NCBI GenBank assembly: GCA_965215595.1
Contig: CBDCDW010000005.1
Location: 235,316 to 299,315 of the forward strand
DNA from: an uncultured Candidatus Binatia bacterium
GTDB taxonomy: Bacteria > Desulfobacterota > Binatia > UBA9968 > CAXXLF01
Length of the DNA stretch: 64,000 nucleotides
Direction of reading: 5' to 3'
A program made the translations under genes and the position numbers. Below are positions 1 to 64,000 of the stretch, piece after piece; positions within the stretch are counted from its first letter, which is position 1; the number at the start of each line of letters is the position of its first letter. The notes under the pieces were generated by a model, which was not told the DNA's origin, did no database searches, and saw only the letters and a list, made by a program, of their open reading frames with translations.

Positions 1-651
1 CAGATCCTGTTTGAACAACTGCCGAATGAAGTCTTTGCCCAAATCGGGATGCAAATAAAAGAACCCAAAGCTGGCCGAACCTGGCCCTGGCTTGAGCGGA
101 TCGTCAACGATAATCTTTCCTTTCCACTTGGCCTTCAGGAGATCTTTGTATGATGTAAAATCCGATTCGCTCGCGAGTTTCGTGTTAATGAACAATTGAC
201 CGCGCGTGTACGGGGACATGACCATGGCCGTCCGTCCAGCATCTAGGAACTCGAATTCCCCGTTGCGCCAGTTCTTCAGATTCTTCACTTCCGGTAGGAT
301 CATGGCCGGCTCCAGGGGAGCCAAGACTTTCATTGGGACAATCAGGGCTTCCAAGGCGCCTGCGACTATAAGATCCCACCCATAATGGCCTGCGCCGCGC
401 TCGGCGGCTATTCTAGGTGGAAAAGTTGTTACCCGTCCGCCCAAGAACTCCACAGAGATCCCGAACTTCTTCTCGAACGGCCGCACAAGACCATCCCGCC
501 GGTCCGTGCCTGTGGGCCCAAACATAGAGACCTTGCCTTCCTTCTTTGCCGCCGCAATGGTGCGCTTCCATTCGTCCTGCCAGGAAGCCCCGGATTCCAC
601 AGAAAAAATGAGGTTTACTAACATTAGGGTTACAAAGATCGAATACCTCAT
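1..651 (-). CDS. Periplasmic ABC-type substrate-binding protein (family-1/Fe3+-like SBP), N-terminal part only; 3' end lies beyond the left window edge
   Basis: Minus-strand translation from ATG (complement of 649-651) gives MRYSIFVTLMLVNLIFSVESGASWQDEWKRTIAAAKKEGKVSMFGPTG..., a signal-peptide-like N-terminus then an SBP core. It is clearly paralogous to the SBP at 52705-53814 (ASDWEQVVAAAKKEGRVVIIGPQGTW...). The frame stays open to position 1, so the ORF is missing from the supplied track. Confidence 0.5.
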   Translation of the reverse strand, partial: MRYSIFVTLMLVNLIFSVESGASWQDEWKRTIAAAKKEGKVSMFGPTGTDRRDGLVRPFEKKFGISVEFLGGRVTTFPPRIAAERGAGHYGWDLIVAGALEALIVPMKVLAPLEPAMILPEVKNLKNWRNGEFEFLDAGRTAMVMSPYTRGQLFINTKLASESDFTSYKDLLKAKWKGKIIVDDPLKPGPGSASFGFFYLHPDLGKDFIRQLFKQDL

Positions 652-755
652 ACCTTCAATCTCCTTTCTGCTAAAATTTTTTCAGTTCCACATTTAGATT
701 GATTGACTCAACTTGGAAATCAGATTTTGCCGGGGGCTTTAAGATTGAGACACAA

Positions 756-2207
756 TCATTTAGATATGCCTGCCAACTCCTTTGCCAACCGAACACAGGT
801 ACTCAGATCATAGGATTGTAAAAGTCTCATTTTGATTTGAGCAGGAGCTCCGGAGTTGTACATTTCAAAAAGCAGTTGGCGGGATCCAAAGGATTCGCAG
901 GTATACTCCCAGGCGAGACGAAGCATACGAAAACGATCAGGTGCACCCTCGTCTTTACCTACAAAATAGCGGAAAATTTCAGGACTGAGTTCCGGATTGG
1001 CCATCTCAAGCTGACCTGGGGCCATGAGCGGTCCAGAACCACACACCTCGCGCAAAATTTGCAGGACTCGAGGGTGACGATCCACTGAATAAGTATGGGC
1101 CACCAGCAACTGAGTGAGGTTAGGCTCAGTCAATCCAGATCTGGATGGAGTAAGATTGGTCTCCGCGGCTTGAATCAGGGCCCGGAGGGTTTCAATATCG
1201 ACTACTATATCGGAGAGCGCAAATTGTACCTGGGCCTGTCCTGCACTGCCGAGATAATCCGCCATTGATTTGCAGATCCCCGCCAACACCTCTAGCTTAA
1301 CCACCTTACGAATTTGAGTATGATAGAAGGTCCATGTGAGGGTCCACAGAAAGATTTGAACCAAAAATGGGATATTTTCAGGAGTAACTCGCCGGTAATA
1401 GAATACCCGATCATTGGGAACGAACACATTGTCGAAAAGAAGGGAAGCATCCATTTCGTCCCAGAACGCGCTCAGGGGATGGTTTTGGGGATCTTCCGGC
1501 GCCAACGGTTGGCGGCAAACGACTTTTACACCCTTGGTATTCAATGGAACGGCAAAGTAGAGAACCTCATCGGCTCCATGGCCCGGTCGCGCAACCAGTC
1601 CTAAAAACTCATCGGCATAAGGCGCTAGGGTCGCCACAGGCTTGCAACCGCTTATGACAATACCATCAGGCCTACGCTCCACTACTTTTAAGAACTCGAA
1701 GTCAGTTGAGGGTCGGTTTTGCGGTCGCTGGGGATCGCCGAAGGCGACGGTTAAGCACAGGTCATTTTCACGGCAGTACTCAAAAAACCGAGATATATTA
1801 TTCGCGAAGGCAGGATCTTCCTGGCCTAGGACTTCCCGCATATCGTACAAGGCCACTAGCATCGTGGCCATAAAATGGGGAAGTCTGGCGGCAACACCTC
1901 CGCACCTGCGTTGCAAGAACTCGGTCATGTGGCGCACTCGTATAAGGTCTTCGGTGGAATTGGGCAGCAGATATCCCAGGCTTACAACGTCTCCCGTAGT
2001 GGGCGACTTCATTGTCAATTGTTCTTGATGGGCAGGGTCATGCTGGAGATCGTAAATCTCCGCCAAAGACTTTGCGAATCCCGACAGGGCGGGATGAGTC
2101 GTGACATCGTCTACTTTTTCACCACGCAACCAAACCTGGCGACCATCCCTGAGGCCGGCGAGATACTCCTCCCCCTGTCTTATTGGCATGACACCTTCTC
2201 CTCCCAA
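756..2207 (-). CDS. HpaB/PvcC-family flavin-dependent aromatic hydroxylase (4-hydroxyphenylacetate 3-monooxygenase oxygenase-component family; 4-hydroxybutyryl-CoA dehydratase superfamily)
   Basis: 483-aa ORF. N-terminus MPIRQGEEYLAGLRDGRQVWLRGEKVDDVTTHPAL and the overall length and composition are typical of the HpaB/AbfD fold. No 4Fe-4S Cys cluster typical of AbfD is seen. Confidence 0.55.
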   Translation of the reverse strand: MGGEGVMPIRQGEEYLAGLRDGRQVWLRGEKVDDVTTHPALSGFAKSLAEIYDLQHDPAHQEQLTMKSPTTGDVVSLGYLLPNSTEDLIRVRHMTEFLQRRCGGVAARLPHFMATMLVALYDMREVLGQEDPAFANNISRFFEYCRENDLCLTVAFGDPQRPQNRPSTDFEFLKVVERRPDGIVISGCKPVATLAPYADEFLGLVARPGHGADEVLYFAVPLNTKGVKVVCRQPLAPEDPQNHPLSAFWDEMDASLLFDNVFVPNDRVFYYRRVTPENIPFLVQIFLWTLTWTFYHTQIRKVVKLEVLAGICKSMADYLGSAGQAQVQFALSDIVVDIETLRALIQAAETNLTPSRSGLTEPNLTQLLVAHTYSVDRHPRVLQILREVCGSGPLMAPGQLEMANPELSPEIFRYFVGKDEGAPDRFRMLRLAWEYTCESFGSRQLLFEMYNSGAPAQIKMRLLQSYDLSTCVRLAKELAGISK

Positions 2208-2273
2208 ATAGCTAAGAAAAATCGCATACTTCGTCCCATCGGGCCGTAAAACACCAGTATTAATTTAGTCAAA

Positions 2274-2293
2274 AACTAGTAATTTTACTAGTT
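2274..2293. promoter_or_regulatory. Near-perfect palindrome aactagtaattttactagtt in the divergent intergenic region between the HpaB-like gene and the LysR fragment; candidate LysR-type box
   Basis: The sequence reads the same on both strands except the centre. Its position between divergently oriented genes, one with a LysR HTH, fits the usual LTTR autoregulatory layout. Confidence 0.25.
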
Positions 2294-2349
2294 CTCAAGG
2301 CACCTATTTTGTTGGTAGTCTCGGGTGGATTACTATTGGCACAGAGAGG

Positions 2350-2640
2350 ATGGAGCAGTCAATGACCCTGCACCAGCTTGAAATCTGGACCACCGTTGCA
2401 AAACGCCAGAGCATGACAAAAGCGGCAAAGGAACTCCGCATCAGGCAACCATCGGTAACCCAACAGATCAAGCTTTTAGAGAGAGAATTCGGGATACAGC
2501 TCTACAAGGTTAATGGGCGAGGGATTGAGCTTACCCCGGCAGGGAAACGTCTACTTACCTATGCTAAAAAGATACTCCTGCATATCGATAAACTTGAAAA
2601 AACATTTAAAAGTCTAAAACGAATTCACCGACGTCGTTGA
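2350..2640 (+). pseudogene. LysR-family regulator, N-terminal HTH domain only (truncated remnant)
   Basis: The 96-aa ORF (LHQLEIWTTVAKRQSMTKAAKELRIRQPSVTQQIKLLEREFGIQLY) is a typical LysR winged-HTH, but it stops after ~90 aa. The ~200-aa effector-binding domain is absent. Confidence 0.45.
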
Positions 2641-2764
2641 CCTCCCCTAGACCCAACTTCCCCTCACTCAATTTTGGAATCCATTTTTGTAACATGTGGA
2701 TTCACCTTGTATTATAAATTCATTTGGAATATTTGTTGATTCTGCCGGTAACAACCAGGTCATT

Positions 2765-3439
2765 ATGGGCAAAAGAATAACCATCACAGGAAAAGACGGA
2801 TTTCATTTTGGCGCCTTTTTGGACGAACCTGACGGCAAACCAAAGGGCGGAGTAGTTGTCTGCCAGGAAATCTTCGGTGTCAATCAATATTTGGAAAACG
2901 TTTGCGACTTTTACACCAAGGCAGGTTACTTGACCATCGCACCAGCGCTCTTTGACCGAATAGAACGCGATCTGGATATAAAATATTCACCAGAAGGCGT
3001 CCAGCGAGGCATACAGATTTCGTCTAAAGTTGACTGGGACCAAGCGCTGGACGACGTAGAGTCGTCACTGGCCACGGTTCGTACGGCGGGAGCTCAAAAG
3101 TTTGGCGCCATCGGATTTTGTTGGGGTGGTACGCTCGCCTGGCTCCTCGCATGCCGCCGTGAAGTTGACTGTGCAGTGGCCTATTACGGCGCGGAGATAG
3201 AGCAATTTCCCAATGAGCATGCCCGTCATCCCGTGATAATGCACATCGGGGAAGAGGACCCTATCATATCGCCAGAGAAACTTGAGAGTATAAAGAAGGC
3301 CCAGGCCGGCACGCCGATTTTCACTTATCCAAAGGCGTCCCACGGTTTTGACAACGAAGCCCGGCCGAAATACGACTCTGCCACGGTAAAGCTCGCTCGC
3401 GAACGCACCCTCGAATTTCTCGCTAAGCACGTACGGTAG
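2765..3439 (+). CDS. Dienelactone hydrolase family protein (carboxymethylenebutenolidase-like)
   Basis: MGKRITITGKDGFHFGAFLDEPDGKPKGGVVVCQEIFGVNQYLENVCDFYTKAGYLTIAPALFDR..., then a GxxG nucleophile elbow region (GFCWGG) and the C-terminal HGFDNE motif. The ORF track starts at 2696, but the internal Met at 2765 gives the canonical DLH length (~225 aa). Confidence 0.75.
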   Translation: MGKRITITGKDGFHFGAFLDEPDGKPKGGVVVCQEIFGVNQYLENVCDFYTKAGYLTIAPALFDRIERDLDIKYSPEGVQRGIQISSKVDWDQALDDVESSLATVRTAGAQKFGAIGFCWGGTLAWLLACRREVDCAVAYYGAEIEQFPNEHARHPVIMHIGEEDPIISPEKLESIKKAQAGTPIFTYPKASHGFDNEARPKYDSATVKLARERTLEFLAKHVR

Positions 3440-3455
3440 GCAAACAACACTCCTC
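3336..3455. repeat. Direct repeat copy 1 (3' end of the DLH gene plus ~15 bp downstream), ~92% identical to 9188-9300
   Basis: cgtcccacggttttgacaacgaagcccggccgaaatacgactctgccacggtaaagctcgctcgcgaacgcaccctcgaatttctcgctaagcacgta... is repeated at 9188 with a few substitutions. The spurious antisense ORFs at 3065..3430 and 8641..9282 share the N-terminus MLSEKFEGAFASELYRGRVVFRPGFVV for the same reason. Confidence 0.85.
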
Positions 3456-3896
3456 TACTGCGCTATGTTCAGTTCGAGGATTTGTCATCTTGGGATTCAC
3501 AATCGTTCTCAATCTCTTCTCGGTTTACGCTGCGGTTGTTCAATGGTAATGGACACTAGTGGCTAATCACGCGAGTTCGGAATCTGTAGGTTCCGTTTAA
3601 GTATAGATGAAACAGCTTGTTCTGTGAAATTTTAGCTACCTTACTTTTAGTTTGATTGAAATGGGCTAGTACAGGCAAGTTCATTTATAGATAAAAATCT
3701 AACTTTAAATAGCAAGCCAGGCTTGACAAGGTTGGCATTCCTAGAATAAGAGTAAAAGAGTTGAAGATCTCCTGGCGAACCCCGGAGAGATAACTACTTT
3801 GAATCGCAGTTCACAACGTCCAACCGGGTTCTTGCCAGCCCATGTGTTTCTCAATGGTTCCAAGCCGAGATTGAATAGAGGAAGGAGCTTTTCATT

Positions 3897-4475
3897 ATGG
3901 CTTTAGTGAGAATTCCAGAGGGTCTTAATCATGCTCACTTTGATAAAATAAGAGAAATACAGGAAAACATTTTATCGGATATAAAAGGTGCAAGGCGGGT
4001 AGGTATTCGGCTTAATAAAACAGACACAACATATCCATCCCCTGTTTTTGTTGGAATTCTTGAGGATGCTACCATGAGGACCGATAGAGTAAGACGGGGT
4101 GGGGTGGATCCGGGACACGAACGGTTTAGGAATGAGGACTTCTCAGTGATTTACAATCAAACTGTTTCTGACCCTCAAGGCAAATATTGGGAGCGAGATT
4201 GGAATGAAGATAATGATTGTTATGAAAAAACCCTAGGGGGATTAAGGAAGCAAGGCAATAATGATAAGGGAGGCGTAAGATATCAAATCTTCATTGCAAT
4301 TAGAATTGCTGACGGGGCTTGTAAGCGTTCTATAGGGATTTTGGGAATAGGACTTGATGAAAAGCCGCAAGATATGAGGGACGTTGGGGCTGCAATGATA
4401 CGCTGGGCCCAAAGCAACTCTGAGCTCGTTCAACATATCACAAATACATACAAGCTTGGGGGGCCACTGTTTTAA
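3897..4475 (+). CDS. Hypothetical 192-aa cytoplasmic protein, translationally coupled to the downstream histidine kinase
   Basis: A good RBS (ggaaggag) precedes the ATG. The stop (4473-4475) lies 3 bp before the HK start. The region is AT-rich relative to its neighbours, no TM segment is present, and I recognise no motif. Confidence 0.5.
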   Translation: MALVRIPEGLNHAHFDKIREIQENILSDIKGARRVGIRLNKTDTTYPSPVFVGILEDATMRTDRVRRGGVDPGHERFRNEDFSVIYNQTVSDPQGKYWERDWNEDNDCYEKTLGGLRKQGNNDKGGVRYQIFIAIRIADGACKRSIGILGIGLDEKPQDMRDVGAAMIRWAQSNSELVQHITNTYKLGGPLF

Positions 4476-4478
4476 GCT

Positions 4479-6173
4479 ATGCCGCGACCGAAACGCAAAG
4501 CCGCGAACAAAAAAAAGGGCTCCTTGTTAAGAATCTCTCCTACCAACGAAAATTTACTCTCTCGGGCTACGGACCTCTCAGCCCTGCTCACACTGGTAGA
4601 AACGGCGACCCAATCGCTCGATACCGACAAGATCTTGAACGACACGCTGGATAAATCGTTGGAGGTCCTGCGTTTTGATGTGGGCTATATTCGAATTTTG
4701 GACCCGGAAACAAGAACTATGGTGGTCCGCGTGGGCAAAGGCTCAAGATTGCCTGAGATTCAGTACAGCACCGTTCCTATAGATTCGCCTCGTCGTCATT
4801 TAGCAAGCATTATCTTCAAAACTCGCGAGCCCTATATCTGCCTCGATGTTCGGAAAGATAAAAAGTTCAACAACCGAAGCATGGAGCGAGAGGGGGCCAT
4901 TTCAGCAGCTTTTATTCCTATTATGTCTAAGACTCGTATATTAGGAATCATAACGTTAGGAAGTCGCAAGTTTCATAAGTTTACCAAAAGAGAGATTAAT
5001 CTCCTCAAGGCCTTTGGCTCCCAGCTTGGCGCTGCGCTGAAAAATGCTCAACTCTACGACGAGGTGAATAATGGCAAGGCCTATATCGAAAATCTCGTGG
5101 AAAATGCGGGCGACGCTATCATCTCCACGGATCTGGAGGACCAGATCCTCACCTGGAACCGTGGCGCAGAGGTCATATTTGGCTACAGTAAAGAAGAGGT
5201 AGTAAGTAAAAATCTGACTATTCTTCTGCTTCCAAGCGATCATAGGGAACTTGAGGGGATGCGTAACAAAGTCAAGCTGACTGGTGTGATTCGTGACCTT
5301 GAGGTGCGACGAAAGAGAAAGGATGGGCGAATCATTAATGTGACCGTGGCAGTTTCACCCATTAAAGACAATAACGGCAATGTTATCGGGTTTCTCCGGT
5401 TAGCCAAAGACATCACTGAGAAAAAACGTTTTGAGGAAAGGCTCAAAGAACTCGATAGGATGAAATCGGACTTTGTTTCCAACGTCTCCCACGAATTAAG
5501 GACACCGCTTACCTCAATTAAAGGCTCGGTGGACAATATGCTTGACGGTATAACGGGCCCATTGAACGAAAAACAAAACCGCTATCTTACGCGCATCAAG
5601 TCGAATTCGGATCGTCTCTCGCGGCTCATCAATGACATCTTGGACCTCTCAAAATCCGAATCGGGGCGATTCGACCTTACGCCGACGGATCTTCCTCTTG
5701 TCACTCTAACGCAGGAGGTCGCAGAGAGCATTAGGCCAGTGGCAACGGAAAAGCTTATTAGTCTTGAGGTTGCCTCTCCTGATATTAATCTGACTGCTTG
5801 GGCAGATCTAGATAAGGTCACGCAGGTGCTGTTGAACCTCATTGGCAATGCAGTCAAGTTCACTCCGCCCTATGGCAAAGTAGGCGTAGCTATTCAAAGA
5901 AATGGGAATGAGTGGGTGCAGATATCCGTTACAGACACAGGACCAGGTATTCAGACGGACCAGGTAGATAAGATCTTCGATAAGTTTTACCAAGTTGCCC
6001 AAGCAACAAAACAAATAGCCAAAGGCACCGGACTGGGACTCGCTATTTGTAAAGCCATTGTGGAAATGCACGGGGGACGTATCTGGGTAGAAAGTAAATT
6101 AGGCAAAGGAAGCACCTTTTCCTTCACTCTACCTGCGCAGCAGCCGTTTAAGTTTGAACTACCTGCCAGATAG
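4479..6173 (+). CDS. Cytoplasmic sensor histidine kinase (GAF - PAS - HisKA - HATPase_c)
   Basis: A GAF-like N-terminal region is followed by a PAS block (ENLVENAGDAIISTDLEDQILTWNRGAEVIFGY), the H-box SHELRTPLTSIKGS, and N/G boxes (NLIGNAVKFT, DTGPGI, GTGLGLAICKAIVEMHGGRIWVES). No TM helices are present. Confidence 0.85.
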   Translation: MPRPKRKAANKKKGSLLRISPTNENLLSRATDLSALLTLVETATQSLDTDKILNDTLDKSLEVLRFDVGYIRILDPETRTMVVRVGKGSRLPEIQYSTVPIDSPRRHLASIIFKTREPYICLDVRKDKKFNNRSMEREGAISAAFIPIMSKTRILGIITLGSRKFHKFTKREINLLKAFGSQLGAALKNAQLYDEVNNGKAYIENLVENAGDAIISTDLEDQILTWNRGAEVIFGYSKEEVVSKNLTILLLPSDHRELEGMRNKVKLTGVIRDLEVRRKRKDGRIINVTVAVSPIKDNNGNVIGFLRLAKDITEKKRFEERLKELDRMKSDFVSNVSHELRTPLTSIKGSVDNMLDGITGPLNEKQNRYLTRIKSNSDRLSRLINDILDLSKSESGRFDLTPTDLPLVTLTQEVAESIRPVATEKLISLEVASPDINLTAWADLDKVTQVLLNLIGNAVKFTPPYGKVGVAIQRNGNEWVQISVTDTGPGIQTDQVDKIFDKFYQVAQATKQIAKGTGLGLAICKAIVEMHGGRIWVESKLGKGSTFSFTLPAQQPFKFELPAR

Positions 6174-6184
6174 TGAGGTGGGTT

Positions 6185-6553
6185 ATGGGGCTCAAAGTCC
6201 TTGTTGTGGATGATGAGGAAGACATTGTCGAGGTGATCAAGGATCGCCTGGAAGCCTATGGGTTCACGATTTCGACAGCGGGAACCGGTCTGCAGGCTTT
6301 GAAAAAGCTTTCCATGGAAAAATTTGACGGTATTTTCCTGGACATTAAGATGCCAGAGATGGGCGGCATGGAAGCCTTGGAGGAGATCCGCAAGAATGGA
6401 TTGACAATCCCTGTGATTATTCTCACCTCATCTTCCACTAAAGATGTACCCTTGGAGGCTATGGCCAAGGGAGCCGATGATTACCTCCTTAAGCCCTTCG
6501 AGTGGGAAGAGCTGAAGGCCAAAATCGAAAAGGTCTACAACATCTCCCTATAG
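6185..6553 (+). CDS. Single-domain response regulator (CheY-like receiver)
   Basis: KVLVVDDEEDIVEVIKDRLEAYGF...FLDIKMPEMGGMEAL...KPF is a REC domain with no output domain. The start overlaps the HK stop (GTG at 6173 or ATG at 6185). Confidence 0.75.
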   Translation: MGLKVLVVDDEEDIVEVIKDRLEAYGFTISTAGTGLQALKKLSMEKFDGIFLDIKMPEMGGMEALEEIRKNGLTIPVIILTSSSTKDVPLEAMAKGADDYLLKPFEWEELKAKIEKVYNISL

Positions 6554-6589
6554 CGATAGCCATGGAAGGTTTTACCCGGGACCATCCTA

Positions 6590-7915
6590 GTGGTCGATGA
6601 TGACCAGAATATCCAGGAGGTGATCAAAGACCGCCTGGAATCCCTGAATTGCCGGGTATTGCTAGCCTCCAATGGGAAAGAGTGCTTGGAAGTTCTCGAG
6701 CACCAGAGCCCGCAGATGGTCCTTCTTGACATCGAGATGCCCGGTGTCAACGGGCTCGAAGTTCTAAAAGAAATTCGTAAGAGAGAGTACGATGTGAGCG
6801 TGGTAATGATCACAGCTCACGGCACCATTGATCGTGCAGTGCAGGCGATCAAGGGAGGGGCCTATGATTTTATTCAGAAGCCTTTTGAGCCTGACCATAT
6901 TGCCTTAATTGTGGAGCGGACCCTGGAGAGGGAAAGGCTTAAAAGAGACGTAGAGATCTTCTCCGAAGAGATAGGCAAACGTTATAACCTGATTGTGGGT
7001 AAGAGTGCCAAGATGAACCGGGCAGTTGAATTGGCTAAGAAGTCGAGCGCAAGTCGGTCCACTGTGTTGCTTTTAGGAGAAAGTGGAACCGGCAAAGAGA
7101 TATTTGCTCGGGCGATCCACAATTGGAGTGAGCGTTATGGCAAGCCCTTTATTGCCATTAACTGCGTTGGCCTTTCACGGGAACTCTTGGAAAGCGAGCT
7201 TTTCGGCCATGAAAAAGGAGCTTTTACGGGGGCCCATCAGCTTAAAAAAGGCAAGATGGAACTGGCCCATGGTGGGACCATCTTTCTTGATGAAGTTGGC
7301 GATATTTCTCAAGAACTCCAAACCAAACTCCTCAGATTTCTCCAAGAGCGGGAATTTGAGCGGGTCGGAGGGACAAAATCTATCATTGTGGATGTGAGAA
7401 TCATAGCCGCCACGAATCGCGATCTGGATCGGGCGGTCAAAGAAAATAAATTCCGTGAGGATCTCTATTATCGCCTCAACGTCATTCCCATTGTTCTTCC
7501 TCCTTTAAGAGAACGAAGAGAAGACATTCCTACCCTGGCCTACTATTTTTTGCGGCGGTTTTCCTCGGAAACCAAGAAAAGCTTCACCGAGATAACCCTA
7601 GAAGCCTCCGAGAAACTCCAAGCCTATGACTGGCCGGGAAATGTCCGCGAGCTAGGAAATGTCATGGAGCGGGCCGTTGTTTTGGGCCAGGCTCCAAAAG
7701 TTCAACTGGAAGACCTGGCACCCAGTATCGCTTTCTCACAGCCCGTGAACCGCGAAGAAGACTATTCGTATCATGAGGCCACGGATAGCTACAAACGGCA
7801 GCTAATCATTCGGGCCCTAACACAGGCACAGGGAAATCGCGCCGCGGCTGCAAGGGCCCTCGGTCTTCAGCGGACCTATCTTTCCCGATTGATAAAAACT
7901 CTTCGTATTGGCTGA
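6590..7915 (+). CDS. Sigma-54-dependent response regulator (NtrC family: REC - AAA+ - Fis-type HTH)
   Basis: REC (VVDDDQNIQEVIKDRLE...LLDIEMP), Walker A GESGTGKE, a canonical GAFTGA (ESELFGHEKGAFTGA), an R-finger region, and a C-terminal HTH (NRAAAARALGLQRTYLSRLIK). The start is GTG. The REC domain is paralogous to that of the preceding CheY-like gene. Confidence 0.85.
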   Translation: MVDDDQNIQEVIKDRLESLNCRVLLASNGKECLEVLEHQSPQMVLLDIEMPGVNGLEVLKEIRKREYDVSVVMITAHGTIDRAVQAIKGGAYDFIQKPFEPDHIALIVERTLERERLKRDVEIFSEEIGKRYNLIVGKSAKMNRAVELAKKSSASRSTVLLLGESGTGKEIFARAIHNWSERYGKPFIAINCVGLSRELLESELFGHEKGAFTGAHQLKKGKMELAHGGTIFLDEVGDISQELQTKLLRFLQEREFERVGGTKSIIVDVRIIAATNRDLDRAVKENKFREDLYYRLNVIPIVLPPLRERREDIPTLAYYFLRRFSSETKKSFTEITLEASEKLQAYDWPGNVRELGNVMERAVVLGQAPKVQLEDLAPSIAFSQPVNREEDYSYHEATDSYKRQLIIRALTQAQGNRAAAARALGLQRTYLSRLIKTLRIG

Positions 7916-8014
7916 GTCATTTTGGATCGCTGACTCCGCTAAGACTTTCCATATCGCCGTCGAATCTCTCACCAAAGAGACTTTCCCTATGGGCTGAATC
8001 CTTTTCTTCACATG

Positions 8015-8034
8015 CCGTATCCACAAGGATACGG
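8015..8034 (+). promoter_or_regulatory. Perfect 8-4-8 palindrome ccgtatcc-acaa-ggatacgg, ~100 bp upstream of the sigma-54 promoter; candidate enhancer (UAS) for the adjacent NtrC-type activator
   Basis: Dyad symmetry is visible directly. The distance to the -24/-12 element is typical for bEBP enhancers. Confidence 0.35.
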
Positions 8035-8118
8035 GTCTCTCTATCGCTCCATCAGATGACTCAACCGATTTCCCTTTGATTCAGTAGCTTATCCAATTTT
8101 GTCGCTACTGCCGCTGAT

Positions 8119-8133
8119 TGGCACAGCCTTTGC
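8119..8133 (+). promoter_or_regulatory. Sigma-54 (RpoN) -24/-12 promoter TGGCAC-N5-TTGC, ~36 bp upstream of the cyclase start
   Basis: ttGGcacagcctttGCg matches the consensus YTGGCACG-N4-TTGCW, with the GG and GC doublets correctly spaced. It sits immediately downstream of a sigma-54 activator gene. Confidence 0.6.
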
Positions 8134-8169
8134 GCTACTGTTTAAACGTACCTTGAAGAAGAATATCAA

Positions 8170-9186
8170 ATGGGGGAAATGATGGCTGAAGAGATTCTGG
8201 TCCCAACCAAAGGTCTAAATGGCATTGAGGAAATCATCCCTCACCTCGAGCATATTGCCAATCCAGCAATGAGCGTCATTTTGCTGGTTCCCTACCGAAC
8301 GGAGCTTCTCCGCAGCCTTTTGCATCAGTGGATTCCAGCAGAGTCGAGGGAGGAAGATTTACCACAGGGTATAGAGACCACGGAAGGGCTCTCACTGGAG
8401 CCACAAAACAGGTTGGCTGATCAGAATAGCGCTCCCGCTCGTGAGAGTTTAATGAAATTTGACCCCCGTAACGTAAGCCTTTACTATCTTGGCTCCAATG
8501 GAGTAGAGCACGACGTTCCTAAAGGAAAGATGGCCATGGAGCTCATAGGACTCGAACGTAAGCTCACCGCCATCCTTAGCGCCGATGTGGTTGGCTATAG
8601 CCGCCTGATGGGCGAGGATGAAGCGGGCACAATCCATACCTTAACGGCCTACCGCGAAGTGATGACCACCCTTATCCAGCAACACCGTGGCAGAGTCGTG
8701 GACGCACCGGGTGACAATCTCTTGGCGGAGTTTGCCAGCGCAGTGGGCGCGGTGGAGAGCGCGCTCGCTATTCAGCAAGAGTTGAAGACGAGGAACGCCG
8801 AACTGCCTGCTGACCGCCAGATGGTCTATCGTATCGGAATTAACGTTGGCGAGGTCGTGGTCGAGGGCGAGCGGATTTATGGTGACGGTGTCAATATTGC
8901 CTCCCGTTTGGAGAGCTTGGCCGAGAGCGGAGGCATCTGCCTCTCGGGGAATGCTTTTGAACTGGTTCGTGATAAGCTGGCGGTCGGCTTTAAAAACCTC
9001 GGTGATCGAAGGGTCAAGAATATCAACAGACCGATTTCTGCCTATAGCGTGCTCACCGATCCTGACTTCGTTGGAAAGGTGAAAAACGCGCCCGCGAAGG
9101 GGTTTGCTCGTTGGAAATGGCCAGCCGTCACCACCACCGTCATGTTCATTCTTATCGCAGCAAGCATTGGAGTGTGGTGGCCCTAA
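8170..9186 (+). CDS. Class III adenylate/guanylate cyclase with an unknown ~120-aa N-terminal region and a C-terminal single TM anchor
   Basis: Cyclase homology domain: LERKLTAILSADVVGYSRLMGEDEAGTI...VDAPGDNLLAEF...YRIGINVGEVVVEGERIYGDGVNIASRL. A C-terminal hydrophobic helix (WPAVTTTVMFILIAASIGVWWP) closes the protein. The N-terminal 120 aa have no recognisable motif. Confidence 0.8.
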   Translation: MGEMMAEEILVPTKGLNGIEEIIPHLEHIANPAMSVILLVPYRTELLRSLLHQWIPAESREEDLPQGIETTEGLSLEPQNRLADQNSAPARESLMKFDPRNVSLYYLGSNGVEHDVPKGKMAMELIGLERKLTAILSADVVGYSRLMGEDEAGTIHTLTAYREVMTTLIQQHRGRVVDAPGDNLLAEFASAVGAVESALAIQQELKTRNAELPADRQMVYRIGINVGEVVVEGERIYGDGVNIASRLESLAESGGICLSGNAFELVRDKLAVGFKNLGDRRVKNINRPISAYSVLTDPDFVGKVKNAPAKGFARWKWPAVTTTVMFILIAASIGVWWP

Positions 9187-9187
9187 A

Positions 9188-9300
9188 CGTCCCATGGCAT
9201 TGACAACGAAGCCCGGCCGAAATACGACTCTGCCACGGTAAAGCTCGCTCGCGAACGCACCCTCGAATTTCTCGCTAAGCACGTAGGATAATCAAACAAG
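9188..9300. repeat. Direct repeat copy 2, starting 2 bp after the cyclase stop codon
   Basis: See copy 1. It encodes a gene-less ...HGIDNEARPKYDSATVKLARERTLEFLAKHVG* tail. Confidence 0.85.
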
Positions 9301-9430
9301 CTTCCAGAATTGTCCTTCACTACGAAACCAACGGGTAGGAGGTTTTACGAAATCTTTAGGCCTATTTAAGGAACATTCTTGGCTAGAAATAACAACGAAC
9401 AGCACAGGCCGGGAGCGCACACCCTATCTT

Positions 9431-11446
9431 CTAGTGCGTCCGCTCCCCGACGAAGTCCGCCAACTCACGGAGTACGTGCGCATCGTTACCGAAGGCGATG
9501 ATCGCCTCTTTCGCCTCGTGGATGAGCTGCTTGGTTCGCTCGCGGGAGTTTTCAACGCCGAGGACCGAAGCGAATGTCGCTTTGCGGTGGCGCGCGTCGC
9601 TGCCTTGCGGCTTACCGAGCTGCTCGGTGGAGGAGGTGACGTCGAGGATGTCATCGACGATCTGAAACGCGAGGCCGACACGCTCACCGTAAATCGCTAG
9701 CTGCTCGATCTGCTCGTCCGTTGCACCGCCCGCAATACCACCCGCCACAATAGACGTGCGCAGGAGCGCTGCCGTCTTCATTCGGTGCAAGCGTATGAGG
9801 GCGTCGGTGTCGAGCTGTTGTCCGTCGGAGAGAATGTCGATGACCTGCCCACCTACCATTCCGTGGGCTCCAACGGCAGACGAAATCTCATGAACGAGAC
9901 GAATGGCGCGAGAGGCTCCGATACGCTCTGTGAGCGTCGGATCTGCCAGTAACTCAAAGGCGCGGGTCAGCAACGCATCCCCAACCAAAATCGCCATCGC
10001 TTCGCCATAGACCTTGTGTGTCGTGGGCTTGCCCCGGCGCAAATCGTCGTTGTCCAAGGCCGGCAGGTCGTCGTGCACCAGCGAGTAGGTGTGGATGAGC
10101 TCGACTGCTAGCGCTGGCATTATCGCGTCGCTCGCCGCGGCTCCCACCGACTCCGCAGCCGCCAGTGCCAGGATCGGGCGAAGTCGCTTTCCCCCTGCGA
10201 ACACCGGGTAGCGGACCGCGTCCGCAAGTTGGTCGGGTGTCGACCCATTCGGGAGCGATCCGTCTAGAGCAATTTCAACAAGCTCCCGCCTGGAAGCCAT
10301 ATAGCCGCTCAAAACATCGGCCGACGTCCCAGCCACTAGCGTGCTCCGGGGTTGCGGCGAGATGGTCACGGGTCCTAGGCTCAGGCGGCAGAAACTGGTG
10401 CGCAGTGCTTCGTCGTCCTCCACATGCTCGACGCAATCCTGGATCAGCTTTTCGACCTCTCCATGGGAGATCTTCACCGGCTCGCCGGGGATGAGCTGGG
10501 CGTCGTTTCTCCGGGCATAGGCAAGGGTGCGCACCGCCATCCACAACGGTAAGAGACAGAAAAGGCGTATGTCTCGTTCGTTCGGCGGGATCGCCAAGCA
10601 ATAGGTGAATGCATGCTCGAACCCGCGCTGAGCACGCTTGAATAGCGGCGCCAGCGCCGTGTGAGCGCGCTCTCGCGCCTCGGGTTGCAACAGCTCGGCT
10701 ACCTCCAGGCCAGCATCCTGGCAGACCGTGCGCGGGACATAGCAAACGCCGCGCTCCCAGTCGTTAGTGATATCCTTGAGGATGTTGGTCATCTGCAGGC
10801 CGACGCCAAACTCCTCCGCGTTGGTGCGCAGGGCATGAGTGCGCGGGGCATCGAGATCGCAGGTATCCGTGAATAGGTCGGTGAGCATGTGCGCGACCGT
10901 CCCTGCGACGAAGTAGCAGTACCGTTCGAGATCCGCAAGTGTTGTCAACGCCACGATGCCATCCTCGCCAGTTGGGCGCCGACTGTATATGGCCATCCCG
11001 CGCGCCATCTCGCATACACCCCGTCGTATCGCTCGCTGCGAGGAGTCGTTGAGCTCCGCGAAGACGCCGAGAACGCGCGGCAGGTTTTTCACTAGCCGAC
11101 GCTCCGCGCTCGCCGGTCTTTCACCGTTGTCAGGGAACCGGCTCGCGAAGTCCGAAGCCGAAGCATCCTGCTCCAAACATTCGAGGAAAGATAAATAGAG
11201 GCCGTCCCGCTCTGCCAGTGTGAGGTTTGACTCATCCTCGATCGTATCGGCAATCCGGCATAGCAAGTAGCCGCAGGTGACCGCACGCTCCAGCGGATCG
11301 CGCAACATCGCGATTGGCAAACTGAAGGTCCGCGAGACCTCCTTCAGCGACTGCTGACAGAAACGCCAATCGCTGGAATTCATAGCGCCATCGGTTAGCA
11401 TAACTTTGTCACAGAATGTAACCCGTTTATTCGGTTTGGAAACCAC
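9431..11446 (-). CDS. Bifunctional fusion: squalene/phytoene synthase-like domain (N) + trans-polyprenyl diphosphate synthase (FPP/GGPP synthase) domain (C)
   Basis: N-terminal half: RIADTIEDE and LQMTNILKDITNDWERGVCYVP, the two Asp-rich SQS/PSY motifs, plus YCYFVAGTVAHM. C-terminal half: GKRLRP, the first DDxxD-type motif LVHDDLPALDNDDLRRGKPTTH and the second FQIVDDILD. The gene is high-GC. Confidence 0.75.
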   Translation of the reverse strand: MVSKPNKRVTFCDKVMLTDGAMNSSDWRFCQQSLKEVSRTFSLPIAMLRDPLERAVTCGYLLCRIADTIEDESNLTLAERDGLYLSFLECLEQDASASDFASRFPDNGERPASAERRLVKNLPRVLGVFAELNDSSQRAIRRGVCEMARGMAIYSRRPTGEDGIVALTTLADLERYCYFVAGTVAHMLTDLFTDTCDLDAPRTHALRTNAEEFGVGLQMTNILKDITNDWERGVCYVPRTVCQDAGLEVAELLQPEARERAHTALAPLFKRAQRGFEHAFTYCLAIPPNERDIRLFCLLPLWMAVRTLAYARRNDAQLIPGEPVKISHGEVEKLIQDCVEHVEDDEALRTSFCRLSLGPVTISPQPRSTLVAGTSADVLSGYMASRRELVEIALDGSLPNGSTPDQLADAVRYPVFAGGKRLRPILALAAAESVGAAASDAIMPALAVELIHTYSLVHDDLPALDNDDLRRGKPTTHKVYGEAMAILVGDALLTRAFELLADPTLTERIGASRAIRLVHEISSAVGAHGMVGGQVIDILSDGQQLDTDALIRLHRMKTAALLRTSIVAGGIAGGATDEQIEQLAIYGERVGLAFQIVDDILDVTSSTEQLGKPQGSDARHRKATFASVLGVENSRERTKQLIHEAKEAIIAFGNDAHVLRELADFVGERTH

Positions 11447-12292
11447 CTAGACAACAATAAGAACATGGTTTTTACCTATTGCCAACAAAAATCTAACAAT
11501 TTCTAACCCACTCGCCTGTATTTTCGCCTTGGATGGGTTCAAGCGAGAGTCGAAGGGTCAAACTAGCTAGCTGGCCATCCCTCGTCAAAGGTAGTGCATG
11601 ACCTTATTCTACCTATTATATTTCAACTTGGCGTCGGCTTCCAGAAAATAATGAGAAGTCGCTTGTTAAATTTAAACACCGCAAACTCTAAAGTTATCCA
11701 CAAGCGACTCTGTGCCAGCTCGCGTTTGAGAACCCCCAGCAGACGTCAGAGAAAGCTGGCTGGCTCCGTACACTGGTTTTTTGTGAGACAAGATCCGATA
11801 TCGGGCTACTATGTCTACGTTAGGTCGAATTGCAGGCAGAGCTGGACGCTGCCTCAATCTGGAAAAGGGTGAGAGTTTTTACATTAACTAGCTATTAGTG
11901 TTAAGGATACAAGATGCAAGGCAATGACGCTTCAAATGCGCTGCAGCAGCATGTTGTCCTGATCAAAGTTTCTCTTCGTACATGAGGACTTTAAGGGCAT
12001 CCAGATATGGTGACACGTCAGATGCGATAGAATCCACCTGCTGTTGAAACTCCACTGTTTTAAAGAGACTATCAGCATCGTCCGCTGACGAAAGAATACC
12101 ACTGGAAACTGAGAATGGTAATAATTGCACAAGCACTACACCTAGCCGGCATAGGTCAATCCCATAGCTAGAATGGGGTGCAAGCAGTGTTTAACACGCA
12201 ATTCAACAACGTTTTAGTTGCATCCCAGTGGTATATAATTAATCAAATTTTATACAGTGCCTCTCCTTGGTGTTCTGCGAGTTCTTAAACTC

Positions 12293-13338
12293 CTATTTCA
12301 GCCCCAAGACTCGTCTCGCTCTTTCTACCACATCTGGCTTAAGGTCCGTTTTCGTCTTTCGAATAAACCCTTCAAGCCATTCAGCACTCTTGGGTGCGAT
12401 ATCCACCTTCAATCGTTTAGCATCCTTATGAAATGCTGGATCTTTCATAATGTCGGCGAGCCCCTTCCGTAGAATTTTTACCCGATCCTTAGGAGTTCCG
12501 GGAACGGTTGCCCAAGGCCGCACCATTGTGGCAGGCATCGTCAATAATTTTAAAAAAGCTTTATCCTCAGCTTCCCGCACATATTCATTCAGAAACGGCA
12601 CCTTACGCTCGTCTAGCTCAGGATGTCGCTCCTCACGATATATGCCAATAGTTTAATGTCTCCCGCTTCTATCATAGGGAGCCCAGTGGCTTTTACTGAA
12701 TCCCAGGTCCATCCAGTTAATGCATCCACCTCCTTGCGCATTAATGCCGCCCGAATGGGAGCTGTGCCGCCATATCCCGGGACAATCGTGGAAATGGGAC
12801 CAAAAATACTGTTCAAGGCCAATGGAAGAGAACATGTGAGAGTGCCTCTGCTAACACAGCCAAATATTAATTTAGGCGTTTTTGGATTTAGCCATTCTTC
12901 GACACTTTGTGCCGGTGCATCAGCACGAATTGCGACGGTTATAACGCTTGAATTGGCGAGTGCTAGCCACTCGAAATCCAGTGACCGATACTTAACGGCT
13001 GGAATCCCCAGAAATTCCATCTGGGGTATCGTCCATAGTATATGTCCAATGGTTAAGCCATCCGGCTTAGACACATTAAACATATAATTAGCCGCGATCA
13101 GGCCTCCGCCACCCGGCATATTCTCCACGATTACGCTGGGTTTCCCGGGAATATGTTTAGGCAAATGCCGCGCAATTAGCCTGGCATAGGTATCAAAACC
13201 ACCGCCGGGAGAAGCTCCCACGTTGATACGTATAGTTTTGCCTTCATAAAACCCCGCACCGGACACTGGTGTCGAAACTCCTGCAACGTAGGCAAGCCCA
13301 GCGGCAAGATAAATCACGAATAAAAATTTCCTGTTCAT
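12293..13338 (-). pseudogene. TctC-family (Bug) tripartite tricarboxylate transporter substrate-binding protein, disrupted by a frameshift near 12600-12615
   Basis: ORF 12613..13338 (signal peptide; GGFDTYARLIARHL; PGGGGLIAANY) and ORF 12293..12601 (C-terminal Bug-domain region; KDPAFHKDAKRLKVDIAPKS) are consecutive parts of one TctC-like protein in different frames. Confidence 0.55.
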
Positions 13339-13515
13339 AAAACCCTCCTGCTGTTTTGGATTAGGAATTTAGTAGAACAGAACGTAAGCCCCCAGGAAAG
13401 AATTGCAGAGGCGGCCGGTCCTAAATATTTCATATTCTCCTTCCGAGAAACGTTCCCGTGCCCCGTGGACTTCACTACGAGGTAATGATGGGGGAGACAA
13501 TTACGCTGGCACTAA

Positions 13516-13590
13516 TATCACAGAGAAGACAGGTGTCAAGGAGATCCTTTTTGATCCTAAGATGTGGTTCAATGACGCTTTAGTCGCATC
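13516..13590. repeat. Short dispersed repeat, copy A (core ...gtcaaggaga-N-aagatgtNNttNaaNgacgctttaNtNg...)
   Basis: Alignable by eye with 13765-13830, 19625-19690 (and its duplicate 20572-20637), and more weakly with 25897-25925 and 19285-19330. Confidence 0.5.
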
Positions 13591-13696
13591 TCACGTGGGA
13601 CACAGTTCATGAGCTACTTAAACCCATCCTAGTATTTATCCACTTGGCGTATTGAAATTTCATTTTCCTAGCGTTTCACCCATTGATCCGTGTTTC

Positions 13697-13735
13697 GTAA
13701 CTAAGAATGGCATTGAGTTTGCGTTCCATATTTTG
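13697..13735 (-). other. Orphan 5' fragment (promoter/5'UTR + first ~10 codons, MERKLNAILS...) homologous to the start of the 1139-aa cyclase-STAND gene
   Basis: The complement reads atggaacgcaaactcaatgccattcttagt (MERKLNAILS), versus atggaacgcaaactcactgccattcttagt at 19249. About 55 bp of upstream sequence are also alignable (catattt-g...tgaaacttaga...). The frame then diverges. Confidence 0.45.
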
Positions 13736-13764
13736 TAATCAATGGGCTTGAAACTTAGAGACCA

Positions 13765-13830
13765 ATATCACAGGGGAAAAGTCTGTCAAGGAGACCAAGA
13801 TGTAATTAAACGACGCTTTAATTGAGCGTT
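13765..13830. repeat. Short dispersed repeat, copy B
   Basis: atatcacaggggaaaagtctgtcaaggagaccaagatgtaattaaacgacgctttaattgagcg versus copy A atcacagagaagacaggtgtcaaggagatcc...aagatgtggttcaatgacgctttagtcg. Confidence 0.5.
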
Positions 13831-13932
13831 ACCCGGGACGAAGTAAGGGGATTGACAACTTCCCGGTCCAGCGATATTGCTCGGGCCAGATAAAAGGTGG
13901 TTTAAATTTCTATAAAGATGTAAGGAGGATTC

Positions 13933-14859
13933 ATGCGCATCGACGTTCATGCCCACTACTACCCGCCGGAACTAGTTGACGCCTACTCAAGGCTCAAGCG
14001 CATGTCCGGTAACCCGCAGATGGCACCCGCTGGACGTGTGCCCCTGGATGAGCGCCTCGACTTGCTCGCCGAGGCGGGAATCGACCTCCAGATCCTCTGC
14101 TCAGGTGCGAACCAGCCTTACGTCGACAACCGGGAGGAAGCTGTTGCCGTAGCGCGATTTGCGAACGACCTCTACGCCGATGTCTGCAAAGCCCACGGAC
14201 GATTTGCGGCCTTTGCCACGCTCCCGTTGCCGCACGTTGATGCCGCGATTGACGAGATGGGCCGCTGCCTGGACACCCTTGGCATGCTGGGGGTCAACAT
14301 TGGCACCTCAGTGGCAGGCCGTCCACTGGATGATCCCATGTTCGGACCGGTGTTTGCCGAGCTCGAGCGTCGGCGTGCGGTGCTTTTCCTCCATCCCCAA
14401 GGGGCGGGTGCCGGTCCCATGGCCGACGCCTTTGGCATGACCTTCATGATCGGAGCATGCTTCGAGGACACCATCACCTCGATCCGTCTCGTCATGTCGG
14501 GAATCACTGCCCGGTATCCCAACATTCGGATCATCGTGCCGCACCTAGGTGGTACTCTGCCCTTCTTGATGCAGCGAATCGAGGACCACACCCGGCGCAT
14601 GGCCCTCAGCGGACAGCCGCTCCCCGTCGCTAAGCCGATCGAGGCGATCCGGAGTATGTACTTCGACACGGTGAACAACTACCCCGCGGCGCTGCGCTGC
14701 TCCTGCGAGGCATTCGGAGTTGACCACATCATGCTTGGCTCAGACTTCCCTTTTCTCTTTGTGAAACCGTGCGTGGAATACATCGAGCGATCTGGCCTCC
14801 CCGCCGAGGACATCGACACGATCCTAAACCACTCGGCGCAACGACTCCTGAAGCTGTAA
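13933..14859 (+). CDS. Amidohydrolase-2 family protein (ACMSD/2-pyrone-4,6-dicarboxylate hydrolase-like metal-dependent hydrolase)
   Basis: MRIDVHAHYYPPELVD... matches the HxH metal-binding start of the amidohydrolase-2 TIM barrel, followed by internal His and Asp ligands (HPQG, HLGG, GSDFPF). The gene is high-GC. Confidence 0.7.
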   Translation: MRIDVHAHYYPPELVDAYSRLKRMSGNPQMAPAGRVPLDERLDLLAEAGIDLQILCSGANQPYVDNREEAVAVARFANDLYADVCKAHGRFAAFATLPLPHVDAAIDEMGRCLDTLGMLGVNIGTSVAGRPLDDPMFGPVFAELERRRAVLFLHPQGAGAGPMADAFGMTFMIGACFEDTITSIRLVMSGITARYPNIRIIVPHLGGTLPFLMQRIEDHTRRMALSGQPLPVAKPIEAIRSMYFDTVNNYPAALRCSCEAFGVDHIMLGSDFPFLFVKPCVEYIERSGLPAEDIDTILNHSAQRLLKL

Positions 14860-15055
14860 ACCGAAGAGAAGGCGCTGCCCATAATATTTGTTTGAGATCA
14901 CTGAAGGTGCCATTCCGTACTCGTACCTCTGGTTAGAGAATAGCACTGGCTTATTTTTCATCGTCTCGGTGATCTAAAACCTGGAACCAACCTTCTGACA
15001 CGAACTGGCGACTTATGAAATTGCGATTGCCTAGAGACCGACTTATAATATTTAC

Positions 15056-15679
15056 ATGCAACCAATAGAGGATATCAAGGAACGCCATGTCTTAAAGATT
15101 GGGCCTCCCGAGATGCCCAATGGCGATCTTTGCTTCTTTCGTAATTTCCTTGATCCGTCCCAGAGCGACGATTTTTTTCAGACGTTGCTAGCATTGGGTC
15201 AATGGCGGCAGGACGCCATCAAACGCGGCCGCAAAGAGACAAAATTGCCTCGACTCACCTTGTGGTACGGCAATTCAGGCAAAAACTATTCTTATTCTGG
15301 AATTCGCATGAAACCTCATCCCTGGAACGCTCCTCTTTTAACGATTAAACAGGCCGTTGATGCTGAAGCCGGAGTTAAATTTAATAGCGTTTTATTGAAT
15401 TTATATCGCAATGAACGTGATTCGGTAGCGTGGCATAGCGATGACGAACCGGAACTGGGTAAGAATCCGATCATCGCTTCGGTCAGTTTAGGAGCAACAC
15501 GTCGGTTTGTCTTGAAGCACAAAAGCGAAAAACGTCTCCCAAAAGTCGAGCTGGAATTGTCCCATGGAAGTCTGCTTCTGATGCGAGGTCCTACGCAACA
15601 TTATTGGATTCATGCGATTCCTAAATCCAAAACTACTGTGGGCCCGCGTCTAAATTTAACTTTTCGGATTATTCATTAG
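15056..15679 (+). CDS. alkB: AlkB-like Fe(II)/2-oxoglutarate-dependent dioxygenase (alkylated DNA/RNA repair)
   Basis: VAWHSDDE...IASVSLGATRRFVLKHK...HGSLLLMRG..QHYWIHAIPK contains the HxD...H facial triad and the RxxxxxR motif typical of AlkB. Confidence 0.7.
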   Translation: MQPIEDIKERHVLKIGPPEMPNGDLCFFRNFLDPSQSDDFFQTLLALGQWRQDAIKRGRKETKLPRLTLWYGNSGKNYSYSGIRMKPHPWNAPLLTIKQAVDAEAGVKFNSVLLNLYRNERDSVAWHSDDEPELGKNPIIASVSLGATRRFVLKHKSEKRLPKVELELSHGSLLLMRGPTQHYWIHAIPKSKTTVGPRLNLTFRIIH

Positions 15680-15829
15680 AATCGGATAGGCTGTAAACCA
15701 ACTGAATTAAATCTGGGGGAAACGGCGCGCCGACGTCTCTTATGCCTTAAGCACCTGCTTCCGGGCCAGAACTTTTTCTCCTCTGAGAAAAGAATGTTAC
15801 TTATATGCACCGAAAGCATAAGCCCTCTT

Positions 15830-18800
15830 TCATGCTGACAGTACGTTTTTATGACGTAGCGCCCGCTCAAGCGCGGGTTTCATCTTCATCTCACGGAACT
15901 CGCTGATGGCGAAGTCCAGGTGCTCTCGCGCCTGAGCTTTTTCCTCTGATGTCCCCTGGAGAAGTAACTCGGCGAGTTGAAGCCGAGTGAGGGCGATCTC
16001 GGGACGATATTGGATGGACGTGGCCCAGGCGAGCGCACGCTCATACTCCGCTTGCGCGTCCTCGCGATCCCCCAGCAGCGCCGCGGCCCCACCAAGCTGC
16101 CGCGCGACATTGAAGACTACGAGGTCGTGTAGCCCGATGGCTACGAGCCCCTGGAGCTGCTCCCTGGCGAACGTTGCGGTTTCTCTGTCGCCGACCACCA
16201 CGGCGACTTCTAAGAGGGTAGCCAGGTGGAAGGTACCTGCCTCCCCCGCTGCCGCCTGCGGTCGCAAATTGGCCAAGCTCCTCTGCGCCCCCATCAAGGC
16301 TTCCGCGCTCCGACCTTGGTGGGCGTCTTTAAGGATTTGCACCACCGCAAATGCCCCTCTTGCGGCTAAAACTCTTTCCCTGATGGGGCTTGCATCCTCG
16401 TGTCCGAGATAAAGCAGCGGCTGGAAACTCAACCATTCAGCCGAAAGCTCTCCAGCTCTCGGGATTCCCAGCTCGATCGCCTGGCTTTTGAGCCGTGCAG
16501 CGACCTCGACGCTACTTTCTAGTTCCCCGCTCAGGGTGGCTCGAACCGCTTCGAGCTGGAGCGGCCAGAGTAGAGCAACCACGTCACGAGTATGATTGGC
16601 CAGCTCGCTCAGCTCCCGCCAGACCTGCTCTGTTCGAGCTCGGTCCCCGGCTGCTAAGAATAGCGTCTGAGCCCGCTGCAACACCAGAGCCAGCGTGGTC
16701 GTTCGAACCCGGTGACGGGGCCGGTCGGTGATCTCGTATGCCATGTGCCGCTGCTCCTGCTGATACTGCGGAGGCCAACCCATAAACATCATCGAGGCGG
16801 CCGCCCGGAAAAGCACCTCCGGATCGTCGAGCCGCCGCGCCAGCTCCAGAGCCCGGAGTACCAGTGCATTTGCAACGCCGTGCTTCCCTCGAGGACGGCG
16901 CACTGACGCTAAGATACAGTCGGCGTAAACGCGGGAGCGTGAGTTGGGTGCCGCGTACCGGTCCAAGCTCTCTGCCCAGTTCAGATAGATATCTGTTAAG
17001 ACCATGTAGGGCCCACCGTGACGGTGGAGCGCATCGACCGCCAGCTCGCAAGCCCGGCTAGCCCGAATGTCGTCGCCGAGGAATTCAGCCAGCCGTAGCG
17101 CCTCCGTGGCAACCTGTTCAGCTGCCCTTTGGGGCTCGCCGGCAGGACCAATGGCCTCCCCTAGCGCCAGCAAGAGGTCGCAACGCTTCGCCTTGTTATC
17201 CGGGTCGAGGACTTCCTGAGTGCGGAGTGCTTGCTCAAGGCGTCGCGCCGCCTCGCCATAGGCAAAGACCTGCATGGCTTGTTTCGCCGCCATCTCCGAG
17301 TAACTCAGAGCCTTTTCCAAGTCGCCGCGCTCCGTGCTCTGGATGAAATGCTCCGTCAGCTCCGCCGCGTGCTCGTCCAATCGCTGACTATAGACCTCCT
17401 CCAGGGTCTTGCCCACTTGTTGATGGAGGCGAATCCGCCGTGGGACAAAGATCTCTTCGTAGAGAGTTTGGCGAAAAAACGCATGGGTGAAACGAAATCC
17501 CACCGTCCCCACAGCCTGGCGTTGCTCGATCACAGCTCGCCCAGTCGCCTCCTCCAATGCCCCGTACAGCTCCTCTTCCGGCAAACCGGCCACTTGTTCG
17601 AGAACGTCCAGGCGGAACTCCCGCCCGATGACCGCCGCAACAGACAGAATCTGGTTGGCCTTCTCGGTGAGTCGACTCAGGCGCTTGCCGACCACATCTC
17701 GCAGACCCTCGGGAATCCCCGCTTCCGAGTCGGCGAGCAAGTACCGCCCGCTCTCACGGACGACAATCCCTTCCTCCACCAGGTAGCGTAGCACCTCATG
17801 GACGAACAAAGGATTGCCCTCCGTCTGGCGGTGGATCGCCTCTGCCCCACTCCAGGGCACGTCCTGCCCACGGACGATGGACATCATCCGCTGCACTTCC
17901 TCAACCGTGAGGCCGCGCGGTGATACGCGCAGGAAGCTCCCCGCCCGCCGCAACTCGGCGAGGGCACTGGACAGCGGATGGGCGCGATCTACCTCGACGT
18001 CTCGGTAGGTGCCAACGATGAGCAGATGGGTCCCCTGGAGATTGTGGGAGATGTGGAGGAGGAGGTCGAGGGTGCCACGGTCGGCATCGTGCAAATCCTC
18101 GAGAACAACCAGCAACGGTTGAACCATCGACGCATTGCGTAGGAATTCACTCACAGCTTGCAAAAGTCGCCAGCGGTCGTCCTCAGGATCGCCCGGCGGT
18201 CGCACTTCGACCCGCAAACGGTCTTGGATCTCCGAGACTAGCCGCGCCACGTCGGCGGCCCCGCTGCCCAGATCCCGGCGCAGGTCATCTGACTCTTGCG
18301 TGAGGACGTACGAACGCATTGCCTCCACGAAGGGCAGATAGGGCAAAGATAGTGAGCCTTCCTCATAGCAGTGTCCAACGAGAGCCATGCCACCCCGTTG
18401 CGTGACGTAGGTGACGAGCTGCTCGCAGAGCGAAGTCTTGCCGATGCCAGGTTCGCCGACGACCATCGCCAGCGATCCCTGATAGGACAGGGTAGCATCA
18501 AAGGCCCCCTGGAGCTGACGTAGTTCCCGCTCGCGCCCGACGAACGTACGGCCGTAGAGCGAGTCGTTCACGCCTAACCTTGCGGTCTCCTTCCCCGCGA
18601 CGGAGAGCGGAGTCGGCTCAACAGTACCGGCATTGAGCTTCTCTTCCGGTAGCGTGACTTTTTCCGGCAGCTCCACTGTTGGCGGCTGCCGCCTTGGAAC
18701 TTCGACTTTCTTCTGTGGCTTGGCCAATGCCGTCCCCTGATCCAAAACCGCCCGATAGGCACGAATTGGCTCCGCAATGTTCTTGACCTGCTGCGGGCCA

Positions 18801-19249
18801 AGGTCCTCAAAGTTAACAGATACCTTTCCCTTGATATGCTCAAATACCGTCCCCGATATGCATATGCCACCAGGTTCCGCTAATCCCTCCATCCGTGCTG
18901 CGATGTTCACCCCATCACCGTAAATCCGCTCCCCTTCCACGATCACATCACCAAGGTTAATCCCTATACGAAACTCCATGCTGCGGTTCTCTGGCAAATT
19001 GGCGTTCTCTGCCCTGAGCGTAGATTGGACTACGGCGGCACATTTCACCGCATCTACCACGCTGCCAAACTCCGCCAACAGGTTATCTCCAGGGGAGTCC
19101 ACTACTCTGCCCCGATTGCGCGGGATGAGAAACGTCATCACTTGTCGGTGAGAGGTCAATGTGCGAATGGTCGCCTCCTCATCCTCCCCCATTAGTCGAC
19201 TGTAACCTTCGACATCCGCACTAAGAATGGCAGTGAGTTTGCGTTCCAT
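15830..19249 (-). CDS. Large tripartite signalling protein: N-terminal class III nucleotidyl cyclase domain - central P-loop NTPase (AAA/NB-ARC-like, GEPGIGKTSL) - C-terminal TPR-like helical repeats; no HTH
   Basis: N-terminus MERKLTAILSADVEGYSRLMGEDEEATI...SPGDNLLAEF...FRIGINLGDVIVEGERIYGDGVNIAARM is paralogous to the cyclase at 8170. Walker A VGEPGIGKTSLCEQL and a Walker B-like LLVVLEDLHDAD follow. About 600 aa of Ala/Leu-rich repeats make up the C-terminal half. The gene is high-GC. Confidence 0.8.
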   Translation of the reverse strand: MERKLTAILSADVEGYSRLMGEDEEATIRTLTSHRQVMTFLIPRNRGRVVDSPGDNLLAEFGSVVDAVKCAAVVQSTLRAENANLPENRSMEFRIGINLGDVIVEGERIYGDGVNIAARMEGLAEPGGICISGTVFEHIKGKVSVNFEDLGPQQVKNIAEPIRAYRAVLDQGTALAKPQKKVEVPRRQPPTVELPEKVTLPEEKLNAGTVEPTPLSVAGKETARLGVNDSLYGRTFVGRERELRQLQGAFDATLSYQGSLAMVVGEPGIGKTSLCEQLVTYVTQRGGMALVGHCYEEGSLSLPYLPFVEAMRSYVLTQESDDLRRDLGSGAADVARLVSEIQDRLRVEVRPPGDPEDDRWRLLQAVSEFLRNASMVQPLLVVLEDLHDADRGTLDLLLHISHNLQGTHLLIVGTYRDVEVDRAHPLSSALAELRRAGSFLRVSPRGLTVEEVQRMMSIVRGQDVPWSGAEAIHRQTEGNPLFVHEVLRYLVEEGIVVRESGRYLLADSEAGIPEGLRDVVGKRLSRLTEKANQILSVAAVIGREFRLDVLEQVAGLPEEELYGALEEATGRAVIEQRQAVGTVGFRFTHAFFRQTLYEEIFVPRRIRLHQQVGKTLEEVYSQRLDEHAAELTEHFIQSTERGDLEKALSYSEMAAKQAMQVFAYGEAARRLEQALRTQEVLDPDNKAKRCDLLLALGEAIGPAGEPQRAAEQVATEALRLAEFLGDDIRASRACELAVDALHRHGGPYMVLTDIYLNWAESLDRYAAPNSRSRVYADCILASVRRPRGKHGVANALVLRALELARRLDDPEVLFRAAASMMFMGWPPQYQQEQRHMAYEITDRPRHRVRTTTLALVLQRAQTLFLAAGDRARTEQVWRELSELANHTRDVVALLWPLQLEAVRATLSGELESSVEVAARLKSQAIELGIPRAGELSAEWLSFQPLLYLGHEDASPIRERVLAARGAFAVVQILKDAHQGRSAEALMGAQRSLANLRPQAAAGEAGTFHLATLLEVAVVVGDRETATFAREQLQGLVAIGLHDLVVFNVARQLGGAAALLGDREDAQAEYERALAWATSIQYRPEIALTRLQLAELLLQGTSEEKAQAREHLDFAISEFREMKMKPALERALRHKNVLSA

Positions 19250-19555
19250 ATTTGGGACTCAATCGGACTGAAACTAAGAAAACAAAATTACGGAGAAACA
19301 GGATTTCTCAACGCAAAAAGTAAGTCAGTTTTTCCGTTAAGTAGAAATGATGATATGATTTGTCTTTTCAGCATAGCTTTATCCTCCTCTATATTTGTTG
19401 ATCAGCGGAGATCTAAACGCTAGTTATTTATCCTTTGCCCGCTCTCCCAAAGCGTCGTTGATCACTCAAACGTATGGCTTAAGCTCCCTGCCATCCGGGT
19501 CAAATTTTTAAGCTGGCTATTCTGCAACCGATATCCAGCACTTGTCAAGGTTCGG

Positions 19556-19810
19556 ATGGAGCCGCCGCTGCTTGCGCGCACAGTAGCCTGCTACTTTTGG
19601 TCCAGAGACTATCGGTGTACCTTGGCGGGAGATCCTATTCCACCTTAAGATACAATTCAACGCCGCTTTAATTGAGTCTTACGGCCGTTGGAAAAGAAAA
19701 GGCGGCCCGATATGGACCGCCTTTTCTTTAGGGAGTAAGGATTGTGTCTGGATGGCTTTAGCTTACAAGATTACTGATGTTCTTTTGTTCGGCAACAACT
19801 CCAATGCCCG
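19556..19810. repeat. Tandem duplication, first copy of the ~250-bp overlap (unit length 947 bp; second partial unit at 20503-20750)
   Basis: ggagccgccgctgcttgcgcgcaca...ggcggcccgatatggaccgccttttcttta...atggctttagcttacaagattactgatgt is repeated 947 bp downstream with ~95% identity. It includes the start of the transposase ORF. Confidence 0.85.
19625..19690. repeat. Short dispersed repeat, copy C (again at 20572-20637 inside the tandem duplication)
   Basis: gggagatcctattccaccttaagatacaattcaacgccgctttaattgagtcttac shares the aagat...ttNaacgNcgctttaattgag core. Confidence 0.45.
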
Positions 19811-20507
19811 GGATCTGGATAAAGAGGTTAAGTTTTACCATAGACGTCCCCTGCAGTACCGCTATCAGTTCTTTGATGGGGTGGTGTTAAAGAGCAAGGG
19901 GGTTACAGAAAAAGATATTACTTTGTGCCTTCGGGATCCTGATGGGAAGGGGATCGATTTCTATGCGGCCCCAACTGAATCTGAAGCCTGCTCGTTGTTA
20001 AGGGACCTGTATCTAGAGGGGGGGTGTTGTGAGCTGATTGTGACCGATGGGGGAACGGGGCTGCATGGAGCCTTACAGATTGTCTATCCTAAGATCCTCG
20101 CCCAACGCTGCTGGGCCCATAAGACAAGAAACGTGTTGGACAAGGTAAAAAGGGCCGATCAACCAGCGGTCAAAAAAGCTCTAAATCGTATCAGTCATGC
20201 CCCTAATTATAGAAAAGCTACGGAAGCTTACTGGCGGTTTGGTTCACGCTGGAGGAAGGCTTATCCAAGGGCTGTGGCCTGTTTGGAAAAGGATCTCGAT
20301 CAAACTTCTTTCAGATCAAGCGGCCTGAAGCCGCTTGGAACCACCAACCTCATAGAAAGATCGTTCCGGGAAGTCAGGCGCAGGACTCGCCCTATGGGGG
20401 TGATGGCAAATACCCAAAGCATACAAAGAATCGTTTTTTCTGTCTTTCATCACTTGAACCAAAATTGGAGTGAGAATGCCCCTAAGAAATTTACACACAA
20501 GTCTTGA
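19752..20507 (+). CDS. IS256 (Mutator)-family transposase, C-terminal ~250 aa only (N-terminal ~120-150 aa missing)
   Basis: QRCWAHKTRNVLDKVKRADQPAVKKAL is the IS256-family C-terminal signature. FFDGVVLKSKG and LIVTDGGTGL match the DDE-region blocks of IS256 transposases. The ORF is too short for an intact enzyme. Confidence 0.6.
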   Translation: MALAYKITDVLLFGNNSNARDLDKEVKFYHRRPLQYRYQFFDGVVLKSKGVTEKDITLCLRDPDGKGIDFYAAPTESEACSLLRDLYLEGGCCELIVTDGGTGLHGALQIVYPKILAQRCWAHKTRNVLDKVKRADQPAVKKALNRISHAPNYRKATEAYWRFGSRWRKAYPRAVACLEKDLDQTSFRSSGLKPLGTTNLIERSFREVRRRTRPMGVMANTQSIQRIVFSVFHHLNQNWSENAPKKFTHKS

Positions 20508-20750
20508 CGATGGAGCCGCCGCTGCTTGCGCGCACATAGCCTGCTACTTTTGGTCCAGAGACTATCGGGTACCTTGGCGGGAGATCCTATTCCACCTTAA
20601 GATACAATTCAACGCCGCTTTAATTGAGTCTTACGGCCGTTGGAAAAGAAAAGGCGGCCCGATATGGACCGCCTTTTCTTTAAGTAAGGATTGTGTCTAT
20701 GGCTTTAGCTTACAAGATTACTGATGTCTTTTGTTGCAACAACTAATCCG
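20503..20750. repeat. Tandem duplication, second (partial) unit; truncated where the IS3 element begins
   Basis: See 19556-19810. Confidence 0.85.
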
Positions 20751-20806
20751 TGCCTGGACTGACCCCCTGCAGTTGGACAGTTTGAGGGAGCAGGTTAGAA
20801 TGCCTG

Positions 20807-21223
20807 ATGGGAAGGGGAAAGGATCTCATCATGGCAGAGAGAAGAAGGTTTACAGCGAATTTCAAGCGGCAGGTAGTGGAGGAACTCCTCAGTGAGAGCT
20901 CCACGTTGGCCCAACTGAGCCGCCGCTACGACATCTCCTCAGGCTCCACGTTGGCCCAACTGAGCCGCCGCTACGACATCTCCTCAGGACTTATTCGACA
21001 TTGGACGAAGCGCTACGAACAAGGGGGCCTGGTGGAGGGCCCCTCTCTGCCAGAGAAGGAACTTCGAGCGCGCAATGCGGAGTTGGAGCGGATGGTGGGC
21101 AGACTCACCATGGAGAATGATCTTTTAAAAAAAGCCGTAGAGTACACACTGCGGCGGAGAAAAGAGAATTCGTCACCCATCACGGCCAAGAGTTTGGCAG
21201 CATCCATAGGGGGTGTGAAGTGA
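20807..21223 (+). CDS. IS3-family transposase OrfA (HTH + leucine zipper)
   Basis: See the element entry. It contains a 45-bp in-frame tandem duplication (SSTLAQLSRRYDISSG twice). Confidence 0.7.
   Translation: MGRGKDLIMAERRRFTANFKRQVVEELLSESSTLAQLSRRYDISSGSTLAQLSRRYDISSGLIRHWTKRYEQGGLVEGPSLPEKELRARNAELERMVGRLTMENDLLKKAVEYTLRRRKENSSPITAKSLAASIGGVK
20899..20988. repeat. Perfect 45-bp tandem duplication inside IS3 orfA
   Basis: ctccacgttggcccaactgagccgccgctacgacatctcctcagg occurs twice, back to back. Confidence 0.85.
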
Positions 21224-22038
21224 TGGGGATAGCGCGCAGCACTTTTTATTACCGAACCCGGGAGCCTTCTATGCTCCACGAGATTGAGGAGGCGGACTTA
21301 CGGGACCGGATTGAGCAGGTAGTGGAGGAGTATCTGCGTTACGGCTACCGGCGAGTCACCCATCATCTGAGGCGCGAGGGCTTTAAGGTTAATCACAAGC
21401 GGGTGTCGAGAATCATGCGGGAGGAATCATTGCAATGCCAGGTCAAGCGGCACTGGGTGAAGACCACTGACAGTGATCATCCCTACCGGGTCTATCCGAA
21501 CCTCCTTAAGGGACTAAGGGCCACAAGACCTAACCAGGCATGGGTGGCCGATATCACCTACATCCGGATCCTCACGGGGTTTTTGTACTTGGCGGTGATC
21601 TTGGATCTGTTCTCACGTAAGGTTATTGGGTGGGCGCTTTCTAAATCGATCGATACCGAGATGACTTTAATGGCTCTGCGGATGGCTTTAGTGGAGAGAA
21701 GGCCGCCCTGGGGTTGTATCCATCATTCAGATCGCGGAGTGCAGTACGCCGCCCATGCTTATGTGGAGGAGTTGCGGGCAGCGGGGATCTTAATCAGCAT
21801 GGCCCGCAAGGGCAATCCCTATGACAATGCGACAGCGGAGAGCTTCATGAAGACGCTCAAGCATGAAGAAGTCTACCTGTGGGAGTACAGGACGGCGCAG
21901 GATGTGAAGCAAAGGGTTCCTTATTTTCTGGAGGAAGTCTATAACCAGAAGCGGTTGCACTCGGCTTTGGGGTACTGTCCACCGAATGAGTTTGAGCAGG
22001 CCTGGCAGATGAAAGCCGAGGTGGTGTGTGAGGCCTGA
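21220..22038 (+). CDS. IS3-family transposase OrfB (DDE integrase core)
   Basis: rve-domain motifs: WVADITYI, HSDRGVQY, NPYDNATAESFMKTLKHE. Confidence 0.75.
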   Translation: MMGIARSTFYYRTREPSMLHEIEEADLRDRIEQVVEEYLRYGYRRVTHHLRREGFKVNHKRVSRIMREESLQCQVKRHWVKTTDSDHPYRVYPNLLKGLRATRPNQAWVADITYIRILTGFLYLAVILDLFSRKVIGWALSKSIDTEMTLMALRMALVERRPPWGCIHHSDRGVQYAAHAYVEELRAAGILISMARKGNPYDNATAESFMKTLKHEEVYLWEYRTAQDVKQRVPYFLEEVYNQKRLHSALGYCPPNEFEQAWQMKAEVVCEA

Positions 22039-22326
22039 AGGGGGGGGGTACTGAGATATCTACCCGGTGTGAGATCGTCGTTTCTAGGGCAATTGTGAAA
22101 GCCGTTTTGACCGGCCACCAAGACAAGAGGCATAGGGAAGGGCATAGATCACAGAACTCACAATGTGGACTCTTGCAAACAGGAAGGGAACAGCATAATT
22201 AATTCAACCACCCTGGAGGGCATTCTAATTTCAGCCCAGTGACTGTCCAACCAATGGGGTTCACTCCATTGATCGTGTTTGGGACCATGAGATGTACTTC
22301 TGCTGCATACTTCCAGTAGATCGATC

Positions 22327-23346
22327 TCACTTGATCACCCGATCCGCCCGCGCAAGAAACTGGGGCGAGAAGGTAAGGCCGATCTTCTTGGCTGTCTTTA
22401 GATTGATCACTAGATTGAACTTGGTGGGTTGCTCGATGGGAAGATCTGCCGGCTTCGCGCCCCTGAGTATTTTGTCTACGTAAGTGGCTACTCTGCGGTA
22501 CAAGTCAGGACGGTTCGTCCCGTAGGACATTAGCCCACCAGCCTTCACATTTCGACTCCGAGTGTATATCGTAGGCAGCCGTTTCTTGGTTGTGAACTCA
22601 ATGAACCGAGCTCGATGACGTATCATGAGACCGGCTGTTGTAACTAAAAGTCCATCAAGGCCCTCTCGCCTGATTGTAGAGAAGGCGCTCTCCAGCTCGT
22701 CCAAACGTGTTCCGACATCCAGCAATTGGACCTGGATGCCCAAAGATCGTCCCACAGCTTCGGTTTCTTTTACCCAAGGTTCCGGTTGGGTTCTATGCCT
22801 ATGCCAGAGGATTGCCACACGGGAGGTTCGCGGGAACGCCTCCTTGAGTAGCTCCAGCCTTTTTGGGTGTAACTTCGTAGAAAGGTTAGTCATCCCCGTA
22901 ATGTTGCCACCTGGCCTAGCGAGGCTGACAACAAATCCAGCCTTAACAGGATCAGCACTGACGCCTGCCATGACGATGGGGATTGTACTGGTTGAGTGTT
23001 ACGCAGCACGGATCGCTGGCCGCGCTGACGAGGTGACAATGACATCCACCTTTCGCCGTACAAATTCGGCAGCTATGTGGGGGAGCCGTTCGCGCTTACC
23101 TTCTGCCCAACGGTACTGAAGAACAAGGTTCTGTCCTTCAACATACCCGAGCTCTCGCAGCCGTTGCCGGAAGGCAATGAATTGTGGCGAGGGTTTCAAT
23201 TTGTTCTTACGCTGGCTTCCAGGTCCACCTATACCTAGCCATCCTACCCGATAGACCTTTTCCGCCTGCTGCGCCTCGACTAGGGAAACAGTAAGCAGAA
23301 GGACAATAAGCAGTAGGCAGAAAAAGACGAAGATTCTTCTGATCAT
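22327..23346 (-). pseudogene. PF04392-type ABC-transporter-associated substrate-binding protein, paralogue 1, interrupted by an in-frame TAA (complement of 22999-23001)
   Basis: ORF 22999..23346 (signal peptide; KVYRVGWLGIG...VDVIVTSSARPAIRAA*) and ORF 22327..22971 (HSTSTIPIVM-AGVSADPVKAGFVVSLARPGGNITG...) are in the same frame. The TAA sits where the paralogues have K/E (AAKRATSTIPIVM; AKEATSTIPIVM). Confidence 0.55.
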
Positions 23347-23398
23347 GCGCCTTCCTCCCGGTCTTTTCTGACCTCTGATTTCTGATCTCTGACCTCTA

Positions 23399-24421
23399 TC
23401 ATCTTATGACCTTGTCCGCCCGGTACAGAATGGACGGTGGTATCGTAAGGCCAAGTTGCATCGCCGTCTTGAGGTTGATGATCAAGTCGAACTTTGTGGG
23501 TCGTTCCACAGGCAACTCTGCGGGCTTAGCACCTTTCAGGATCTTGTCTACGTATGTGGCGGCGCGCCAAGTTGCATCGCCGTCCAGGTTGTTGATCAAG
23601 TCGAACTTTGTGGGTCGTTCCACAGGCAACTCCGGGCTTAGCACCTTTAGGATCTTGTCTACGTAAGCGGCCGCCGTCCATGCTGAAGTTCGTACATAAT
23701 CTATTGGCTTGTTGTATATCACCGGGAGCCGGCTTTTTACCGCGAGTTCTGCAACCTGTGTTCGGTTAGAATTGTAGTTGGGGTTCGGCACCAGCCAGAG
23801 TGCTGCCTCCGCATACCTCTTGCTTGCCTCACGGAATGCTGGCTCTATATCCATGGGACCTTGCACGTCGAGGAATTGAAGCTTTAGCCCCAACGCCCCT
23901 GCGGCGAGTTTGATCTCTTTTCTCATACTCGCGCTCGTCCGGCTGGTTGAAGACCAGAAGGCGGCCACGCGGGAGAGCCTGGGAACGATCTCCTTCAGAA
24001 GCTCCAATTGTTTTGTGCTTAGCTCCGGGGCAAGTCTGGACAGTCCCGTAATGTTCCCGCCAGGCCGTGCAAGGCTGGCGACGTGTCCGTTTCCAACAGG
24101 GTCGCGATCCTGGGTCATCACAATGGGAATCGTAGAAGTTGCTTCCTTGGCATGACGGGTCGCTCCCCCGCCCCCTGTGACGATGACGTCTACCTTGAGA
24201 CGCACTAACTCGGCCGCGACCACGCGGTAGTGACTGCGTTTCGCCTTACGACCGCGTTTTACCCTGCCAGATCGCAACTCAATGACAATGTTTTTTCCCT
24301 CGACGTAGCCGAGGTCGCGCATAGCTTGGCGGAATGCCTCGATGCGGTGCGGGATACGGGCAACGTTACTGCTTAAGTACACTATCCTGGGGACTTTCCC
24401 AGTCTGCTGAGCCATAGCCAC
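23399..24421 (-). CDS. PF04392-type substrate-binding protein, paralogue 2 (internal ~117-bp tandem duplication; N-terminal signal peptide encoded in a different frame upstream)
   Basis: ASLARPGGNITG, TIPIVMTQDRDPV. The C-terminus has the duplicated block YVDKILK..PELPVERPTKFDLI.NL twice. Upstream of 24421 the hydrophobic h-region (WTGIVAFVVTFTLCGAVAMAQQ) is in-frame, but the positively charged n-region (MENTMRNKSLSENNLK...) lies in another frame, implying a frameshift around the A-runs at ~24465-24490. Confidence 0.5.
   Translation of the reverse strand: MAMAQQTGKVPRIVYLSSNVARIPHRIEAFRQAMRDLGYVEGKNIVIELRSGRVKRGRKAKRSHYRVVAAELVRLKVDVIVTGGGGATRHAKEATSTIPIVMTQDRDPVGNGHVASLARPGGNITGLSRLAPELSTKQLELLKEIVPRLSRVAAFWSSTSRTSASMRKEIKLAAGALGLKLQFLDVQGPMDIEPAFREASKRYAEAALWLVPNPNYNSNRTQVAELAVKSRLPVIYNKPIDYVRTSAWTAAAYVDKILKVLSPELPVERPTKFDLINNLDGDATWRAATYVDKILKGAKPAELPVERPTKFDLIINLKTAMQLGLTIPPSILYRADKVIR
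23451..23684. repeat. ~117-bp in-frame tandem duplication within paralogue 2
   Basis: ccaagttgcatcgccgtc..gttgatcaagtcgaactttgtgggtcgttccacaggcaactc...cttagcacctttcaggatcttgtctacgta appears twice in succession (23451 and 23566). Confidence 0.7.
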
Positions 24422-24586
24422 AGCCCCACACAGTGTGAATGTAACAACGAAGGCGACAATCCCCGTCCATTTTGGTCCGCGGGGCCGCTTTTTGATTTTA
24501 GATTATTCTCGGACAGAGACTTGTTGCGCATTGTGTTCTCCATTTTTCTTCTCCTTAATCAAAAATCCAAAATCGCCAATCCAAAA

Positions 24587-25678
24587 TCATTTTATGACCT
24601 TTGTCGCTTGCAGGAGAAGGGACGGTGGGATCGTCACACCGAGAGCCTTCGCTGTCTTGAGATTTATCCTGAGTTCGAATTTCTTTGGCCGCTCTATGGG
24701 AAGGTTCCATGGATTCGCGCCCTTGAGGATCTTGGCTACGTGGGTAGCAGCCTGGCGGTATAAATCTAGGATGTCTGTGCCGTAGGACATGAGTCCACCT
24801 GCATTCACAAATCGGATTCGATCGTAGATCGCCGGTAACTGCCTCTCCCTCGCAAATTTTATGATCCGTGCTCGATTTGCTACGCTCGCACCCCCGGCTG
24901 CAGTAACCGATAGCCCTTCCGCTTTCCGGCTAATTTCGGATAAGGTTGTCTCAATGTCATTACGGTGAACAATCACGGATTGGACCTGCATACCCAAAGC
25001 CTTTCCTTCGGCTTTGATTTCTTCTTCCCAACGTTCCTTTTGGTCCTCACTCAAGAGCATGGTCACACGGGAAATGTGGGGGAACACCTCTTTGAGTAGT
25101 TCTAGTCGCTTTCCATATAACTCTGCTCTTAGGTCAGCTATCCCTGTCATATTGCCGCCGGGCCTTGCGAGGCTGACAACATAACCAGCCTCAACTGGAT
25201 CAACTCGACTCCCTGACATAACAATAGGGATCGTGCTGGTTGCCCGCTTCGCAGCGCGAGTCGGATTCCTACCCGGCGAGGTGAGAATGACATCAACCTT
25301 GAGCCGAACCAGCTCAGCCGCAACCTCCTGGAGCCGTTCCTTGTCACCTTTTCCGTTACGGTACTCGATAACGTAGTTTTGTCCGTGAACAAACCCGAGC
25401 TCCCGCATTCCTTGCTTGAAAGAAGCGAGTTGGCCAATCTGTGCTTTAGTCCAGCGGTAGGACAGATAACCTATGCGGTAGACTTTCTTTGGCTGCTGCG
25501 CCTGAATTTGGGAGACAGTTAGCAGAAGGACAGCAAGCAGTAGGCAGAAAGAAACAAAGATACTTCTGGTCACCCGTTTTTCTCCCTTCTTTTGCTGCTG
25601 TTTGCATTCTGCTCGCTCCCAACCGTTCTGATTGGTTACCATCGAATCCTCCTTGTCATCTAATCGCCTGCCGGTCAT
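24587..25678 (-). CDS. PF04392-type substrate-binding protein, paralogue 3 (apparently intact)
   Basis: Signal/TM SIFVSFCLLLAVLLLTVSQIQAQQ, then KVYRIGYLS...TIPIVMSGSRVDPVEAGYVVSLARPGGNMTG...NLPIERPKKFELRINLKTAKALGVTIPPSLLLQATKVIK. Confidence 0.65.
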   Translation of the reverse strand: MTGRRLDDKEDSMVTNQNGWERAECKQQQKKGEKRVTRSIFVSFCLLLAVLLLTVSQIQAQQPKKVYRIGYLSYRWTKAQIGQLASFKQGMRELGFVHGQNYVIEYRNGKGDKERLQEVAAELVRLKVDVILTSPGRNPTRAAKRATSTIPIVMSGSRVDPVEAGYVVSLARPGGNMTGIADLRAELYGKRLELLKEVFPHISRVTMLLSEDQKERWEEEIKAEGKALGMQVQSVIVHRNDIETTLSEISRKAEGLSVTAAGGASVANRARIIKFARERQLPAIYDRIRFVNAGGLMSYGTDILDLYRQAATHVAKILKGANPWNLPIERPKKFELRINLKTAKALGVTIPPSLLLQATKVIK

Positions 25679-25860
25679 ATCACTAACTCAACTCATTGAG
25701 CAATGCGCGTGCCTAGCCTATGGGATTGCTCTGAATTTAGATAAGGTGCTGAATTGGTACGAGAATTTTCGTGCGGGGATTTTAGAAGATGCTGGAACAA
25801 GAAGGAAAAGTGTAGCTTTTTTGCTACACCTGTGTAGCATAAATGCATCACCGGAAATTC

Positions 25861-26331
25861 TTAGGGCAGCGTAATATGAGGTCGCTTTTCAGCTGAAGGA
25901 GAATTTAAACGACGCTTAATTTGCATCACAAGGGCAAAAAAGCCCGTTAGTATAGCCAACACTAATGTCCAAAGGACCGAAGTCCTTTTTTGCCTCGAAT
26001 CTTCCAATGAGGGTACGGCATCAAATCTTAGGCGATTCGTTACGTTAGGGTCGTCGATACCTCTCCATTGAATTTTATTTGCATCGATTCCATCGACTCG
26101 CACGAAGGAAGAATCGCTCTCCCCCTGATCAGCATTACTTTTCCTATTAATGACTTGCTTGATTTTATCAGGAAGCCTTTTAATCGTCTGGACGACCACT
26201 TTAGTTTCCTTTAATACAAAAGTCGGCTCCGGACGATCCAGATCCCAGACATCCTCTTGCTGCGCTCTGGCAGTAGAGCGAATCGCCAACAGCAAAGCGC
26301 ACAGTGCAAAACAAAATAATTTCATAGGCAT
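25861..26331 (-). CDS. Hypothetical protein with N-terminal signal peptide and C-terminal hydrophobic segment
   Basis: MPMKLFCFALCALLLAIRSTARAQQ... then ...VLWTLVLAILTGFFALVMQI. No recognisable domain. The 3' end overlaps a weak copy of the dispersed repeat. Confidence 0.35.
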   Translation of the reverse strand: MPMKLFCFALCALLLAIRSTARAQQEDVWDLDRPEPTFVLKETKVVVQTIKRLPDKIKQVINRKSNADQGESDSSFVRVDGIDANKIQWRGIDDPNVTNRLRFDAVPSLEDSRQKRTSVLWTLVLAILTGFFALVMQIKRRLNSPSAEKRPHITLP

Positions 26332-26349
26332 TCAATTTCCCCCCAAGGT

Positions 26350-27145
26350 GGGTAGAGTAGAGGACAGGCTTAGCTTGCTTTAGGCCGCACCTTGGCTGTA
26401 TCCGCCGTTTCCAGCTTCGTGCCCGTTTAGGCACTTCCGTAACAAGCGTTCCTGTCCCCCCTCATCAAACCGTACTTGCAGTTTTCCCGCATACGGCTTT
26501 CCGATCATCTTCATCTCAAGGCATGCGAGGCCGCCTATTGAGCTCCCTCTTGGCCTTGAGATACAGTCTCCGCTAGAGGTCTCGAATCTTGTTAGGTGTT
26601 TGTAGCCTCACGGCAATCACCTCTCCTTCCCTCTTTAAGAGACACAATGAAAGTAGGGCGCCTTCCCTCAGCCGGCATTACCCAGCCTCCTCGGTAATAC
26701 TCGCCCCTCCGACTTCTCGCCCGCCTGACCCTGACTTCGGTTTCCCTTATACCGAGCCATTGCGGCTATCACCCGCGACAAACGAGATCTCCCGCGTTAC
26801 CCATCACAACTTCCCCCACATGCCGTCCCGACGACCCCGGAGAGCCCATCTGCTTCTGTCTCGGTTATTTCCACAGATGGCACCGGCCTTCCCCATCTGA
26901 CCACAGGGTCGGCACTCTCAATCAGCAAGTTACGAGGCTCTATGGGTTCCCTAGTAGTACGGCCTGCGAGTTTGCGATCCTCTCCTTTTGGAAAGTTTTC
27001 TCGATCCACTTAGCCCTGAGAGTCACCCCTCAAAACCGGATCTTCGCTAGCGGGGTGAACCGTTAATTCCCCGCACCGGACTTTAACCGGCAAGTTGCAC
27101 TGCTTCCGCGGCATACGGTCAGGTCTTGACGGGCTGTTGCCCAAA
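26350..27145. repeat. ~796-bp repeat, copy 1 (>99% identical to 28697-29492)
   Basis: Direct comparison shows only two mismatches, both near the right end. The identical spurious ORFs 26589..26900 and 28936..29247 in the track reflect this. Confidence 0.9.
26439..27076 (-). ncRNA. Putative ORF-less group II intron (ribozyme only), copy 1
   Basis: On the minus strand the element starts GTGCG (complement of 27072-27076) and contains a textbook domain V near its 3' end: aAGCcgtatgcggGAAAActgcAAgtacggttt. That is a 9-bp lower stem beginning with the AGC triad, an AA bulge, a 4-bp upper stem and a GNRA-like loop (complement of 26467-26499). A hairpin region follows and ends ...gttac. There is no room for an intron-encoded protein. 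Confidence 0.55.
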
Positions 27146-27160
27146 CGTCGGTTAAATATC
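27130..27160. mobile_element. Solo ~31-bp terminal fragment of the IS1182-family element (matches its right inverted repeat), abutting intron copy 1
   Basis: cgggctgttgcccaaacgtcggttaaata versus the IS end cgggctgttgcccaaacctcggttaaata (33289-33317). The sequences diverge after that. Confidence 0.6.
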
Positions 27161-27394
27161 TCAGGGGACTTCTCAGGGGACATTGCGACTCTTGTGGCTT
27201 TTTATAAATAATTTCTCATGCCTCCTGGTCCCTGCTTGAGCAGGGGGGGTACGCTGGCCTAATTGTTATTCGAGAATTACCAGTGCTGTGCGAGGTCGTA
27301 ATCGAAATCCTTGATAGGCTTAATGTTGAACTAATTCCTATTTGCTGACCTTCACGAACCTCCTCCCTTGATAAGCTTTTAATGAATAACCCCA

Positions 27395-27690
27395 TGACCA
27401 CATTTCCGGGTCGGACCAAGGTAACTGATTGATATAGAATGTGAAGATTGTAAAAACGAGGCAAATTTAGTGCTTAAAATGGAAGTTTCGATAACAAAAA
27501 TGCAGGGCTAAGGAAAGATTGGGTTGATGAATTTGTGAGAGGTGGTAAACGGTGGAAACAAACTTCCGGAACCAGCCATTCCTTGCAATAGGGATTTCGA
27601 CTCTAAAAATTCGATTTTAAGCGAGAACAGCACTTACTTTTAGAGTGAACCCATTAAGATTTCAACCTGAAAGCTTGGTCCGACCCGGCT
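27395..27690. repeat. MITE-like element: ~290-bp AT-rich segment bounded by imperfect ~30-bp inverted repeats (ccgggtcggaccaag... / ...cttggtccgacccgg), with an internal 8-bp-stem hairpin ctctaaaa/ttttagag
   Basis: 27402-27417 ccgggtcggaccaagg is the reverse complement of 27668-27683, and similarity continues for ~15 bp more. There is no coding potential. Confidence 0.35.
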
Positions 27691-28075
27691 AGCGGCTAGC
27701 AGTGTCCCGCTCTGTCCGAAAAACCAACTTCAGGTTGACATAACAGCTCGCGATTGGATATTGCCGGCTCAGAAGCACAAAGCTTGGGCGGTTTGCCGCT
27801 CCAGTCGTCGCTGGGAGCCCTCGAAGGCGGGCACGAGGAGGCTACTCGCGGCAATTTTCGACTTTTTCACGGCCATTCCCGAAAAGCGACTTCCTATCAG
27901 TTTAAATTTCCTATATGTATTGGTTGCTCGCATAAAGTTAGACCAGCTGGAAACGGACGACGTGCTCGATCGGGCGATCGACTATCGCGCCGTGATTGCC
28001 ACGGCAGCAATCGAGGTCATGGTCGAGCTGCGGTAAATAGGGCTGCTAGGCAGTATAGATACAGGGAGATATACA

Positions 28076-28621
28076 ATGACACGCATTAGCATTCTGACGC
28101 CCGACGAGATGAACGATGAACAGCGCGCAGTGATCGACGCGTCCAAGGCCAACGGCAAGCCGCATGGCGGGCCATTCTGGGCCTATATCCGCAATCCCAA
28201 ACTAATGCAGAACGTCCAGGACACAGGAGCCTGTATCGCCGACAGCACCCTGTCCGCCCGCGAATCACAGATCGCCATCTTGACCGTGGCGCGGTTCTGG
28301 GGCGCCAAATACCCGTGGGCGGTTCAATGCCGCAACGCTCTTAAAGTTGGACTCACGCAGGAAGAGATCGACGCCATCAACGCCCGCGGCGCGCCGCCAA
28401 CCGATGACAAGCGTGAATTGCTCGCGCATCAGGTCGCCAATGAACTGCTCGCCGACAAGGGTTTAAGCGATGCCACCTACGCATCCGCCGAATCATCCTT
28501 TAGCACCGAAGAGCTGGTGGCTCTAGTTGCCCGCGTCGGCTCGTTCTCGATGACGTGTTGCACCGCCAACGCATTTGATATCACGCCGCCCGATGAGGTA
28601 CCTGCGCGCCTTAAGGCATAG
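28076..28621 (+). CDS. Carboxymuconolactone decarboxylase (AhpD-like) family protein
   Basis: 181 aa; ...ESQIAILTVARFWGAKYPWAVQCRNALKVGLTQEEID... is typical of the CMD/AhpD helical fold. A conserved Cys is present (not a CxxC pair). The gene is high-GC and lies between the two intron-like repeat copies. Confidence 0.65.
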   Translation: MTRISILTPDEMNDEQRAVIDASKANGKPHGGPFWAYIRNPKLMQNVQDTGACIADSTLSARESQIAILTVARFWGAKYPWAVQCRNALKVGLTQEEIDAINARGAPPTDDKRELLAHQVANELLADKGLSDATYASAESSFSTEELVALVARVGSFSMTCCTANAFDITPPDEVPARLKA

Positions 28622-28696
28622 CAAACGCGTTGGAGCTCAATTGACAGCGCCAAATCCGACGAATGGTCTGCACAGGATCTATTAGGGGTCATATTA

Positions 28697-29492
28697 GGGT
28701 AGAGTAGAGGACAGGCTTAGCTTGCTTTAGGCCGCACCTTGGCTGTATCCGCCGTTTCCAGCTTCGTGCCCGTTTAGGCACTTCCGTAACAAGCGTTCCT
28801 GTCCCCCCTCATCAAACCGTACTTGCAGTTTTCCCGCATACGGCTTTCCGATCATCTTCATCTCAAGGCATGCGAGGCCGCCTATTGAGCTCCCTCTTGG
28901 CCTTGAGATACAGTCTCCGCTAGAGGTCTCGAATCTTGTTAGGTGTTTGTAGCCTCACGGCAATCACCTCTCCTTCCCTCTTTAAGAGACACAATGAAAG
29001 TAGGGCGCCTTCCCTCAGCCGGCATTACCCAGCCTCCTCGGTAATACTCGCCCCTCCGACTTCTCGCCCGCCTGACCCTGACTTCGGTTTCCCTTATACC
29101 GAGCCATTGCGGCTATCACCCGCGACAAACGAGATCTCCCGCGTTACCCATCACAACTTCCCCCACATGCCGTCCCGACGACCCCGGAGAGCCCATCTGC
29201 TTCTGTCTCGGTTATTTCCACAGATGGCACCGGCCTTCCCCATCTGACCACAGGGTCGGCACTCTCAATCAGCAAGTTACGAGGCTCTATGGGTTCCCTA
29301 GTAGTACGGCCTGCGAGTTTGCGATCCTCTCCTTTTGGAAAGTTTTCTCGATCCACTTAGCCCTGAGAGTCACCCCTCAAAACCGGATCTTCGCTAGCGG
29401 GGTGAACCGTTAATTCCCCGCACCGGACTTTAACCGGCAAGTTGCACTGCTTCCGCGGCATACGTTCAGGTCTTGTCGGGCTGTTGCCCAAA
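28697..29492. repeat. ~796-bp repeat, copy 2; ends in the left inverted repeat of the IS1182-family element
   Basis: See copy 1. The offset is 2347 bp. Confidence 0.9.
28786..29423 (-). ncRNA. Putative ORF-less group II intron, copy 2
   Basis: Identical to copy 1 (offset 2347 bp). Confidence 0.55.
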
Positions 29493-31108
29493 TCAATAAT
29501 TTCAGTGCGTTAACAGAACTCTCTGGTTATAATGCTCTCAGTTATTCTCAATTATTATAGGGAGCAAAGCCATGATGGGTCATCAGCCACCCTCTCAGCC
29601 TGCACTATTCTACACAGGATTTAATTTGGAAAAACGGATTCGTGCGGACCACATGTTGCGCAAAGTAGCACGGATGGTGGATTTTGATTTTGTGTACCAA
29701 GAAGTCAAGGATCGATATGGATACAACGGCAACGTATCGGTTGCACCGCCAATGATAATAAAGCTGATGATGCTTTTGGTGCTCTACAACGTTCGTAGCG
29801 AGCGAGAGTTGATGGCAACGTTGCCGGAGCGGCTAGACTGGTTGTGGTTTTTGGGATTGGAGTTGGATTCGGAGATACCGCACCATAGCGTGCTGAGCAA
29901 GGCGAGGAGGCGTTGGGGTGTAGAGTTGTTTCGATCCTTTTTCGAGCGAGTCGTGTGGCAGTGTGTGGAGAGCGGGTTAGTGGACGGGAGTAAGCTTTTT
30001 TGCGACTCCAGTTTGATTGAAGCGGATGCTTCACGCAACTCGGTTATAGACACCCAGGGGCTTAGACGTTACCTGAGCCCAGCATACAAGGAGTTGGAGG
30101 CACGATTAGAGGAGCGGGAAGAGGCAAGAGAGGACAACCATGAGGATCCACCCGAGAACCCTCCCCGGCGTAACGTTGTCAACCAGCGCTACGTGTCGGC
30201 AACCGATCCAGATGCCTCGGTGGTACGCAAGGGAAAGAAGGGGGACTCTAAGCTGCGTTATCAGACCCACCGTGGGATCGACGGGGCGTATGGGGTAATT
30301 ACCGCGACGGTGGTTGGCCCTGGGGACGAGAACGAAGCACATCGCATGACAGAGCTTCTCCAGGATCATCAGGCCCATACCCAACGAAGTGCCCAGGTGG
30401 TGGTAGCCGATAGCAAGTACGGGACAACAGCTAATTTCTTAGATTGCTACGACCGTGGGATATTGGCACACATTCCGGTGTTGAAACAGACCCAGGATAA
30501 GCAGGAGCGTCGGAGCAAGATATTTCCTGAAAGTATGTTTGTTTATGACCCAGAAACCGACACTTATACATGTCCTGCCGGGCAACCGCTTAGGCGGCGT
30601 AAGCACTGGGTGGAGCGCAAGGCGTTTGAGTACGTGACGAGCCGCGGGGTGTGCCAGCAGTGTACCTTGCGGCTTCAATGCACTCGTTCTCAAAGTGCGG
30701 GGCGAACCATCAAACGCCATGAGCGCCAGGAGATATTGGATAGCGTGCGTATGCGAGCACAGAGCCCATGGGCAAGAAGAGATATCAAGGTCCGTCAGCA
30801 TTTCATGGAACGATCGTTTGCTCAAGGGAGACGATATGGACTGAAACGAGCGCGGTGGCGTGGTCGTTGGCGGGTGCAGATTCAAGATTACTTGATAGCG
30901 ATTGTGCAGAACATCGAGCTATTGATTAATCATGCACGGCCAAAACCAAGAGCGGTTTTGGCTGCAGCAACGAAGGTGGCCATTCGCTTTGCGACCCACC
31001 ATCCCACGGCCTTGCAGCAAGCCGTGGTGGTTTGAGCAAACAAACACCGCACGTTATAGCTCGGTTGGATCTATTGCGCTATTTAACCGAGGTTTGGGCA
31101 ACAGCCCG
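29477..31108 (+). mobile_element. IS1182/IS5-family insertion sequence, copy 1 (1632 bp; 16-bp terminal IRs cgggctgttgcccaaa / tttgggcaacagcccg)
   Basis: Perfect terminal inverted repeats. It carries a single transposase ORF at 29572..31035 and is identical in length and nearly identical in sequence to the inverted copy at 33289-34920. Confidence 0.8.
29572..31035 (+). CDS. IS1182/IS5-family DDE transposase (DUF772 N-terminal domain + DDE_Tnp_1)
   Basis: PALFYTGFNLEKRIRADHMLRKVARMVDFDFVYQEV...YGYNGNVSVAPPMIIKLMMLLVLYNVRSEREL is the characteristic IS5-group N-terminus. A C-terminal Cys-rich region follows (CPAGQPL...CQQCTLRLQC). Confidence 0.8.
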   Translation: MMGHQPPSQPALFYTGFNLEKRIRADHMLRKVARMVDFDFVYQEVKDRYGYNGNVSVAPPMIIKLMMLLVLYNVRSERELMATLPERLDWLWFLGLELDSEIPHHSVLSKARRRWGVELFRSFFERVVWQCVESGLVDGSKLFCDSSLIEADASRNSVIDTQGLRRYLSPAYKELEARLEEREEAREDNHEDPPENPPRRNVVNQRYVSATDPDASVVRKGKKGDSKLRYQTHRGIDGAYGVITATVVGPGDENEAHRMTELLQDHQAHTQRSAQVVVADSKYGTTANFLDCYDRGILAHIPVLKQTQDKQERRSKIFPESMFVYDPETDTYTCPAGQPLRRRKHWVERKAFEYVTSRGVCQQCTLRLQCTRSQSAGRTIKRHERQEILDSVRMRAQSPWARRDIKVRQHFMERSFAQGRRYGLKRARWRGRWRVQIQDYLIAIVQNIELLINHARPKPRAVLAAATKVAIRFATHHPTALQQAVVV

Positions 31109-31411
31109 TTGAATCTTGGCATAAGCCTTTCATGGCCGACTCAATTGAAGGAGCAATGAGCGTGCCGATCCAACACGACTACCCGGACTTAAGCCAGGTG
31201 CTGAATTGGTGAGGGAAATTTTTAGCAGATAAATTTAACGGAGCTTGCCGGGAAAGGCGTAAGTGTAGCTTCCTTGCTACACCCCTGTAACAAAAATGCT
31301 CCAGCAGAATTCGGAATCTTTAGGCCCTATTTCCACACCAGATGCTATTAATCGAGAATTAATTGCATCTCATGCACGACTCAAAGTACTGAGTGCCGTG
31401 AACACTCTGGG

Positions 31412-31798
31412 TTAGAGGGCCGCAACACAGGCGATCTCGATCAGGTAGTCCGGATTTGCCAGGCCTTTTACCACCACAAGGGTACTCGTAGGCGGAGTTC
31501 CTTTATAATATTGACTACGAACCCGACCATAACCCTCGCGATATTTTATGTCGGTGATGTAGGTCGTGGTCATCACCAGGTTTTCCGTGGTCGCGCCGAC
31601 CTCCTTGAGTACGGCCTCTATATTCTGAAAGACCTGCTTCGCCTGAGCTTCAATATCGCCTTTGCCAACGACGTTGCCGTTTTTGTCGCTGGCCGTTTGG
31701 CCAGCAATAAAAAGCAATTTGCCCGGCTGTGTGACGATACCCTGCGAATAGCGTGGTCTGGGATCTGACAAACCTTGCGGCTGAATAACTTCTTTCAT
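31412..31798 (-). CDS. ridA: RidA/YjgF/UK114-family enamine/imine deaminase
   Basis: 128 aa; ...QAKQVFQNIEAVLKEVGATTENLVMTTTYITDIKYREGYGRVRSQYYKG..PPTSTLVVVKGLANPDYLIEIACVAAL is a typical RidA C-terminus. Confidence 0.75.
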   Translation of the reverse strand: MKEVIQPQGLSDPRPRYSQGIVTQPGKLLFIAGQTASDKNGNVVGKGDIEAQAKQVFQNIEAVLKEVGATTENLVMTTTYITDIKYREGYGRVRSQYYKGTPPTSTLVVVKGLANPDYLIEIACVAAL

Positions 31799-31881
31799 GG
31801 TCTCCCCCTTTGTCTTGTTGCACTCACATCCTAAATCAAAATTATCTGCCTTTAAAATATTGGTCAGGTCTTGAATCTTGG

Positions 31882-32592
31882 CTACGCCATAATTTTACTA
31901 ATCGTTGAGTAATGCATCTTAAGATATTCTGCAACCTCCCGTTGGTTGTATCCATAACTTTTGACCGCCTCTTTGATCAACCTGTCTCTTGCTCCCTTAT
32001 CCTTCCGTCCCTTTCCATGGAACAACCTCTCTAGCGATGGACGGCTTATATATCTCTCTGCTTTCGGTATCTCACGAAGCTCTTCATAACCCTTTACGTA
32101 ACCAATGAGCTTGTCAACAAAATCCTCCTCCCTTAATATTTGCCCTCTAACTTGGCTATAGATACGCTGCCCACCTACTCCCTCCTTCACAAACTTTTCA
32201 TATAACTTTTGTGCTCTTTTGCGTCTGTTTCCAAAATGAGCTAGCACCCAATCTGTTGTTAGGCATCCATGAGGCGCTCCTCTCCCCGTCGTCCCACGGT
32301 AACTACTCCATTTCCACTTGCCAGCCTCTGAAACCACCGCAGCTCGAACAGGGTTTAGTACAACGTATCGACAAACTTCTAAACAATGGCTTTCCTTTTC
32401 CACCAATATGGACTTATATCGACCTTCAAATATGTGGCCTGTCCTATGGTGCTTACGGTTGTGATCTTGCGTATAGACACCGTTCAGTTGCCTCATGCCA
32501 CTAGCCAAATTCCCATCCGGCGTTTCTATCACCAAATGATAATGATTGTTCATTAGGCAGTAACTGTGACATAGCCAGTGGTAGCGATCCAC
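31882..32592 (-). CDS. HuH Y1 (IS200-like/REP-associated-type) tyrosine transposase with C-terminal HTH-like extension
   Basis: HuH motif NNHYHLVIETPDGNL, downstream Tyr-containing block (RYKSILVEKE...RYVVLNPVRAA), and C-terminal ...NQREVAEYLKMHYSTISKIMA. 236 aa. Confidence 0.55.
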   Translation of the reverse strand: MDRYHWLCHSYCLMNNHYHLVIETPDGNLASGMRQLNGVYTQDHNRKHHRTGHIFEGRYKSILVEKESHCLEVCRYVVLNPVRAAVVSEAGKWKWSSYRGTTGRGAPHGCLTTDWVLAHFGNRRKRAQKLYEKFVKEGVGGQRIYSQVRGQILREEDFVDKLIGYVKGYEELREIPKAERYISRPSLERLFHGKGRKDKGARDRLIKEAVKSYGYNQREVAEYLKMHYSTISKIMA

Positions 32593-32728
32593 GACCTCTT
32601 TGAGTCGGTTTAAAAACTGATGCCTTTCCTGCTCGTCTCTAAAGATGGATTGGCGAGCATTACCGCGGGAGGTAATGTGGTACAGGGCCCCTGGATAATG
32701 AAGAACCCCGTGGCAAGACCACGGGGTA

Positions 32729-33169
32729 TCAGAAGAGGCTCAGCTGACGAAGTTCTCCCACACCTTTGCCTTGGCTCTCCACATAGTTCTCTACAGCCCT
32801 CCAGTTGCCCCGCTCTCCGACTGTCCCCACGTAGTAACCGTCTGTCCAAAACTCCCCACCCCAAAGCTCCTGTCTTACCTCCGGCTTCCTACGAAAGATC
32901 TCCCTCGCCGTAATGCTCTTGAATACTCGTACAATCTGCCCCGGCGAGATCTTCGGATGCGCCGTGCATAGAAGATGAATATGCTCTCTGTCGCACCCTA
33001 TCGTTTCCATCTCTATATCATAGCGCTCGCTGATCCCCTTGGCTGTTTCCACGATGATCCCTACCACTTCCTCGCTCAAAAGAGCCTTCCTATATTTCAC
33101 CGGAAACACAATATGATAGTGAATCTGCCACGCACAATGACTACCTTTCTCAACCTCGCCTGCTCCCAT
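32729..33169 (-). CDS. tnpA: IS200/IS605-family transposase TnpA (HuH Y1)
   Basis: IHYHIVFPVKYRKALL (HuH), HIHLLCTAHPKISPGQIVRVFKSITAREIFRR, and catalytic Tyr region ...GYYVGTVGE. 146 aa. Confidence 0.75.
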   Translation of the reverse strand: MGAGEVEKGSHCAWQIHYHIVFPVKYRKALLSEEVVGIIVETAKGISERYDIEMETIGCDREHIHLLCTAHPKISPGQIVRVFKSITAREIFRRKPEVRQELWGGEFWTDGYYVGTVGERGNWRAVENYVESQGKGVGELRQLSLF

Positions 33170-33288
33170 CCACCCATGCTACTATAAGGTGTCCCCGTGG
33201 CAAGACCACGGGGAATTACAAGTTCAATTCGAAGTGGTCGTGCCATTAATCGTTTCTACCGTGAAGAGAGACCATATTCAATAATCAA

Positions 33289-34920
33289 CGGGCTGTTGCC
33301 CAAACCTCGGTTAAATAGCGCAATAGATCCAACCGAGCTATAACGTGCGGTGTTTGTTTGCTCAAACCACCACGGCTTGCTGCAAGGCCGTGGGATGGTG
33401 GGTCGCAAAGCGAATGGCCACCTTCGTTGCTGCAGCCAAAACCGCTCTTGGTTTTGGCCGTGCATGATTAATCAATAGCTCGATGTTCTGCACAATCGCT
33501 ATCAAGTAATCTTGAATCTGCACCCGCCAACGACCACGCCACCGCGCTCGTTTCAGTCCATATCGTCTCCCTTGAGCAAACGATCGTTCCATGAAATGCT
33601 GACGGACCTTGATATCTCTTCTTGCCCATGGGCTCTGTGCTCGCATACGCACGCTATCCAATATCTCCTGGCGCTCATGGCGTTTGATGGTTCGCCCCGC
33701 ACTTTGAGAACGAGTGCATTGAAGCCGCAAGGTACACTGCTGGCACACCCCGCGGCTCGTCACGTACTCAAACGCCTTGCGCTCCACCCAGTGCTTACGC
33801 CGCCTAAGCGGTTGCCCGGCAGGACATGTATAAGTGTCGGTTTCTGGGTCATAAACAAACATACTTTCAGGAAATATCTTGCTCCGACGCTCCTGCTTAT
33901 CCTGGGTCTGTTTCAACACCGGAATGTGTGCCAATATCCCACGGTCGTAGCAATCTAAGAAATTAGCTGTTGTCCCGTACTTGCTATCGGCTACCACCAC
34001 CTGGGCACTTCGTTGGGTATGGGCCTGATGATCCTGGAGAAGCTCTGTCATGCGATGTGCTTCGTTCTCGTCCCCAGGGCCAACCACCGTCGCGGTAATT
34101 ACCCCATACGCCCCGTCGATCCCACGGTGGGTCTGATAACGCAGCTTAGAGTCCCCCTTCTTTCCCTTGCGTACCACCGAGGCATCTGGATCGGTTGCCG
34201 ACACGTAGCGCTGGTTGACAACGTTACGCCGGGGAGGGTTCTCGGGTGGATCCTCATGGTTGTCCTCTCTTGCCTCTTCCCGCTCCTCTAATCGTGCCTC
34301 CAACTCCTTGTATGCTGGGCTCAGGTAACGTCTAAGCCCCTGGGTGTCTATAACCGAGTTGCGTGAAGCATCCGCTTCAATCAAACTGGAGTCGCAAAAA
34401 AGCTTACTCCCGTCCACTAACCCGCTCTCCACACACTGCCACACTACTCGCTCGAAAAAGGATCGAAACAACTCTACACCCCAACGCCTCCTCGCCTTGC
34501 TCAGCACGCTATGGTGCGGTATCTCCGAATCCAACTCCAATCCCAAAAACCACAACCAGTCTAGCCGCTCCGGCAACGTTGCCATCAACTCTCGCTCGCT
34601 ACGAACGTTGTAGAGCACCAAAAGCATCATCAGCTTTATTATCATTGGCGGTGCAACCGATACGTTGCCGTTGTATCCATATCGATCCTTGACTTCTTGG
34701 TACACAAAATCAAAATCCACCATCCGTGCTACTTTGCGCAACATGTGGTCCGCACGAATCCGTTTTTCCAAATTAAATCCTGTGTAGAATAGTGCAGGCT
34801 GAGGGGGTGGCTGATGACCCATCATGGCTTTGCTCCCTATAATAATTGAGAATAACTGAGAGCATTATAACCAGAGAGTTCTGTTAACGCACTCAAATTA
34901 TTGATTTGGGCAACAGCCCG
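33289..34920 (-). mobile_element. IS1182/IS5-family insertion sequence, copy 2 (inverted relative to copy 1)
   Basis: Same IRs as copy 1. The transposase at 33362..34825 differs from copy 1 by ~2 aa. Confidence 0.8.
33362..34825 (-). CDS. IS1182/IS5-family DDE transposase (copy 2)
   Basis: 487 aa, essentially identical to 29572..31035. Confidence 0.8.
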   Translation of the reverse strand: MMGHQPPPQPALFYTGFNLEKRIRADHMLRKVARMVDFDFVYQEVKDRYGYNGNVSVAPPMIIKLMMLLVLYNVRSERELMATLPERLDWLWFLGLELDSEIPHHSVLSKARRRWGVELFRSFFERVVWQCVESGLVDGSKLFCDSSLIEADASRNSVIDTQGLRRYLSPAYKELEARLEEREEAREDNHEDPPENPPRRNVVNQRYVSATDPDASVVRKGKKGDSKLRYQTHRGIDGAYGVITATVVGPGDENEAHRMTELLQDHQAHTQRSAQVVVADSKYGTTANFLDCYDRGILAHIPVLKQTQDKQERRSKIFPESMFVYDPETDTYTCPAGQPLRRRKHWVERKAFEYVTSRGVCQQCTLRLQCTRSQSAGRTIKRHERQEILDSVRMRAQSPWARRDIKVRQHFMERSFAQGRRYGLKRARWRGRWRVQIQDYLIAIVQNIELLINHARPKPRAVLAAATKVAIRFATHHPTALQQAVVV

Positions 34921-34973
34921 GATAGACCTGACCCCACCCTAGAGGGAGGTGGGATCGGCATGAAATGATAGGA

Positions 34974-36134
34974 TTAATCCCTGAGGATGCTGCCTGCGGT
35001 TGTGGCTATGCACTTGGCATTATCAGGGTCCCGCTTGATTCCTTTTGGATCTCTACCTTCTTTAACTGTGTCTATGGCTTCGCGCAAAATCTTTCGGAAC
35101 ATGAGCACGCCTTGGTCAGAAGTCACGTGGTGTTCTAGCGCATGGATCGCAATTGGGCCTTGCCCTTCCATGGCCTCCTTGTCATCAGGAAATCTCTGGG
35201 TGTGTTCATAGCTTCTATCCTGTCTGCTGGCGGGAGCCAGTTTTTCACGTCCAGACATTTCTTGTGGGTCTACATCTGCCGGAATCCACCGAATCGAGGC
35301 TCCAAGTTGGTGCGTGTCATCTACCGGTATGCAATAAGATACAGCGCGGATTTTCTCCGTCTTGGGTTCATCAGTGTAAGTTAAATGTATGTTCAGGGGC
35401 ATAATCATTTCCCAAATGACATCCCACCATCGACCATCAGCAAGCTTCCGAGTCATAACAAATCGCATGCCCATATCGGTCTCTTCGTATTTGATTTCTT
35501 GCGGCATGGAAACATACGAATCAGACGGAAATTGTGGACCGCTATGGGCCGTGTGAAGCCATTGAGTATGGAGCGCATCCATGAGATTTTCTTCGCTCTG
35601 CAACCAATTACAGTTTATTGCTCCGCCTATTCGGGGACCCATTCTGACTCTCAATTTGCCGCCTTCCTTCATCCAGACATCGTATTTCGGTAGTTGAGGT
35701 ATTTTCTCCAGGGGTCCCATATACGCGAAAACCATGCCTCCAAATTCCTGGACGGGATAACATGGATGTTTGATTTGTTCCTTAAAGGCGCTGCCAGGAG
35801 GCTCCAGGGGCATATCCAGAATGTTGCCCTCAACGTCGTAAAGCCATCCGTGGTAACAGCAACGAAGTCCTTGATCTTCAATGCGGCCGTACTCTAAAGA
35901 AGTGCCGCGGTGGCTGCAACGGAGGAACAGCAGACCCGGTCGACCCCCTGCATCACGAAAGGCCACAAGATTTTCACCCAGGATCCGGACACGTTTGGGC
36001 AGGTCTTTCAAATCCTGCGAAAGACAAACAGGTTGCCAGTATCGTCGCATGAGCTCTCCGCAAGGAGTCTCAGAGCCCACATGGGTTAATTCTGGATCTT
36101 CTCTGGGAATCCGAAAACGGTAGGCGCTTCTCAT
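34974..36134 (-). CDS. Rieske non-haem iron ring-hydroxylating oxygenase, alpha (large) subunit
   Basis: Rieske motif CSHRGTSL...CCYHGW (CxH-N17-CxxH) in the N-terminal third. The C-terminal catalytic domain has conserved His/Asp (DALHTQWLHTAH). Confidence 0.8.
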   Translation of the reverse strand: MRSAYRFRIPREDPELTHVGSETPCGELMRRYWQPVCLSQDLKDLPKRVRILGENLVAFRDAGGRPGLLFLRCSHRGTSLEYGRIEDQGLRCCYHGWLYDVEGNILDMPLEPPGSAFKEQIKHPCYPVQEFGGMVFAYMGPLEKIPQLPKYDVWMKEGGKLRVRMGPRIGGAINCNWLQSEENLMDALHTQWLHTAHSGPQFPSDSYVSMPQEIKYEETDMGMRFVMTRKLADGRWWDVIWEMIMPLNIHLTYTDEPKTEKIRAVSYCIPVDDTHQLGASIRWIPADVDPQEMSGREKLAPASRQDRSYEHTQRFPDDKEAMEGQGPIAIHALEHHVTSDQGVLMFRKILREAIDTVKEGRDPKGIKRDPDNAKCIATTAGSILRD

Positions 36135-36236
36135 GGCGAATCCTCCTCGTGCTTACTTTTGGAAAATCGCCACTCATTGACGATTCCGTCTTGGAAGGCT
36201 CCTCGACACGGAACAGCCTCGGCAAATAAGAGGGCG

Positions 36237-37022
36237 TTATATCTGAGGATAACTCACACAAAAACGATCGTAGAGAACATCCCGCCAGTTGATCTGGCCT
36301 GCCGGGTTGGCCAGCCCGACATGTCTCTCAACCTGCATTGCCATTCCGCGGTGATCCTCTTCCACTACCAGACCTAGCTTGTATAATCTTGCCAGCAGCA
36401 TTTCTCCCATTGGACCATGCTCTTCCAGATCCGCCTGCACATGGATATCGTAATATTCTAATGCCTCGTCAGGTACGTCGTATTTCTCATGCAAAGTATC
36501 CCGCCAAAACTTCAAATGATAGCCGGCGAAACCCTCTAGCATCCACCGCACCGCCATCTGTACCGGTGTTGAACGATAGGAGCTTACCGTTGTGTTGATC
36601 CGGGATTCCATCTCGGGGATTGGCTTGGCATATATCAGATCCTCATCCTTTAGCCCAAGATAACGAGCATACTTAATATAGGTCCGACCGTGACCCCCTG
36701 GCCCAGGATCGGCTAGTTCTTCTCCTATCTTGGCCGCCACGACGTCGTAAAGGTCAGGATTTTGTCGCCACAAATCCAAAAAGTTCACCAGCGTCCAAGT
36801 TAGATGAACGTTCGTCAACTGGGCAAATACATAAAATTGCTGCGCGTACTCTCGTAAAAATCCTAAGGGAACCTTCCCGCTGGCAAAATCCTGGTAAAAC
36901 CGACCTAGTTTGCCCGTCTTGGCCTCAGTAAAGACCATCTTTGAAGGATGTTCTCTTGTCTTTTCATCAAACCAAACCTTGAACGAATCAAAATTAGGAA
37001 AAGTAAACTCTGCTGATTCCAT
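36237..37022 (-). CDS. Hypothetical protein (possibly haem-oxygenase-like/TenA-PqqC-type helical iron enzyme); co-oriented with the Rieske oxygenase
   Basis: 261 aa, all-helical composition with several His/Glu pairs (HLKFWRDTLHEKYD, EEHGPMGEM). Assignment is weak. Confidence 0.3.
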   Translation of the reverse strand: MESAEFTFPNFDSFKVWFDEKTREHPSKMVFTEAKTGKLGRFYQDFASGKVPLGFLREYAQQFYVFAQLTNVHLTWTLVNFLDLWRQNPDLYDVVAAKIGEELADPGPGGHGRTYIKYARYLGLKDEDLIYAKPIPEMESRINTTVSSYRSTPVQMAVRWMLEGFAGYHLKFWRDTLHEKYDVPDEALEYYDIHVQADLEEHGPMGEMLLARLYKLGLVVEEDHRGMAMQVERHVGLANPAGQINWRDVLYDRFCVSYPQI

Positions 37023-37380
37023 AGGTCACCCGTCTCAAAGCAAACGATTAAAACTTATTTTTAAGATTGCTTCCTTTTTTATATGTTTGCAACTCACCTT
37101 TTTTCCTCAGTGGCTTCTTATGCAGGCACTCATATCACATAGAAAAATGTTGTAAAAGTAGGTGCAATTTCACGCTGCAGGCAATAAGACCACACTTTAA
37201 TGAAGTTCTAGCGCTGCCGGAAACTCAGCGTCTTGTGGCCATGTCTCATGAGTTTTCTTATAAAAGTCAGGGGGTTGAACCCATGTTAACCTTGTTGACA
37301 GTTGTCTTGTTGGTGTGTTAATCCAGCTTCAAGTCGGAACTGTGACCGACGGCTAACATTGCCACGGAAAGGCAAGAAAG

Positions 37381-38937
37381 ATGGATTCTGTCAAGTCGCC
37401 AATTTCTCCTGAGAAAAACGGGCATAGCAAAAAAGTCGATGCCCTTCTGACAATCTGCCAGAAAATCAATTCGGAGCGAGACCTCGGGGTGGTCTTGGAT
37501 CTAATCGCTCGAGAAGCCACAAATCTCATGGAAGCAGATCGGTCGAGCATTTTCCTACTCGATCGGGAAAAACGGATGCTTTGGTCGCAAGTGACTCAAG
37601 ATGGCGAGACCATCCAGTTTGATGCACGCCTGGGAATCGCCGGAGCCGTAGTCACGTCAGGTCAAGCAATAAACGTAGCAGACGCTTATAACGACCCACG
37701 CTTTAATAAGGACATCGATGTCAAAACCGGGTTTAAGACCAGGAGCGTACTGGCCGTGCCGCTGAGAAATCACGAGGGGGAGGTCATTGGCGCCTTTGAG
37801 GCAATGAATAAAAAACAAGGATTATTTTCGCCTGAAGATCAGGAGTTCCTGGTGGCCTTGGCGGCTCAGGCGGCAGTTGCAATTGAAACGGCAAGAATGT
37901 TTCACGAGCTGAAGCAGCACCGAGATCAACTCCTGGTTGAAAGTAACCAGTTATGGAAAGAGCTGAAGGGTTCACTCTCGACGCAGAACATCATTGGCAC
38001 CAGCGGGAAGATTCAACAGGTGATACGGCAAATAGATCAGATGAGTCACAGTGCGGTGGATACCCTGATCACGGGAGAAAGCGGAACGGGGAAAGAACTG
38101 GTAGCCAAGGCGATCCACTACAATAGTCCCAGGGGCCGAAAGCCACTGGTTGCCCTGAACTGCGCCGCTCTTCCTGAAAGTTTGGTAGAAAGTGAGCTGT
38201 TAGGCATCGAAAAGGGAGTAGCCACCGGCGTTGAGCAACGCATCGGCAAGTTCGAAGAGGCACACGGCGGGACACTATTCCTCGATGAGATTGGCGACCT
38301 GAGTCTCACCGCCCAGGCCAAGATCCTGCGAGTCTTACAGGAACGGGTGGTCCAGCATGTCGGCGGGAGGAGAACGATCCCGGTGGATGTGCGGATACTG
38401 GCGGCAACGAATAAGGACCTGGAAGTTGAAATGAAGAACGGGAACTTTCGCCAGGACCTCTTCTACCGCCTGAGGGTGGCTCATATCCAGTTACCCGCGC
38501 TTCGAGAGGTACCGCAGGATATCCCGCTATTGGCGAAAAGCTTCCTGACTAAATATTGTCAAGAGATGAAAAGAGAACCCATGACACTGTCTGAATCTGC
38601 ACTGAAAAGTCTAGGGTCCTATTCCTGGCCTGGAAACGCGCGGGAACTAGAGAATGAGATGAAGCGAGTGGTGGTTTCGGTTCCGCGCGGGTTAGTCACG
38701 GAAGAGGATCTAACAGAAACCATTCGAAGCGAGGGCAGCGAGTCGGTTGGTGCAGGAACTATGCGGGGAGGCTCGTTGAAAGAAACTGTAGAGAGCCTGG
38801 AAAGGGACCTGATTCGTAATGCGTTACAAACCTCTCAGCAAAATCAGCTGAGAGCAGCGTCTGCATTGGGTTTGAGCCGCCAAGGATTAATCAAGAAAAT
38901 GAAACGCTATGGCATAAAAACTCAGAAAGATTCTTAA
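37381..38937 (+). CDS. GAF-domain sigma-54-type enhancer-binding protein (GAF - AAA+ - Fis HTH) with non-canonical GVATGV in place of GAFTGA
   Basis: N-terminal GAF region (LDLIAREATNLMEADRSSIFLLDREKRMLW...). Walker A GESGTGKE, ESELLGIEKGVATGVEQRIGKFEEAHGGTLFLDEIGDL, arginine finger block, and C-terminal HTH (QNQLRAASALGLSRQGLIKKMKRYGI). Confidence 0.8.
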   Translation: MDSVKSPISPEKNGHSKKVDALLTICQKINSERDLGVVLDLIAREATNLMEADRSSIFLLDREKRMLWSQVTQDGETIQFDARLGIAGAVVTSGQAINVADAYNDPRFNKDIDVKTGFKTRSVLAVPLRNHEGEVIGAFEAMNKKQGLFSPEDQEFLVALAAQAAVAIETARMFHELKQHRDQLLVESNQLWKELKGSLSTQNIIGTSGKIQQVIRQIDQMSHSAVDTLITGESGTGKELVAKAIHYNSPRGRKPLVALNCAALPESLVESELLGIEKGVATGVEQRIGKFEEAHGGTLFLDEIGDLSLTAQAKILRVLQERVVQHVGGRRTIPVDVRILAATNKDLEVEMKNGNFRQDLFYRLRVAHIQLPALREVPQDIPLLAKSFLTKYCQEMKREPMTLSESALKSLGSYSWPGNARELENEMKRVVVSVPRGLVTEEDLTETIRSEGSESVGAGTMRGGSLKETVESLERDLIRNALQTSQQNQLRAASALGLSRQGLIKKMKRYGIKTQKDS

Positions 38938-39045
38938 AGGGGGATATGCAATCCTTCCAAACAAGCAACCCACTACCCCAGAATCACTACGACCAGGAAT
39001 CGAAATGTAAACTTTTAAGCCAAAGTCTCCCGACCGAATTTTCTA

Positions 39046-39822
39046 TCAAACTCCATCCACTGCCGAGTATTGCACAGTTTGCGAGGAAGGGACAAGATGG
39101 ATGACCTTGAGTCTGGCTAGAAGCTTGATGACCGGATAGGCGGGGTCGACTTCGAACCATCGGACCGCGAAGTTAGGTGAAGTGAAGTACTTGTGGTGGT
39201 TATTCTGAAACAGCTCACCGCCAGTCACGAAGTCAATAATCAGTGTGTTCTTGGAATTATCCTTCCTAGTGGTTTCAAAGTTGCGGTAACCGTATTTGTG
39301 ACCACACCAGTTGACGATAGCACCGTGAATTGGTCCCATCATGTAGTGAACGGGGAGCAGCAGATAAAACACCCAGTGTGGAGCGAAGAGAAGATAAAAC
39401 AACGTGTAAAATATCACAAAGAGAAATTTGGAGAACCAACCTCGACCGAAATTATCGATCAAGGGCCAATCCGGGGGGGGAGGGTTTAATAATTTCGCAT
39501 CCGGCTGGATGCCGCGACGGTTAAAGTCCTCGTAACGCTCCCTGGTTGCCAGCATTAGTGTGACGGGGTTTTTATGGATCAGTGGCGAGTGCGGGTCGCG
39601 CTCGGTCTCGCTATAGGCGTGATGTTCGCGGTGAAGGAAAGCATAGGCTCGCGGCTTCAAGTATGAGGTACCCTGAGATAGATACGTTAAAAGATGGAAA
39701 GCCCGCTCCCATCGCCGGCTCATGGTGAACATTGAATGCGCGCCATAACGGTGAAGGAAAAAGGTCTGGCAGAAGATGCACAGCACCCAGTGGGCCACAA
39801 AGAAGATGATAATTGGAATCAT
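39046..39822 (-). CDS. Membrane fatty-acid desaturase (acyl-CoA/acyl-lipid delta-9 desaturase family)
   Basis: Three His boxes HRYGAH, HREHHAY and NNHHKYF, and four hydrophobic segments. Confidence 0.7.
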   Translation of the reverse strand: MIPIIIFFVAHWVLCIFCQTFFLHRYGAHSMFTMSRRWERAFHLLTYLSQGTSYLKPRAYAFLHREHHAYSETERDPHSPLIHKNPVTLMLATRERYEDFNRRGIQPDAKLLNPPPPDWPLIDNFGRGWFSKFLFVIFYTLFYLLFAPHWVFYLLLPVHYMMGPIHGAIVNWCGHKYGYRNFETTRKDNSKNTLIIDFVTGGELFQNNHHKYFTSPNFAVRWFEVDPAYPVIKLLARLKVIHLVPSSQTVQYSAVDGV

Positions 39823-40184
39823 AAGATATTAGTTAGGATGCGAGTTTCCATGCATCGATCTGATGCCCTGCACATCACAGTATATTACCCCGGTTGGTTA
39901 TAAAAATCCAGACAACTTGGGTCTAAAATGCATTCCAGAGAAAAAATTCGAACCCATGGGCGCTGAGGCAAAGGTGGCGAGGATAGCGAAACGAAGGGAC
40001 CCCGAGTCGACTCTACCGCTACGAGGGAGGCCGAAGAGGCATTGCGAAGAAAAGTAAAAGACTACCGATCCATTTTTTTCCACCGAGTTAAAAAAGCATA
40101 AGCCTCCCTTTTTATTGGACTTTGATTACTACCACGTTGAGACCCTCGGGTTGTTCCAGGTCGCCCACGAAGAATTATCGGCTC

Positions 40185-40379
40185 TCATAGCCCGAAGGGG
40201 CAATCAGATTCGAAATCGTCTATGGCGTCTATAGGAACCGCCAGGTAAACGTAACCGTCTATGCCGACTTCCACAGGCATGGTTGGATTGGATTTCGCGA
40301 AATACGCCCCGACTCCTGCCGTGCTTCCGAGGATCAGAGCCATCGCTACCACCATAACCTTGATTCTATTAGTCTTCAT
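40185..40379 (-). CDS. Small secreted/exported peptide (~64 aa) of unknown function
   Basis: MKTNRIKVMVVAMALILGSTAGVGAYFA is signal-peptide-like. The track ORF starts further upstream at 40472. Low support. Confidence 0.25.
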   Translation of the reverse strand: MKTNRIKVMVVAMALILGSTAGVGAYFAKSNPTMPVEVGIDGYVYLAVPIDAIDDFESDCPFGL

Positions 40380-40754
40380 ATTGCTTCTCCTTTCGGATTT
40401 TGAGTTTTCTGAAACTCTCGCAGTCTTTTTTTTGTCCTGCATGCAATACCTTGTTTGCAACCGCTGTGCCAAACCAGCCAGGCATGGATAACTCCCTGAG
40501 TTTTAAGGATTTTTTGAAAAATCAGGTTCGAAAGTGTTTGCCTAGCGAGTCAACTCCGTTGACATCCATTTCCCGGAAAATGCCCCAATTATCAACAAAG
40601 ACAAAGCTTTCGCTTGTCAGTAAACCGGGTTACGGTGCAGTAAACTTTGTTAACAGGATAGTTGACTGTCATCGAGGAACGATGGTTACAACGATAAATC
40701 TGATCCCAGATTGCAGCCCCCCGAGCAATTTGACAACCGATTGACCTCGGAGTT

Positions 40755-41810
40755 ATGAAGGCTTGGACCTTTGGGAAATTTCTCTCAAGAAAACTGGATA
40801 AGTCAGCCGCTAGAATAGAAAGGGAATCAACAATGGAAGCACAAAAAGAACGAGCCTTTGCGATTCCGGTAACCACACGATCCCTGGTGGTCCTTGAGGT
40901 GGCCTCGGAACTTGTGTCACGCAAAAGATCAGAATGGCGCTACCCGCAGGCAAAGGTGAGCCTCCGGAATCAAGGTGATGAGGATTGGAAAGTCTGCTTT
41001 TTTGGCAGCGATACTCCTGGCGCCATTGATTCGGTTGCTAGTGGTGAAGTTCAAGTGGCCATCATCAACCCGGCGGAGCCGTTGAACCTCGCCGTGCGCG
41101 GCACCGGCCCATACAAAGAACCCATCCCGCTCAGGATAATTTCAGTTATTCCATCCTTCGATCAATTGGGTTTTGCCGTCACTGAAAAGACTGGTTTGAC
41201 ATCACTGGCGCAAATTCGCGAACGGCGATTTCCGCTCAAGGTCTCATTGCGCGGGCAGAAGGATCATTCACTTCACTTTATGGTGCGACACGTGCTATCC
41301 GCCTATGATTTCACACTGGAGGACATTGTCTCCTGGGGAGGAGAGGTGCGGTACGATCCTGGTTTACCAGACGAAGGTTCCGGCCGTCTTGGCGCCGTGG
41401 CGCGTGGGGAAATCGACGCCATATTTGACGAAGCCATTAACGTGTGGCTGGACCAGGGATTGGACCTGGGAATGCGATTCTTGGAGTTGGAGGAGCCTTA
41501 CCTTCAAAAACTCGAAAAGATGGGCTATCACCGGGCGCCCATCACCAAGGCGGAGTTTCCGAGGTTAGGCCGGGATATTATGAGTATCGATTTTAGCGGT
41601 TGGCCTATCTTTACTCATGCCAATGTCGCTGATGACGTGATCACTTCTTTCTGTTCAGCTCTGGAGGCACGCAAGGACCGTATTCCATGGCAGGGAGAAG
41701 GTCCCCTACCCATAGAACGGATGTGCAAAGACAGTCCCGACTCGCCCTTGGACATCCCGCTGCACCCGGCGGCCGAGCGATATTGGCGTGGGCGTGGTTA
41801 CCTGCCGTAA
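40755..41810 (+). CDS. Hypothetical protein, possibly periplasmic-binding-protein-like fold (NMT1/PhnD/SsuA-like) but without a signal peptide
   Basis: 351 aa. The weak resemblance to type-2 PBP folds is an impression only. No motifs were recognised with confidence. Confidence 0.3.
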   Translation: MKAWTFGKFLSRKLDKSAARIERESTMEAQKERAFAIPVTTRSLVVLEVASELVSRKRSEWRYPQAKVSLRNQGDEDWKVCFFGSDTPGAIDSVASGEVQVAIINPAEPLNLAVRGTGPYKEPIPLRIISVIPSFDQLGFAVTEKTGLTSLAQIRERRFPLKVSLRGQKDHSLHFMVRHVLSAYDFTLEDIVSWGGEVRYDPGLPDEGSGRLGAVARGEIDAIFDEAINVWLDQGLDLGMRFLELEEPYLQKLEKMGYHRAPITKAEFPRLGRDIMSIDFSGWPIFTHANVADDVITSFCSALEARKDRIPWQGEGPLPIERMCKDSPDSPLDIPLHPAAERYWRGRGYLP

Positions 41811-41892
41811 GCAGTTCTCAACATTCTGCCAAAGGCTGATGAGGTTCAATTTGAATCACCAGGTGTAACGATGAAACTACAACAGAGGGCGT

Positions 41893-42105
41893 TTACAGAT
41901 CCTCTGGCTTGAGTCCTGTTCTTTTGGCGATTCTGGCAAGCATCCGCGGGCCAAGCTCTTCTTGGTCGTGAAAGGCAAATACGAAGTCGGGCCACCCAGG
42001 TCGAGATAGAATACGGTGAGACCCTACCTGTCGTTTAAGGCTCCACCCAATTCGAAGAAGTGCAGCGAACGCACGTCTGGCGCGAGTACTCGGCCACTGA
42101 CTCAT
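41893..42105 (-). CDS. hicA: HicA-family toxin (mRNA interferase)
   Basis: 70 aa; ...GWSLKRQVGSHRILSRPGW... matches the HicA dsRBD-like core. It overlaps the upstream hicB-like gene by 4 bp. Confidence 0.65.
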   Translation of the reverse strand: MSQWPSTRARRAFAALLRIGWSLKRQVGSHRILSRPGWPDFVFAFHDQEELGPRMLARIAKRTGLKPEDL

Positions 42106-42311
42106 GCTGCGGCAGAAAAGGAAATACTCAGAAGATCGGGACCGGCTTCACCGTGTTCTAGACGGTCCGCAATTACACGGAGAGCGAGGGCTTGGACCTT
42201 CGCCTTGGCTTCATCTGGGGTCTTTCCATATGCGAGAACCCCAGCCAGATCGACGACTTCCGCGATCCAGCGACCGTCTTCTTCCTGCTCAATTTCAACT
42301 TTAAACGTCAT
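42102..42311 (-). CDS. hicB: HicB-family antitoxin (UPF0150)
   Basis: 69 aa; MTFKVEIEQEEDGRWIAEVVDLAGVLAYGKTPDEAKAKVQALALRVI is a typical HicB RNaseH-like N-terminal domain. Confidence 0.6.
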   Translation of the reverse strand: MTFKVEIEQEEDGRWIAEVVDLAGVLAYGKTPDEAKAKVQALALRVIADRLEHGEAGPDLLSISFSAAA

Positions 42312-42433
42312 GGAACTTTCACTTCCAATATAGTAAGGCTAATTTTACGCTTTTTAGCCAGCCATGGGAAGACGACCTAGATGATCCATTAATCTATATA
42401 ATTCATTTTGAATGTTAATAAAAGGAGCAAACC

Positions 42434-44089
42434 ATGCAGGTTATTGATGCCATTTCACAGGTGATGAAACGGGAGGGGATTGAGTTCGTAAGTTGCTATC
42501 CCACTAGCCCTATCATCGAAGCCGTTGCCGTTGCCGGTATTCGGCCCATTGTCTGCCGCCAGGAGAGGGTTGGGGTGGGTTTCGCCGACGGTTTCAGTCG
42601 AGTCACCAACGGAAACCGCATAGGCGCGTTCACGATGCAGGCCGGCCCCGGGGCCGAGAACGCCTATTCCGGCATTACCACAGCCTATTCCGATTCTGTG
42701 CCGATCCTCGTTTTGGCGTCCGGATATCCCAGAGATACGGCGCAGGTCTTTCACTTTTTCAATTCTTCCAGGGCGTATTCATCGGTGTGTAAATGGGCAG
42801 AGGAAATCAACGTAGCCGATCAGGCCCTGGATGTCATGCGTCGTGCGTTTAGTTTGTTAAAGATGGGCAGGCCGGGTCCAGTCATTGTTGAAATTCCCCG
42901 CGATGTCCAAACTCAAGAATTCGGTGGGGACCCTTCCAAGTACAAACCAGTAAAGTCCACGCGGGCGGGCGCTAACGCTCAAGACGTTGCAGAAGCGGCC
43001 CGTGTTCTATTGGAAGCTCGCAACCCCGTGATATATGCAGGACAGGGCGTCCTATATGCGGAGGCGACCGATAAACTGGTTGCCCTTGCAGAGCTTTTGC
43101 AGGTACCGGTGCTGACCACCCTTGAGGGCAAGAGTGCTTTCCCCGAGGACCACCCCCTGGCACTGGGAACCGCCGCTTCGGGTATCACCCGAGCCGCCTA
43201 CCAATTCCTACAGAAAGCCGATGTCGTTCTTGCCATGGGAACCAGCCTGACGCGTCATGGCATTACTGCAGCACCCGTGCCGCCTGGCAAAGTTATCATT
43301 CAATGCACCCATGACGAGAGAGAAATTAACAAACAGTATGTAGTTGACTATCCCATATTAGGCGATGTGGATCTCGTATTGGCCCAATTCCTTGAAGCGG
43401 CAAAGGATCTGCTGGGCAATCGTAAGCGAGATTCGGACGGTGCAGTGGTTGGAGAAATCAAGAAAACAAAGGAAGAGTGGCTCGCTCAGTGGATGCCTAA
43501 ACTAACCTCGAATGAAGTTCCCATGACCCCCTATCGAGTCATCTGGGAATTCATCCAAGCGGTGGATCCGAAAAATACCATTGTTACACACGACTCGGGG
43601 AGTCCGAGAAACCAGCTCGTTCCTTTTTACCCGGCAACTACACCTCGTGGTTACCTGGGATGGGGGAAATCCCATGCCCTAGGCTGCGGGTTGGGTCTTA
43701 TCATCGGCGCAAAGCTTGCCGCCCCGGAAAAGTTCTGCGTCAACTTCATGGGCGATAGCGCCTTTGGTATGACTGGTCTAGACTTTGAAACGGCAGCACG
43801 CTGCAACATACCCATTTTGACTATTGTCTTAAACAACTTTTCAATGGCCGTAGAAACCCAGAGCATGACCAAGTCTCACGAACTGTTCAAGACACGCGAC
43901 GTGACGGGAAACTACGCTGAGATCGGTCGGGCCCTAGGCGGTTATGCCGAAAGGATCGAAAAGCCAGAAGAAATAGGGGCAGCCATTAGGCGGGCGAAGA
44001 AGGCAAACGAGGAAGGCAAGGCTGCCCTTCTGGAATTCATCACTAGCCAGGAGATCTCTTATTCCAACCTGCCAGCAATGGAGAGGTAA
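42434..44089 (+). CDS. Thiamine-diphosphate-dependent enzyme (acetolactate synthase large subunit / benzoylformate decarboxylase / sulfoacetaldehyde acetyltransferase family)
   Basis: N-terminal Pyr domain (EFVSCYPTSPIIEAV...GPGAENAYSGITTAYSDSVPILVL), central domain, and C-terminal PP domain with GDSAFGMTGLDFETAARCNIPILTIVLNN (a GDG-x24-NN-like Mg-TPP motif). Confidence 0.8.
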   Translation: MQVIDAISQVMKREGIEFVSCYPTSPIIEAVAVAGIRPIVCRQERVGVGFADGFSRVTNGNRIGAFTMQAGPGAENAYSGITTAYSDSVPILVLASGYPRDTAQVFHFFNSSRAYSSVCKWAEEINVADQALDVMRRAFSLLKMGRPGPVIVEIPRDVQTQEFGGDPSKYKPVKSTRAGANAQDVAEAARVLLEARNPVIYAGQGVLYAEATDKLVALAELLQVPVLTTLEGKSAFPEDHPLALGTAASGITRAAYQFLQKADVVLAMGTSLTRHGITAAPVPPGKVIIQCTHDEREINKQYVVDYPILGDVDLVLAQFLEAAKDLLGNRKRDSDGAVVGEIKKTKEEWLAQWMPKLTSNEVPMTPYRVIWEFIQAVDPKNTIVTHDSGSPRNQLVPFYPATTPRGYLGWGKSHALGCGLGLIIGAKLAAPEKFCVNFMGDSAFGMTGLDFETAARCNIPILTIVLNNFSMAVETQSMTKSHELFKTRDVTGNYAEIGRALGGYAERIEKPEEIGAAIRRAKKANEEGKAALLEFITSQEISYSNLPAMER

Positions 44090-44124
44090 TGGTAAGGTGC
44101 GAGGCCAGGAATATAGAATTTTAA

Positions 44125-44982
44125 ATGGAAAAGGATGAGTCACAAACCATGATTGCCAAAATTAGACACTGTGCAGTTTGGAGTGATGACTGTGCGGCCT
44201 CAGCCAGGTTTTATAAGACGATTTTTGGAATGAAACAGTACACGCGTGCGCAGCCTGGTGGTGAACTTCCAAATAGCGAAGATGACCAACCCAATCGACC
44301 GCGCGGGCAGATTAGCGATGGAGTCATTGGCTTCGCCCTCAACCCCAAGCCACCCGGATTCCGGTCGGGGCTTGATCATTTTGGATTTCAACTACAGGAT
44401 GTTGACACGGTTGTGAGCAGGATCAAGCAGTATTATCCCGATACGATATTAACAAGCGGTCTCGAAGGCGTCGCTTTTGTTGCAATGAGGGTTCATGACC
44501 CTGTAGGTACCCATATCGATATCGCTCAAGCCGGGGGCGGCAATCTAAGAGACGGATACAGCAGAGGTGAGAGTTGGGAACACCCACGACACCTGCATCA
44601 CATAGCGATCCGAGCCAGACAACCCGACCGGCTTGCTGAGTTCTATCAAAAAGTCTTTGAACTCATCGAGGTGAAAAAATTGTCCAGTGAGAAAGGTATT
44701 TGTCTCACAGACGGAACCTCCTATCTCCTCATACGTCCTTGCGACAACAACTATTACAGGAGCATGAGTCAGGGCTTGGATCACATCGGCTTTATGGTAG
44801 AGAGCATAGAAGCTGTCAAAAAGGAACTAGACGAAATTCGTAAAACCTTCCCAGACTCAGCGCCTAGAAAAATTAATATCGGTAGAAACGGACGATTTAT
44901 TCAGAGGGACATGGACGACTGCCCGCTGGGCCAATACGCACTTTCTGATCCTGAGGGTGTGTTAATTGACCTCGCAGCATAA
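44125..44982 (+). CDS. Two-domain VOC (glyoxalase/bleomycin-resistance/extradiol-dioxygenase) family protein
   Basis: Two repeats of the beta-alpha-beta-beta-beta module, each with a His (HCAVWSDD..., HHIAIRARQ...) and Glu ligand. Confidence 0.6.
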   Translation: MEKDESQTMIAKIRHCAVWSDDCAASARFYKTIFGMKQYTRAQPGGELPNSEDDQPNRPRGQISDGVIGFALNPKPPGFRSGLDHFGFQLQDVDTVVSRIKQYYPDTILTSGLEGVAFVAMRVHDPVGTHIDIAQAGGGNLRDGYSRGESWEHPRHLHHIAIRARQPDRLAEFYQKVFELIEVKKLSSEKGICLTDGTSYLLIRPCDNNYYRSMSQGLDHIGFMVESIEAVKKELDEIRKTFPDSAPRKINIGRNGRFIQRDMDDCPLGQYALSDPEGVLIDLAA

Positions 44983-45049
44983 TGGGAATTTCTGCTTCTT
45001 CGGGCGGAATTGGAGAAAGTGCGATTATTCTTCTTCATGGAGGTGAAAA

Positions 45050-45862
45050 ATGGATAAGTTTATTAACGTCGATGGCCTGAAAACTCGCTATTTAGAGGAA
45101 GGAACAGGTCCCGCTGTTGTCCTGCTGCATGGAGCTTCATTGGGCTCCTCTGCCGAAGTGTACCAGGATACATTGGAGCGGTTGGCCAAGGGAGGGTATC
45201 GCGCCATTGCTTTTGACCAGCCCGGCTATGGCCACACGGAAAACCCGAGTGACTACAGAGCTTCATACCGGATGAGGTTTATTCCCAAATTCCTTGACGC
45301 GATGGGTCTTGGCAATGCCTGCGTTGGGGGCCATTCTCAAGCGGGAAACATGGCGACACAGTTGGCTTTGGACGGAAGCCCTCAAGTAAGTAGGGTTATC
45401 ATCATCGGGACGGGTCCGCTTCTCCCCCCGCTGCCAGACCAAGGTGGCGCGGGAAGGGCGGGTGGTGGTGACGAAGGGGAAGCATCCGAACCCACTCTAG
45501 AGTCCACCAAAAAGGACCTTGAAGCCAACACCTTTCATCAAGAGCTAATCACCCCTGAGGTCGTGCAAAAGAGACACCAGTTGAGCATCGGGAAAAACTT
45601 TGAGGCCGCAAAACAGCGAGCGAAAGCCCGTGAGCGGTCGACAAGTGATGTACCCCTGTGGAAACGGTTGAAAGAGCTACCCGTACCCCTTTTGATGATT
45701 TACGGAAAGCAGGATCGTGGTCAGGCGGGGAAAAGAGCCGCCCTATTCATGGAAATGGAACCGGGTATCAGACTGGAATTGATCGACAACGCACGTCACA
45801 TGGTCATGTGGGATGCCAAGGAACTGTTTGCCCAAAAAATCCTGGATTTTCTTTCTAAATGA
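45050..45862 (+). CDS. Alpha/beta-fold hydrolase (meta-cleavage-product hydrolase/haloalkane-dehalogenase-like)
   Basis: HG oxyanion motif (VVLLHGASLGSS), nucleophile elbow GGHSQAG, and C-terminal His (NARHMVMWD). Confidence 0.75.
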   Translation: MDKFINVDGLKTRYLEEGTGPAVVLLHGASLGSSAEVYQDTLERLAKGGYRAIAFDQPGYGHTENPSDYRASYRMRFIPKFLDAMGLGNACVGGHSQAGNMATQLALDGSPQVSRVIIIGTGPLLPPLPDQGGAGRAGGGDEGEASEPTLESTKKDLEANTFHQELITPEVVQKRHQLSIGKNFEAAKQRAKARERSTSDVPLWKRLKELPVPLLMIYGKQDRGQAGKRAALFMEMEPGIRLELIDNARHMVMWDAKELFAQKILDFLSK

Positions 45863-46288
45863 CTGATCGGAGTCAACCAGGAAACAGCAAGGAGACAATG
45901 GACAACCTGAGAAATGTCAGAGATAGAGACAGGACAGAGTAAGATAAGAGAATAGCGCCAAAGGCATAGAATCCGTGTAGTTTCAGGACCACTGACTACC
46001 GACCTTCGACCCGGATCCGGGGATTAATGAGCGTGAGTCTGTAGTCCATTGTCTTTATTCTGTTGTCTCTCTAGGTTTCTCGCTCAGCACTCAGCACTCG
46101 TTTCTCAGTACTATTAAGAAACGCTTTGCGCCACGCACCATGCGCTCTGCGCTTTGCTGTCCCTTAGTCTACTAAAATCCGCGATTAGAATATCTTCTCC
46201 GAACTTGGCCACCTTCGCGCCTTTGCGAGAGGATCTTTTCTTAGAATTTGGGACTAAAAGCTCTTGACGCTTAGCGCTATGCGCTTTG

Positions 46289-47413
46289 CTATTTATTGCC
46301 CATGGCATGGAGCTTGGGAATAACTTCCTTGCCAAACAAGCGCACATTGTTGAGCACCATTTCCTGGGGCATCGCACCCATGCGCACTATGGCCATGAAT
46401 GTGCCGAACCCGCCGAGCTCCTCATACTGCGACTTGAGGTCGCTCAAGACTCGATCCGGTGTTCCCACTAACACAAACCCATCGTCGCGCATTTTTTCCA
46501 TGGGGGTTGTATCAAAGGGGTATGGGGTTTTCACCTGGTCTCTGGTCAGGTCGGGATTCTGTTCCAGTAACTTACCGATGGCTGCGTTATTGATCTCTCC
46601 CAACAGTTTCTGGAAATAGTACTCAAAGTGTTTTTTGCACTGCTTCTCCGCCTCCTTTTGACTTTCTGCAACGAAGACATGGCGTGCAAGCAGGATGTCC
46701 TTTTCGGTAACCTTGCGGCCCTCCTCCGCACACGCCTCACGGAAAAAATCCAACTGCTTTTTGATGAATGCCGTGGGTGTAAAGGTCACACAAAGGGTTA
46801 CTCCGGGTCTCTTAGCTACGTTCCTGGTTGGTTCCGGGCCGATGGCGCCGACCCACACCGGCGGGTGGGGTTTCTGATAGGGGCGTGGCCACATGTCAAC
46901 ATCCTTGTATTGGTAGTATTGTCCTTTGTGGGAAAATAGATCGCTGGTCCAGGCATTGATAATCACATCCAGGGCTTCTTCAAATCGGGGCCGCCCCTCT
47001 TTCACTGGGATACAATAGGGCAGGTACTCCCTGGGGATGCCACGCACGAATCCAGCGATCACTCGACCATGGGACAGGTTGTCCAACATGGCCAATTCCT
47101 CGGCAACGCGCAGGGGATGGCCATGGAGAGGGAGCAAATTGCCCGCCATGGCAAGCTTGAGGGTTTTGGTCTTGGCGGCGATGTAGGATAAAAACACATT
47201 GGGCGAGTTATCCAGGCTGTAGGGGCTCCCGTGGTGCTCGTTGAGGCAGACCCCGTCAAAGCCCATCTCTTCCATGAGTAGAAACTGTTCGACGTGGTTC
47301 TCATAGGTTTTGACGGCCATTTCAGGTTCGTAATTTTTGATCCCCACCGGATAGCCCAAACGTCCCGTTAAGTCTTTCATGTAAGGAACAAAATCAAAGG
47401 TAAAAACTTGCAT
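46289..47413 (-). CDS. LLM-class (luciferase-like) flavin-dependent monooxygenase/oxidoreductase
   Basis: ...EEMGFDGVCLNEHHGSPYSLDNSPNVFLSYIAAKTKTLKLAMAGNLLPLHGHPLRVAEELAMLDNLSHGRVIAGFVRG is the hallmark LLM TIM-barrel region. Confidence 0.8.
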   Translation of the reverse strand: MQVFTFDFVPYMKDLTGRLGYPVGIKNYEPEMAVKTYENHVEQFLLMEEMGFDGVCLNEHHGSPYSLDNSPNVFLSYIAAKTKTLKLAMAGNLLPLHGHPLRVAEELAMLDNLSHGRVIAGFVRGIPREYLPYCIPVKEGRPRFEEALDVIINAWTSDLFSHKGQYYQYKDVDMWPRPYQKPHPPVWVGAIGPEPTRNVAKRPGVTLCVTFTPTAFIKKQLDFFREACAEEGRKVTEKDILLARHVFVAESQKEAEKQCKKHFEYYFQKLLGEINNAAIGKLLEQNPDLTRDQVKTPYPFDTTPMEKMRDDGFVLVGTPDRVLSDLKSQYEELGGFGTFMAIVRMGAMPQEMVLNNVRLFGKEVIPKLHAMGNK

Positions 47414-47587
47414 GTACTTTTTCCTCCCTAGTTAACTTATTTCATCATAGAGTCACACTATTAAACGTATAACAGATTGATTTTAATTATATTTATCGCG
47501 CTAAGGCACCGCTGAGCTAAAAATCCGAAATCCCAAACTCGAAATCTCAAACAAACCAAAAAACTCAAATCCAAAAAACTAAATTCA

Positions 47588-47601
47588 AAACGAATTCGTT
47601 T
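47588..47601. promoter_or_regulatory. Perfect 14-bp palindrome aaacgaattcgttt, ~115 bp upstream of the LLM gene and ~120 bp downstream of the TetR gene; candidate TetR-family operator
   Basis: Dyad symmetry is visible directly. It is embedded in an A-rich low-complexity tract (47521-47590). Confidence 0.3.
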
Positions 47602-47723
47602 GGAATTCAATTTATTTTATCATTTAGAATTGTTTCGAATTTCAAGTTTGTAATTCTAGTTATACTTGGCGTCCTTTGCGTCTTTGCGCGAGTCATCCTT
47701 TTCTGGATCCTGTAGACCCTCAA

Positions 47724-48392
47724 TTACTCCGAACGTACTTTCGTTGTCATAGATTGATTCTTCATCGCGGATAGTGAAAATTGGGTGATGTGTTGAGCCA
47801 GCTTTTCAATATTCTCCACAGAAAATTTCTGCATGGAGTACAACCGGCTGATTACCGCCCTGGAATGGTGATAGAAGCCGCATTGACTCACCACGCTCAA
47901 CATGTTCAGACGAACCGATTCATCATCAGCTTCAGGCCCAAGAAGCTCCCGCACAATGGACTCCAGTTCCTGACTCAGCGGTCGAATGGCTTCTTCCACA
48001 ATCACATCAAGGGCGGGTGATGGTTCGATCAACTCTCGTGCCGCCAACTTCATATGCCAGTTTGGACGTCCCTCACTCAAGAGTCGATTTAGCAACGATC
48101 GAATGAAGGCATGAAGCCTATCGTCCGCGCTGGCCCCGCGTTTCAAACCGAGACTTGGGGGATACAGATCCGTAGCGGTGGAATGCAGGTAGCGCATCAC
48201 CGCAAGGTACAGGCCGTCCTTGTCCCTAAAGTAGTAATTCACCGCGGCAAGGTTCGCCCTGGCCTTTTCGCAGATTTGCCGTACCGTCGCGCCGCGATAA
48301 CCATACTCGGCAAAGATTTCACCCGCCGCCTCCAGAAGACGTTCCTCTGTTCCTAAACTATTGGCAGAATCTGTCCGTGCTTCCTTAATCAT
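47724..48392 (-). CDS. TetR/AcrR-family transcriptional regulator
   Basis: N-terminal HTH LLEAAGEIFAEYGYRGATVRQICEKARANLAAVNYYFRDKDGLY, then a ~150-aa helical ligand-binding domain. Confidence 0.8.
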   Translation of the reverse strand: MIKEARTDSANSLGTEERLLEAAGEIFAEYGYRGATVRQICEKARANLAAVNYYFRDKDGLYLAVMRYLHSTATDLYPPSLGLKRGASADDRLHAFIRSLLNRLLSEGRPNWHMKLAARELIEPSPALDVIVEEAIRPLSQELESIVRELLGPEADDESVRLNMLSVVSQCGFYHHSRAVISRLYSMQKFSVENIEKLAQHITQFSLSAMKNQSMTTKVRSE

Positions 48393-48509
48393 GGTATTAA
48401 AACGCTTGTATTAAACAACTGTATCATTGTCAACTACTTTCTTGTCAGAGGCAGGCGCTACAAATGTAAGTAGCTAATTCTACTGGACTAATTATGAGAG
48501 CAACTGGCA

Positions 48510-48551
48510 GAAAATTAAACGAGACCGGGGGTGGGGAAAAATCCCCCGGTC
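48510..48551 (-). terminator. Rho-independent-terminator-like hairpin (9-bp GC stem gaccggggg/cccccggtc) followed on the minus strand by a T-rich run, just downstream of the bicupin gene
   Basis: gaccgggggtggggaaaaatcccccggtc. The minus-strand continuation is tcgtttaatttt. Confidence 0.4.
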
Positions 48552-48591
48552 AATTGATTGGAAGTTGACGACAAGCCTTTGTTGGCGACTC

Positions 48592-49731
48592 CTAAGGAAT
48601 GACCGTACTCTTTTGCTGTGTTGATTGACGATAATTTATGGGGGCCATTCCAATCTGGATTCCTTCCTTTGCCAATTCCGCTTCGTATATGGATCGGACT
48701 TCGCGCGGTTCATCCTCATGCTCCATAATGTGACCACCTTCCAGTTCGCTGGTGGTGGGCAGCCAGGTGGTTCCCACACCGCGGAGGCCGCTACGAAGCG
48801 CGAGATGTCGGGCCGGTTCCTTGCTGGTAGTGAAATGGGAATGGTACCACCCTTCGGGAGGAACCAGCAGACTACCCTTGCGCCAGTCAACTTTAACGAA
48901 CTCTCCGCCCGGCGGCCACATGAGACTGTATCCCTTACCACCCAAAACGACCACTTGGGCCCCCGGGCCATGTCGGTGAGGTTTTCTGTACGTCCCGCTT
49001 TCGATTTGCATGATATGGCCAATCATCGCAGTGTTATTGGAACCACTGATTCCGAGGCGACTGAAACCTGCACCGCGGGTGGGATATTTAGTCAGTTGTA
49101 CCGCCTCAGCGTCAGGAATAAAGTTGACCGATGTGTCTTCCAAAATTCCAGGTTTCATTTCGGCACTAAAATAATCGCTCTCTCCTGAAAATCGATCGGC
49201 AAATTCATAGGGTGCATTAAATATAAAATCGGCCGAGCCGTAAACGTTGAAGATCATCGGCGCGTTGTTGGCCGCCACAAACCGCACTGCCTCCGATGCC
49301 GAGCCATTGAAGTGCTGAAATTTGGTGTTCAGAGGCGGGGAGAAGATGCTACCGGGTTGCCACTCCACGGTGGTCGCTTGATTGGTCCTGTCACACCAGA
49401 TCTGGGTGGCCCCATGACCTTCTAGAATGAGAATCAATTCCTCATACATATGACGCATGGGCTGTAGGCTCTGCCCTGGGGGAATCTCCGCCACCAGGGA
49501 ACCCACCATTCCCTGAGATCCCGCGAGATGACAGTAGGCAGCAGGACCTCCAAGCCGGTCCCAGGGTTTCAATGGCGCGGTGCGCAGATCCTCCACCCCG
49601 TATCCAGTGATTACGGAAAGTCCCTCGTCCTCACAAAACTTTAAAAATTGAGACTTTACCAGGAACCTGCTTTTCGCCTCCGCCTCTAGATCCGCTAATG
49701 ATCGGTTACTCGTCTTTGAAACAACTGCCAT
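48592..49731 (-). CDS. Bicupin-like protein (gentisate/1-hydroxy-2-naphthoate-dioxygenase-like fold), assignment tentative
   Basis: Two cupin-like blocks (…HMYEELILILEGHGATQIW… and …GWYHSHFT…). Its length is ~380 aa, typical of bicupin dioxygenases. Confidence 0.45.
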   Translation of the reverse strand: MAVVSKTSNRSLADLEAEAKSRFLVKSQFLKFCEDEGLSVITGYGVEDLRTAPLKPWDRLGGPAAYCHLAGSQGMVGSLVAEIPPGQSLQPMRHMYEELILILEGHGATQIWCDRTNQATTVEWQPGSIFSPPLNTKFQHFNGSASEAVRFVAANNAPMIFNVYGSADFIFNAPYEFADRFSGESDYFSAEMKPGILEDTSVNFIPDAEAVQLTKYPTRGAGFSRLGISGSNNTAMIGHIMQIESGTYRKPHRHGPGAQVVVLGGKGYSLMWPPGGEFVKVDWRKGSLLVPPEGWYHSHFTTSKEPARHLALRSGLRGVGTTWLPTTSELEGGHIMEHEDEPREVRSIYEAELAKEGIQIGMAPINYRQSTQQKSTVIP

Positions 49732-49926
49732 TTAATCCTCCTCCTTCCTAAACAAAACATTCCAACGGGTTCAAACGTTAAAGGTTCATTTTTCAACTAG
49801 AAGAAATCGACCAAATCTTAGTAGTACCTTCTTACTTTTTACCCCGAACCACGGAACGCACCGTCAGTAAGCGCTGGGATGAATGTTCCGGCCTCCCTGC
49901 AAGGACTGGCCCCGACACCCTGGGCG

Positions 49927-50523
49927 TTATCCGGTGGTACGGGGTTTACCCCAGTAATCGGGATGCTGAAGCACTGCATTGACAAAGGCCTCTTTCATGG
50001 GCCGGCCAGAGGTAACACGCGGATCCCTTTTAATCCGTACTGTCTCTGCGTCAACCTTGACTACCAAGAAATGCGGCCCTGGTTCCTTTACCGCCGGCTG
50101 TACGATCCTGATGAACTCGTCCAAGGTCCGGATAGTTGCGGTCTTTTGGATTCCCGCACCTTGGGCCATCTTTTCCAGGTCCGTCCGCCGGGAGGTGAAC
50201 GTGGGCCCCATCCGCGCATAGGATTCATTGTCAAATACAAGGACCATCAAGTTGGTCGGATTGGCATCCGCCATGGTGATCAGAGCGCTGGTATCGATCA
50301 TCAGGCTTCCATCGGAGTCCAGGGCAATAACTTTTCGCTTGGGAAAGGCAAAACTAAGCCCCACAGAAAACCCGACGGTGAGTCCCATGTTCCAGGCATA
50401 GAAGTTTACCCCCTTTTCTCGCAGGTTGGGCCATATGGCCGAGTTGGATGATAGGCTGGTTACCACAGGGTCGTTCACATCGACCCATTTAACAAGATGT
50501 TCGAGGCATTCAAGGCGATTCAC
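49927..50523 (-). CDS. TPP-dependent decarboxylase, beta subunit (sulfopyruvate/phosphonopyruvate decarboxylase ComE-like; PP-binding domain)
   Basis: ...NPTNLMVLVFDNESYARMG... is a TPP/Mg-binding GDG-N-type region. It overlaps the alpha-subunit gene by 4 bp. Confidence 0.65.
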   Translation of the reverse strand: MNRLECLEHLVKWVDVNDPVVTSLSSNSAIWPNLREKGVNFYAWNMGLTVGFSVGLSFAFPKRKVIALDSDGSLMIDTSALITMADANPTNLMVLVFDNESYARMGPTFTSRRTDLEKMAQGAGIQKTATIRTLDEFIRIVQPAVKEPGPHFLVVKVDAETVRIKRDPRVTSGRPMKEAFVNAVLQHPDYWGKPRTTG

Positions 50524-51035
50524 CAGAGCACCTCCCCCGTTAAAAGCACCACCACTGGCGAGTGATAATCATGGGCGGCAAAATTGGCATCCCGAAGGGT
50601 ACGCTGCAGATCGCTTTTTTTGTTCACCACCCGATATGGGAGCTGGAGAGCATTCAAGAGCGGCTCAGCCACCTGTTTGAAAAGTAGAAGCTGGGAACCG
50701 GGAACACCGCTGTGATCACCCATATCCCCCCGGTATGAGGCCAAAATCAAAAACGGAATTCCGTAGCTGATTGCAGTTGACTGTGCTAGCGCCCAGGTAC
50801 CCACCATAAGGCCGGCGATGCCAGTAACAAAAACAACCTTTCGTCCCCCCAGTGCAGCCCCCGCACAGAGGGCTATGCCGTTTCCTTCCGCGGCCACCGT
50901 AAGGGAAGTAAAACTCGAATCCTTGCGTATGGCCTCAGTTAGGGAGGAAGTAGGCTCCTCCGGCAGGGTCACAACCATATCGATCCCTTCTTCCTTGAAG
51001 GTCTCGATAATCAACTCACCTGAATCTTGATGCAT
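50520..51035 (-). CDS. TPP-dependent decarboxylase, alpha subunit (ComD-like; Pyr domain)
   Basis: ...AAEGNGIALCAGAALGGRKVVFVTGIAGLMVGTWALAQSTAISYGIPFLILASYRG is a typical pyrimidine-binding domain of two-subunit TPP decarboxylases. Confidence 0.65.
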   Translation of the reverse strand: MHQDSGELIIETFKEEGIDMVVTLPEEPTSSLTEAIRKDSSFTSLTVAAEGNGIALCAGAALGGRKVVFVTGIAGLMVGTWALAQSTAISYGIPFLILASYRGDMGDHSGVPGSQLLLFKQVAEPLLNALQLPYRVVNKKSDLQRTLRDANFAAHDYHSPVVVLLTGEVLW

Positions 51036-51257
51036 AGTGTTTTTATCCTCACTTTGGTAAATAAAATTAGTAAAGTTTCTGAGTCATTTCTAACAAAATC
51101 TTTTAAAAGATTCCGTGGTTTCTGGATCACAGAATTCTGAGAAAGACTACTCGCGCAAAGGACGCCAAGTTTAAAGAAAACATTATCTTTGCGAGCTTTG
51201 CGTCTTGGCGCGAAAATCTTTATTAAAGTCGTTTTGTTCGTATTTTACAATATAGAT

Positions 51258-52667
51258 CTAACGTCCCTTTCCTGTGGAAGGCCCCAGAGAAATTCCATAA
51301 CGATCCCATTCACGGCTCACCTTTTCCACGGCCTCCGGAGCCGGCTGACACACGGCGGGAAAATCTTTGGCGTTGTATCGAGTCGCGTCGATGATCATCT
51401 TGGAGCAACGTGCCGGCCCTGCCTGTTCTTCAGGCGGTAGGGACGGATCCAAAAAGATACCCGTCACCTCGCGCAGGATCTCCACATCCCGATGGGCCTG
51501 AACACGTGTGGACACCGCCCACTCCACTGCCAGCGAGTCAGTTGGGTCCACGTCATGGTCCACCACGGTCACATGTTTAATGTGGCGGCCACTGGGTGAG
51601 CCCAGCACGGCCATGCCAACCATCTTGCCGTATCCCTCGAACAGTTTTTCCACAGAGATTACGGCATGAAAGACACCACATCCACCTTCCGGGAGATGGA
51701 TCCCTTTGACTCCCGGCAGCTTGATGGCGCGCAGGATCTCCGATTCCTTTCCCACTGCTGTTAGCACATCCGTCTCATGGGGAGGCGCCCCCTGATACGC
51801 CAGGTGCTGGATGAAGTTCTTGCGATGCGTGATTGCAGTAACGTGAATGGTCGAGCGTGGCAGTCTCGGCCCGCCGTAGTGACCGGTAAACTCGCCGAAG
51901 GGGCCCTCCTCCCGCTTTTCAGCCGGCCTTACCTCTCCTTCGATCACCACCTCGGCATCGGCAGGCACCTCCAGGGGGACCGTCTTGCAAGGTACAATTT
52001 CGATGGGCTTGCCACGCAGGGCACCTGCCATGGCAAGCTCGTCGGCTTCAAAGGGAAAGGGGGAGCATGCAGCCATGACTACCCTTGGATCAGCTCCCAT
52101 GACGATGGCCACTGGGAACGGTTCGTTGGGCGCGGTACGGTGCTGCAGCATAATATGAGTGTAAGGACCGGAAAGGAGGCCCAAAGTGTGCTTGTCATGA
52201 ACCATGTTGCGATAGACCCCCACATTGCGCTCACCGGTGGTCAAGTCCCTGGTGATGTGACAAGAAAGGGTAAGGTAGGGACCGCCGTCACGGGCGTTCA
52301 GTATGGGCGCGATGAGCCGGTTCAGGTCCGCCTCCTCCCCCAGCCAAACCTCTTCCTGACATTTCCCGCTCTCAACCATTATAGGAGGCAAAGGGTTACT
52401 TGCCCGGCGGTTCCACTCCGCGTGCATCTCTTCCTGCTTGCACTGCATGGCCATTGCGTAGCGGCGCCGGGTTGCCAACAGGTTGATGACCACCGGGATA
52501 TCCCTTCCTCCCGGTTTTTCGAAAAGCAATGCCGGACCGTAATTCTTCAGGCTTTTGACGCAAACAGCACCAAACTCCTGGTTCAGATCCACAGGTATCT
52601 TCACCCGTGCAAGCTCTCCTTCTTTTTCCAGCAAGTCTATGAACTCACGCAAACCATTAAAAGGCAT
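51258..52667 (-). CDS. UbiD-family (prFMN-dependent) reversible aromatic-acid decarboxylase/carboxylase, paralogue 1
   Basis: MPFNGLREFIDLLEKEGELARVKIPVDLNQEFGAVCVKSLKNYGPALLFEKP has the same N-terminal architecture as E. coli UbiD. A UbiD-typical Gly-rich loop with Glu follows (...EGPFGEFTGHYGG...). 469 aa. Confidence 0.8.
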   Translation of the reverse strand: MPFNGLREFIDLLEKEGELARVKIPVDLNQEFGAVCVKSLKNYGPALLFEKPGGRDIPVVINLLATRRRYAMAMQCKQEEMHAEWNRRASNPLPPIMVESGKCQEEVWLGEEADLNRLIAPILNARDGGPYLTLSCHITRDLTTGERNVGVYRNMVHDKHTLGLLSGPYTHIMLQHRTAPNEPFPVAIVMGADPRVVMAACSPFPFEADELAMAGALRGKPIEIVPCKTVPLEVPADAEVVIEGEVRPAEKREEGPFGEFTGHYGGPRLPRSTIHVTAITHRKNFIQHLAYQGAPPHETDVLTAVGKESEILRAIKLPGVKGIHLPEGGCGVFHAVISVEKLFEGYGKMVGMAVLGSPSGRHIKHVTVVDHDVDPTDSLAVEWAVSTRVQAHRDVEILREVTGIFLDPSLPPEEQAGPARCSKMIIDATRYNAKDFPAVCQPAPEAVEKVSREWDRYGISLGPSTGKGR

Positions 52668-52704
52668 AGATTCCTCTCCCTAATCCTCGTTATGCGCGCC
52701 GAGT

Positions 52705-53814
52705 CTAACGAGGCATGACTTTTTTCAGCAGACCAACCACCTGTTTCCGCCGTTTTACAAAGGACTCATCGGAAGTCACCGGGAACTGGTTGTTCTCCTT
52801 GGGCACCAAGATGTTCAACACATGTTTAGTTGATACATCCTTTCGCATGGATGGAACACCGGCACCCTTACTCCAGCTGAGTTGACCCTCGCGGGAAAGC
52901 ACAAAGTCGAGGTAGACCCTGGTGGCGTTAGGATGGGGAGCATTCTTTACCACCGAAATGTTGCCGGCCCCCGCGGTAATGTAGGTGCCTTCTTTTATGG
53001 TATTTGGATCCGCCTGCTGGAGTGGTATTCCCTTGCCAACCATTTCCGTGGTCAAGACATCGCTGGGGCCAATGGCAATGGGATATTTTCCCTTTCCCAC
53101 AAAGTCCAAAATCTGGCGGTCGTTCCTAGAAACGACCAGGTTTTTTGCTAATTTCCGAATAAAGTTCGCACCCAGTTCATCATTAAAATACCAGAAGGTG
53201 GCCGTGCCGAGGCCTCCACCTGGTCTTGTGGGATCGCGAATAACGATTTTTCCTTTCCACTTGGGATCCAGCAAATCCTTCCATGAGGTTATTTCACCTG
53301 CGGACACCATCGTCGGATTGAACACGAAAGGCGCCTTTACATAAGCGCTCATCACCAGCGTGTATTTCCGGGCAGTGTCCGAGAATTTCATCTCTCCTCC
53401 ACGCCATTTCGACGGGTCCTTTGTATTGGGTCCACTGAGATAAGGTGTGATTGGCACGATGGCACCCACCGGCAATAGTCCCGTAAGTGCCGTGGTGGAG
53501 CCTCCGATAAAGATGTCCGTCAGGAATTTCCTCGCCCCATGTTCGTTTAGCATCTTGGGTAGAACTCGTGAGCCTCTCATACCGCTGAATTCCACCTGAA
53601 TTTCTGGATACTTTTTATTAAATTCCAGGGTCAGAGCATCCTTGGTCCAGGTACCCTGGGGCCCAATAATCACCACCCGTCCTTCTTTTTTCGCTGCTGC
53701 CACCACTTGCTCCCAATCGGAAGCAGCCTGTGCTGTGGTGGCAACAAACGAAACAATAGTTGCCGCAAACAATATTGCCGCCACCAGAATGATTGGGAGA
53801 ATGTTCTTCTTCAT
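52705..53814 (-). CDS. Periplasmic family-1 (Fe3+/polyamine-type) ABC substrate-binding protein, orphan (no permease/ATPase nearby), embedded between two UbiD genes
   Basis: Signal peptide MKKNILPIILVAAILFAATIVSFVATTAQA, then an SBP core. It is paralogous to the partial gene at 1-651. Confidence 0.6.
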   Translation of the reverse strand: MKKNILPIILVAAILFAATIVSFVATTAQAASDWEQVVAAAKKEGRVVIIGPQGTWTKDALTLEFNKKYPEIQVEFSGMRGSRVLPKMLNEHGARKFLTDIFIGGSTTALTGLLPVGAIVPITPYLSGPNTKDPSKWRGGEMKFSDTARKYTLVMSAYVKAPFVFNPTMVSAGEITSWKDLLDPKWKGKIVIRDPTRPGGGLGTATFWYFNDELGANFIRKLAKNLVVSRNDRQILDFVGKGKYPIAIGPSDVLTTEMVGKGIPLQQADPNTIKEGTYITAGAGNISVVKNAPHPNATRVYLDFVLSREGQLSWSKGAGVPSMRKDVSTKHVLNILVPKENNQFPVTSDESFVKRRKQVVGLLKKVMPR

Positions 53815-53896
53815 GTTCATGCCTCCTAACCATAGATTAATAACCGATGATATTCGAATTCGGGTTTCCATCTTCAATTGGATCTAAATTTCATCA

Positions 53897-55543
53897 TCAA
53901 CGTCCGATGACGATATTTTTCTTTTCAGTTTCAGCTGTAACCTTCTTCTGACGCTTCGCCGTTGTCTCCCCAACTTCCCGATACTTTCCTTCCACAATGA
54001 GCTTGGCAAATACATCGTTATCCTTGGTCCAGTTTCCTAGACTGTACCCATGCCATGGCTCCCGCAGCCTTGGTTGCGGCAGTTCGCTATGTTCGGCCCA
54101 CATGGCCATGGCTCGCTCCATGTATTGCTTGTCCGGCAAACCTACCGGAGGGTAAGCCCACTTTCGCGTTGCATTAAATAACAACCGGCTGTGGTGGTAG
54201 TTCTGCAGCAACGAAGAGCCATAAACCATCTCACCGTGTCCTGAACCCGGCGGTGTCCCCGACGGATCCAATGCCGGATTGCGACCATGAACCACCTCCA
54301 CATCGAGCTCAGGACGGCACCGGTAGGCCATGGCCCAAAGCATCGCATCCTTGTCCCGAACGTCGATATCATTGTCCACGAGGACGATGTACTTTGATCC
54401 CCCCATCAACCCCGCTGCGGCATGGAGAACCGTCCAGGGGTCCACTCCCCTCTGGCTCCGCAAGCGAATGAGACACCACTCGCGTCCACCGGCGCTATCG
54501 GGAAAGTGGATGTCTTCGATGGGATAGCCCGCCCCGTAGTAGAGGTGATCGTACAGCATGGTTGCGTAGGTATAGCTCAAGATTGTGTTGGAGTCGCTAG
54601 GATACATTCCCACCGTTATGGGTGTAAATATTGCGTTATTGCGGTGAGTAATTGCGGTCACCTGGATCACCGGAAAGTAGGTAGATTCAGTTGACATATA
54701 ACCCGGATACTCGCCAAAGGGTGTCAACTCTTCTGTGGTCTCGGTGGACATGAGCCCTTCGATAACGATCTCAGCCGATGCCGGTACCTCCAGGGGGATC
54801 GTCTTGCACTTTACCAACTCCACCGGCTCACCCATGATTCCACCGGCCACTGCTAGTTCGTCGTATCTCCCATAGGGGATCGGTGCCGAAGCTACGATCA
54901 TGACAACGGGAGTGGATCCTACGATGATGGCCACTGGCAATGGCTCCTTACGCTGTCTCGCCTTTGGCCAGTGATAGGCCATGGCATCGTGAAAAACCGC
55001 AGAGCCCGATACGATCCGATCTCGGTCGCGGAAAAACCCGTTATAGGCTCCCAGATTGCGCATGCCCGTCTCGGGATCTTTCGTGAGCATGGAGGTGCCG
55101 GTACGAATCATGCAGCTAAATCCGGGTTCTTCCACCGGAGCCGGCAATTCATCCAAGCCCAATTCCTTAAGCTCTTTGCCGGTATGCACTTCTTCGTGTA
55201 CGGGACCATCTTTGACAATCACCGGATCAATGGGATGCGCCATGCCCTCATGCCAACGGTCCATAGCTTCCCGAATGGACTCGCAACCCAAACCCCACGC
55301 AACAAAATCCGTCGCGGCACCGTAAACTCCTGCCGCAACTCTCATTGGAAAACGTTTGCCGTTGGCTCCCCGCACGTTTTCGAACAGCAGGATCTTCCGC
55401 TCTTCTTCAGGGAGGCCACGCATCTCAACCCGGAACAGCGGCATCAACTCCGTTTCTTTATTGACTGGTTCCGTGAACGTATGAAGCCGACCTCGGCGTT
55501 GTACTTCGGCCATGAACTCCCGAAGATCCTTGAAGTACGCCAT
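53897..55543 (-). CDS. UbiD-family decarboxylase/carboxylase, paralogue 2 (divergent, ~549 aa)
   Basis: MAYFKDLREFMAEVQRRGRLHTFTEPVNKETELMPL..., ...EELTPFGEYPGYMS... and GGSKYIVLVDNDIDV. The track ORF begins 22 codons further upstream. Confidence 0.75.
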   Translation of the reverse strand: MAYFKDLREFMAEVQRRGRLHTFTEPVNKETELMPLFRVEMRGLPEEERKILLFENVRGANGKRFPMRVAAGVYGAATDFVAWGLGCESIREAMDRWHEGMAHPIDPVIVKDGPVHEEVHTGKELKELGLDELPAPVEEPGFSCMIRTGTSMLTKDPETGMRNLGAYNGFFRDRDRIVSGSAVFHDAMAYHWPKARQRKEPLPVAIIVGSTPVVMIVASAPIPYGRYDELAVAGGIMGEPVELVKCKTIPLEVPASAEIVIEGLMSTETTEELTPFGEYPGYMSTESTYFPVIQVTAITHRNNAIFTPITVGMYPSDSNTILSYTYATMLYDHLYYGAGYPIEDIHFPDSAGGREWCLIRLRSQRGVDPWTVLHAAAGLMGGSKYIVLVDNDIDVRDKDAMLWAMAYRCRPELDVEVVHGRNPALDPSGTPPGSGHGEMVYGSSLLQNYHHSRLLFNATRKWAYPPVGLPDKQYMERAMAMWAEHSELPQPRLREPWHGYSLGNWTKDNDVFAKLIVEGKYREVGETTAKRQKKVTAETEKKNIVIGR

Positions 55544-56029
55544 GGTTTCCCCTTCCTTGCAGTTTAAGTGATACTTTCCACAAACCCGCGTGAACCACCT
55601 ACGACACAAAAAATTACCGTAAGAATTTCCCAGGACGGGTTCTCAACTTAGGTATGCTCAAAAGGTCATAATATAGTTGCCCAGGTGTGTCAAACTGACA
55701 AGCTAGTACAAGTGGTGTTCGATACATGTTACATCAATAACTGCGAAGATTGCTTCCTCTTGACAAATGGAGCCTCGTCCTCGTAGTTTCTGTAATGACG
55801 AAACACCCAAAGGGTTCATGATCATGGATGACTACGGTTTATTGACCCGCACGGGACGGGGACTCCTTGTGGCAACCAACGGTATAATCCCGAGCTCTCT
55901 GGACTGGAGGGAGTATTGTCGCATTCTGGTTGCCGAAGACCGAGATTAGGTTGGTAGACCAGCCATTACGAGAACCGCAAGCTAAATCATTCAGAGACAG
56001 CAGGTGAGCAATGCGGAAGGAGTTTTAGC

Positions 56030-57256
56030 ATGGCAGATGTTTTAAGGTTAGGTATCGTGGGCTTGGGAATGGGAGCTGGTCGGGTCATACCAGAGATCGC
56101 TCATCTACCCTACATCAAATTGACTGCGGGTGCCGACCTTCGTCCACACGCGCTTAAACAGTTCCGCGAAGAGTTCGGCGCACAGGGGTATCAGAGTGTG
56201 GAAGAAATGTGCCAGAGCCCGGATGTCGACGCAGTTTATGTTTGCACGCCACATAATTACCACTGTGAGCATACGATCACCGCACTGAAAAACAAAAAAC
56301 ACGTCATTGTGGAAAAGCCCATGGCCCTATCCATTGAAGAATGTGAAGCCATGAACCAGGCAGCCGAGGCAAATGGGGTCAAACTCCTATGCGGTCATAC
56401 CCACAGCTTCGATCCGCCAATTCAAAAGATGGCGGAAGTAATTCGCAGCGGCCAGTTGGGTCGAACACTGATGATCAACAGTTCCTACTACAAAAACTTT
56501 ATTTACCGACCGTTTTCAGATCAGGATGTGGGCATGAGCCGGGGTGTAGTCTTGAACCAGGGGCCCCACCAGGTGGACATCGTACGTCTGTTAGGCGGTG
56601 GCATGGTCCGAAGCGTTCGGGCCATGGCTGGAGTCGGTGATCCTACGCGAGGAGAACCCAGACCGGCAGAGGGGCACTATATTTGTTATCTCGAGTTTGA
56701 AAATGGAGTGCCAGCAAGTTTGGTATTTAGCGGGTATGCCTACCTGGACACTGCCGAACTCGTCTGGGGCATCGGTGAGGGAGGACAGCCGGTTGATCCC
56801 CAGTCCTTCGTCAATGCCCATCAGTTTTTCAAGGAAGTCGGCACCGGATCGGAACGCAAAAAGAAAATGGAGCAGCTCCTGGAATCATGGCGGTATGGGG
56901 GAACTAACGTTGGCGAGTGGTTCCGTAGCGGCAGTTCGGGTCAGCTACCAGGGAAGCGACATCAACCCTTCTTTGGGCTTAACATTGTGACCTGCGAGAA
57001 AGGCGATATTCGTCAATCGCCGGATGGAATTTACCTATACACCGACCAGGGACGGAGCGAGGTCCCCATACCTGCGGGCGCCCATGGCCGGGAGGCTGAA
57101 ATACGTGAGCTTTACGAAGGAGTAGTGAACGGCCACCCTGTGTTCCATGATGGCCGGTGGGGTGAGGCCACACTGGAGGTTAGTTTGGCCATTCTCCAGT
57201 CAGCAGAGGAAAGACGAGAGATTTCGATGTCTCATCAAGTGGCAGTACCGAACTAG
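56030..57256 (+). CDS. Gfo/Idh/MocA-family NAD(P)-dependent oxidoreductase
   Basis: Rossmann start LRLGIVGLGMGAGRV, then ...AVYVCTPHNYHCEHTITALKNKKHVIVEKPMALSIEECEAM is the family signature (EKP motif). Confidence 0.8.
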   Translation: MADVLRLGIVGLGMGAGRVIPEIAHLPYIKLTAGADLRPHALKQFREEFGAQGYQSVEEMCQSPDVDAVYVCTPHNYHCEHTITALKNKKHVIVEKPMALSIEECEAMNQAAEANGVKLLCGHTHSFDPPIQKMAEVIRSGQLGRTLMINSSYYKNFIYRPFSDQDVGMSRGVVLNQGPHQVDIVRLLGGGMVRSVRAMAGVGDPTRGEPRPAEGHYICYLEFENGVPASLVFSGYAYLDTAELVWGIGEGGQPVDPQSFVNAHQFFKEVGTGSERKKKMEQLLESWRYGGTNVGEWFRSGSSGQLPGKRHQPFFGLNIVTCEKGDIRQSPDGIYLYTDQGRSEVPIPAGAHGREAEIRELYEGVVNGHPVFHDGRWGEATLEVSLAILQSAEERREISMSHQVAVPN

Positions 57257-57297
57257 AAAGAACCTGAACACTAGCCATTCAAAAGAGGAGCATTTGA

Positions 57298-58740
57298 ATG
57301 ATTCCTGACCTGAGGAAGTTCCTTGAGAAACTTGAAGCTATAGGAGAACTGAAGCGAATCAGTGGCGCAGACCTGAAATTTGAAATCGGCGCCATTTCAG
57401 AACTCGCCTTTCAGAACCACGGACCGGCCCTTCTGTTTGACCGCATCAATCAGTATCCGCCCAACTACCGAATCGCATCGAACGTTTGCAGCACAAAGAA
57501 GAGATCGTTGCTGGCCATAGGCATGGACCCTGAGTTAACCGAGGACGAGGCAATGACGCGGTTCAAGCGGAGATGGGATGACTACAAGCCCATTCCCCCG
57601 GTGAAAGTCCATAGCGGCTCAATGATGGAAAACATTCAAAATGGCGAAGAAGTGGACCTCATGAAGATCCCGGTGCCCGTCTGGCACGAACTGGATGGCG
57701 GTCCTTATATTGGTACAGGATTAGCCGTCATTCTGAAGGACCCGGATATAGGCTGGGTCAATCTGGGGAGCTACAGGCTTCAACGTCATGACCGTTACAC
57801 AACGGGTGTTTTCAGTGAGCCGGCCAACGATGGAACCAAAATAATGCAGAAATACTGGGCTCAGGGTAAAGCCTGTCCCGTGGCTGTTTCCCTGGGTCCG
57901 GAGCCGATCATTTTTTTGACGGCTTCAGGCAGTACCGGATGCCCCAAAGGCGTTCCGGAGTATGACTATGCAGGCTTTCTCCTGGGAGAACCCATCCCTA
58001 TTGTCGAAGGACCTTTGACTGGCCTGCCCATTTCTGCGAATTCTGAGATCGCAATTGAGGGAGAGATACCACCACCGCAAGCTGAGTCGAGACCTGAAGG
58101 TCCATTTGGTGAATGGACTGGTTACTACATGGGTGGCTCTGTACCTGAGCCGGTCATTCGGGTAAAGGCACTGTACCATCGAACTGATCCCATTCTTTTC
58201 GGCGCCTCACCATTGAAGCCCAATGAAGAAGCCTATTCCTTCTCTCTTCCGATGATCTTAGTCACCGGGATCTTGAGTCGTTTACAGAAACAGGGAATAC
58301 CCGTCCGCCGCGTTTCCAATCCGGTGAAGATGGGGGTAACTGTAATTACGATTCAGCAACAAGAAAAAGACGACGTGGAGCGGGCCATGAAAGCCATCGA
58401 TAAAATTCCGGGACCTCAGCGGCTTTTTATCCTCGTGGACGACGACGTTGATCTTGAGGACCCTCGGGACGTCTTGTGGGCCGTCACCACGCGCTATGAT
58501 CCCACGACGGGGGCTCGGGTCAGTACGATAGAAAGTGAATGGCTATTGGATCCATTACGTAAGGTAGAAGAGAGAGCACAGCGACCGTCTCTTCCTTACA
58601 AGCGACTCATCTTGAATGGCTGTCGTCCTTTCGATCGCATAAAAGATTTCTCCGCGGTAAACCTGCTAAGTAAGACGAGGCGCGATGAGACGTGGAGCAA
58701 GTGGCAGATGGAAAAGTGGGCCTCTCGTCCAGTGAAGTAA
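57298..58740 (+). CDS. UbiD-family decarboxylase/carboxylase, paralogue 3 (480 aa)
   Basis: MIPDLRKFLEKLEAIGELKRISGADLKFEIGAISELAFQNHGPALLFDRI, ...EGPFGEWTGYYMGGS... and ...LFILVDDDVDLEDPRDVLWAV. Confidence 0.8.
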   Translation: MIPDLRKFLEKLEAIGELKRISGADLKFEIGAISELAFQNHGPALLFDRINQYPPNYRIASNVCSTKKRSLLAIGMDPELTEDEAMTRFKRRWDDYKPIPPVKVHSGSMMENIQNGEEVDLMKIPVPVWHELDGGPYIGTGLAVILKDPDIGWVNLGSYRLQRHDRYTTGVFSEPANDGTKIMQKYWAQGKACPVAVSLGPEPIIFLTASGSTGCPKGVPEYDYAGFLLGEPIPIVEGPLTGLPISANSEIAIEGEIPPPQAESRPEGPFGEWTGYYMGGSVPEPVIRVKALYHRTDPILFGASPLKPNEEAYSFSLPMILVTGILSRLQKQGIPVRRVSNPVKMGVTVITIQQQEKDDVERAMKAIDKIPGPQRLFILVDDDVDLEDPRDVLWAVTTRYDPTTGARVSTIESEWLLDPLRKVEERAQRPSLPYKRLILNGCRPFDRIKDFSAVNLLSKTRRDETWSKWQMEKWASRPVK

Positions 58741-58757
58741 TATGAAGGGAGTTAATC

Positions 58758-60206
58758 ATGGGGCACAAGTCTTTAGGCGAGTTTATTGAAGCGGCTCGGG
58801 CCATTGGCGAGGTGAAAAATGTACACGGTGCCGCTCTTGAAATGGAGGTCGGCTGCTTGACTGAACTGTCAGCCGAACAAAATGGGCCAATGCTGCTTTT
58901 CGACCAATTTAAGGGTTATCCAGATGACTTCCGTGTGGCCAGCAACGTCGTTCGAAACAGTCGACGCCGATATGCGTTGGCCATGGGTCTCCCGGTAGAT
59001 GCCCATGCCATCGAAATGGTCAAGCAGCTAAGAGAACGGCGAAAGAGGAAAGAGCCAACACCTCCAGTTCTGGTAAAAGATGGACCCATCCTGGAAAATA
59101 TACTTTCCGGTCAAGATGCGGATGTCGGGAAATTCCCCGCACCTAAGTGGCACTCAGAGGACGGCGGGCACTACATTGGGACGGGGGACATTGTTCTCAT
59201 GCGTGACCCGGATACTGGGTGGGTTAATTTTGGCACCTATCGCGCATGCGTGCAGGGACAGAATCTAATAAGCATCTGGATCATCAAGCATAAACGGGGC
59301 CGCATCATAGCTGAAAAGTACTGGGCCCAGGGTAAGGCATGTCCCGTGGCTGTGGTCCTTGGATGTGACCCGTTAACCTTTATGGCTGGAACAAGCCGTT
59401 TGAAATACGAAGAGGCAGGGGCCCTTCACGGTGCACCGGTTGAAGTTGTAAAGGGGCCACTCACAGGTCTTCCCATCCCTGCCCATGCAGAGATCGTCCT
59501 TGAAGGGGAAATTCCTTCGCCCGACGAGGAGACTGCGGTGGAAGGACCCTTTGGTGAATGGCCAGGGTACTACTCCCACACCGGGCCGGAATGCGTGGTC
59601 CGAATAAAGCAGATCGCGCACCGTAGCTCTCCGATTATTAACGGCAACCCACCATTGAGACCCTTGCTCGGATTACGTGACGATCTGCCGTCAACTGCTG
59701 TAAATATGTGGGATCACCTGGAAAACTCTGGTATCTCTGATGTCGTCGGAGTCTGGGGGTTTTGTAACTCACTTATGATAGTTATCTCGTTGAAACAGCG
59801 CTACGCGGGCCACGCACAGCAGGCACTCCTGGCCGCGGCTGGTTTGCGCAGCTCGGCCAGTATGAATACTTACTTTGTGGCAGTGGACGAGGATATTGAC
59901 CCCTCCGCGTTGAACGATGTCGTTTGGGCGCTATGCACACGAGTGAATCCTGCCACCGCCCTGGACGTACTCCATAATGCATGGACAAGCGACCTGGACC
60001 CCAGATTGACTCCGGAGCAAAAGTCCTCGGGTGACTACACCATGGGGCGTTTATTGATCAATGCTTGCAAGCCTTTTTCGTGGAAGGATTCCTTCCCCAA
60101 GACAAATATTTTCTCCACCGAGGAACGCCGGCAAGTCGCAGAACGATGGGGTAGTTTATTAAGTGAAATCACAAGTTTATCAAAACGATCCACACCCCTT
60201 GGATGA
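58758..60206 (+). CDS. UbiD-family decarboxylase/carboxylase, paralogue 4 (482 aa), 18 bp downstream of paralogue 3
   Basis: MGHKSLGEFIEAARAIGEVKNVHGAALEMEVGCLTELSAEQNGPMLLFDQF, ...EGPFGEWPGYYSH... and ...YFVAVDEDIDPSALNDVVWAL. Confidence 0.8.
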   Translation: MGHKSLGEFIEAARAIGEVKNVHGAALEMEVGCLTELSAEQNGPMLLFDQFKGYPDDFRVASNVVRNSRRRYALAMGLPVDAHAIEMVKQLRERRKRKEPTPPVLVKDGPILENILSGQDADVGKFPAPKWHSEDGGHYIGTGDIVLMRDPDTGWVNFGTYRACVQGQNLISIWIIKHKRGRIIAEKYWAQGKACPVAVVLGCDPLTFMAGTSRLKYEEAGALHGAPVEVVKGPLTGLPIPAHAEIVLEGEIPSPDEETAVEGPFGEWPGYYSHTGPECVVRIKQIAHRSSPIINGNPPLRPLLGLRDDLPSTAVNMWDHLENSGISDVVGVWGFCNSLMIVISLKQRYAGHAQQALLAAAGLRSSASMNTYFVAVDEDIDPSALNDVVWALCTRVNPATALDVLHNAWTSDLDPRLTPEQKSSGDYTMGRLLINACKPFSWKDSFPKTNIFSTEERRQVAERWGSLLSEITSLSKRSTPLG

Positions 60207-60325
60207 GCGGCCCTACCTTAGGATGAAATGTTCAACACCTCTTGACTAGCTTCTAAAAGCCACATAGGATGCCACCTTTCTCGGCGAAGAATTGGGTGTG
60301 GAGGAAACTACACTAAGGGGGGCCT

Positions 60326-61375
60326 ATGAGATTATATAAAGCAAGCACGATATGCGCCTTGGCGATTTTTCTTGCGATGGTATTCGCAATGATATCGCAG
60401 CCTGCGGTATCAAATGCCTTCACCGAAGGCAAAACTGTTCGCCTTCTGGTCTTTGCCACTCCGGGTGGTGGCTACGACTATTACTCTAGGTTAGTCATGC
60501 GTTACATCCCAAAGTATCTTCCTGGCAATCCAAAAATCCTCGTTCAGAACATGCCCATAGGATATTTGGCCGCCAACACCCTTTGGCGATCCAAACCCGA
60601 TGGCATTACGTGGGGCGTATTGGGCCAGGAAGGCTAACTAAACAATATTGCAGGTGAGAAAGCGCAAAAGTACGATTTCAGTAAAGGCATTTCCATTGGC
60701 AGTATTGCAGATGAAAATACGCTAATCTATATCCGTACCGACAGCTGGATATCTTCTTTGAAAGATCTGGCCGCCGCGATTAAGGCGGGAAAGAAGCGTC
60801 CCATTATGGGTGGCACCACCCGGTCAGGTTCGAGTTATGTTATGGGGGAGGTCTTGGAGTATTTGTCACCGAATATGAAGTTTAAACAGGTCCTGGGTTA
60901 TCCTGGCGGTTCTGAGGTGGACCTGGCGATCCGAAGGGGGGAAGCCCAGGCGGCCGGGCGTAGTAAGAACTCCTTCTTTTCGCGCATGAGCGATATCTAC
61001 AAATCGGGCGAAATCGTAGTCATCTTGCAAACCGGCACTGTCGACGGAAAACGCGACCCAACTTTCGAGAATGTGCCCACCCTTGGAGAGTTCGCCGACA
61101 GCAGTGACGATAAGGCACTCCTAAATCTGGTGCTCCTTAACCAGATTGTTGCAAGACCGTTCTGGCTGCCACCAGGAGTACCCCAGGATAGGGTGAAGTT
61201 AATCCGGGAGGCCTTCCGTAGGACGGTCAATGATCCCAAGCTAGTTGCGCAGGCCAAGAGGTCCCGGCGTCATATTGGACCCGTATACGGTGACCAAGTG
61301 GCCAAGCTGTACGCAGAAGCCTTCGCTGCGCCCGAGAGTGTTAAGGAGCGCATAAGAAAGATCCTCGGAAAATAG
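60326..61375 (+). pseudogene. TctC-family (Bug) substrate-binding protein interrupted by an in-frame TAA at 60635-60637
   Basis: ORF 60326..60637 (signal peptide; FATPGGGYDYYSRLVMRYIPKY) and ORF 60758..61375 are in the same frame. The intervening 120 bp is open in that frame (LNNIAGEKAQKYDFSKGISIGSIADENTLIYIRTDSW...). A single TAA stop separates them. Confidence 0.6.
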
Positions 61376-61405
61376 CGTGGTTATCAGGCAACCAAAGTTG
61401 CATCC

Positions 61406-63434
61406 ATGTCTATTTTTGATGCCTCTACCGCTGGTCTAATCGCCGTCTTTCAGTATCCCGCGTTTCCCCTGATGCTCCTGGGGATCGTGATCGGATTTAT
61501 AGTGGGGTTATTGCCGGGATTAGGGGGAGCGACAACCCTCGCCTTGATGCTCCCCTTTATCTACGATATGCCACCCATCGCCGCATTTGCCTTTCTCTTA
61601 GGGATGCATTCGGTCACGTCGACTACCGGAGATATCACCTCGGTCCTCTTTGGGAGAGGGAACGGCGGCAGCTACCATCGTTGACGGTCACCCCATGGCC
61701 AAAAAGGGAGAGGCTGGTAGGGCCCTTGGGGCCGCCCTCTTCAGTTCTTTGGTTGGAGCGGTGATCGGTGCCTTTGTTCTAGCCGCCTCCATTCCCATCA
61801 TTACGCCACTGGTGCTTGCCCTGGGTTCGCCTGAATTCTTCATGTTGGCCATACTCGGCATAAGCTTTATTGCCGCTCTAAGCGGAGGTTCGTTGACTCG
61901 TGGGCTGATCGCTGGCTGCACGGGATTGCTGTTGGCCACCATCGGTCTGGATCCACGAACCGGTGCCATGCGGGTTGGTTTCGATATGCCTTACATGATG
62001 AGTGGCATCAGCCTGGTGCCGGTGGGTATCGGGTTGTTTGCTATTCCTGAGATTATCGACCTGGCCGTGCGAGGAACAAGTATCGCCGAGACCAACGTGG
62101 GCAAGCTTGGTGGGGTATGGGAGGGGGTCAAGGATACCTTCCGGCATTGGGGCGTCACTCTTCGATGCAGCCTTCTTGGCACATTCATCGGTATCATCCC
62201 GGGGTTGGGAGGCGGCGTGGCGCAGTGGATCGCTTACGGACATGCGGTGCAGAGTGCAGACGACAAGAGTCAGTTCGGGAGAGGCGATGTGCGCGGCGTG
62301 CTGGGACCGGGGGCAGCGAATAACTCCAAAGAGGGTGGGAGCTTGATCCCCACCATAGCCTTTGCCGTACCGGGAAGCTTGAGCATGGCCATCCTCCTCG
62401 GTGCCTTCTTGATCTTGGGTCTAAATCCCGGTCCGGAGATGCTAACAAAGGACCTGAATATTACCCTCTCCATGGTTTGGGTGATCGTCATCTCCAACAT
62501 CATTACCGTCCTCATCAGCCTGGCCTTCCTGGATCAGCTGGCGAAGATCACCACCGTACGGGGTGTTCTATTGATTCCCTTCCTCCTGATGCTGATCTAT
62601 CTCGGCGCCTTTGCGACCAACAACCACATTGGCGATATGATCATGATGGTCCTGTTCGGCCTCTTAGGTTACATCATGGTCTTGTTTCACTGGCCTCGTC
62701 CACCGCTGGTTTTGGGATTGGTATTGGGCCACCTGGCGGAGAACTATCTCTTTATATCTGCCAATATTTACGGCGCTAGAATGATGATACAACCGGGGGT
62801 TATTATCATTTCGATTTTGATCATAGCCGCCATTGTTTATCCGCTCTATCAGAACCGGCGCGATAAACGTGCGGAGGATGCCAGCCAAACCTTAACCCCG
62901 GAATCCGAGCAGACCTCATCTGCCAAGCCCAAAAGCAGTGTGAATTTTCACTTCCAACCAAAACTGGTGGTCAGCCTTGCGTTTGCTACATTTACAGCTT
63001 TCTTCTTATGGGCAGGAAGGGATTGGCCCTTCGAGGCACGACTTTTTCCTTGGTTTGTTGCCATTCCGGCCCTTGCGTTGTCGTTGTTGGAGTTCGGCCG
63101 TGACTTAACAACCGCATCAGGAAAAGCAAGGGGCCAAATTCTCGATTTTCAGTTTGCCGAGGGTATTGACCCCGCTGTGGCCCGTCCACGAATGCTCAAC
63201 ATCCTGTCTTGGACCCTGGGCATACTTGCCGCGGTGTGGCTGGTGGGAGTCGAAATTACCATGACCGGTATGACCTTTGCCTATCTAAAATTCCAGGGCG
63301 GAGAGCGCTGGGTCATTACTCTCGTTCTGACCCTCATCGCCTGGTTGTTCGTACGTCTCCTCTTTATTGAATTTATGCATCTCCCCTTCCCCGAGGGAAT
63401 CATCATTGAAGGCATCCGCAGCCTATTTGAATAA
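61406..63434 (+). pseudogene. TctA-family large permease with C-terminal TctB-like extension; frameshift around 61650-61684
   Basis: ORF 61406..61684 (MSIFDASTAGLIAVFQYPAFPLMLLGIVIGFIVGLLPGLGGATTLALMLPF... is the TctA N-terminus) and ORF 61650..63434 (...TAAATIVDGHPMAKKGEAGRALGAALFSS... continues TctA) overlap in different frames. The C-terminal ~150 aa after the TctA core are hydrophobic and TctB-like. Confidence 0.6.
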
Positions 63435-63630
63435 CCTTTCCGCCTTCCTGTTGCTCAAATTCTTATAACTAACCCGACTTAGCGGATTCGACCCCCTCGA
63501 TAACTTTTTTCGCGTTTTAAGTAGCCAATTTCCAAGGCGAGGTGAGCCCGAAATGGGCCTAAACAGCCTGTAGTGAAGACCTACCCCCTTTTCAGGGTTG
63601 CCCAACACGCAGTATTCTACGTGCGCTATG

Positions 63631-64000
63631 TTCTTACGTTGCACGAAACGCAACAAAGATGGCAAGGAACACCGTTACTGGAATGTGGTGGAGAACCGCC
63701 GGGTAACAGGTGGACGAGTCGTTCAGCGCCAGGTGCTCTATCTCGGTGAGATCAACGACTCTCAGCATCAGGCGTGGCGTAAGACCATCGAGGTCTTCGA
63801 GGATGGAGCCGTATTGCCGCGTACGATAGCACTGTTTGCCGAGGATCGGCCTGTAGAAATTGATGACGACGAAGTGGTGCAGATCCGGCTGAAGGATCTG
63901 GAACTGCACCGGCCCAGACAGTGGGGCGCATGCTGGCTGGCCTGTCACCTGTACGAGCAGTTGGGGCTCGATGAGTTCTGGGCGACACGGTTGGAGCCGA
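63631..64000 (+). CDS. IS1634 (IS4-superfamily) transposase, N-terminal ~123 aa; continues beyond the right window edge
   Basis: MFLRCTKRNKDGKEHRYWNVVENRRVTGGRVVQRQVLYLGEINDSQHQAWRKTIEVFEDG is the highly characteristic IS1634-family N-terminus. The frame is open to the window end. Confidence 0.6.

Follow-up and report, generated by a model that had tools for sequence, protein, structure and literature searches.

We analyzed a 64,000-nt stretch of DNA from an uncultured Candidatus Binatia bacterium (hereafter the window; coordinates count from its first letter) and identified a block of five co-oriented genes bracketed by two direct copies of the 3′ end of a dienelactone hydrolase (DLH) gene. 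The explanation that best accounts for the data, and which we regard as probable when taken as a whole, is that of a signalling cassette in a slot downstream of DLH, bounded through a single joint, with a displaced DLH tail maintained by gene conversion and a class III nucleotide cyclase gene gated by sigma-54.

The block and its flanking repeat

The DLH gene (2765..3439, + strand; Pfam PF01738, E = 3e-40) has an ORF that is open from GTG 2696, with the start called at ATG 2765, and its 224-aa product is on record on seven contigs, the longest of 6.17 Mb. The last 34 DLH codons plus 8 nt make up copy A of the repeat (3336..3447, + strand). Copy B (9188..9299, + strand) is a displaced DLH tail encoding ...AKHVG*, which begins 2 nt past the cyclase stop codon (9184-9186) and is in frame with the cyclase ORF. 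The two copies form a direct repeat with 105 of 112 nt identical (94%) and an exact core of 86 bp (3348-3433 = 9200-9285). The seven mismatches are confined to the 26 outer positions, outside the core (Fisher p = 1.8e-5). Two occurrences of the core were found in the 64 kb and no match in shuffled sequence, and a blastn-short search of the window, the region near 37 kb included, revealed no third, degraded copy. A first-pass annotation of this DNA had placed a repeat of the DLH 3′ end, about 110 bp long and about 92% identical, on both sides of the block; the arrangement was confirmed, and the identity is indeed high, the value on alignment of the copies being 94%. The repeat is not a common intergenic element, which that annotation had named as possible counterevidence: it has two copies in the window, and the further perfect repeats present there are unrelated to A and B in sequence.

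The edges of the copies have different affinities. The left edge of copy A agrees with L017, the closest relative (93% identical in nucleotide sequence), and its right edge (TAG gCAAACAACACtCC) with the cassette-bearing L014. The right edge of copy B and all sequence beyond it agree with L017. At sites where A and B differ, L017 matches A at 5/5 left-edge sites and B at 11 of 12 right-edge sites. Three derived substitutions are common to A and B and missing from L017 and the outgroups. At the left edge of copy B, 5 of 14 positions differ from both A and L017, which exceeds what simple duplication predicts. Conservation of the DLH tail is no higher than that of the rest of the gene.

At 112 bp, the repeat is too long for a transposon target-site duplication (2-15 bp), and neither the terminal inverted repeats nor the transposase that would accompany one were found in 3448-9187. 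No tyrosine or serine recombinase gene was detected in the block or ~10 kb either side, and all mobile-element genes found encode IS transposases at distances above 10 kb.

Presence and absence of the cassette in relatives

In L017, the DLH gene is joined straight to the flank of copy B and has a single tail. L017 is colinear with the window up to 3447 and from 9300 onward, with the two flanks about equally diverged (93.1% and 91.5%). This direct joint makes the 5,852-bp (~5.9-kb) block a precise presence/absence unit, and provides the uninterrupted DLH 3′ flank that the first-pass annotation had proposed to look for in a relative. The cassette-free state of L017 may be ancestral or may stem from a secondary deletion. 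L018 and L019, close relatives of L014, are also without the cassette. The same cyclase-stop/DLH-tail joint as in the window was found in L016, which is ~20% diverged. In L015, L103, and L104, the same promoter and cyclase are present with no DLH fragment; instead, a relic of a longer cyclase gene follows, and then, in L015 and L103, a second activator gene.

These comparisons divide the original proposal that the block was acquired or rearranged as a unit. The precise absence from L017 speaks for it; against it stand the old joint shared with L016, a repeat that is no intrinsic boundary, and the lack of a nearby recombinase. The same genes without the repeat, which had been named as counterevidence, were in part encountered, as the cyclase and promoter of L015, L103, and L104. 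Co-occurrence of the five genes elsewhere was recovered for the two ends, on short contigs, but the complete order is found in one species only. Two observations were set aside. In L106, the 3′ end of a GAF-activator gene runs up against the start of a cyclase with a paralogous C-terminus, and this short-read contig is probably chimeric or rearranged. A tRNA adjoining the cyclase in L104 looked tRNA-like by eye, and ARAGORN found none.

The sensor operon

A variable spacer (3448..3545, + strand) separates DLH from the conserved part of the cassette and cannot be aligned with L014, where it is ~340 nt long. From 3546 on, the window is 82.5% identical to L014, starting with the conserved upstream/leader region of the sensor operon (3546..3896, + strand). 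This region contains a conserved TTGACA at 3723-3728 and no sigma-54 motif, and no significant or credible Rfam match to a riboswitch or known RNA was obtained for the leaders. The promoter of the operon probably lies within it.

Pfam agrees with the domains that the first-pass annotation had assigned to the five genes. The 192-aa protein that it had left as unknown (3897..4475, + strand) has no Pfam match, and none of the 62 family members matches any Pfam profile at E ≤ 0.1, the GAF profiles PF01590, PF13185, and PF13492 included. It has a GAF fold with no GAF sequence profile, and represents a small family of such stand-alone proteins that has so far gone unannotated. The top Foldseek match, free methionine sulfoxide reductase, was rejected because the cysteines are unconserved in the family. 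The next gene begins 3 nt past its stop and encodes a GAF-PAS two-component histidine kinase (4479..6173, + strand; Pfam GAF_2, PAS, HisKA at 1.8e-23, and HATPase_c at 9e-34; H-box SHELRTPL), whose N-terminus is without a hydrophobic stretch, in line with the cytoplasmic location already suggested. It is followed by a single-domain receiver protein (6173..6553, + strand; Response_reg, E = 6e-31), called as a 122-aa product in other assemblies.

The fourth gene encodes an NtrC-type sigma-54 enhancer-binding response regulator (6590..7915, + strand; Response_reg, Sigma54_activat with E = 8e-72, AAA_lid_14, HTH_8), for which a 450-aa form is called from ~6562 in other assemblies. It has the receiver, the AAA+ domain with Walker A and GAFTGA, and the Fis-type HTH of NtrC-class enhancer-binding proteins (GESGTGK at residue 163, GAFTGA at 210). 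NCBIfam puts it close to AtoC/NtrC, under every equivalog cut-off. The gene is co-oriented with the cyclase gene and ends 255 nt ahead of it.

The cyclase and its promoter

The last gene (8170..9186, + strand) encodes a class III nucleotide cyclase (Pfam PF00211 Guanylate_cyc, 40.1 bits against a cut-off of 21.9; E = 1.6e-38 against PDB 3mr7). Its probable start is ATG 8179/8182, since homologues begin with MMAEE or MAEE. With the help of a structure model, we drew its layout as a clade-specific N-terminal extension of ~125 aa, a catalytic domain at residues 128-300, and a predicted C-terminal membrane helix at 316-336, which agrees with the C-terminal anchor of the first-pass annotation. D139, D182, N242, and R246 are invariant or nearly so in 55 homologues; the metal-binding Asp residues (SADV, PGDN) and the transition-state Asn/Arg of GVNIASRLE are retained. 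The substrate-defining Lys (ATP) or Glu (GTP) that canonically precedes the GD motif is absent, with Asp in its place: the cyclase reads VVDAPGD, versus a Lys in 3mr7 (vKttGD) and Ma1120 (vKsqGD), and Asp or Asn occupies this position throughout the subfamily. The cyclic-nucleotide product, and even catalytic activity, are therefore regarded as putative.

Comparison with homologues identifies the cyclase as a receptor-type enzyme from which the periplasmic sensor has been lost by truncation. Full-length homologues have 332-340 aa, and the wider family runs on into TolB-like/TPR periplasmic domains. In L015 and L103, a relic of the ancestral, longer enzyme can still be read in frame past the stop (PQFEPEWVEKMALPF; VEKMGLPLPDK), at the place where full-length relatives read RPQFEPASVEIMAFPLPDKPS. 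The stop must predate the joint, since L015, L103, and L104 show the stop and then the relic. Truncation of the cyclase by the repeat was ruled out, seven homologues of 332-340 aa sharing the same end point.

The cyclase ORF is preceded, at a distance of 36 nt, by a sigma-54-type promoter, TGGCACagcctTTGCg (8119..8134, + strand; TGGCAC-N5-TTGC), with GG at -24, GC at -12, the exact spacing, and the correct orientation. This promoter is conserved in five lineages, being identical in the window, L015, and L104 and 1 nt off in each of L016 and L103. A scan of JGI metagenomes with the cyclase yielded an excess of paralogues and no further copies of the cassette; the paralogous genes served as a control set, and none of the 77 had the motif in the 400 nt scanned upstream. 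An 18-bp palindrome, CGTATCC-ACAA-GGATACG (8016..8033, + strand), unique in the window and located 86 nt upstream of the -24 element, is conserved in the window, L015, L016, L103, and L104 and is a candidate activator-binding enhancer. The cyclase motif is the only sigma-54 motif inside the block. Elsewhere in the window, further strong motifs occur at 13708 (+) and 40456-40471 (-). The sigma-54 wiring of the cyclase, as the first-pass annotation had predicted, is well supported in silico.

Origin of the repeat and regulation of the cyclase

The repeat is probably neither a fresh acquisition scar nor an att site. The joint is old, since the diverged L016 has it as well, and the repeat is no intrinsic cassette boundary, since L015, L103, and L104 have the cyclase without the DLH fragment. 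A whole-gene tree of the cyclase suggested two independent origins of the joint, which site mapping ruled out: 7 of the 12 sites grouping the window with L016 fall in the last 60 columns of the alignment (p = 4.5e-7), and in the 5′ part the window goes with L015. The distribution suggests that the joint had a single origin and that recombination followed. Between copy B and the L016 fragment there are 19 nucleotide differences, of which 14 are at third codon positions (p = 4e-4), and the reading frame of the DLH tail is intact in both, a pattern expected if each fragment was converted from the functional gene. Gene conversion is most likely what kept the 86-bp core identical to the live DLH gene.

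We propose that the cassette occupies a variable slot directly downstream of DLH in Candidatus Binatia. A single illegitimate event would have joined the end of the cyclase gene, which had been truncated before, to DLH at about codon 190, where the two have a microhomology patch in common (TAGGGGCCCCAG vs AAGGCGTCCCAC), leaving the cassette between the live DLH tail (A) and the displaced tail (B). Either a Campbell-type single-crossover insertion of a circle carrying a DLH tail or an unequal crossover involving two alternative forms of the slot would yield this layout, and no dedicated recombinase would be required. Conversion would then have held the core of B identical to the live gene as its edges decayed; both this mechanism and the order of events are reconstructed from the comparisons above. 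The repeats would permit precise loss of the block, or its movement between relatives by homologous recombination, with L017 as the cassette-free allele.

Other origins were weighed against this proposal. A recent import from a relative with its own DLH homology handle of ~120 bp, through one homologous crossover at the ancestral empty site represented by L017, would take the core identity as a sign of recency and is rather unlikely. It would account for the derived substitutions common to A and B, for the deviant left edge of B, as expected of imported DNA, for the joint in the non-sister lineage L016, and for the lack of the cassette in near relatives of both cassette-bearing backbones (L017; L018/L019 versus L014). 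It leaves unexplained, however, why seven differences crowd into 26 edge positions beside a perfect core, and the similar divergence of cassette (82.5%) and backbone (78-80%) between the window and L014 fits long co-residence. Somewhat less plausible still is a site-specific, cis-mobilisable integrative islet with the DLH tail as attachment site and an integrase encoded elsewhere. The direct repeats cover exactly the 3′ end of a conserved gene, and restoration of that gene has changed its last codon, the window DLH being the only orthologue to end in ...HVR* where every other ends in ...HVG*. L017 provides an empty site, and the right edges of A and B are of cassette and host type, as for attL/attR. 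Moreover, at least five different right-hand contexts, from different genomes, join DLH within ~10 nt of its stop, and a site-specific process would give the same pattern. The absence of a cognate recombinase from the block and its ~10-kb flanks nevertheless argues against an islet, as do the cassettes without a right-hand repeat in L015, L103, and L104, the left boundary of B on microhomology to the ancestral sequence past the cyclase stop, the degenerate repeat edges, and the unexceptional conservation of the DLH tail. That the repeat is an assembly artefact or chance similarity is hardly conceivable, even though the source is a long-read metagenome assembly with other perfect repeats in the window: the 86-bp exact match has no counterpart in shuffled sequence, and both copies are present in four independent assemblies, among them L002 and L004, which precludes an artefact. 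The junctions are also crossed by separate short-read contigs, that between DLH and the cassette in L014 and that between the cyclase and the fragment in L016.

As to regulation, a housekeeping-type promoter would drive the operon for the GAF-fold protein, the GAF-PAS kinase, the single receiver, and the NtrC-type activator. The kinase would phosphorylate this activator, which would bind the conserved palindrome and open the sigma-54 promoter of the cyclase gene. The product would be a membrane-tethered catalytic domain minus the periplasmic sensor, the loss of which would have moved control of cyclic-nucleotide output from the enzyme to transcription. The assignment of kinase and activator to this promoter is drawn from gene arrangement, and the cyclase could instead be served by another activator, for example a GAF-type one, with the kinase-activator operon controlling other genes; we consider this unlikely. 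A GAF-sigma-54 activator gene lies directly after the cyclase in L015 and L103 (in the window it is 28 kb off, at 37381-38937), and the window has other strong sigma-54 motifs. This ancestral right-hand neighbour could be the true regulator, and it leaves the "self-contained" character claimed in the first-pass annotation weakened and unproven. On the other side, the NtrC-type gene stops just before the co-oriented cyclase, whose motif is the sole one within the block, and the GAF-type activator adjoins a candidate target of its own, the promoter at 40456-40471 upstream of genes for a small secreted protein and a fatty-acid desaturase. We give little credence to a still more elaborate arrangement, in which the block would be a homology-addressed, recombinase-free plug-in with a DLH-tail handle, moved or lost by homologous recombination, and also a closed switch, with the GAF-fold protein and kinase sensing the cyclase product as feedback.

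Comparison with known systems

The cassette resembles NtrB/NtrC-type systems (AtoSC, ZraSR, GlrKR) in its kinase and receiver-AAA+-HTH activator with GAFTGA, and in a target promoter with -24 GG/-12 GC and a palindromic upstream site ~90-110 nt away. It differs in its target, a class III cyclase instead of a gene for metabolism, the envelope, or flagella; in two additional operon products, a stand-alone GAF-fold protein and a further single receiver; and in activator scores that fall under all NCBIfam equivalog cut-offs. With receptor-type class III cyclases (N-terminal catalytic domain, one membrane helix, and a periplasmic TolB-like/TPR part), the window cyclase shares a catalytic domain that is 55-72% identical and the position of the membrane helix; unlike them, it has lost the periplasmic part via an in-frame stop and gained the ~125-aa N-terminal extension and the putative sigma-54 promoter.

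Minimal mobile elements, or recombination hot spots, of Neisseria hold differing cassettes in one slot between conserved flanking genes; they have no mobility genes, and homologous recombination in the flanking genes best accounts for their exchange. The DLH slot is similar in its differing cassettes beside a conserved gene in related genomes, its lack of mobility genes, and an exchange for which flank recombination is the best account, whereas here the tail of one flank is duplicated into a direct repeat allowing precise loss. Cis-mobilisable elements and islets related to ICESt1 of Streptococcus thermophilus have att repeats at a gene 3′ end. The present block is like them in its 3′-end direct repeats, restored gene, lack of an internal integrase, and tandem stacking of blocks, and unlike them in that no cognate integrase was found in the block and its ~10-kb flanks, the repeat edges are degenerate, the joint lies at microhomology, and some cassette copies are without the repeat.

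The first-pass annotation had regarded a transcriptional gate on second-messenger synthesis as undescribed. A precedent does exist, as the enhancer-binding protein FleQ acts on the promoter of the adenylate cyclase gene cyaA in Pseudomonas putida, but this regulation is independent of RpoN binding and ATPase activity (PMC8125075). The window cyclase differs in having a canonical sigma-54 promoter motif. In the literature searched, we came across no report of a sigma-54-dependent class III cyclase gene, and the window cyclase is possibly the first.

Biological implications

The cassette is made of ordinary parts and does not overturn current understanding; it yields hypotheses on signalling in Binatia. 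If the proposal is right, the locus would exemplify how, in an uncultured phylum and with no mobility gene, an accessory block can be stacked, retained, reshuffled, and lost with precision, and how a displaced DLH fragment stays in step with its parent gene. A receptor-type cyclase would have lost its sensor and come under a sigma-54 promoter beside a two-component activator, and the decision to make cyclic nucleotide would thereby have shifted from the enzyme to its transcription.

Gene content of the cassette

The dienelactone hydrolase gene (DLH; 2765-3439, + strand; Pfam Dienelactone hydrolase), whose protein is also recorded on a 6.17-Mb contig, is followed on the same strand by five genes. 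They encode a 192-aa GAF-fold protein without a Pfam sequence-family match (3897-4475), a histidine kinase with GAF, PAS, HisKA and HATPase_c domains (4479-6173), a single receiver (Response_reg; 6173-6553), an activator with receiver, Sigma54_activat and HTH_8 domains and the motifs GESGTGK and GAFTGA (6590-7915), and a cyclase (Guanylate_cyc; 8170-9186). The gaps among the first four genes measure 0-36 nt, and 255 nt precede the cyclase gene. The domain architectures stated in the first-pass annotation were borne out by Pfam, and the complete five-gene order was found only in this species, a Candidatus Binatia bacterium. A twin-arginine export signal is present in 6 of 62 members of the family of the 192-aa protein (P0250, P0258 and others in alignment A9), which makes a periplasmic location probable for some relatives; the copy in the window is without this signal.

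The cyclase is a remodelled receptor cyclase. In its relatives the membrane helix is followed by TolB-like/TPR periplasmic domains, and members of this clade end at ...GVWWP*. In the predicted structure, residues 128-300 form a confidently modelled catalytic domain and 316-336 a terminal helix; the N-terminal extension is poorly predicted (a beta-alpha-beta-alpha unit at 6-53 and a disordered stretch at 54-125), and the ancestral start methionine is still present at residues 121/123. The residues for metal binding and for the transition state are kept, and an aspartate stands in place of the substrate-defining lysine of this predicted cyclase.

A direct repeat of the DLH 3' end brackets the cassette

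The five genes lie between copy A of the repeat (3336-3447, +), which comprises the final 34 codons of the live DLH gene plus 8 nt, and copy B (9188-9299, +), a displaced DLH tail that starts 2 nt past the cyclase stop codon. The copies are closely similar, as the first-pass annotation had described; their identity over 112 nt is 94%, against the ~92% given there. They share an exact core of 86 bp (3348-3433 = 9200-9285), and all seven mismatches fall among the 26 positions outside it (Fisher p = 1.8e-5). Shuffled sequence gave 0 matches to the core, which occurs only twice within the 64-kb window and is thus not a common intergenic element there. Both copies were also found in two independent assemblies (L002 and L004), and separate short-read contigs cross the junctions of DLH with the cassette (L014) and of the cyclase with the fragment (L016); therefore, an assembly artefact is excluded as the source of the repeat. 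The displaced tail shares the reading frame of the cyclase ORF both in the window (9184-9291) and in L016 (1275-1382), and read-through of the cyclase TAA would append a 34-residue DLH tail to the enzyme.

DLH borders a variable slot

In the closest relative, L017 (DLH 94% identical in amino acids; flanks 93.1% and 91.5% identical in nucleotides), the order HpaB - short LysR - DLH continues directly into what lies beyond copy B in the window. A block of 5,852 bp is exactly missing and a single DLH tail is present, which agrees with the earlier proposal that the block behaves as a unit. Other relatives carry different contents downstream of DLH. Synteny with L006 (85% nucleotide identity) ends at window position 3445, where RidA, bactofilins, Mrr, MmeI and IS110 are found instead, and in L018-L021 (75-80%) the gene after DLH encodes a fatty-acid desaturase and has its counterpart at 39 kb in the window. 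Contig L014 (82.5%) opens with the final 18 nt of DLH and runs on into the cassette, and in L016 (79%) the cyclase stop is followed by the DLH fragment at the same joint as in the window, with unrelated genes beyond. DLH therefore forms the border of a highly variable slot, and the cassette is one among several alternative contents.

Three further contigs (L015, L103 and L104; 80-84%) contain the cyclase without the DLH fragment. After the stop codon they still have, in frame, the remains of a longer cyclase (PQFEPEWVEKMALPF; VEKMGLPLPDK), followed in L015 and L103 by a gene for a GAF-type sigma-54 activator, which in the window lies at 37.4 kb. In the population represented by L015 and L106, this activator gene occurs in inverted pieces beside the cyclase (L015 1445-2483; L106 84-1273), and in L106 its 3' end abuts the cyclase start, the sigma-54 promoter being missing; the arrangement could be either a real inversion or the product of chimeric short-read contigs. 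On the other side of DLH, a LysR-type ORF (2350-2640) encodes just 92-96 aa with an HTH domain alone, and its position and length are kept in L006, L020 and L105, so it is not a fresh pseudogene.

Origin and history of the repeat

All DLH orthologues end in ...HVG*; copy A ends in ...HVR* (TAG) and copy B encodes ...HVG* (TAA). At the sites where the copies differ, L017 agrees with A at 5/5 positions of the left edge and with B at 11 of 12 positions of the right edge, and the right flank of copy A, TAG gCAAACAACACtCC, agrees with the cassette-bearing L014. Copy A therefore joins the backbone left side to a cassette-type right side, and in B the backbone right side follows a left edge that is foreign or has decayed; this is the topology of a single-crossover insertion or unequal crossover. 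The left boundary of B falls at a patch where DLH (AAGGCGTCCCAC) shows microhomology to the ancestral sequence after the cyclase stop, TAGGGGCCCCAG in L015 and L104. No recombinase gene, the defining feature of att-flanked islets, was found inside the block or in the 10 kb or so around it, and the closest mobile-element genes encode IS transposases and begin at 19.7 kb. In its genomic behaviour the cassette resembles att-flanked islets without an integrase, as well as hot-spot cassettes exchanged via flanking homology.

The first-pass annotation had taken the repeat as a mark of acquisition or rearrangement of the whole block, an interpretation that is supported in part. The block does stand as a unit, possibly a self-contained one, but we reject the repeat as a mark of recent acquisition or as an intrinsic cassette end, and it appears instead to be an old recombination scar that was homogenised afterwards. 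The sequence of L017 is predicted both by an ancestral empty site and by repeat-mediated deletion. In a whole-gene cyclase tree the window groups with L015, and L016 with L104. The gene is a mosaic: 22 of 24 sites shared by the window and L015 fall in alignment columns 140-576, and 7 of the 12 sites shared with L016 lie in the final 60 columns (p = 4.5e-7), a clustering which suggests that the joint and the adjoining gene end have a single origin, with recombination upstream. The joint is old: at this end the window and L016 differ by about 13-18%, and the A/B core is nonetheless perfect. The two core copies have three derived substitutions in common that are missing in L017 and the outgroups. 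A comparison of copy B with the L016 fragment gives 19 nt differences, of which 14 affect third codon positions (p = 4e-4); the DLH tail reading frame is intact in both. Most likely, the live DLH gene has converted its displaced fragment again and again, and the edges of the fragment, beyond the reach of conversion, have decayed.

Other repeats and mobile elements in the window

A perfect inverted repeat of 1,653 bp (29466-31118 and 33279-34931) has a 487-aa IS5/IS1182-type transposase gene in each arm. Between the arms lie two ORFs for IS200-like Y1 transposases and a RidA-family gene (31412-31798), so that the whole resembles a composite transposon. In L006, DNA with 87.5% identity to the RidA segment comes directly after DLH. 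A perfect 114-bp direct repeat (19617-19730 and 20569-20682), similar in length to the DLH repeat and unrelated in sequence, flanks a truncated Mutator/IS256-family transposase ORF (19752-20507), and another perfect direct repeat, at least 300 bp long (26350-26649 and 28697-28996; copies 2,347 bp apart), encloses a carboxymuconolactone-decarboxylase-family gene (28076-28621). The first gene past copy B encodes a fused squalene/phytoene synthase - polyprenyl synthetase (9431-11446, -) with about 62% G+C, compared with 45-50% in its neighbours. About 3 kb past it, IS insertions distinguish strains of this one species (an rve_3 element at 18242-19068 of L001 and a Mutator-family element at 18092-18922 of L003), so IS elements have recently been active here.

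A conserved, predicted sigma-54 promoter precedes the cyclase gene

A predicted sigma-54-type promoter, TGGCACagcctTTGCg, is located at 8119-8134 (+), 36 nt ahead of the cyclase ORF. The window, L015, L016 and L104 share the 17-nt block ATTGGCACAGCCTTTGC exactly, and the L103 version has 1 nt changed, within an intergenic region of only 79-84% overall identity. The perfect 18-bp palindrome CGTATCC-ACAA-GGATACG (8016-8033, +), 86 nt upstream of the promoter, is kept in all five lineages and is unique in the window. With both elements conserved, the cyclase gene is very probably sigma-54-dependent, as the first-pass annotation had proposed. None of 77 paralogous metagenomic cyclase genes has a sigma-54 motif within 400 nt upstream (0.6 expected by chance), and thus the predicted sigma-54 wiring is specific to this cyclase clade. 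No such motif was found upstream of the sensor operon, and a conserved TTGACA (3723-3728) before it suggests a housekeeping-type promoter.

Sigma-54-like motifs also occur elsewhere in the window. An 82-bp repeat with 80% identity (13700-13781 and 19220-19301) carries one in each copy, TGGCATtgagtTTGCg (13708) upstream of an amidohydrolase gene and TGGCAGtgagtTTGCg (19228) beside the start of a 1,139-aa cyclase-AAA_16 gene. Upstream of a small ORF with a signal peptide and of the fatty-acid desaturase gene (39046-39822, -) there is an exact motif, TGGCACagcggTTGCa (40456-40471, -). This group adjoins the GAF-type sigma-54 activator gene (37381-38937, +), a direct neighbour of the cyclase in L015 and L103, which together with the motif suggests a second sigma-54 module.

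Comparison with known systems and proposed mechanism

FleQ acts on cyaA in P. putida in an RpoN-independent manner (PMC8125075), the only case of enhancer-binding-protein control of a cyclase in the literature searched, and cyclases are absent from the list of a 2025 sigma-54 regulon survey (PMC12316311). The cassette shares the regulatory logic of NtrBC-type systems and, as far as these could be tested, their defining features; its target gene class, a cyclase, is unusual. The GAF-fold protein and the GAF-PAS kinase would sense a cytoplasmic ligand and the kinase would phosphorylate the activator, with the single receiver serving as a sink or connector. The activator would then bind the palindrome and open the sigma-54 promoter, resulting in the production of a sensor-less, membrane-tethered cyclase.

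Follow-up and report, generated by a model that had tools for sequence, protein, structure and literature searches.

Our analysis of a window of DNA, by which we mean the whole stretch of 64,000 nucleotides that was investigated, has identified an open reading frame encoding a protein of 192 residues, here termed X, which, as judged from its predicted structure, is a cytoplasmic stand-alone GAF-fold protein of a very divergent and unannotated family. Its gene is found next to that of one particular subtype of GAF-PAS histidine kinase, in a synteny that is close to absolute. Among the roles considered for X, we cautiously favour that of an accessory ligand sensor resembling NreA, which would act on the GAF domain of the adjacent kinase.

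Results

The gene encoding X and its surroundings

X is encoded by a genuine gene, far beyond what would be expected by chance. The reading frame (3897–4475, forward strand) starts with ATG and terminates with a TAA stop at 4473–4475. A Shine-Dalgarno sequence carrying the motif AAGGAG (GGAAGGAG, 3880–3887, forward strand), which was read from the sequence, is located 9 nucleotides 5' of the start codon, in agreement with the strong ribosome-binding site described in a previous sequence-only reading of the region. The same reading had placed the stop 3 bp ahead of the kinase gene, and the entire gap indeed consists of the bases GCT (4476–4478), whereas the end coordinate that it assigned to X, 4479, already corresponds to the first base of the kinase start codon. 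An in-frame stop six codons upstream of the ATG implies that X contains neither an N-terminal extension nor a signal peptide. The GC content of X, which had been noted to be below that of neighbouring genes, amounts to 42.5%, compared to 47.3% for the kinase and 51.7% for the whole window, with the difference persisting in the GC3 values (0.35 vs 0.51) and a GC3 below that of the respective kinase found in 14 of 15 related loci. Homologues of the protein were detected at E-values of 5e-89 and 1e-55, and in all relatives the positions of start and stop are kept and the frame is intact.

A scan of the region upstream of X did not report a canonical sigma-70 promoter. It contains a hexamer TTGACA resembling a −35 element (3723–3728, forward strand), which is invariant in the alignment of the window with the loci L004 and L005 and which we tentatively consider as part of a promoter. 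The hexamer was not reported by the scan because no canonical −10 element follows at a distance of 16–18 nucleotides, and the candidates TAGAAT and AATAAG, at 13 and 16 nucleotides respectively, are uncertain. The leader of about 150 nucleotides that connects this putative promoter to X (3750–3896, forward strand) is conserved in the same two close relatives with a mean column identity of 78% across the three sequences, which is no higher than the conservation of synonymous sites in X. A riboswitch or structured leader was considered and rejected in light of the absence of an Rfam match, a fold z-score of −0.10 and two compensatory pairs in three sequences. A sigma-54 promoter upstream of X is absent in the window and present in 8 of 55 loci, mainly of a type where X carries a TAT signal.

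The cassette is bracketed by two copies of a direct repeat of 112 nucleotides with a spacing of 5852 nucleotides. The left copy (3336–3447, forward strand) coincides with the 3' end of a dienelactone hydrolase (DLH) gene and the right copy (9188–9299, forward strand), which is 94% identical, starts 2 nucleotides after the stop of a cyclase reading frame described below. In the loci L001–L003, a second tblastn match to DLH residues 211–246 is found at the position equivalent to the right repeat.

X belongs to a divergent family with a predicted GAF fold

The sequence-only reading had found no motif that it could place in X, and this holds at the level of sequence. Used as a single query, X did not match any entry of Pfam, NCBIfam or PADLOC, its hits in PHROGs and the sequences of the PDB did not rise above noise, and searches of Pfam and PDB sequences with family members or a family profile returned nothing relevant. 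The protein of the window has no match to the Pfam families GAF, GAF_2 or GAF_3 at E≤1, and the best Pfam signal among 61 members of its family is a single hit to GAF_2 at E=0.11. An origin from a phage, an insertion sequence or a defence system finds no support in PHROGs and PADLOC.

The profile of the family retrieves 65 cluster representatives at E<1e-10, and the family comprises about 90 sequence clusters in total. A prediction by AF2 from only three sequences resulted in an unusable model (pLDDT 48) and we have instead used a model based on an alignment of 61 sequences, which is of high confidence (pLDDT 92.8, pTM 0.89). This model superposes significantly on solved GAF domains, with the NreA-derived sensor 9ncu_A being among the matches identified by Foldseek. 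It conforms to the GAF-like superfamily, whose central antiparallel beta-sheet is covered by the N- and C-terminal helices on one face and, on the opposite face, by short helices or loops that shape the ligand pocket. The search for remote homology that had been proposed for X has come out in favour of the proposal. Of the suggestion that X could represent a new sensory family, the part that concerns the sequence, which lies outside Pfam and NCBIfam, has held up, whereas both the fold and the kind of arrangement were already known, the latter from NreA and NreB.

Conserved positions of the family include R38, L39, N40, P49, R76, Y86, R100, W102, G147, A171 and G189, with R38, N40, R76, Y86, R100 and W102 being conserved at 83–98% in 126 sequences, and the invariant residues persist down to an identity of 26%. 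None of the 25 positions that are conserved at a level of at least 80% in the same 126 sequences is a cysteine, and C108 and C142 of the protein of the window are not conserved among them. The absence of both Cys and His from the conserved polar and aromatic residues is compatible with a non-covalent, cofactor-free ligand site. Since the chemistry of fRMsr proteins (YebR/MsrC), which are not known to be linked to kinases, requires conserved catalytic cysteines, we have rejected an assignment of X as free Met-R-sulfoxide reductase, whose catalytic and resolving cysteines it lacks.

True members of the family are all stand-alone proteins of 170–255 residues; four longer matches, which were inspected as potential fusions to kinases or other domains, turned out to be Ig/PKD repeat proteins or otherwise unrelated and are considered spurious. 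A recent duplication of the GAF domain of the kinase was equally discarded, with hhalign assigning a probability of 2.5% to a relationship between the family and this domain. The family has so far been found only in uncultured bacteria from soil and groundwater, in metagenome-assembled genomes labelled as Binatia, 'Deltaproteobacteria', Syntrophobacteraceae and Acidiferrales. A scan of genome contigs with an alignment of three sequences did not find any members, and a 17-sequence subset of the 61-sequence alignment was used successfully in a later contig search.

X is linked to one subtype of soluble histidine kinase

The kinase gene (4479–6173, forward strand), which begins 3 nucleotides after the stop of X, encodes a protein of 564 residues with the Pfam domains GAF (47–187), PAS (203–312), HisKA (328–396) and HATPase_c (443–554). 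It had been described as devoid of a membrane or periplasmic domain, and we did not detect a transmembrane segment in the protein, where the highest mean Kyte-Doolittle value for 19 residues is 1.48. The kinase contains its own GAF and PAS inputs and would not require an extra one, which was counted against X as an added sensor, and its lack of membrane or periplasmic input was counted in favour of such a role. Orthologues of the kinase follow X in all loci with sequence identities of 55–68%, and all of them share an N-terminal tail that is rich in Lys and Arg.

In loci that were identified by the kinase GAF domain alone, X is located directly upstream in 46 of 48 cases, compared to none of 20 control loci with unrelated GAF-kinases, which confirms the co-occurrence that had been proposed as a test of the association. 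Conversely, each locus that was anchored on X and that extends downstream shows X followed by an orthologous GAF-PAS kinase, with gaps that are mostly in the range of 0–30 nucleotides (15 loci). In locus L045, X precedes a protein where the same GAF subtype is fused to a cyclase instead of PAS-HisKA, which indicates that X co-occurs with the GAF domain and not with the kinase core as such. The distance matrices of X and the kinase GAF domain are correlated (r=0.76, Mantel p=0.001).

A conserved sigma-54 module with a cyclase as probable output

The kinase is followed by a single-domain response-regulator receiver (6185–6553, forward strand; Response_reg, E=6e-31) of 122 residues if started at the ATG at 6185, or 126 residues from an alternative GTG at 6173, whose gene is called in L002 and conserved at other loci. 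It precedes an NtrC-type response regulator of 441 residues (6590–7915, forward strand), which combines a REC domain, a sigma-54 interaction AAA+ domain and a Fis-type HTH (Sigma54_activat, E=8e-72; Response_reg, AAA_lid_14, HTH_8) and which shares 67–74% identity with its orthologues elsewhere. The order of X, GAF-PAS histidine kinase, REC protein and NtrC-type activator is conserved. With HisKA and HATPase_c domains, receivers, an AAA+ activator and a −24/−12 promoter, the region contains the components of a two-component, sigma-54 enhancer-binding module.

The promoter core (TGGCAC-N5-TTGC, 8119–8133, forward strand) is one of two sigma-54 matches in the window, where 0.10 would be expected, and is located 36 nucleotides 5' of the next reading frame. 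The core is probably the output promoter of the system, and 25 of 27 loci contain an equivalent site within the 600 nucleotides that follow the activator gene, compared to an expectation of 0.017 per locus. The reading frame that follows (8170–9186, forward strand) encodes a protein of 338 residues containing a class III nucleotide cyclase domain (residues 134–284; Guanylate_cyc, E=4e-10), which is flanked by an uncharacterised N-terminal domain and a hydrophobic C-terminus. This protein is a probable sigma-54-dependent output, and about 20 of 27 loci have cyclase genes downstream of the activator. Its N-terminal domain, which according to alignment is also found in small reading frames at other loci, has no match in Pfam or the PDB, and these searches did not support its assignment as a USP-like domain.

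TAT signals and the rate of divergence

A twin-arginine (TAT) signal (SRRDFLKG followed by a hydrophobic region) is present in about 8 of 61 representatives of the family and in proteins at 4 of 49 metagenome loci, including one that is annotated as TAT-signal protein by NCBI. The motif (S/T-R-R-x-F-L-K with a hydrophobic region) is absent in the protein of the window, which starts at the conserved sequence MALVRIPEG. The kinases adjoining TAT-type X genes are of the same soluble type and do not contain a membrane segment, and an X protein that was exported by this route would be unable to remain in complex with a kinase of the cytoplasm. In the clade of the window, dN/dS is 0.61–0.85 for X, compared to 0.15 for the kinase, with pS values of X of 0.22–0.31 against close relatives, and in the family as a whole the divergence of X exceeds that of the kinase GAF domain 1.7-fold. 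A subunit that docks tightly would not usually diverge so fast. Judged from these sequence signals and rates, the TAT-bearing members and the near-neutral evolution of X speak against a model where X and the kinase universally form a simple complex in the cytoplasm.

Discussion

GAF domains are among the commonest input modules in bacteria, and to our knowledge very few cases of free-standing GAF proteins that control kinases have been described, with NreA being the chief example. The control of a soluble histidine kinase by a small soluble ligand-binding protein is also found in the PII (GlnB)-NtrB-NtrC and H-NOX/HnoK systems, and in the case of PII the controlled kinase feeds an NtrC-type sigma-54 activator. 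X resembles both as small soluble candidate sensor of a soluble histidine kinase, but its predicted GAF fold differs from the ferredoxin-like fold of PII and the haem domain of H-NOX, and it contains no conserved His for haem. In the NreABC system of Staphylococcus carnosus, NreA binds a small anion and forms a complex with its kinase, which it toggles between kinase and phosphatase states (PMC12423327). Like NreA, X is a small stand-alone protein of predicted GAF fold, whose gene is located immediately 5' of that of a soluble sensor kinase in what is predicted to be the same transcript. A relationship in sequence was not detected, as searches of PDB sequences, which would cover deposited NreA chains, did not produce a relevant match. 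Compared to NreA, X is about 40 residues longer with extra helices at 58–125, and part of its family carries TAT signals. The systems also differ in their kinases (GAF-PAS compared to a PAS domain with a [4Fe-4S] cluster in the Nre system), in their regulators (an NtrC-type sigma-54 activator with an extra receiver compared to a NarL-type protein) and in their output (probably a nucleotide cyclase compared to nitrate reductase).

As an accessory sensor, X would use its GAF pocket to bind a small and probably anionic ligand, with the conserved R38, N40, R76, S83, Y86, R100 and W102 as candidate residues of the site. By contacting the GAF domain at the N-terminus of the kinase, it would in effect form a split version of a tandem-GAF sensor, and it is in this respect distinct from the GAF-A/GAF-B pairs of CyaB1/CyaB2, PDE2 and PDE5, since the first GAF domain would reside on a polypeptide of its own, whose sequence family is unrelated. 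The contact might shift the balance between kinase and phosphatase activities and consequently the extent to which the receiver and the NtrC-type activator are phosphorylated, which in turn would govern the sigma-54-dependent expression of the cyclase. A ligand-binding or modulatory partner of the kinase was already envisaged in the sequence-only reading, and this proposal has gained from the predicted fold and the synteny and is tempered by the TAT-bearing members and the near-neutral dN/dS.

Alternatively, X could be a co-transcribed effector, namely an enzyme or a GAF-fold protein that binds or sequesters a ligand, acting alone in the cytoplasm (for members with a TAT signal, in the periplasm) and residing in the operon to keep its dosage in step with the signalling genes. 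We regard this as possible though rather unlikely in light of its near-invariant place 0–30 nucleotides 5' of one kinase subtype (in 46 of 48 loci), where all other flanking genes differ across lineages, its location ahead of a GAF-cyclase with the same GAF subtype in L045, and the lack of a conserved Cys, which excludes the chemistry of fRMsr. It appears even less probable that X is a degenerate GAF module devoid of a ligand, which would pair with or cap the GAF domain or the basic tail of the kinase and set its basal activity as anti-kinase or scaffold. Such a protein would be equally consistent with the synteny, its rapid drift would suit a module that has to keep just its fold and one interface, and the conserved Lys/Arg-rich tail of the kinase could serve as docking element. 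However, the best-conserved residues of X are polar and aromatic as is typical for a binding site instead of a hydrophobic interface, and the TAT-bearing members would be as hard to explain as for a sensor. More speculative still, and in our view improbable, X might constitute the receptor arm of a mixed two-component and cyclic-nucleotide circuit, where it would bind the product of the class III cyclase or another nucleotide and feed back onto the kinase via the split tandem-GAF contact, with its export in TAT-bearing members tying signalling to the state of export or of a periplasmic ligand; if true, this would describe a sensor family that switches its compartment over short evolutionary distances. 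Finally, a chance or decaying frame without function, which would relate the low GC3 and the high dN/dS of X to non-coding or pseudogene sequence, is already refuted by the conserved start and stop of an intact frame in all relatives, the 65 clusters, the confident and well-packed fold obtained from the alignment and the maintenance of invariant residues in remote homologues.

Collectively, the family of X, which neither Pfam nor NCBIfam detects and which is confined to uncultured soil and groundwater bacteria resembling Binatia and Desulfobacterota, marks a complete and portable cassette in which an accessory GAF protein, a soluble kinase and a receiver are combined with a sigma-54 activator and the promoter from which a cyclase is expressed. 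Its TAT-bearing members raise the question of what use is made of an exported protein whose gene stays locked to that of a cytoplasmic kinase. If X is a ligand receptor, as we favour, it would provide a compact soluble sensor for a probably anionic ligand with a readable transcriptional output, which would be useful for the annotation of these phyla and as a scaffold for biosensors.

Sequence and expression signals of X

The gene of X, the 192-residue protein that gives its family the name used here, opens its operon at 3897..4475 on the forward strand (192 codons counted from an ATG and closed by TAA). It is preceded by the ribosome-binding site GGAAGGAG (3880-3887, forward strand, 9 nt from the ATG), and the three bases GCT lie between its stop and the start codon, ATG at 4479, of a 564-residue GAF-PAS histidine kinase. 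Because the same frame is closed by a stop six codons ahead of the start, an N-terminal extension is excluded, and a signal peptide is absent from the protein of the window, in which no second copy of X was found. The GC content of X (42.5%, GC3 0.35) lies below that of the kinase gene (47.3%, GC3 0.51) and of the window (51.7%); its GC3 is 0.35-0.38 in the window and in its two close relatives L004 and L005 alike, and falls below that of its own kinase in 14 of 15 loci. The kinase consists of GAF (47-187), PAS (203-312), HisKA and HATPase_c domains with no hydrophobic segment, and X matched nothing in Pfam, NCBIfam, PADLOC, PHROGs or PDB sequences. The factual elements of the sequence-only reading, which had described the 3 bp junction, the ribosome-binding site, the low GC content, a kinase devoid of a membrane domain and a protein without placeable motif, are all correct.

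Upstream of X in the window, only a conserved TTGACA (3723-3728) is found, without a canonical -10 element. Since conservation of the leader of about 150 nt in the two close relatives does not exceed that of synonymous sites, and the leader neither matches Rfam nor shows excess folding energy, covariation being almost absent, a structured leader was dismissed. A sigma-54 promoter precedes X itself in just 8 of 55 loci, chiefly those encoding X with a twin-arginine (TAT) signal, as in L006, L007 and L031 (65-71 nt upstream).

X constitutes a family with a predicted GAF fold

A word-indexed search of 5.8 billion proteins retrieved X itself and just two relatives (74% and 54% identity), both with the same TAAGCTATGCCGC junction leading into an orthologous kinase. 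When 1.84 billion cluster representatives were searched exhaustively with a HMMER profile, 95 matched at E<=1e-3, 65 of these below 1e-10, nearly all being stand-alone proteins of 170-255 residues; four long matches were spurious (three Ig/PKD repeat proteins and a fourth, also unrelated). Their source names are confined to 'hypothetical protein' and 'twin-arginine translocation signal domain-containing protein [Candidatus Binatia]', and the only Pfam domain in 61 members is TAT_signal, matched by five. Neither PADLOC nor PHROGs gave a phage, IS or defence signal, and the kinship to a phage or IS protein that the sequence-only reading had allowed for was not found. The family alignment contains the motifs IPxGI, RLN, PxPVFVGW, PDPGLxRFGD, RDW, YQ, VGTLxVGF and LGGP. 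Among 126 unique sequences, conservation is highest for N40 and G147 (98% each), R38 (96%), R76 and Y86 (94% each), followed by W102 (92%), S83 (87%) and R100 (83%), with no conserved Cys or His.

AlphaFold2 modelled X with a pLDDT of 92.8 and a pTM of 0.89 from a 61-sequence alignment, compared to a pLDDT of 48 from three sequences only. The remote-homology search with Foldseek that had been proposed for such a model matched 3o5y_B, the GAF domain of a sensor kinase (E=1.4e-4), and together model and match identify X as a divergent protein of predicted GAF fold, with a set of additional short helices in the stretch 58-125, where residues 110-125 form a disordered loop. The possibility that X is a recent copy of the GAF domain of the adjoining kinase was rejected, as a profile-profile comparison gave a probability of 2.5% and aligned the beta4-beta5 hairpin alone.

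X is genetically linked to the GAF domain of its kinase

Loci of distant family members (26-37% identity) come from soil metagenomes and from one MAG each of Binatia and 'Deltaproteobacteria', and further MAGs, labelled Binatia, Deltaproteobacteria, Syntrophobacteraceae and Acidiferrales, came out of a genome scan. Wherever a locus extends far enough, the gene after X, mostly at a distance of 0-30 nt, is a kinase orthologue (55-68% identity to that of the window), and next come a 122-residue receiver (57-75%) and an NtrC-type sigma-54 activator (67-74%). The co-occurrence of X with such kinases was also assessed in reverse, on metagenome contigs retrieved by the kinase GAF domain only and then searched with the X HMM. 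X resides directly upstream of the kinase in 45 of 48 orthologous loci with at least 750 nt of upstream sequence, or in 46 if L027 is counted, where two tandem X paralogues (1475-2098, 2628-3233) precede the kinase; the 20 controls, loci of unrelated GAF kinases, all lack X. The only kinase locus without X, L079, encodes a 48%-identical paralogue. Some of the synteny loci are near-duplicates, with 61 of 69 X-plus-kinase pairs being unique. At L045 (158-970 and 998-2308), X is succeeded by a protein in which the kinase-type GAF domain is fused to a class III cyclase, with the kinase coming next, an order showing that X goes with the GAF domain and not with the kinase core. The distance matrices of X and kinase GAF correlate (r=0.76, Mantel p=0.001), with X diverging 1.7-fold faster. 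Ahead of the GAF domain, the orthologous kinases of all loci carry an N-terminal tail of 25-40 residues rich in Lys and Arg (e.g. MPRPKRKAANKKKG; window 4479-4570), which could be a docking element.

Output and boundaries of the cassette

A sigma-54 -24/-12 core of the form TGGCAC-N5-TTGC, TGGCACAGCCTTTGC (8119-8133, forward strand), is located 36 nt upstream of the ORF 8170..9186, and is one of two matches in the window compared to 0.10 expected; the other exact match (40457-40471, reverse strand) may mark a second sigma-54 promoter. In 25 of 27 loci, the 600 nt that follow the activator gene contain an equivalent element (0.017 expected per locus, as computed from the rest of these loci), and in about 20 of the 27 a class III nucleotide cyclase is encoded behind it. 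Often a small protein comes ahead of the cyclase, and its domain recurs at the N-terminus of the 338-residue cyclase protein of the window. This second uncharacterized conserved domain, the N-terminal ~130 residues of the ORF 8170..9186 (8170-8580), carries the motif ILVxLKxxDRxxxIIPxLExIAKPGxKV and has no match in Pfam or PDB sequences. Located immediately behind the sigma-54 promoter, it is fused to the cyclase in the window and elsewhere a separate small protein (L006 12338-12928 and 13243-13602; L008 12212-12706; L014 15247-15783; L015 14163-14507; L016 14499-15035).

X, kinase, receiver, activator and cyclase are bracketed by two 112-nt direct repeats of 94% identity, spaced by 5852 nt, the left at the 3' end of a dienelactone hydrolase gene (3336-3447) and the right starting 2 nt past the cyclase ORF (9188-9299). 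Their arrangement resembles the att sites of an inserted island; no integrase is found between them. Together with flanking genes that are wholly different from lineage to lineage, the repeats suggest mobility of the cassette as a whole and its insertion at this locus.

Other features of the window include a 96-residue LysR-type ORF (2350-2640, forward strand) between the HpaB and dienelactone hydrolase genes, which, with HTH_1 as its only domain in the equivalent gene call of L001-L003, is probably a truncated regulator. A 671-residue fusion of squalene/phytoene synthase-like and polyprenyl synthetase domains (9431-11446, reverse strand; Pfam domains as assigned to the corresponding gene calls of L002 and L003) has a GC content of 61% (GC3 0.72), well over the 52% of the window as a whole. 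A group II intron is present twice (26352-27084 and 28699-29431, reverse strand), 2347 nt apart, with identical Rfam scores for both copies (RF02005 91.7 bits, RF00029 47.9 bits each).

Discussion

The best-supported reading, to which we assign somewhat better than even odds, is the one proposed from sequence only, namely that X is an accessory sensor acting on the kinase; it is backed computationally by synteny and the GAF fold. As a free GAF module, X would bind a small ligand and tune the soluble kinase by way of the kinase's N-terminal GAF domain, and the kinase would feed the receiver and the NtrC-type activator to turn on the cyclase. The conserved set of Arg, Asn, Tyr and Trp residues and the lack of conserved Cys or His suggest that this ligand is non-covalent and probably anionic. 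A precedent is provided by NreA, a stand-alone GAF nitrate receptor that enters a complex with NreB, a soluble kinase whose activity it controls (PMC12423327).

Some properties do not fit an accessory sensor. Convincing twin-arginine signal peptides (SRRDFLKG) are found on X in 8 of 61 representatives (P0005, P0016, P0022, P0034, P0036, P0039, P0052 and P0060) and in 4 of 49 metagenome loci; the loci concerned include L006/L007, L024, L025, L028 and L031. The adjacent kinases are of the same soluble type without membrane segment and among the most similar to that of the window, and an exported X cannot stay on a cytoplasmic kinase. X also evolves fast, with a dN/dS of 0.61-0.85 at a dS of just 0.25-0.40 within the clade of the window (compared to L004 707-1303 and L005 190-804), whereas the adjacent kinase, over its first 229 codons, shows a dN/dS of 0.15 and a dS of 0.48 in the same genome pair; synonymous divergence is also lower for X. 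Together with the low GC3 of X, these observations keep two alternatives alive, in which X would be a co-transcribed effector or a ligand-free structural partner.

The accessory sensor was also proposed as a possible new sensory family, which holds for the sequence and not for the GAF fold and its design principle, as both are already known. What is new is the sequence family of X, and with it a well-defined, previously undescribed signalling cassette of uncultured bacteria.

Follow-up and report, generated by a model that had tools for sequence, protein, structure and literature searches.

In the DNA of an uncultured Binatia bacterium, the 263-bp spacer between the gene for an NtrC-type bEBP and the gene that follows it probably holds a working sigma-54 control region, in which a -24/-12 promoter is preceded by a perfect inverted repeat placed where an activator might be expected to bind. 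The window referred to throughout is the whole 64-kb stretch that was analysed, and its relevant features are collected in Table 1. An earlier note on this DNA had drawn a chain of control from bEBP to dyad to promoter to gene; conservation, helical phasing and a joint change of recognition helix and site now add to it, and three of its links need qualification, in that the target is a fusion protein, the dyad stands alone, and in one relative (L008) the bEBP gene is not adjacent. What can be read from sequence and from comparison with related loci is the two motifs, how well they are conserved, where they lie and how they are phased, along with the domains of all the proteins and the fusion itself.

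Table 1. Features of the control region, the sensory operon and the flanking repeats, with positions in the window
Feature	Position	Strand	Basis or remark
Left copy of 112-nt direct repeat	3336-3447	+	3' end of dienelactone hydrolase gene (2696-3439)
Conserved protein of ~190 aa, no family; first gene of sensory operon	3897-4475	+	position in relatives
Cytoplasmic GAF-PAS-HisKA-HATPase histidine kinase, presumed cognate sensor	4479-6173	+	Pfam
Stand-alone REC protein, 122 aa	6185-6553	+	Pfam Response_reg
NtrC-type bEBP, 450 aa: REC, AAA+, AAA lid, Fis-type HTH	6563-7915	+	Pfam
Perfect 8-4-8 inverted repeat, CCGTATCC-ACAA-GGATACGG	8015-8034	.	proposed bEBP site (UAS), ~-120
Sigma-54 -24/-12 promoter element, TGGCACagcctTTGC	8119-8133	+	perfect consensus match and conservation
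Shine-Dalgarno GGGGGA	8172-8177	+	in all relatives, G-rich stretch 4-7 nt ahead of the conserved ATG
Target gene, 334 aa from conserved start	8182-9186	+	conservation, Pfam, 3mr7 match
Right copy of 112-nt direct repeat, 94% identical	9188-9299	+	begins 2 nt after target stop codon

The promoter element carries its GG doublet at 8120-8121 and its GC at 8132-8133, exactly 10 nt apart (TGGCACAGCCTTTGC), and fits TGGCAC-N5-TTGC with 0 mismatches, as the earlier note had claimed in proposing an RpoN-consensus promoter with correct GG/GC spacing. Perfect matches of this kind number 2 in the window, both strands counted, against 0.10 expected from shuffles. Among 7 close relatives 14 of the 15 columns are invariant, a single spacer base being free to vary, and the element recurs once per locus and on the correct strand in three loci further afield: L010 from a soil metagenome, L011 from a Deltaproteobacteria MAG, and the Binatia ortholog locus L014, where it reads TGGCATatcccTTGCT. 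The last base of the GC (C at 8133) lies 49 nt from the conserved start codon at 8182 in the window and 43 nt from it in each of these three loci. The sigma-54 consensus favours A/T at -11; the base found here is G. Transcription would be expected to start near 8145, ~12 nt 3' of the GC, and the promoter is predicted to depend on sigma-54, whose presence in the organism is assumed, no rpoN gene (sought as an ORF with an RpoN box) having been found within the 64-kb window.

Consensus-like matches need not be promoters. The window shows an apparent excess of one-mismatch matches (12 against 4.5 expected), and two of these, at 13708 and 19228, prove to be coding sequence on the other strand, where they read as a cyclase N-terminus (MERKLxAILS) in reverse complement, and no promoters. 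The element at 8119-8133 could in principle be another such match that goes unused, with the target expressed by read-through from the kinase, REC and bEBP genes or from some unrecognised promoter of a different type, a reading with which the lack of an rpoN gene in the window would also agree. No intrinsic terminator was found in 7916-8178, between the bEBP and target genes, with the result that transcripts running on from the operon before it may indeed also express the target. That the element is idle is nonetheless very unlikely: it is perfectly conserved across lineages whose neighbouring DNA can no longer be aligned, is found singly and correctly oriented in each locus, 43-49 nt before the start codon, and adjoins a bEBP with an intact GAFTGA, and no sigma-70-like promoter was found on the + strand of 7916-8178.

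The second component of the proposed control region, the dyad, had been described as a perfect repeat ~100 bp upstream of the promoter, and so it proves: its centre, at 8024.5, lies 96 bp from that of the GG and at roughly -120 relative to the expected start, within the ~80-150 bp upstream range looked for in bEBP enhancer sites. The conserved core is GTATCC-ACAA-GGATAC (8017-8032), which generalises to GTATY-N6-RATAC, a motif with 1 occurrence in the 64-kb window against 0.11 expected. Fifteen of the 16 core columns are invariant among the 7 close relatives, in whose flanking intergenic DNA invariant columns make up 42-49%, and the motif is found once, always in an equivalent position, in each of 12 related loci. 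For oligomer assembly an NtrC-type activator typically uses at least two adjacent sites. Neither the region nor the whole window contains a second copy of GTATY-N6-RATAC, and the flanks of the dyad offer only the loose half-site-like 7-mers CTGAATC and GATTCAG. A possible IHF site (AATCAA core, minus strand, ~8077-8082) is conserved among close relatives alone and is a poor fit to the full consensus, and nothing is claimed for it here.

A perfect inverted repeat 100 nt after the bEBP stop codon invites a quite different explanation, namely that it is no DNA enhancer at all, and serves as an RNA stem-loop, a terminator or stabiliser, where the transcript of the upstream operon has its 3' end. 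As RNA the window dyad forms a hairpin with an 8-bp stem (-13.3 kcal/mol, z-score -4.5), and where close relatives have T for C in the left arm a G-U pair would be retained. The stability is lost in L010 (z-score -0.7) and L011 (z-score -0.4), where GTAT...GGATAC persists unchanged and no compensatory changes are seen; no U-tract follows the dyad on its 3' side, the terminator scan did not return it, and a fixed, phased distance to a promoter has no role for a terminator. With E values as high as 1 admitted, Rfam gave no match in 7850-8300. Because the sequence is kept where the hairpin is not, the dyad is better understood as a DNA site; the hairpin reading was rejected, and we would give it only a very slim chance.

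Comparison across loci, all of them obtained by exact-protein look-up, supports the proposed wiring; scans of metagenomes and genomes with the N-terminal domain of the target, as a single sequence or as an alignment, returned no loci. Wherever a related locus has upstream DNA homologous to that of the window, dyad and promoter are each present exactly once and in an equivalent place. One relative (L009, protein P0006) was excluded from the conservation counts as its contig looks mosaic: the conserved upstream region is absent and the start of the gene is overlapped by a piece of a bEBP encoded on the other strand. The bEBPs of L010 and L011 are 77% and 73% identical to that of the window, and between these two loci and the window dyads resembling CGTATC-N6-GATACG and the block TGGCAC-N5-TTGCT are the only stretches in common, each found once per 9-13 kb locus, the rest of the intergenic DNA being unalignable. 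The spacing between the two motifs is kept in helical phase. From dyad centre to GG centre it measures 96, 97 and 97 bp in three loci and 107-108 bp in six, so that the two classes differ by one helical turn. Relative to the longer loci the window is short by 11 nt and loci L005 and L008 by 10 nt, and the boundaries of the missing segments differ, which implies at least two separate indels, each removing about one turn of the helix. In L014, no GTATY-N6-RATAC was found even with one mismatch allowed; a degenerate CTATC-N6-GACAT lies 97 bp from the GG in that locus, and having been picked partly by position it is not counted as evidence.

What binds the dyad would most economically be the product of the gene beside it. 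The claim that this neighbour encodes a bEBP with an intact GAFTGA is borne out: the motif lies at nt 7217-7234, the translation also contains Walker A (GESGTGKE), and Pfam recognises Response_reg (E 3.5e-31), Sigma54_activat (E 7.6e-72), AAA_lid_14 and HTH_8 (E 2.3e-5), so that from its REC domain to its helix-turn-helix the protein looks intact. Orthologues 70-78% identical to it number more than 100 and come from Binatia, from Deltaproteobacteria-like groups and from further uncultured lineages. The protein scores below every NCBIfam equivalog cut-off, those of ZraR and GlrR included, its best match being AtoC (461 bits against 714), followed by the PEP-CTERM regulator PrsR (439 against 503) and NtrC (436 against 559); it thus belongs to a subfamily that has no name. 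The bEBPs of the window, L010 (P0130) and L011 (P0156) share one and the same recognition helix, LGLQRTYLSRLIK. In the Binatia protein P0197 of L014 the helix is LGLEKNYLSRLIK, in which QRT has become EKN. The helix is therefore the same wherever the dyad is present and different in the one ortholog that goes without it, which suggests, from this single case, that helix and site change together, and the adjacent bEBP is our candidate for the dyad-binding protein.

Adjacency is not universal, however. Locus L008 has the dyad-promoter cassette, yet the 250 nt upstream contain no bEBP gene, so another member of the family could be the activator, and in L003 the bEBP nearby is a different one (56% identical) on the other strand. 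Given also that a lone dyad is atypical of an NtrC-type enhancer, and that the family is very large, with over 100 members that are 70-78% identical and have the same recognition helix, the promoter may be real and the dyad bound by some other protein, whether a bEBP paralogue encoded elsewhere or a repressor or modulator. We consider this unlikely, though worth keeping in mind, since in four lineages sampled independently of one another (the window, L010, L011 and L014) the target is the very next gene after that of the bEBP, the dyad accompanies the QRT helix and is missing with the EKN helix, and its position at about -120 or -131, together with its helical phasing, is that of an activator site. 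The neighbouring bEBP remains the probable activator.

The gene under this control is more than the cyclase gene that the earlier note had named: a cyclase domain is present (residues ~134-284), and the whole product is a fusion of that domain to a USP-like N-terminal part. The ORF list had placed the start at ATG 8170 (338 aa); the sequence conserved in seven relatives, together with the placing of the Shine-Dalgarno element, moves it to ATG 8182 (MAEEIL...). Residues 1-97 (~8182-8469) correspond to the truncated N-terminal part of a weakly USP-like family of ~165 aa (hhalign probability 99.6%, E 3.6e-24) and are followed by a linker, the class III cyclase domain (~8569-9021; Pfam Guanylate_cyc PF00211, aa 134-284, E 3.7e-10) and a C-terminal transmembrane helix (~9109-9177). 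Neither the window N-domain nor the 165-aa and 193-aa proteins matched any Pfam family, PF00582 (Usp) included, even at E 0.1, and in an AlphaFold model of the full 338-aa protein the N-domain was uninformative (pLDDT <50), the 165-aa family being modelled instead. Full-length relatives of the fusion, ~335 aa long, are P0002-P0008. The cyclase domain aligns to the 3mr7 cyclase at E 3.4e-39 and keeps ADxxGYS, GD and GDxVNxAxRLE, and with them the class III hallmarks, a pair of Asp residues for metal binding and an Asn and an Arg for the transition state; cyclase activity is predicted. Canonical cyclases specify their substrate by a residue pair, Lys/Asp for ATP and a Glu/Cys-type pair for GTP. 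Here the pair is not canonical, with VVDAPGD against VKTTGD (Lys to Asp) and ERIYGDGVN against GDIFGDAVN (Asp to Arg), and such a charge-swapped Asp/Arg pair in place of Lys/Asp raises the possibility of a cyclic nucleotide other than cAMP. A search for defence systems gave weak PycC matches only, as expected for any class III cyclase, and nothing for the other proteins.

By comparison of loci, the usual target of this sensory system is the ~165-aa family itself, which has no Pfam match. The order ~190-aa protein, GAF-PAS kinase, REC, bEBP and USP-like target recurs in L010, L011 and L014; a gene of 188-195 aa and the histidine kinase are found at equivalent positions or conserved, respectively, in L011, L014 and the contig of P0126, and the stand-alone REC occupies an equivalent position in L010, L011 and L014. 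The ~190-aa protein itself has no match in Pfam, NCBIfam or PADLOC. In Binatia the USP-like and cyclase parts are separate genes, adjacent and overlapping, and on the P0126 contig, from a third lineage, a cyclase gene lies downstream of the bEBP. Three arrangements (overlapping genes, a cyclase gene downstream of the bEBP and, here, a fused gene) would suggest, in Rosetta-stone manner, a functional link between the USP-like protein and a cyclase. In the window the entire 5.85-kb module is bracketed by the copies of the 112-nt direct repeat, and the junction of target and repeat is also found in the relative L004. That this junction had truncated the cyclase was considered and rejected, as relatives lacking the repeat share the same ...GVWWP stop.

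Put together, these elements suggest the following course of events. Sigma-54 RNA polymerase would wait on TGGCAC-N5-TTGC as a closed complex, while the GAF-PAS kinase of the operon would phosphorylate the NtrC-type response regulator, whose Fis-type HTH would sit on the dyad some 120 bp upstream of the start site. DNA looping would then bring the bEBP to the polymerase, ATP hydrolysis coupled through the GAFTGA loop would open the promoter, and transcription from near 8145 would leave a 5' UTR of ~37 nt before the ATG. The product would be a membrane-anchored fusion of a truncated USP-like domain, a remnant of the ancestral dedicated target, with a class III nucleotidyl cyclase. With the cyclase fused to the target of the sensory system, the signal received by the kinase would become cyclic-nucleotide synthesis.

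Regulation by a two-component bEBP that acts from a dyad upstream of a -24/-12 promoter is textbook; the sensory system that it would serve here is uncharacterised, and the locus does not overturn current understanding. As in NtrC/AtoC/ZraR-type systems, REC, AAA+ with GAFTGA and Fis-type HTH follow in order, the kinase is encoded in the operon, and a dyad lies ~100-130 bp upstream of a GG-N10-GC promoter of a neighbouring gene. Unlike in those systems, there is one dyad in place of tandem sites, the kinase is a cytoplasmic GAF-PAS protein accompanied by an extra stand-alone REC and the ~190-aa protein, and the target is an uncharacterised USP-like protein where a metabolic or transport operon would be usual. 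Comparative genomics of EBP regulons in Desulfovibrio vulgaris gave the same logic and the same picture, with EBP genes co-localised with operons carrying conserved sigma-54 promoters and palindromic upstream sites (Kazakov et al. 2015, PMC4641369); that work concerned cultured Desulfovibrionales, and neither the present system nor its GTATY-N6-RATAC site nor its USP-like or cyclase target was found in it, its main text containing no 'universal stress'. A bEBP-family regulator is also known upstream of another cyclase gene: FleQ of Pseudomonas putida binds upstream of the adenylate cyclase gene cyaA and alters its transcription, with both its ATPase activity and RpoN binding dispensable (PMC8125075). 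FleQ at cyaA is therefore not a case of sigma-54 enhancer activation, and cyaA is of class I, whereas the present promoter is canonical -24/-12 and the cyclase of class III.

The locus offers a concrete predicted operator, GTATY-N6-RATAC phased at 96 or 107 bp from the GG, and a dedicated target for an unnamed bEBP subfamily. It may also record a promoter capture, in which a pre-existing sigma-54 control region and the 5' part of its native target now drive a class III cyclase domain, illustrating a route by which gene fusion can wire a new output to an old sensory pathway. The repeated pairing of USP-like target and cyclase, as neighbouring genes in Binatia and as a single fused gene here, provides a hypothesis of function for an unannotated family; by analogy with Rv1636, a cAMP-binding USP of Mycobacterium tuberculosis (PMC11107214), the USP-like part could possibly bind or gate a nucleotide. 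In the broadest reading, which we hold only tentatively and think rather doubtful as a whole, the ~190-aa protein, GAF-PAS kinase, REC and GTATY-N6-RATAC-binding bEBP would form a widespread, uncharacterised sigma-54 module, with a new USP-like family as its dedicated output, one that would act in concert with the synthesis of cyclic nucleotides.

The gene at 8182-9186 (plus strand), the target discussed here, is preceded by a match to the -24/-12 consensus with correct GG/GC spacing, as the earlier note had claimed, and perfect TGGCAC-N5-TTGC occurs only twice on both strands of the 64-kb window, against 0.10 occurrences expected from dinucleotide-preserving shuffles. Seven relatives of the target protein (~335 aa) are 67-78% identical to it over their full length; the nearest cyclase-domain relatives belong to Tectimicrobiota, Methylomirabilia, Binatia and Thermodesulfobacteriota MAGs. 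Six of the seven share the upstream DNA. Across the window and these six, 14 of the 15 columns of the element are invariant, TGGCAC and TTGC are fully so and variation is confined to one spacer base; invariant columns make up 42-49% of the intergenic segments on both sides and 57% of the first 35 coding bases. The looser TGGCAY-N5-TTGC is found once in each related locus, with an additional coding-sequence match in L001, a copy of the window region. Scanning 7700-8400 revealed neither a sigma-70-like promoter on the plus strand nor any hairpin of terminator type from the enhancer-binding protein (bEBP) stop codon to the gene downstream, and the promoter region has no match in Rfam. The relatives conserve the second ATG, at 8182, together with a G-rich Shine-Dalgarno sequence, but not the ATG at 8170, which makes 8182 (MAEEIL...) the most likely start of translation.

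Elsewhere in the window, a minus-strand ORF of 64 aa (40379-40185) with a good Shine-Dalgarno sequence and a signal-peptide-like N-terminus (MKTNRIKVMVVAMALILGSTAG...) lies ~66 nt past the predicted start site of the other perfect match, possibly another sigma-54 promoter, with no gene for a bEBP in its vicinity. One-mismatch matches at 13708 and 19228 (in 13698-13790 and 19220-19310) were rejected as promoters, being the reverse complement of MERKL(T/N)AILS coding sequence. A minus-strand gene for a 1139-aa protein with cyclase and AAA_16 domains starts at 19249, and 13640-13790, an ~80% copy of its 5' end and leader, is apparently a gene remnant.

Features and motif spacings in the window and related loci (spacing is from dyad centre to GG centre)
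Feature	Locus	Position	Strand	Detail
sigma-54 (-24/-12) element	window	8119-8133	+	TGGCACAGCCTTTGC; GG 8120-8121, GC 8132-8133
second perfect TGGCAC-N5-TTGC	window	40457-40471	minus	TGGCACagcggTTGCA; sole other perfect match
dyad	window	8015-8034		CCGTATCC-ACAA-GGATACGG; perfect 8-4-8 inverted repeat
dyad block	L010			CCGTATCA-TAAA-GGATACG
dyad block	L011			CCGTATTC-TTTA-GGATACA
promoter block	L010			TGGCACtgagcTTGCT
promoter block	L011			TGGCACggcggTTGCT
spacing	window			96 bp
spacing	L005, L008			97 bp
spacing	L003, L004, L006, L007			107 bp
spacing	L010, L011			108 bp
112-nt direct repeat, left copy	window	3336-3447		3' end of dienelactone hydrolase gene (2696-3439)
112-nt direct repeat, right copy	window	9188-9299		2 nt past fusion-gene stop codon; copies 94% identical
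bEBP C-terminal fragment	L009	68-526	minus	overlaps start of target-like gene 499-1737 (plus)
swapped cyclase residues	window	about 8700-8715 and 8870-8885		motifs VVDAPGD and ERIYGDGVN

The perfect dyad described upstream of this promoter is likewise present. Its core is invariant at 15 of 16 columns in the window and the six relatives, and there is exactly one GTATY-N6-RATAC in the window and one, at a constant position, in each of 12 loci from a first set of 13. The exception in that set is L009, from which the conserved upstream region, promoter included, is absent; this contig, that of the cyclase relative P0006, looks like a mosaic of the family N-domain and cyclase with a longer, different C-terminus resembling that of P0012, the product of recombination between paralogues or else of chimeric assembly. 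As RNA, the window dyad would form an 8-bp hairpin (-13.3 kcal/mol, z-score -4.5) and might be taken for a terminator. The equivalent RNA is, however, no stabler than shuffles in the more distant loci L010 (soil metagenome; z -0.7) and L011 (Deltaproteobacteria MAG; z -0.4), where the GTAT...GGATAC bases are unchanged despite the lost stability; no compensatory changes were seen among the compared loci, and no U-tract follows the dyad. On these grounds we rejected the RNA reading and read the dyad as a predicted protein-binding DNA site. Furthermore, its distance from the promoter falls into two classes that differ by one helical turn. The missing nucleotides number 11 in the window and 10 in L005 and L008, with different boundaries, so that at least two separate deletions, each of about one turn, are implied; such steps would be expected of an activator site facing the promoter and have no meaning for a terminator. 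Flanking the dyad are two conserved, mutually reverse-complementary 7-mers, CTGAATC (7995-8001) and GATTCAG (8079-8085), -27.5 and +56.5 away from the dyad centre. Both are similar to the left half-site CTGTATC, which L007 itself has at the first position, and neither is conserved in L011 or the Binatia locus L014; they may serve as auxiliary half-sites, or reflect a minus-strand AATCAA core like that of an IHF site.

The adjoining gene (6563-7915) does encode a bEBP with an intact GAFTGA motif (nt 7217-7234), its 450-aa product comprising a receiver, a sigma-54 interaction AAA+ domain (E 7.6e-72), an AAA lid and a Fis-type HTH. No NCBIfam equivalog accepts it at the curated cut-off (the best score is AtoC's, 461 bits vs 714), and more than 100 relatives are 70-78% identical over the full length. 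The contigs of three of these share an operon encoding a ~190-aa protein of no known family, a GAF-PAS histidine kinase, a 122-aa REC protein and the bEBP; the P0126 contig has the same sensory-operon order, compared as gene order only, and also has a cyclase gene downstream of its bEBP. The intergenic DNA that follows the bEBP in L010 and L011 is unalignable with the window save for two blocks, the dyad and the promoter.

Whether this bEBP is the protein that binds the dyad can be approached through its HTH. The recognition helix LGLQRTYLSRLIK is identical in the bEBPs of the window, L010 and L011; in L014 it is LGLEKNYLSRLIK, GTATY-N6-RATAC is absent even with one mismatch, and a good -24/-12 element, TGGCATatcccTTGCT, is kept 43 nt before the start codon. 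Helix and dyad changing together, in this one case, is suggestive but not conclusive. Against a simple pairing of bEBP and dyad count the single dyad per locus and L008, which has the whole dyad-promoter cassette, yet lacks a bEBP gene in the 250 nt before it.

The target had been called a cyclase gene, which holds for residues ~134-284 only of its product, followed by a C-terminal transmembrane helix; the N-terminal part belongs to a weakly USP-like family. Its first ~97 residues match a ~165-aa family whose genes come immediately after the orthologous bEBP genes in L010, L011 and L014 (hhalign probability 99.6%, E 3.6e-24), and the window gene is therefore the system's native target fused to a cyclase, with its original promoter and operator kept. 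In an exhaustive HMMER search the N-domain matched 25 proteins at E <=0.001, mostly of 160-170 aa, among which only the window's own cluster carries a cyclase; a profile search brought the family to 64 members, and no Pfam domain was seen in any of them. The L014 member is 193 aa long (true start 6533), and a distinct class III cyclase gene (258 aa) follows it with a 4-nt overlap. At 3132-4402 in L010, a sigma-54 promoter precedes two tandem USP-like paralogues (165 and 163 aa) and a 76-aa ORF; the members P0284 and P0322 are both on contigs of size 4951, which suggests a tandem pair on one contig. Co-location of USP-like and bEBP genes in further lineages is indirectly indicated, because the longest contigs of each pair are equal-sized (P0318/P0191, 42,416; P0301/P0166, 15,097; P0297/P0197, 235,722; P0290/P0130, 31,682), and is confirmed on DNA for the last two pairs. 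In the cyclase domain, the Asp residues that bind metal are present, as are the transition-state Asn and Arg; the substrate-specifying Lys and Asp of the solved homologues 3mr7 and Ma1120 are replaced by Asp and Arg, swapping the charges. Since the stand-alone cyclases P0012 and P0014 carry the same residues, there may be a larger subfamily with unusual nucleotide specificity.

Past the fusion gene stands a second copy of the dienelactone hydrolase gene's 3' end, and the sensory module is thus bracketed, by 112-nt repeats, like an insertion that restores its target gene. The bracketed 5.85 kb has a GC content of about 0.47 (vs 0.62 in the right flank) and contains no integrase or transposase. 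The repeat junction is the same in L004 (83-85% identity) and absent from L003 and L005-L007; the short-read contig L002 ends inside the repeat.

Sequence and comparison establish the motifs and how they are conserved, phased and placed, as well as the domains of the proteins and the fusion. In the proposed mechanism, the GAF-PAS kinase would pass phosphate to the bEBP, which would bind the dyad and activate a sigma-54-dependent promoter, with transcription starting near 8145 and a product presumably active as a cyclase; no rpoN lies in the 64-kb window. Motif conservation and phasing support the wiring from bEBP through dyad and promoter to gene that the earlier note proposed, with the amendment that its target is a fusion, not a plain cyclase. 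The working logic is that of NtrC/AtoC/ZraR-type systems, although the bEBP falls outside all named equivalogs, and the reconstruction of EBP regulons in Desulfovibrio (PMC4641369) took a similar approach and arrived at a similar picture. Control of a cyclase gene by a member of the bEBP family has a precedent in FleQ, which is reported to act on cyaA in P. putida independently of RpoN binding and ATPase activity (PMC8125075). This is a well-supported regulatory element of ordinary type, part of a sensory module that is widely conserved but uncharacterised, and the fusion of its target with a cyclase is a mildly interesting evolutionary twist.
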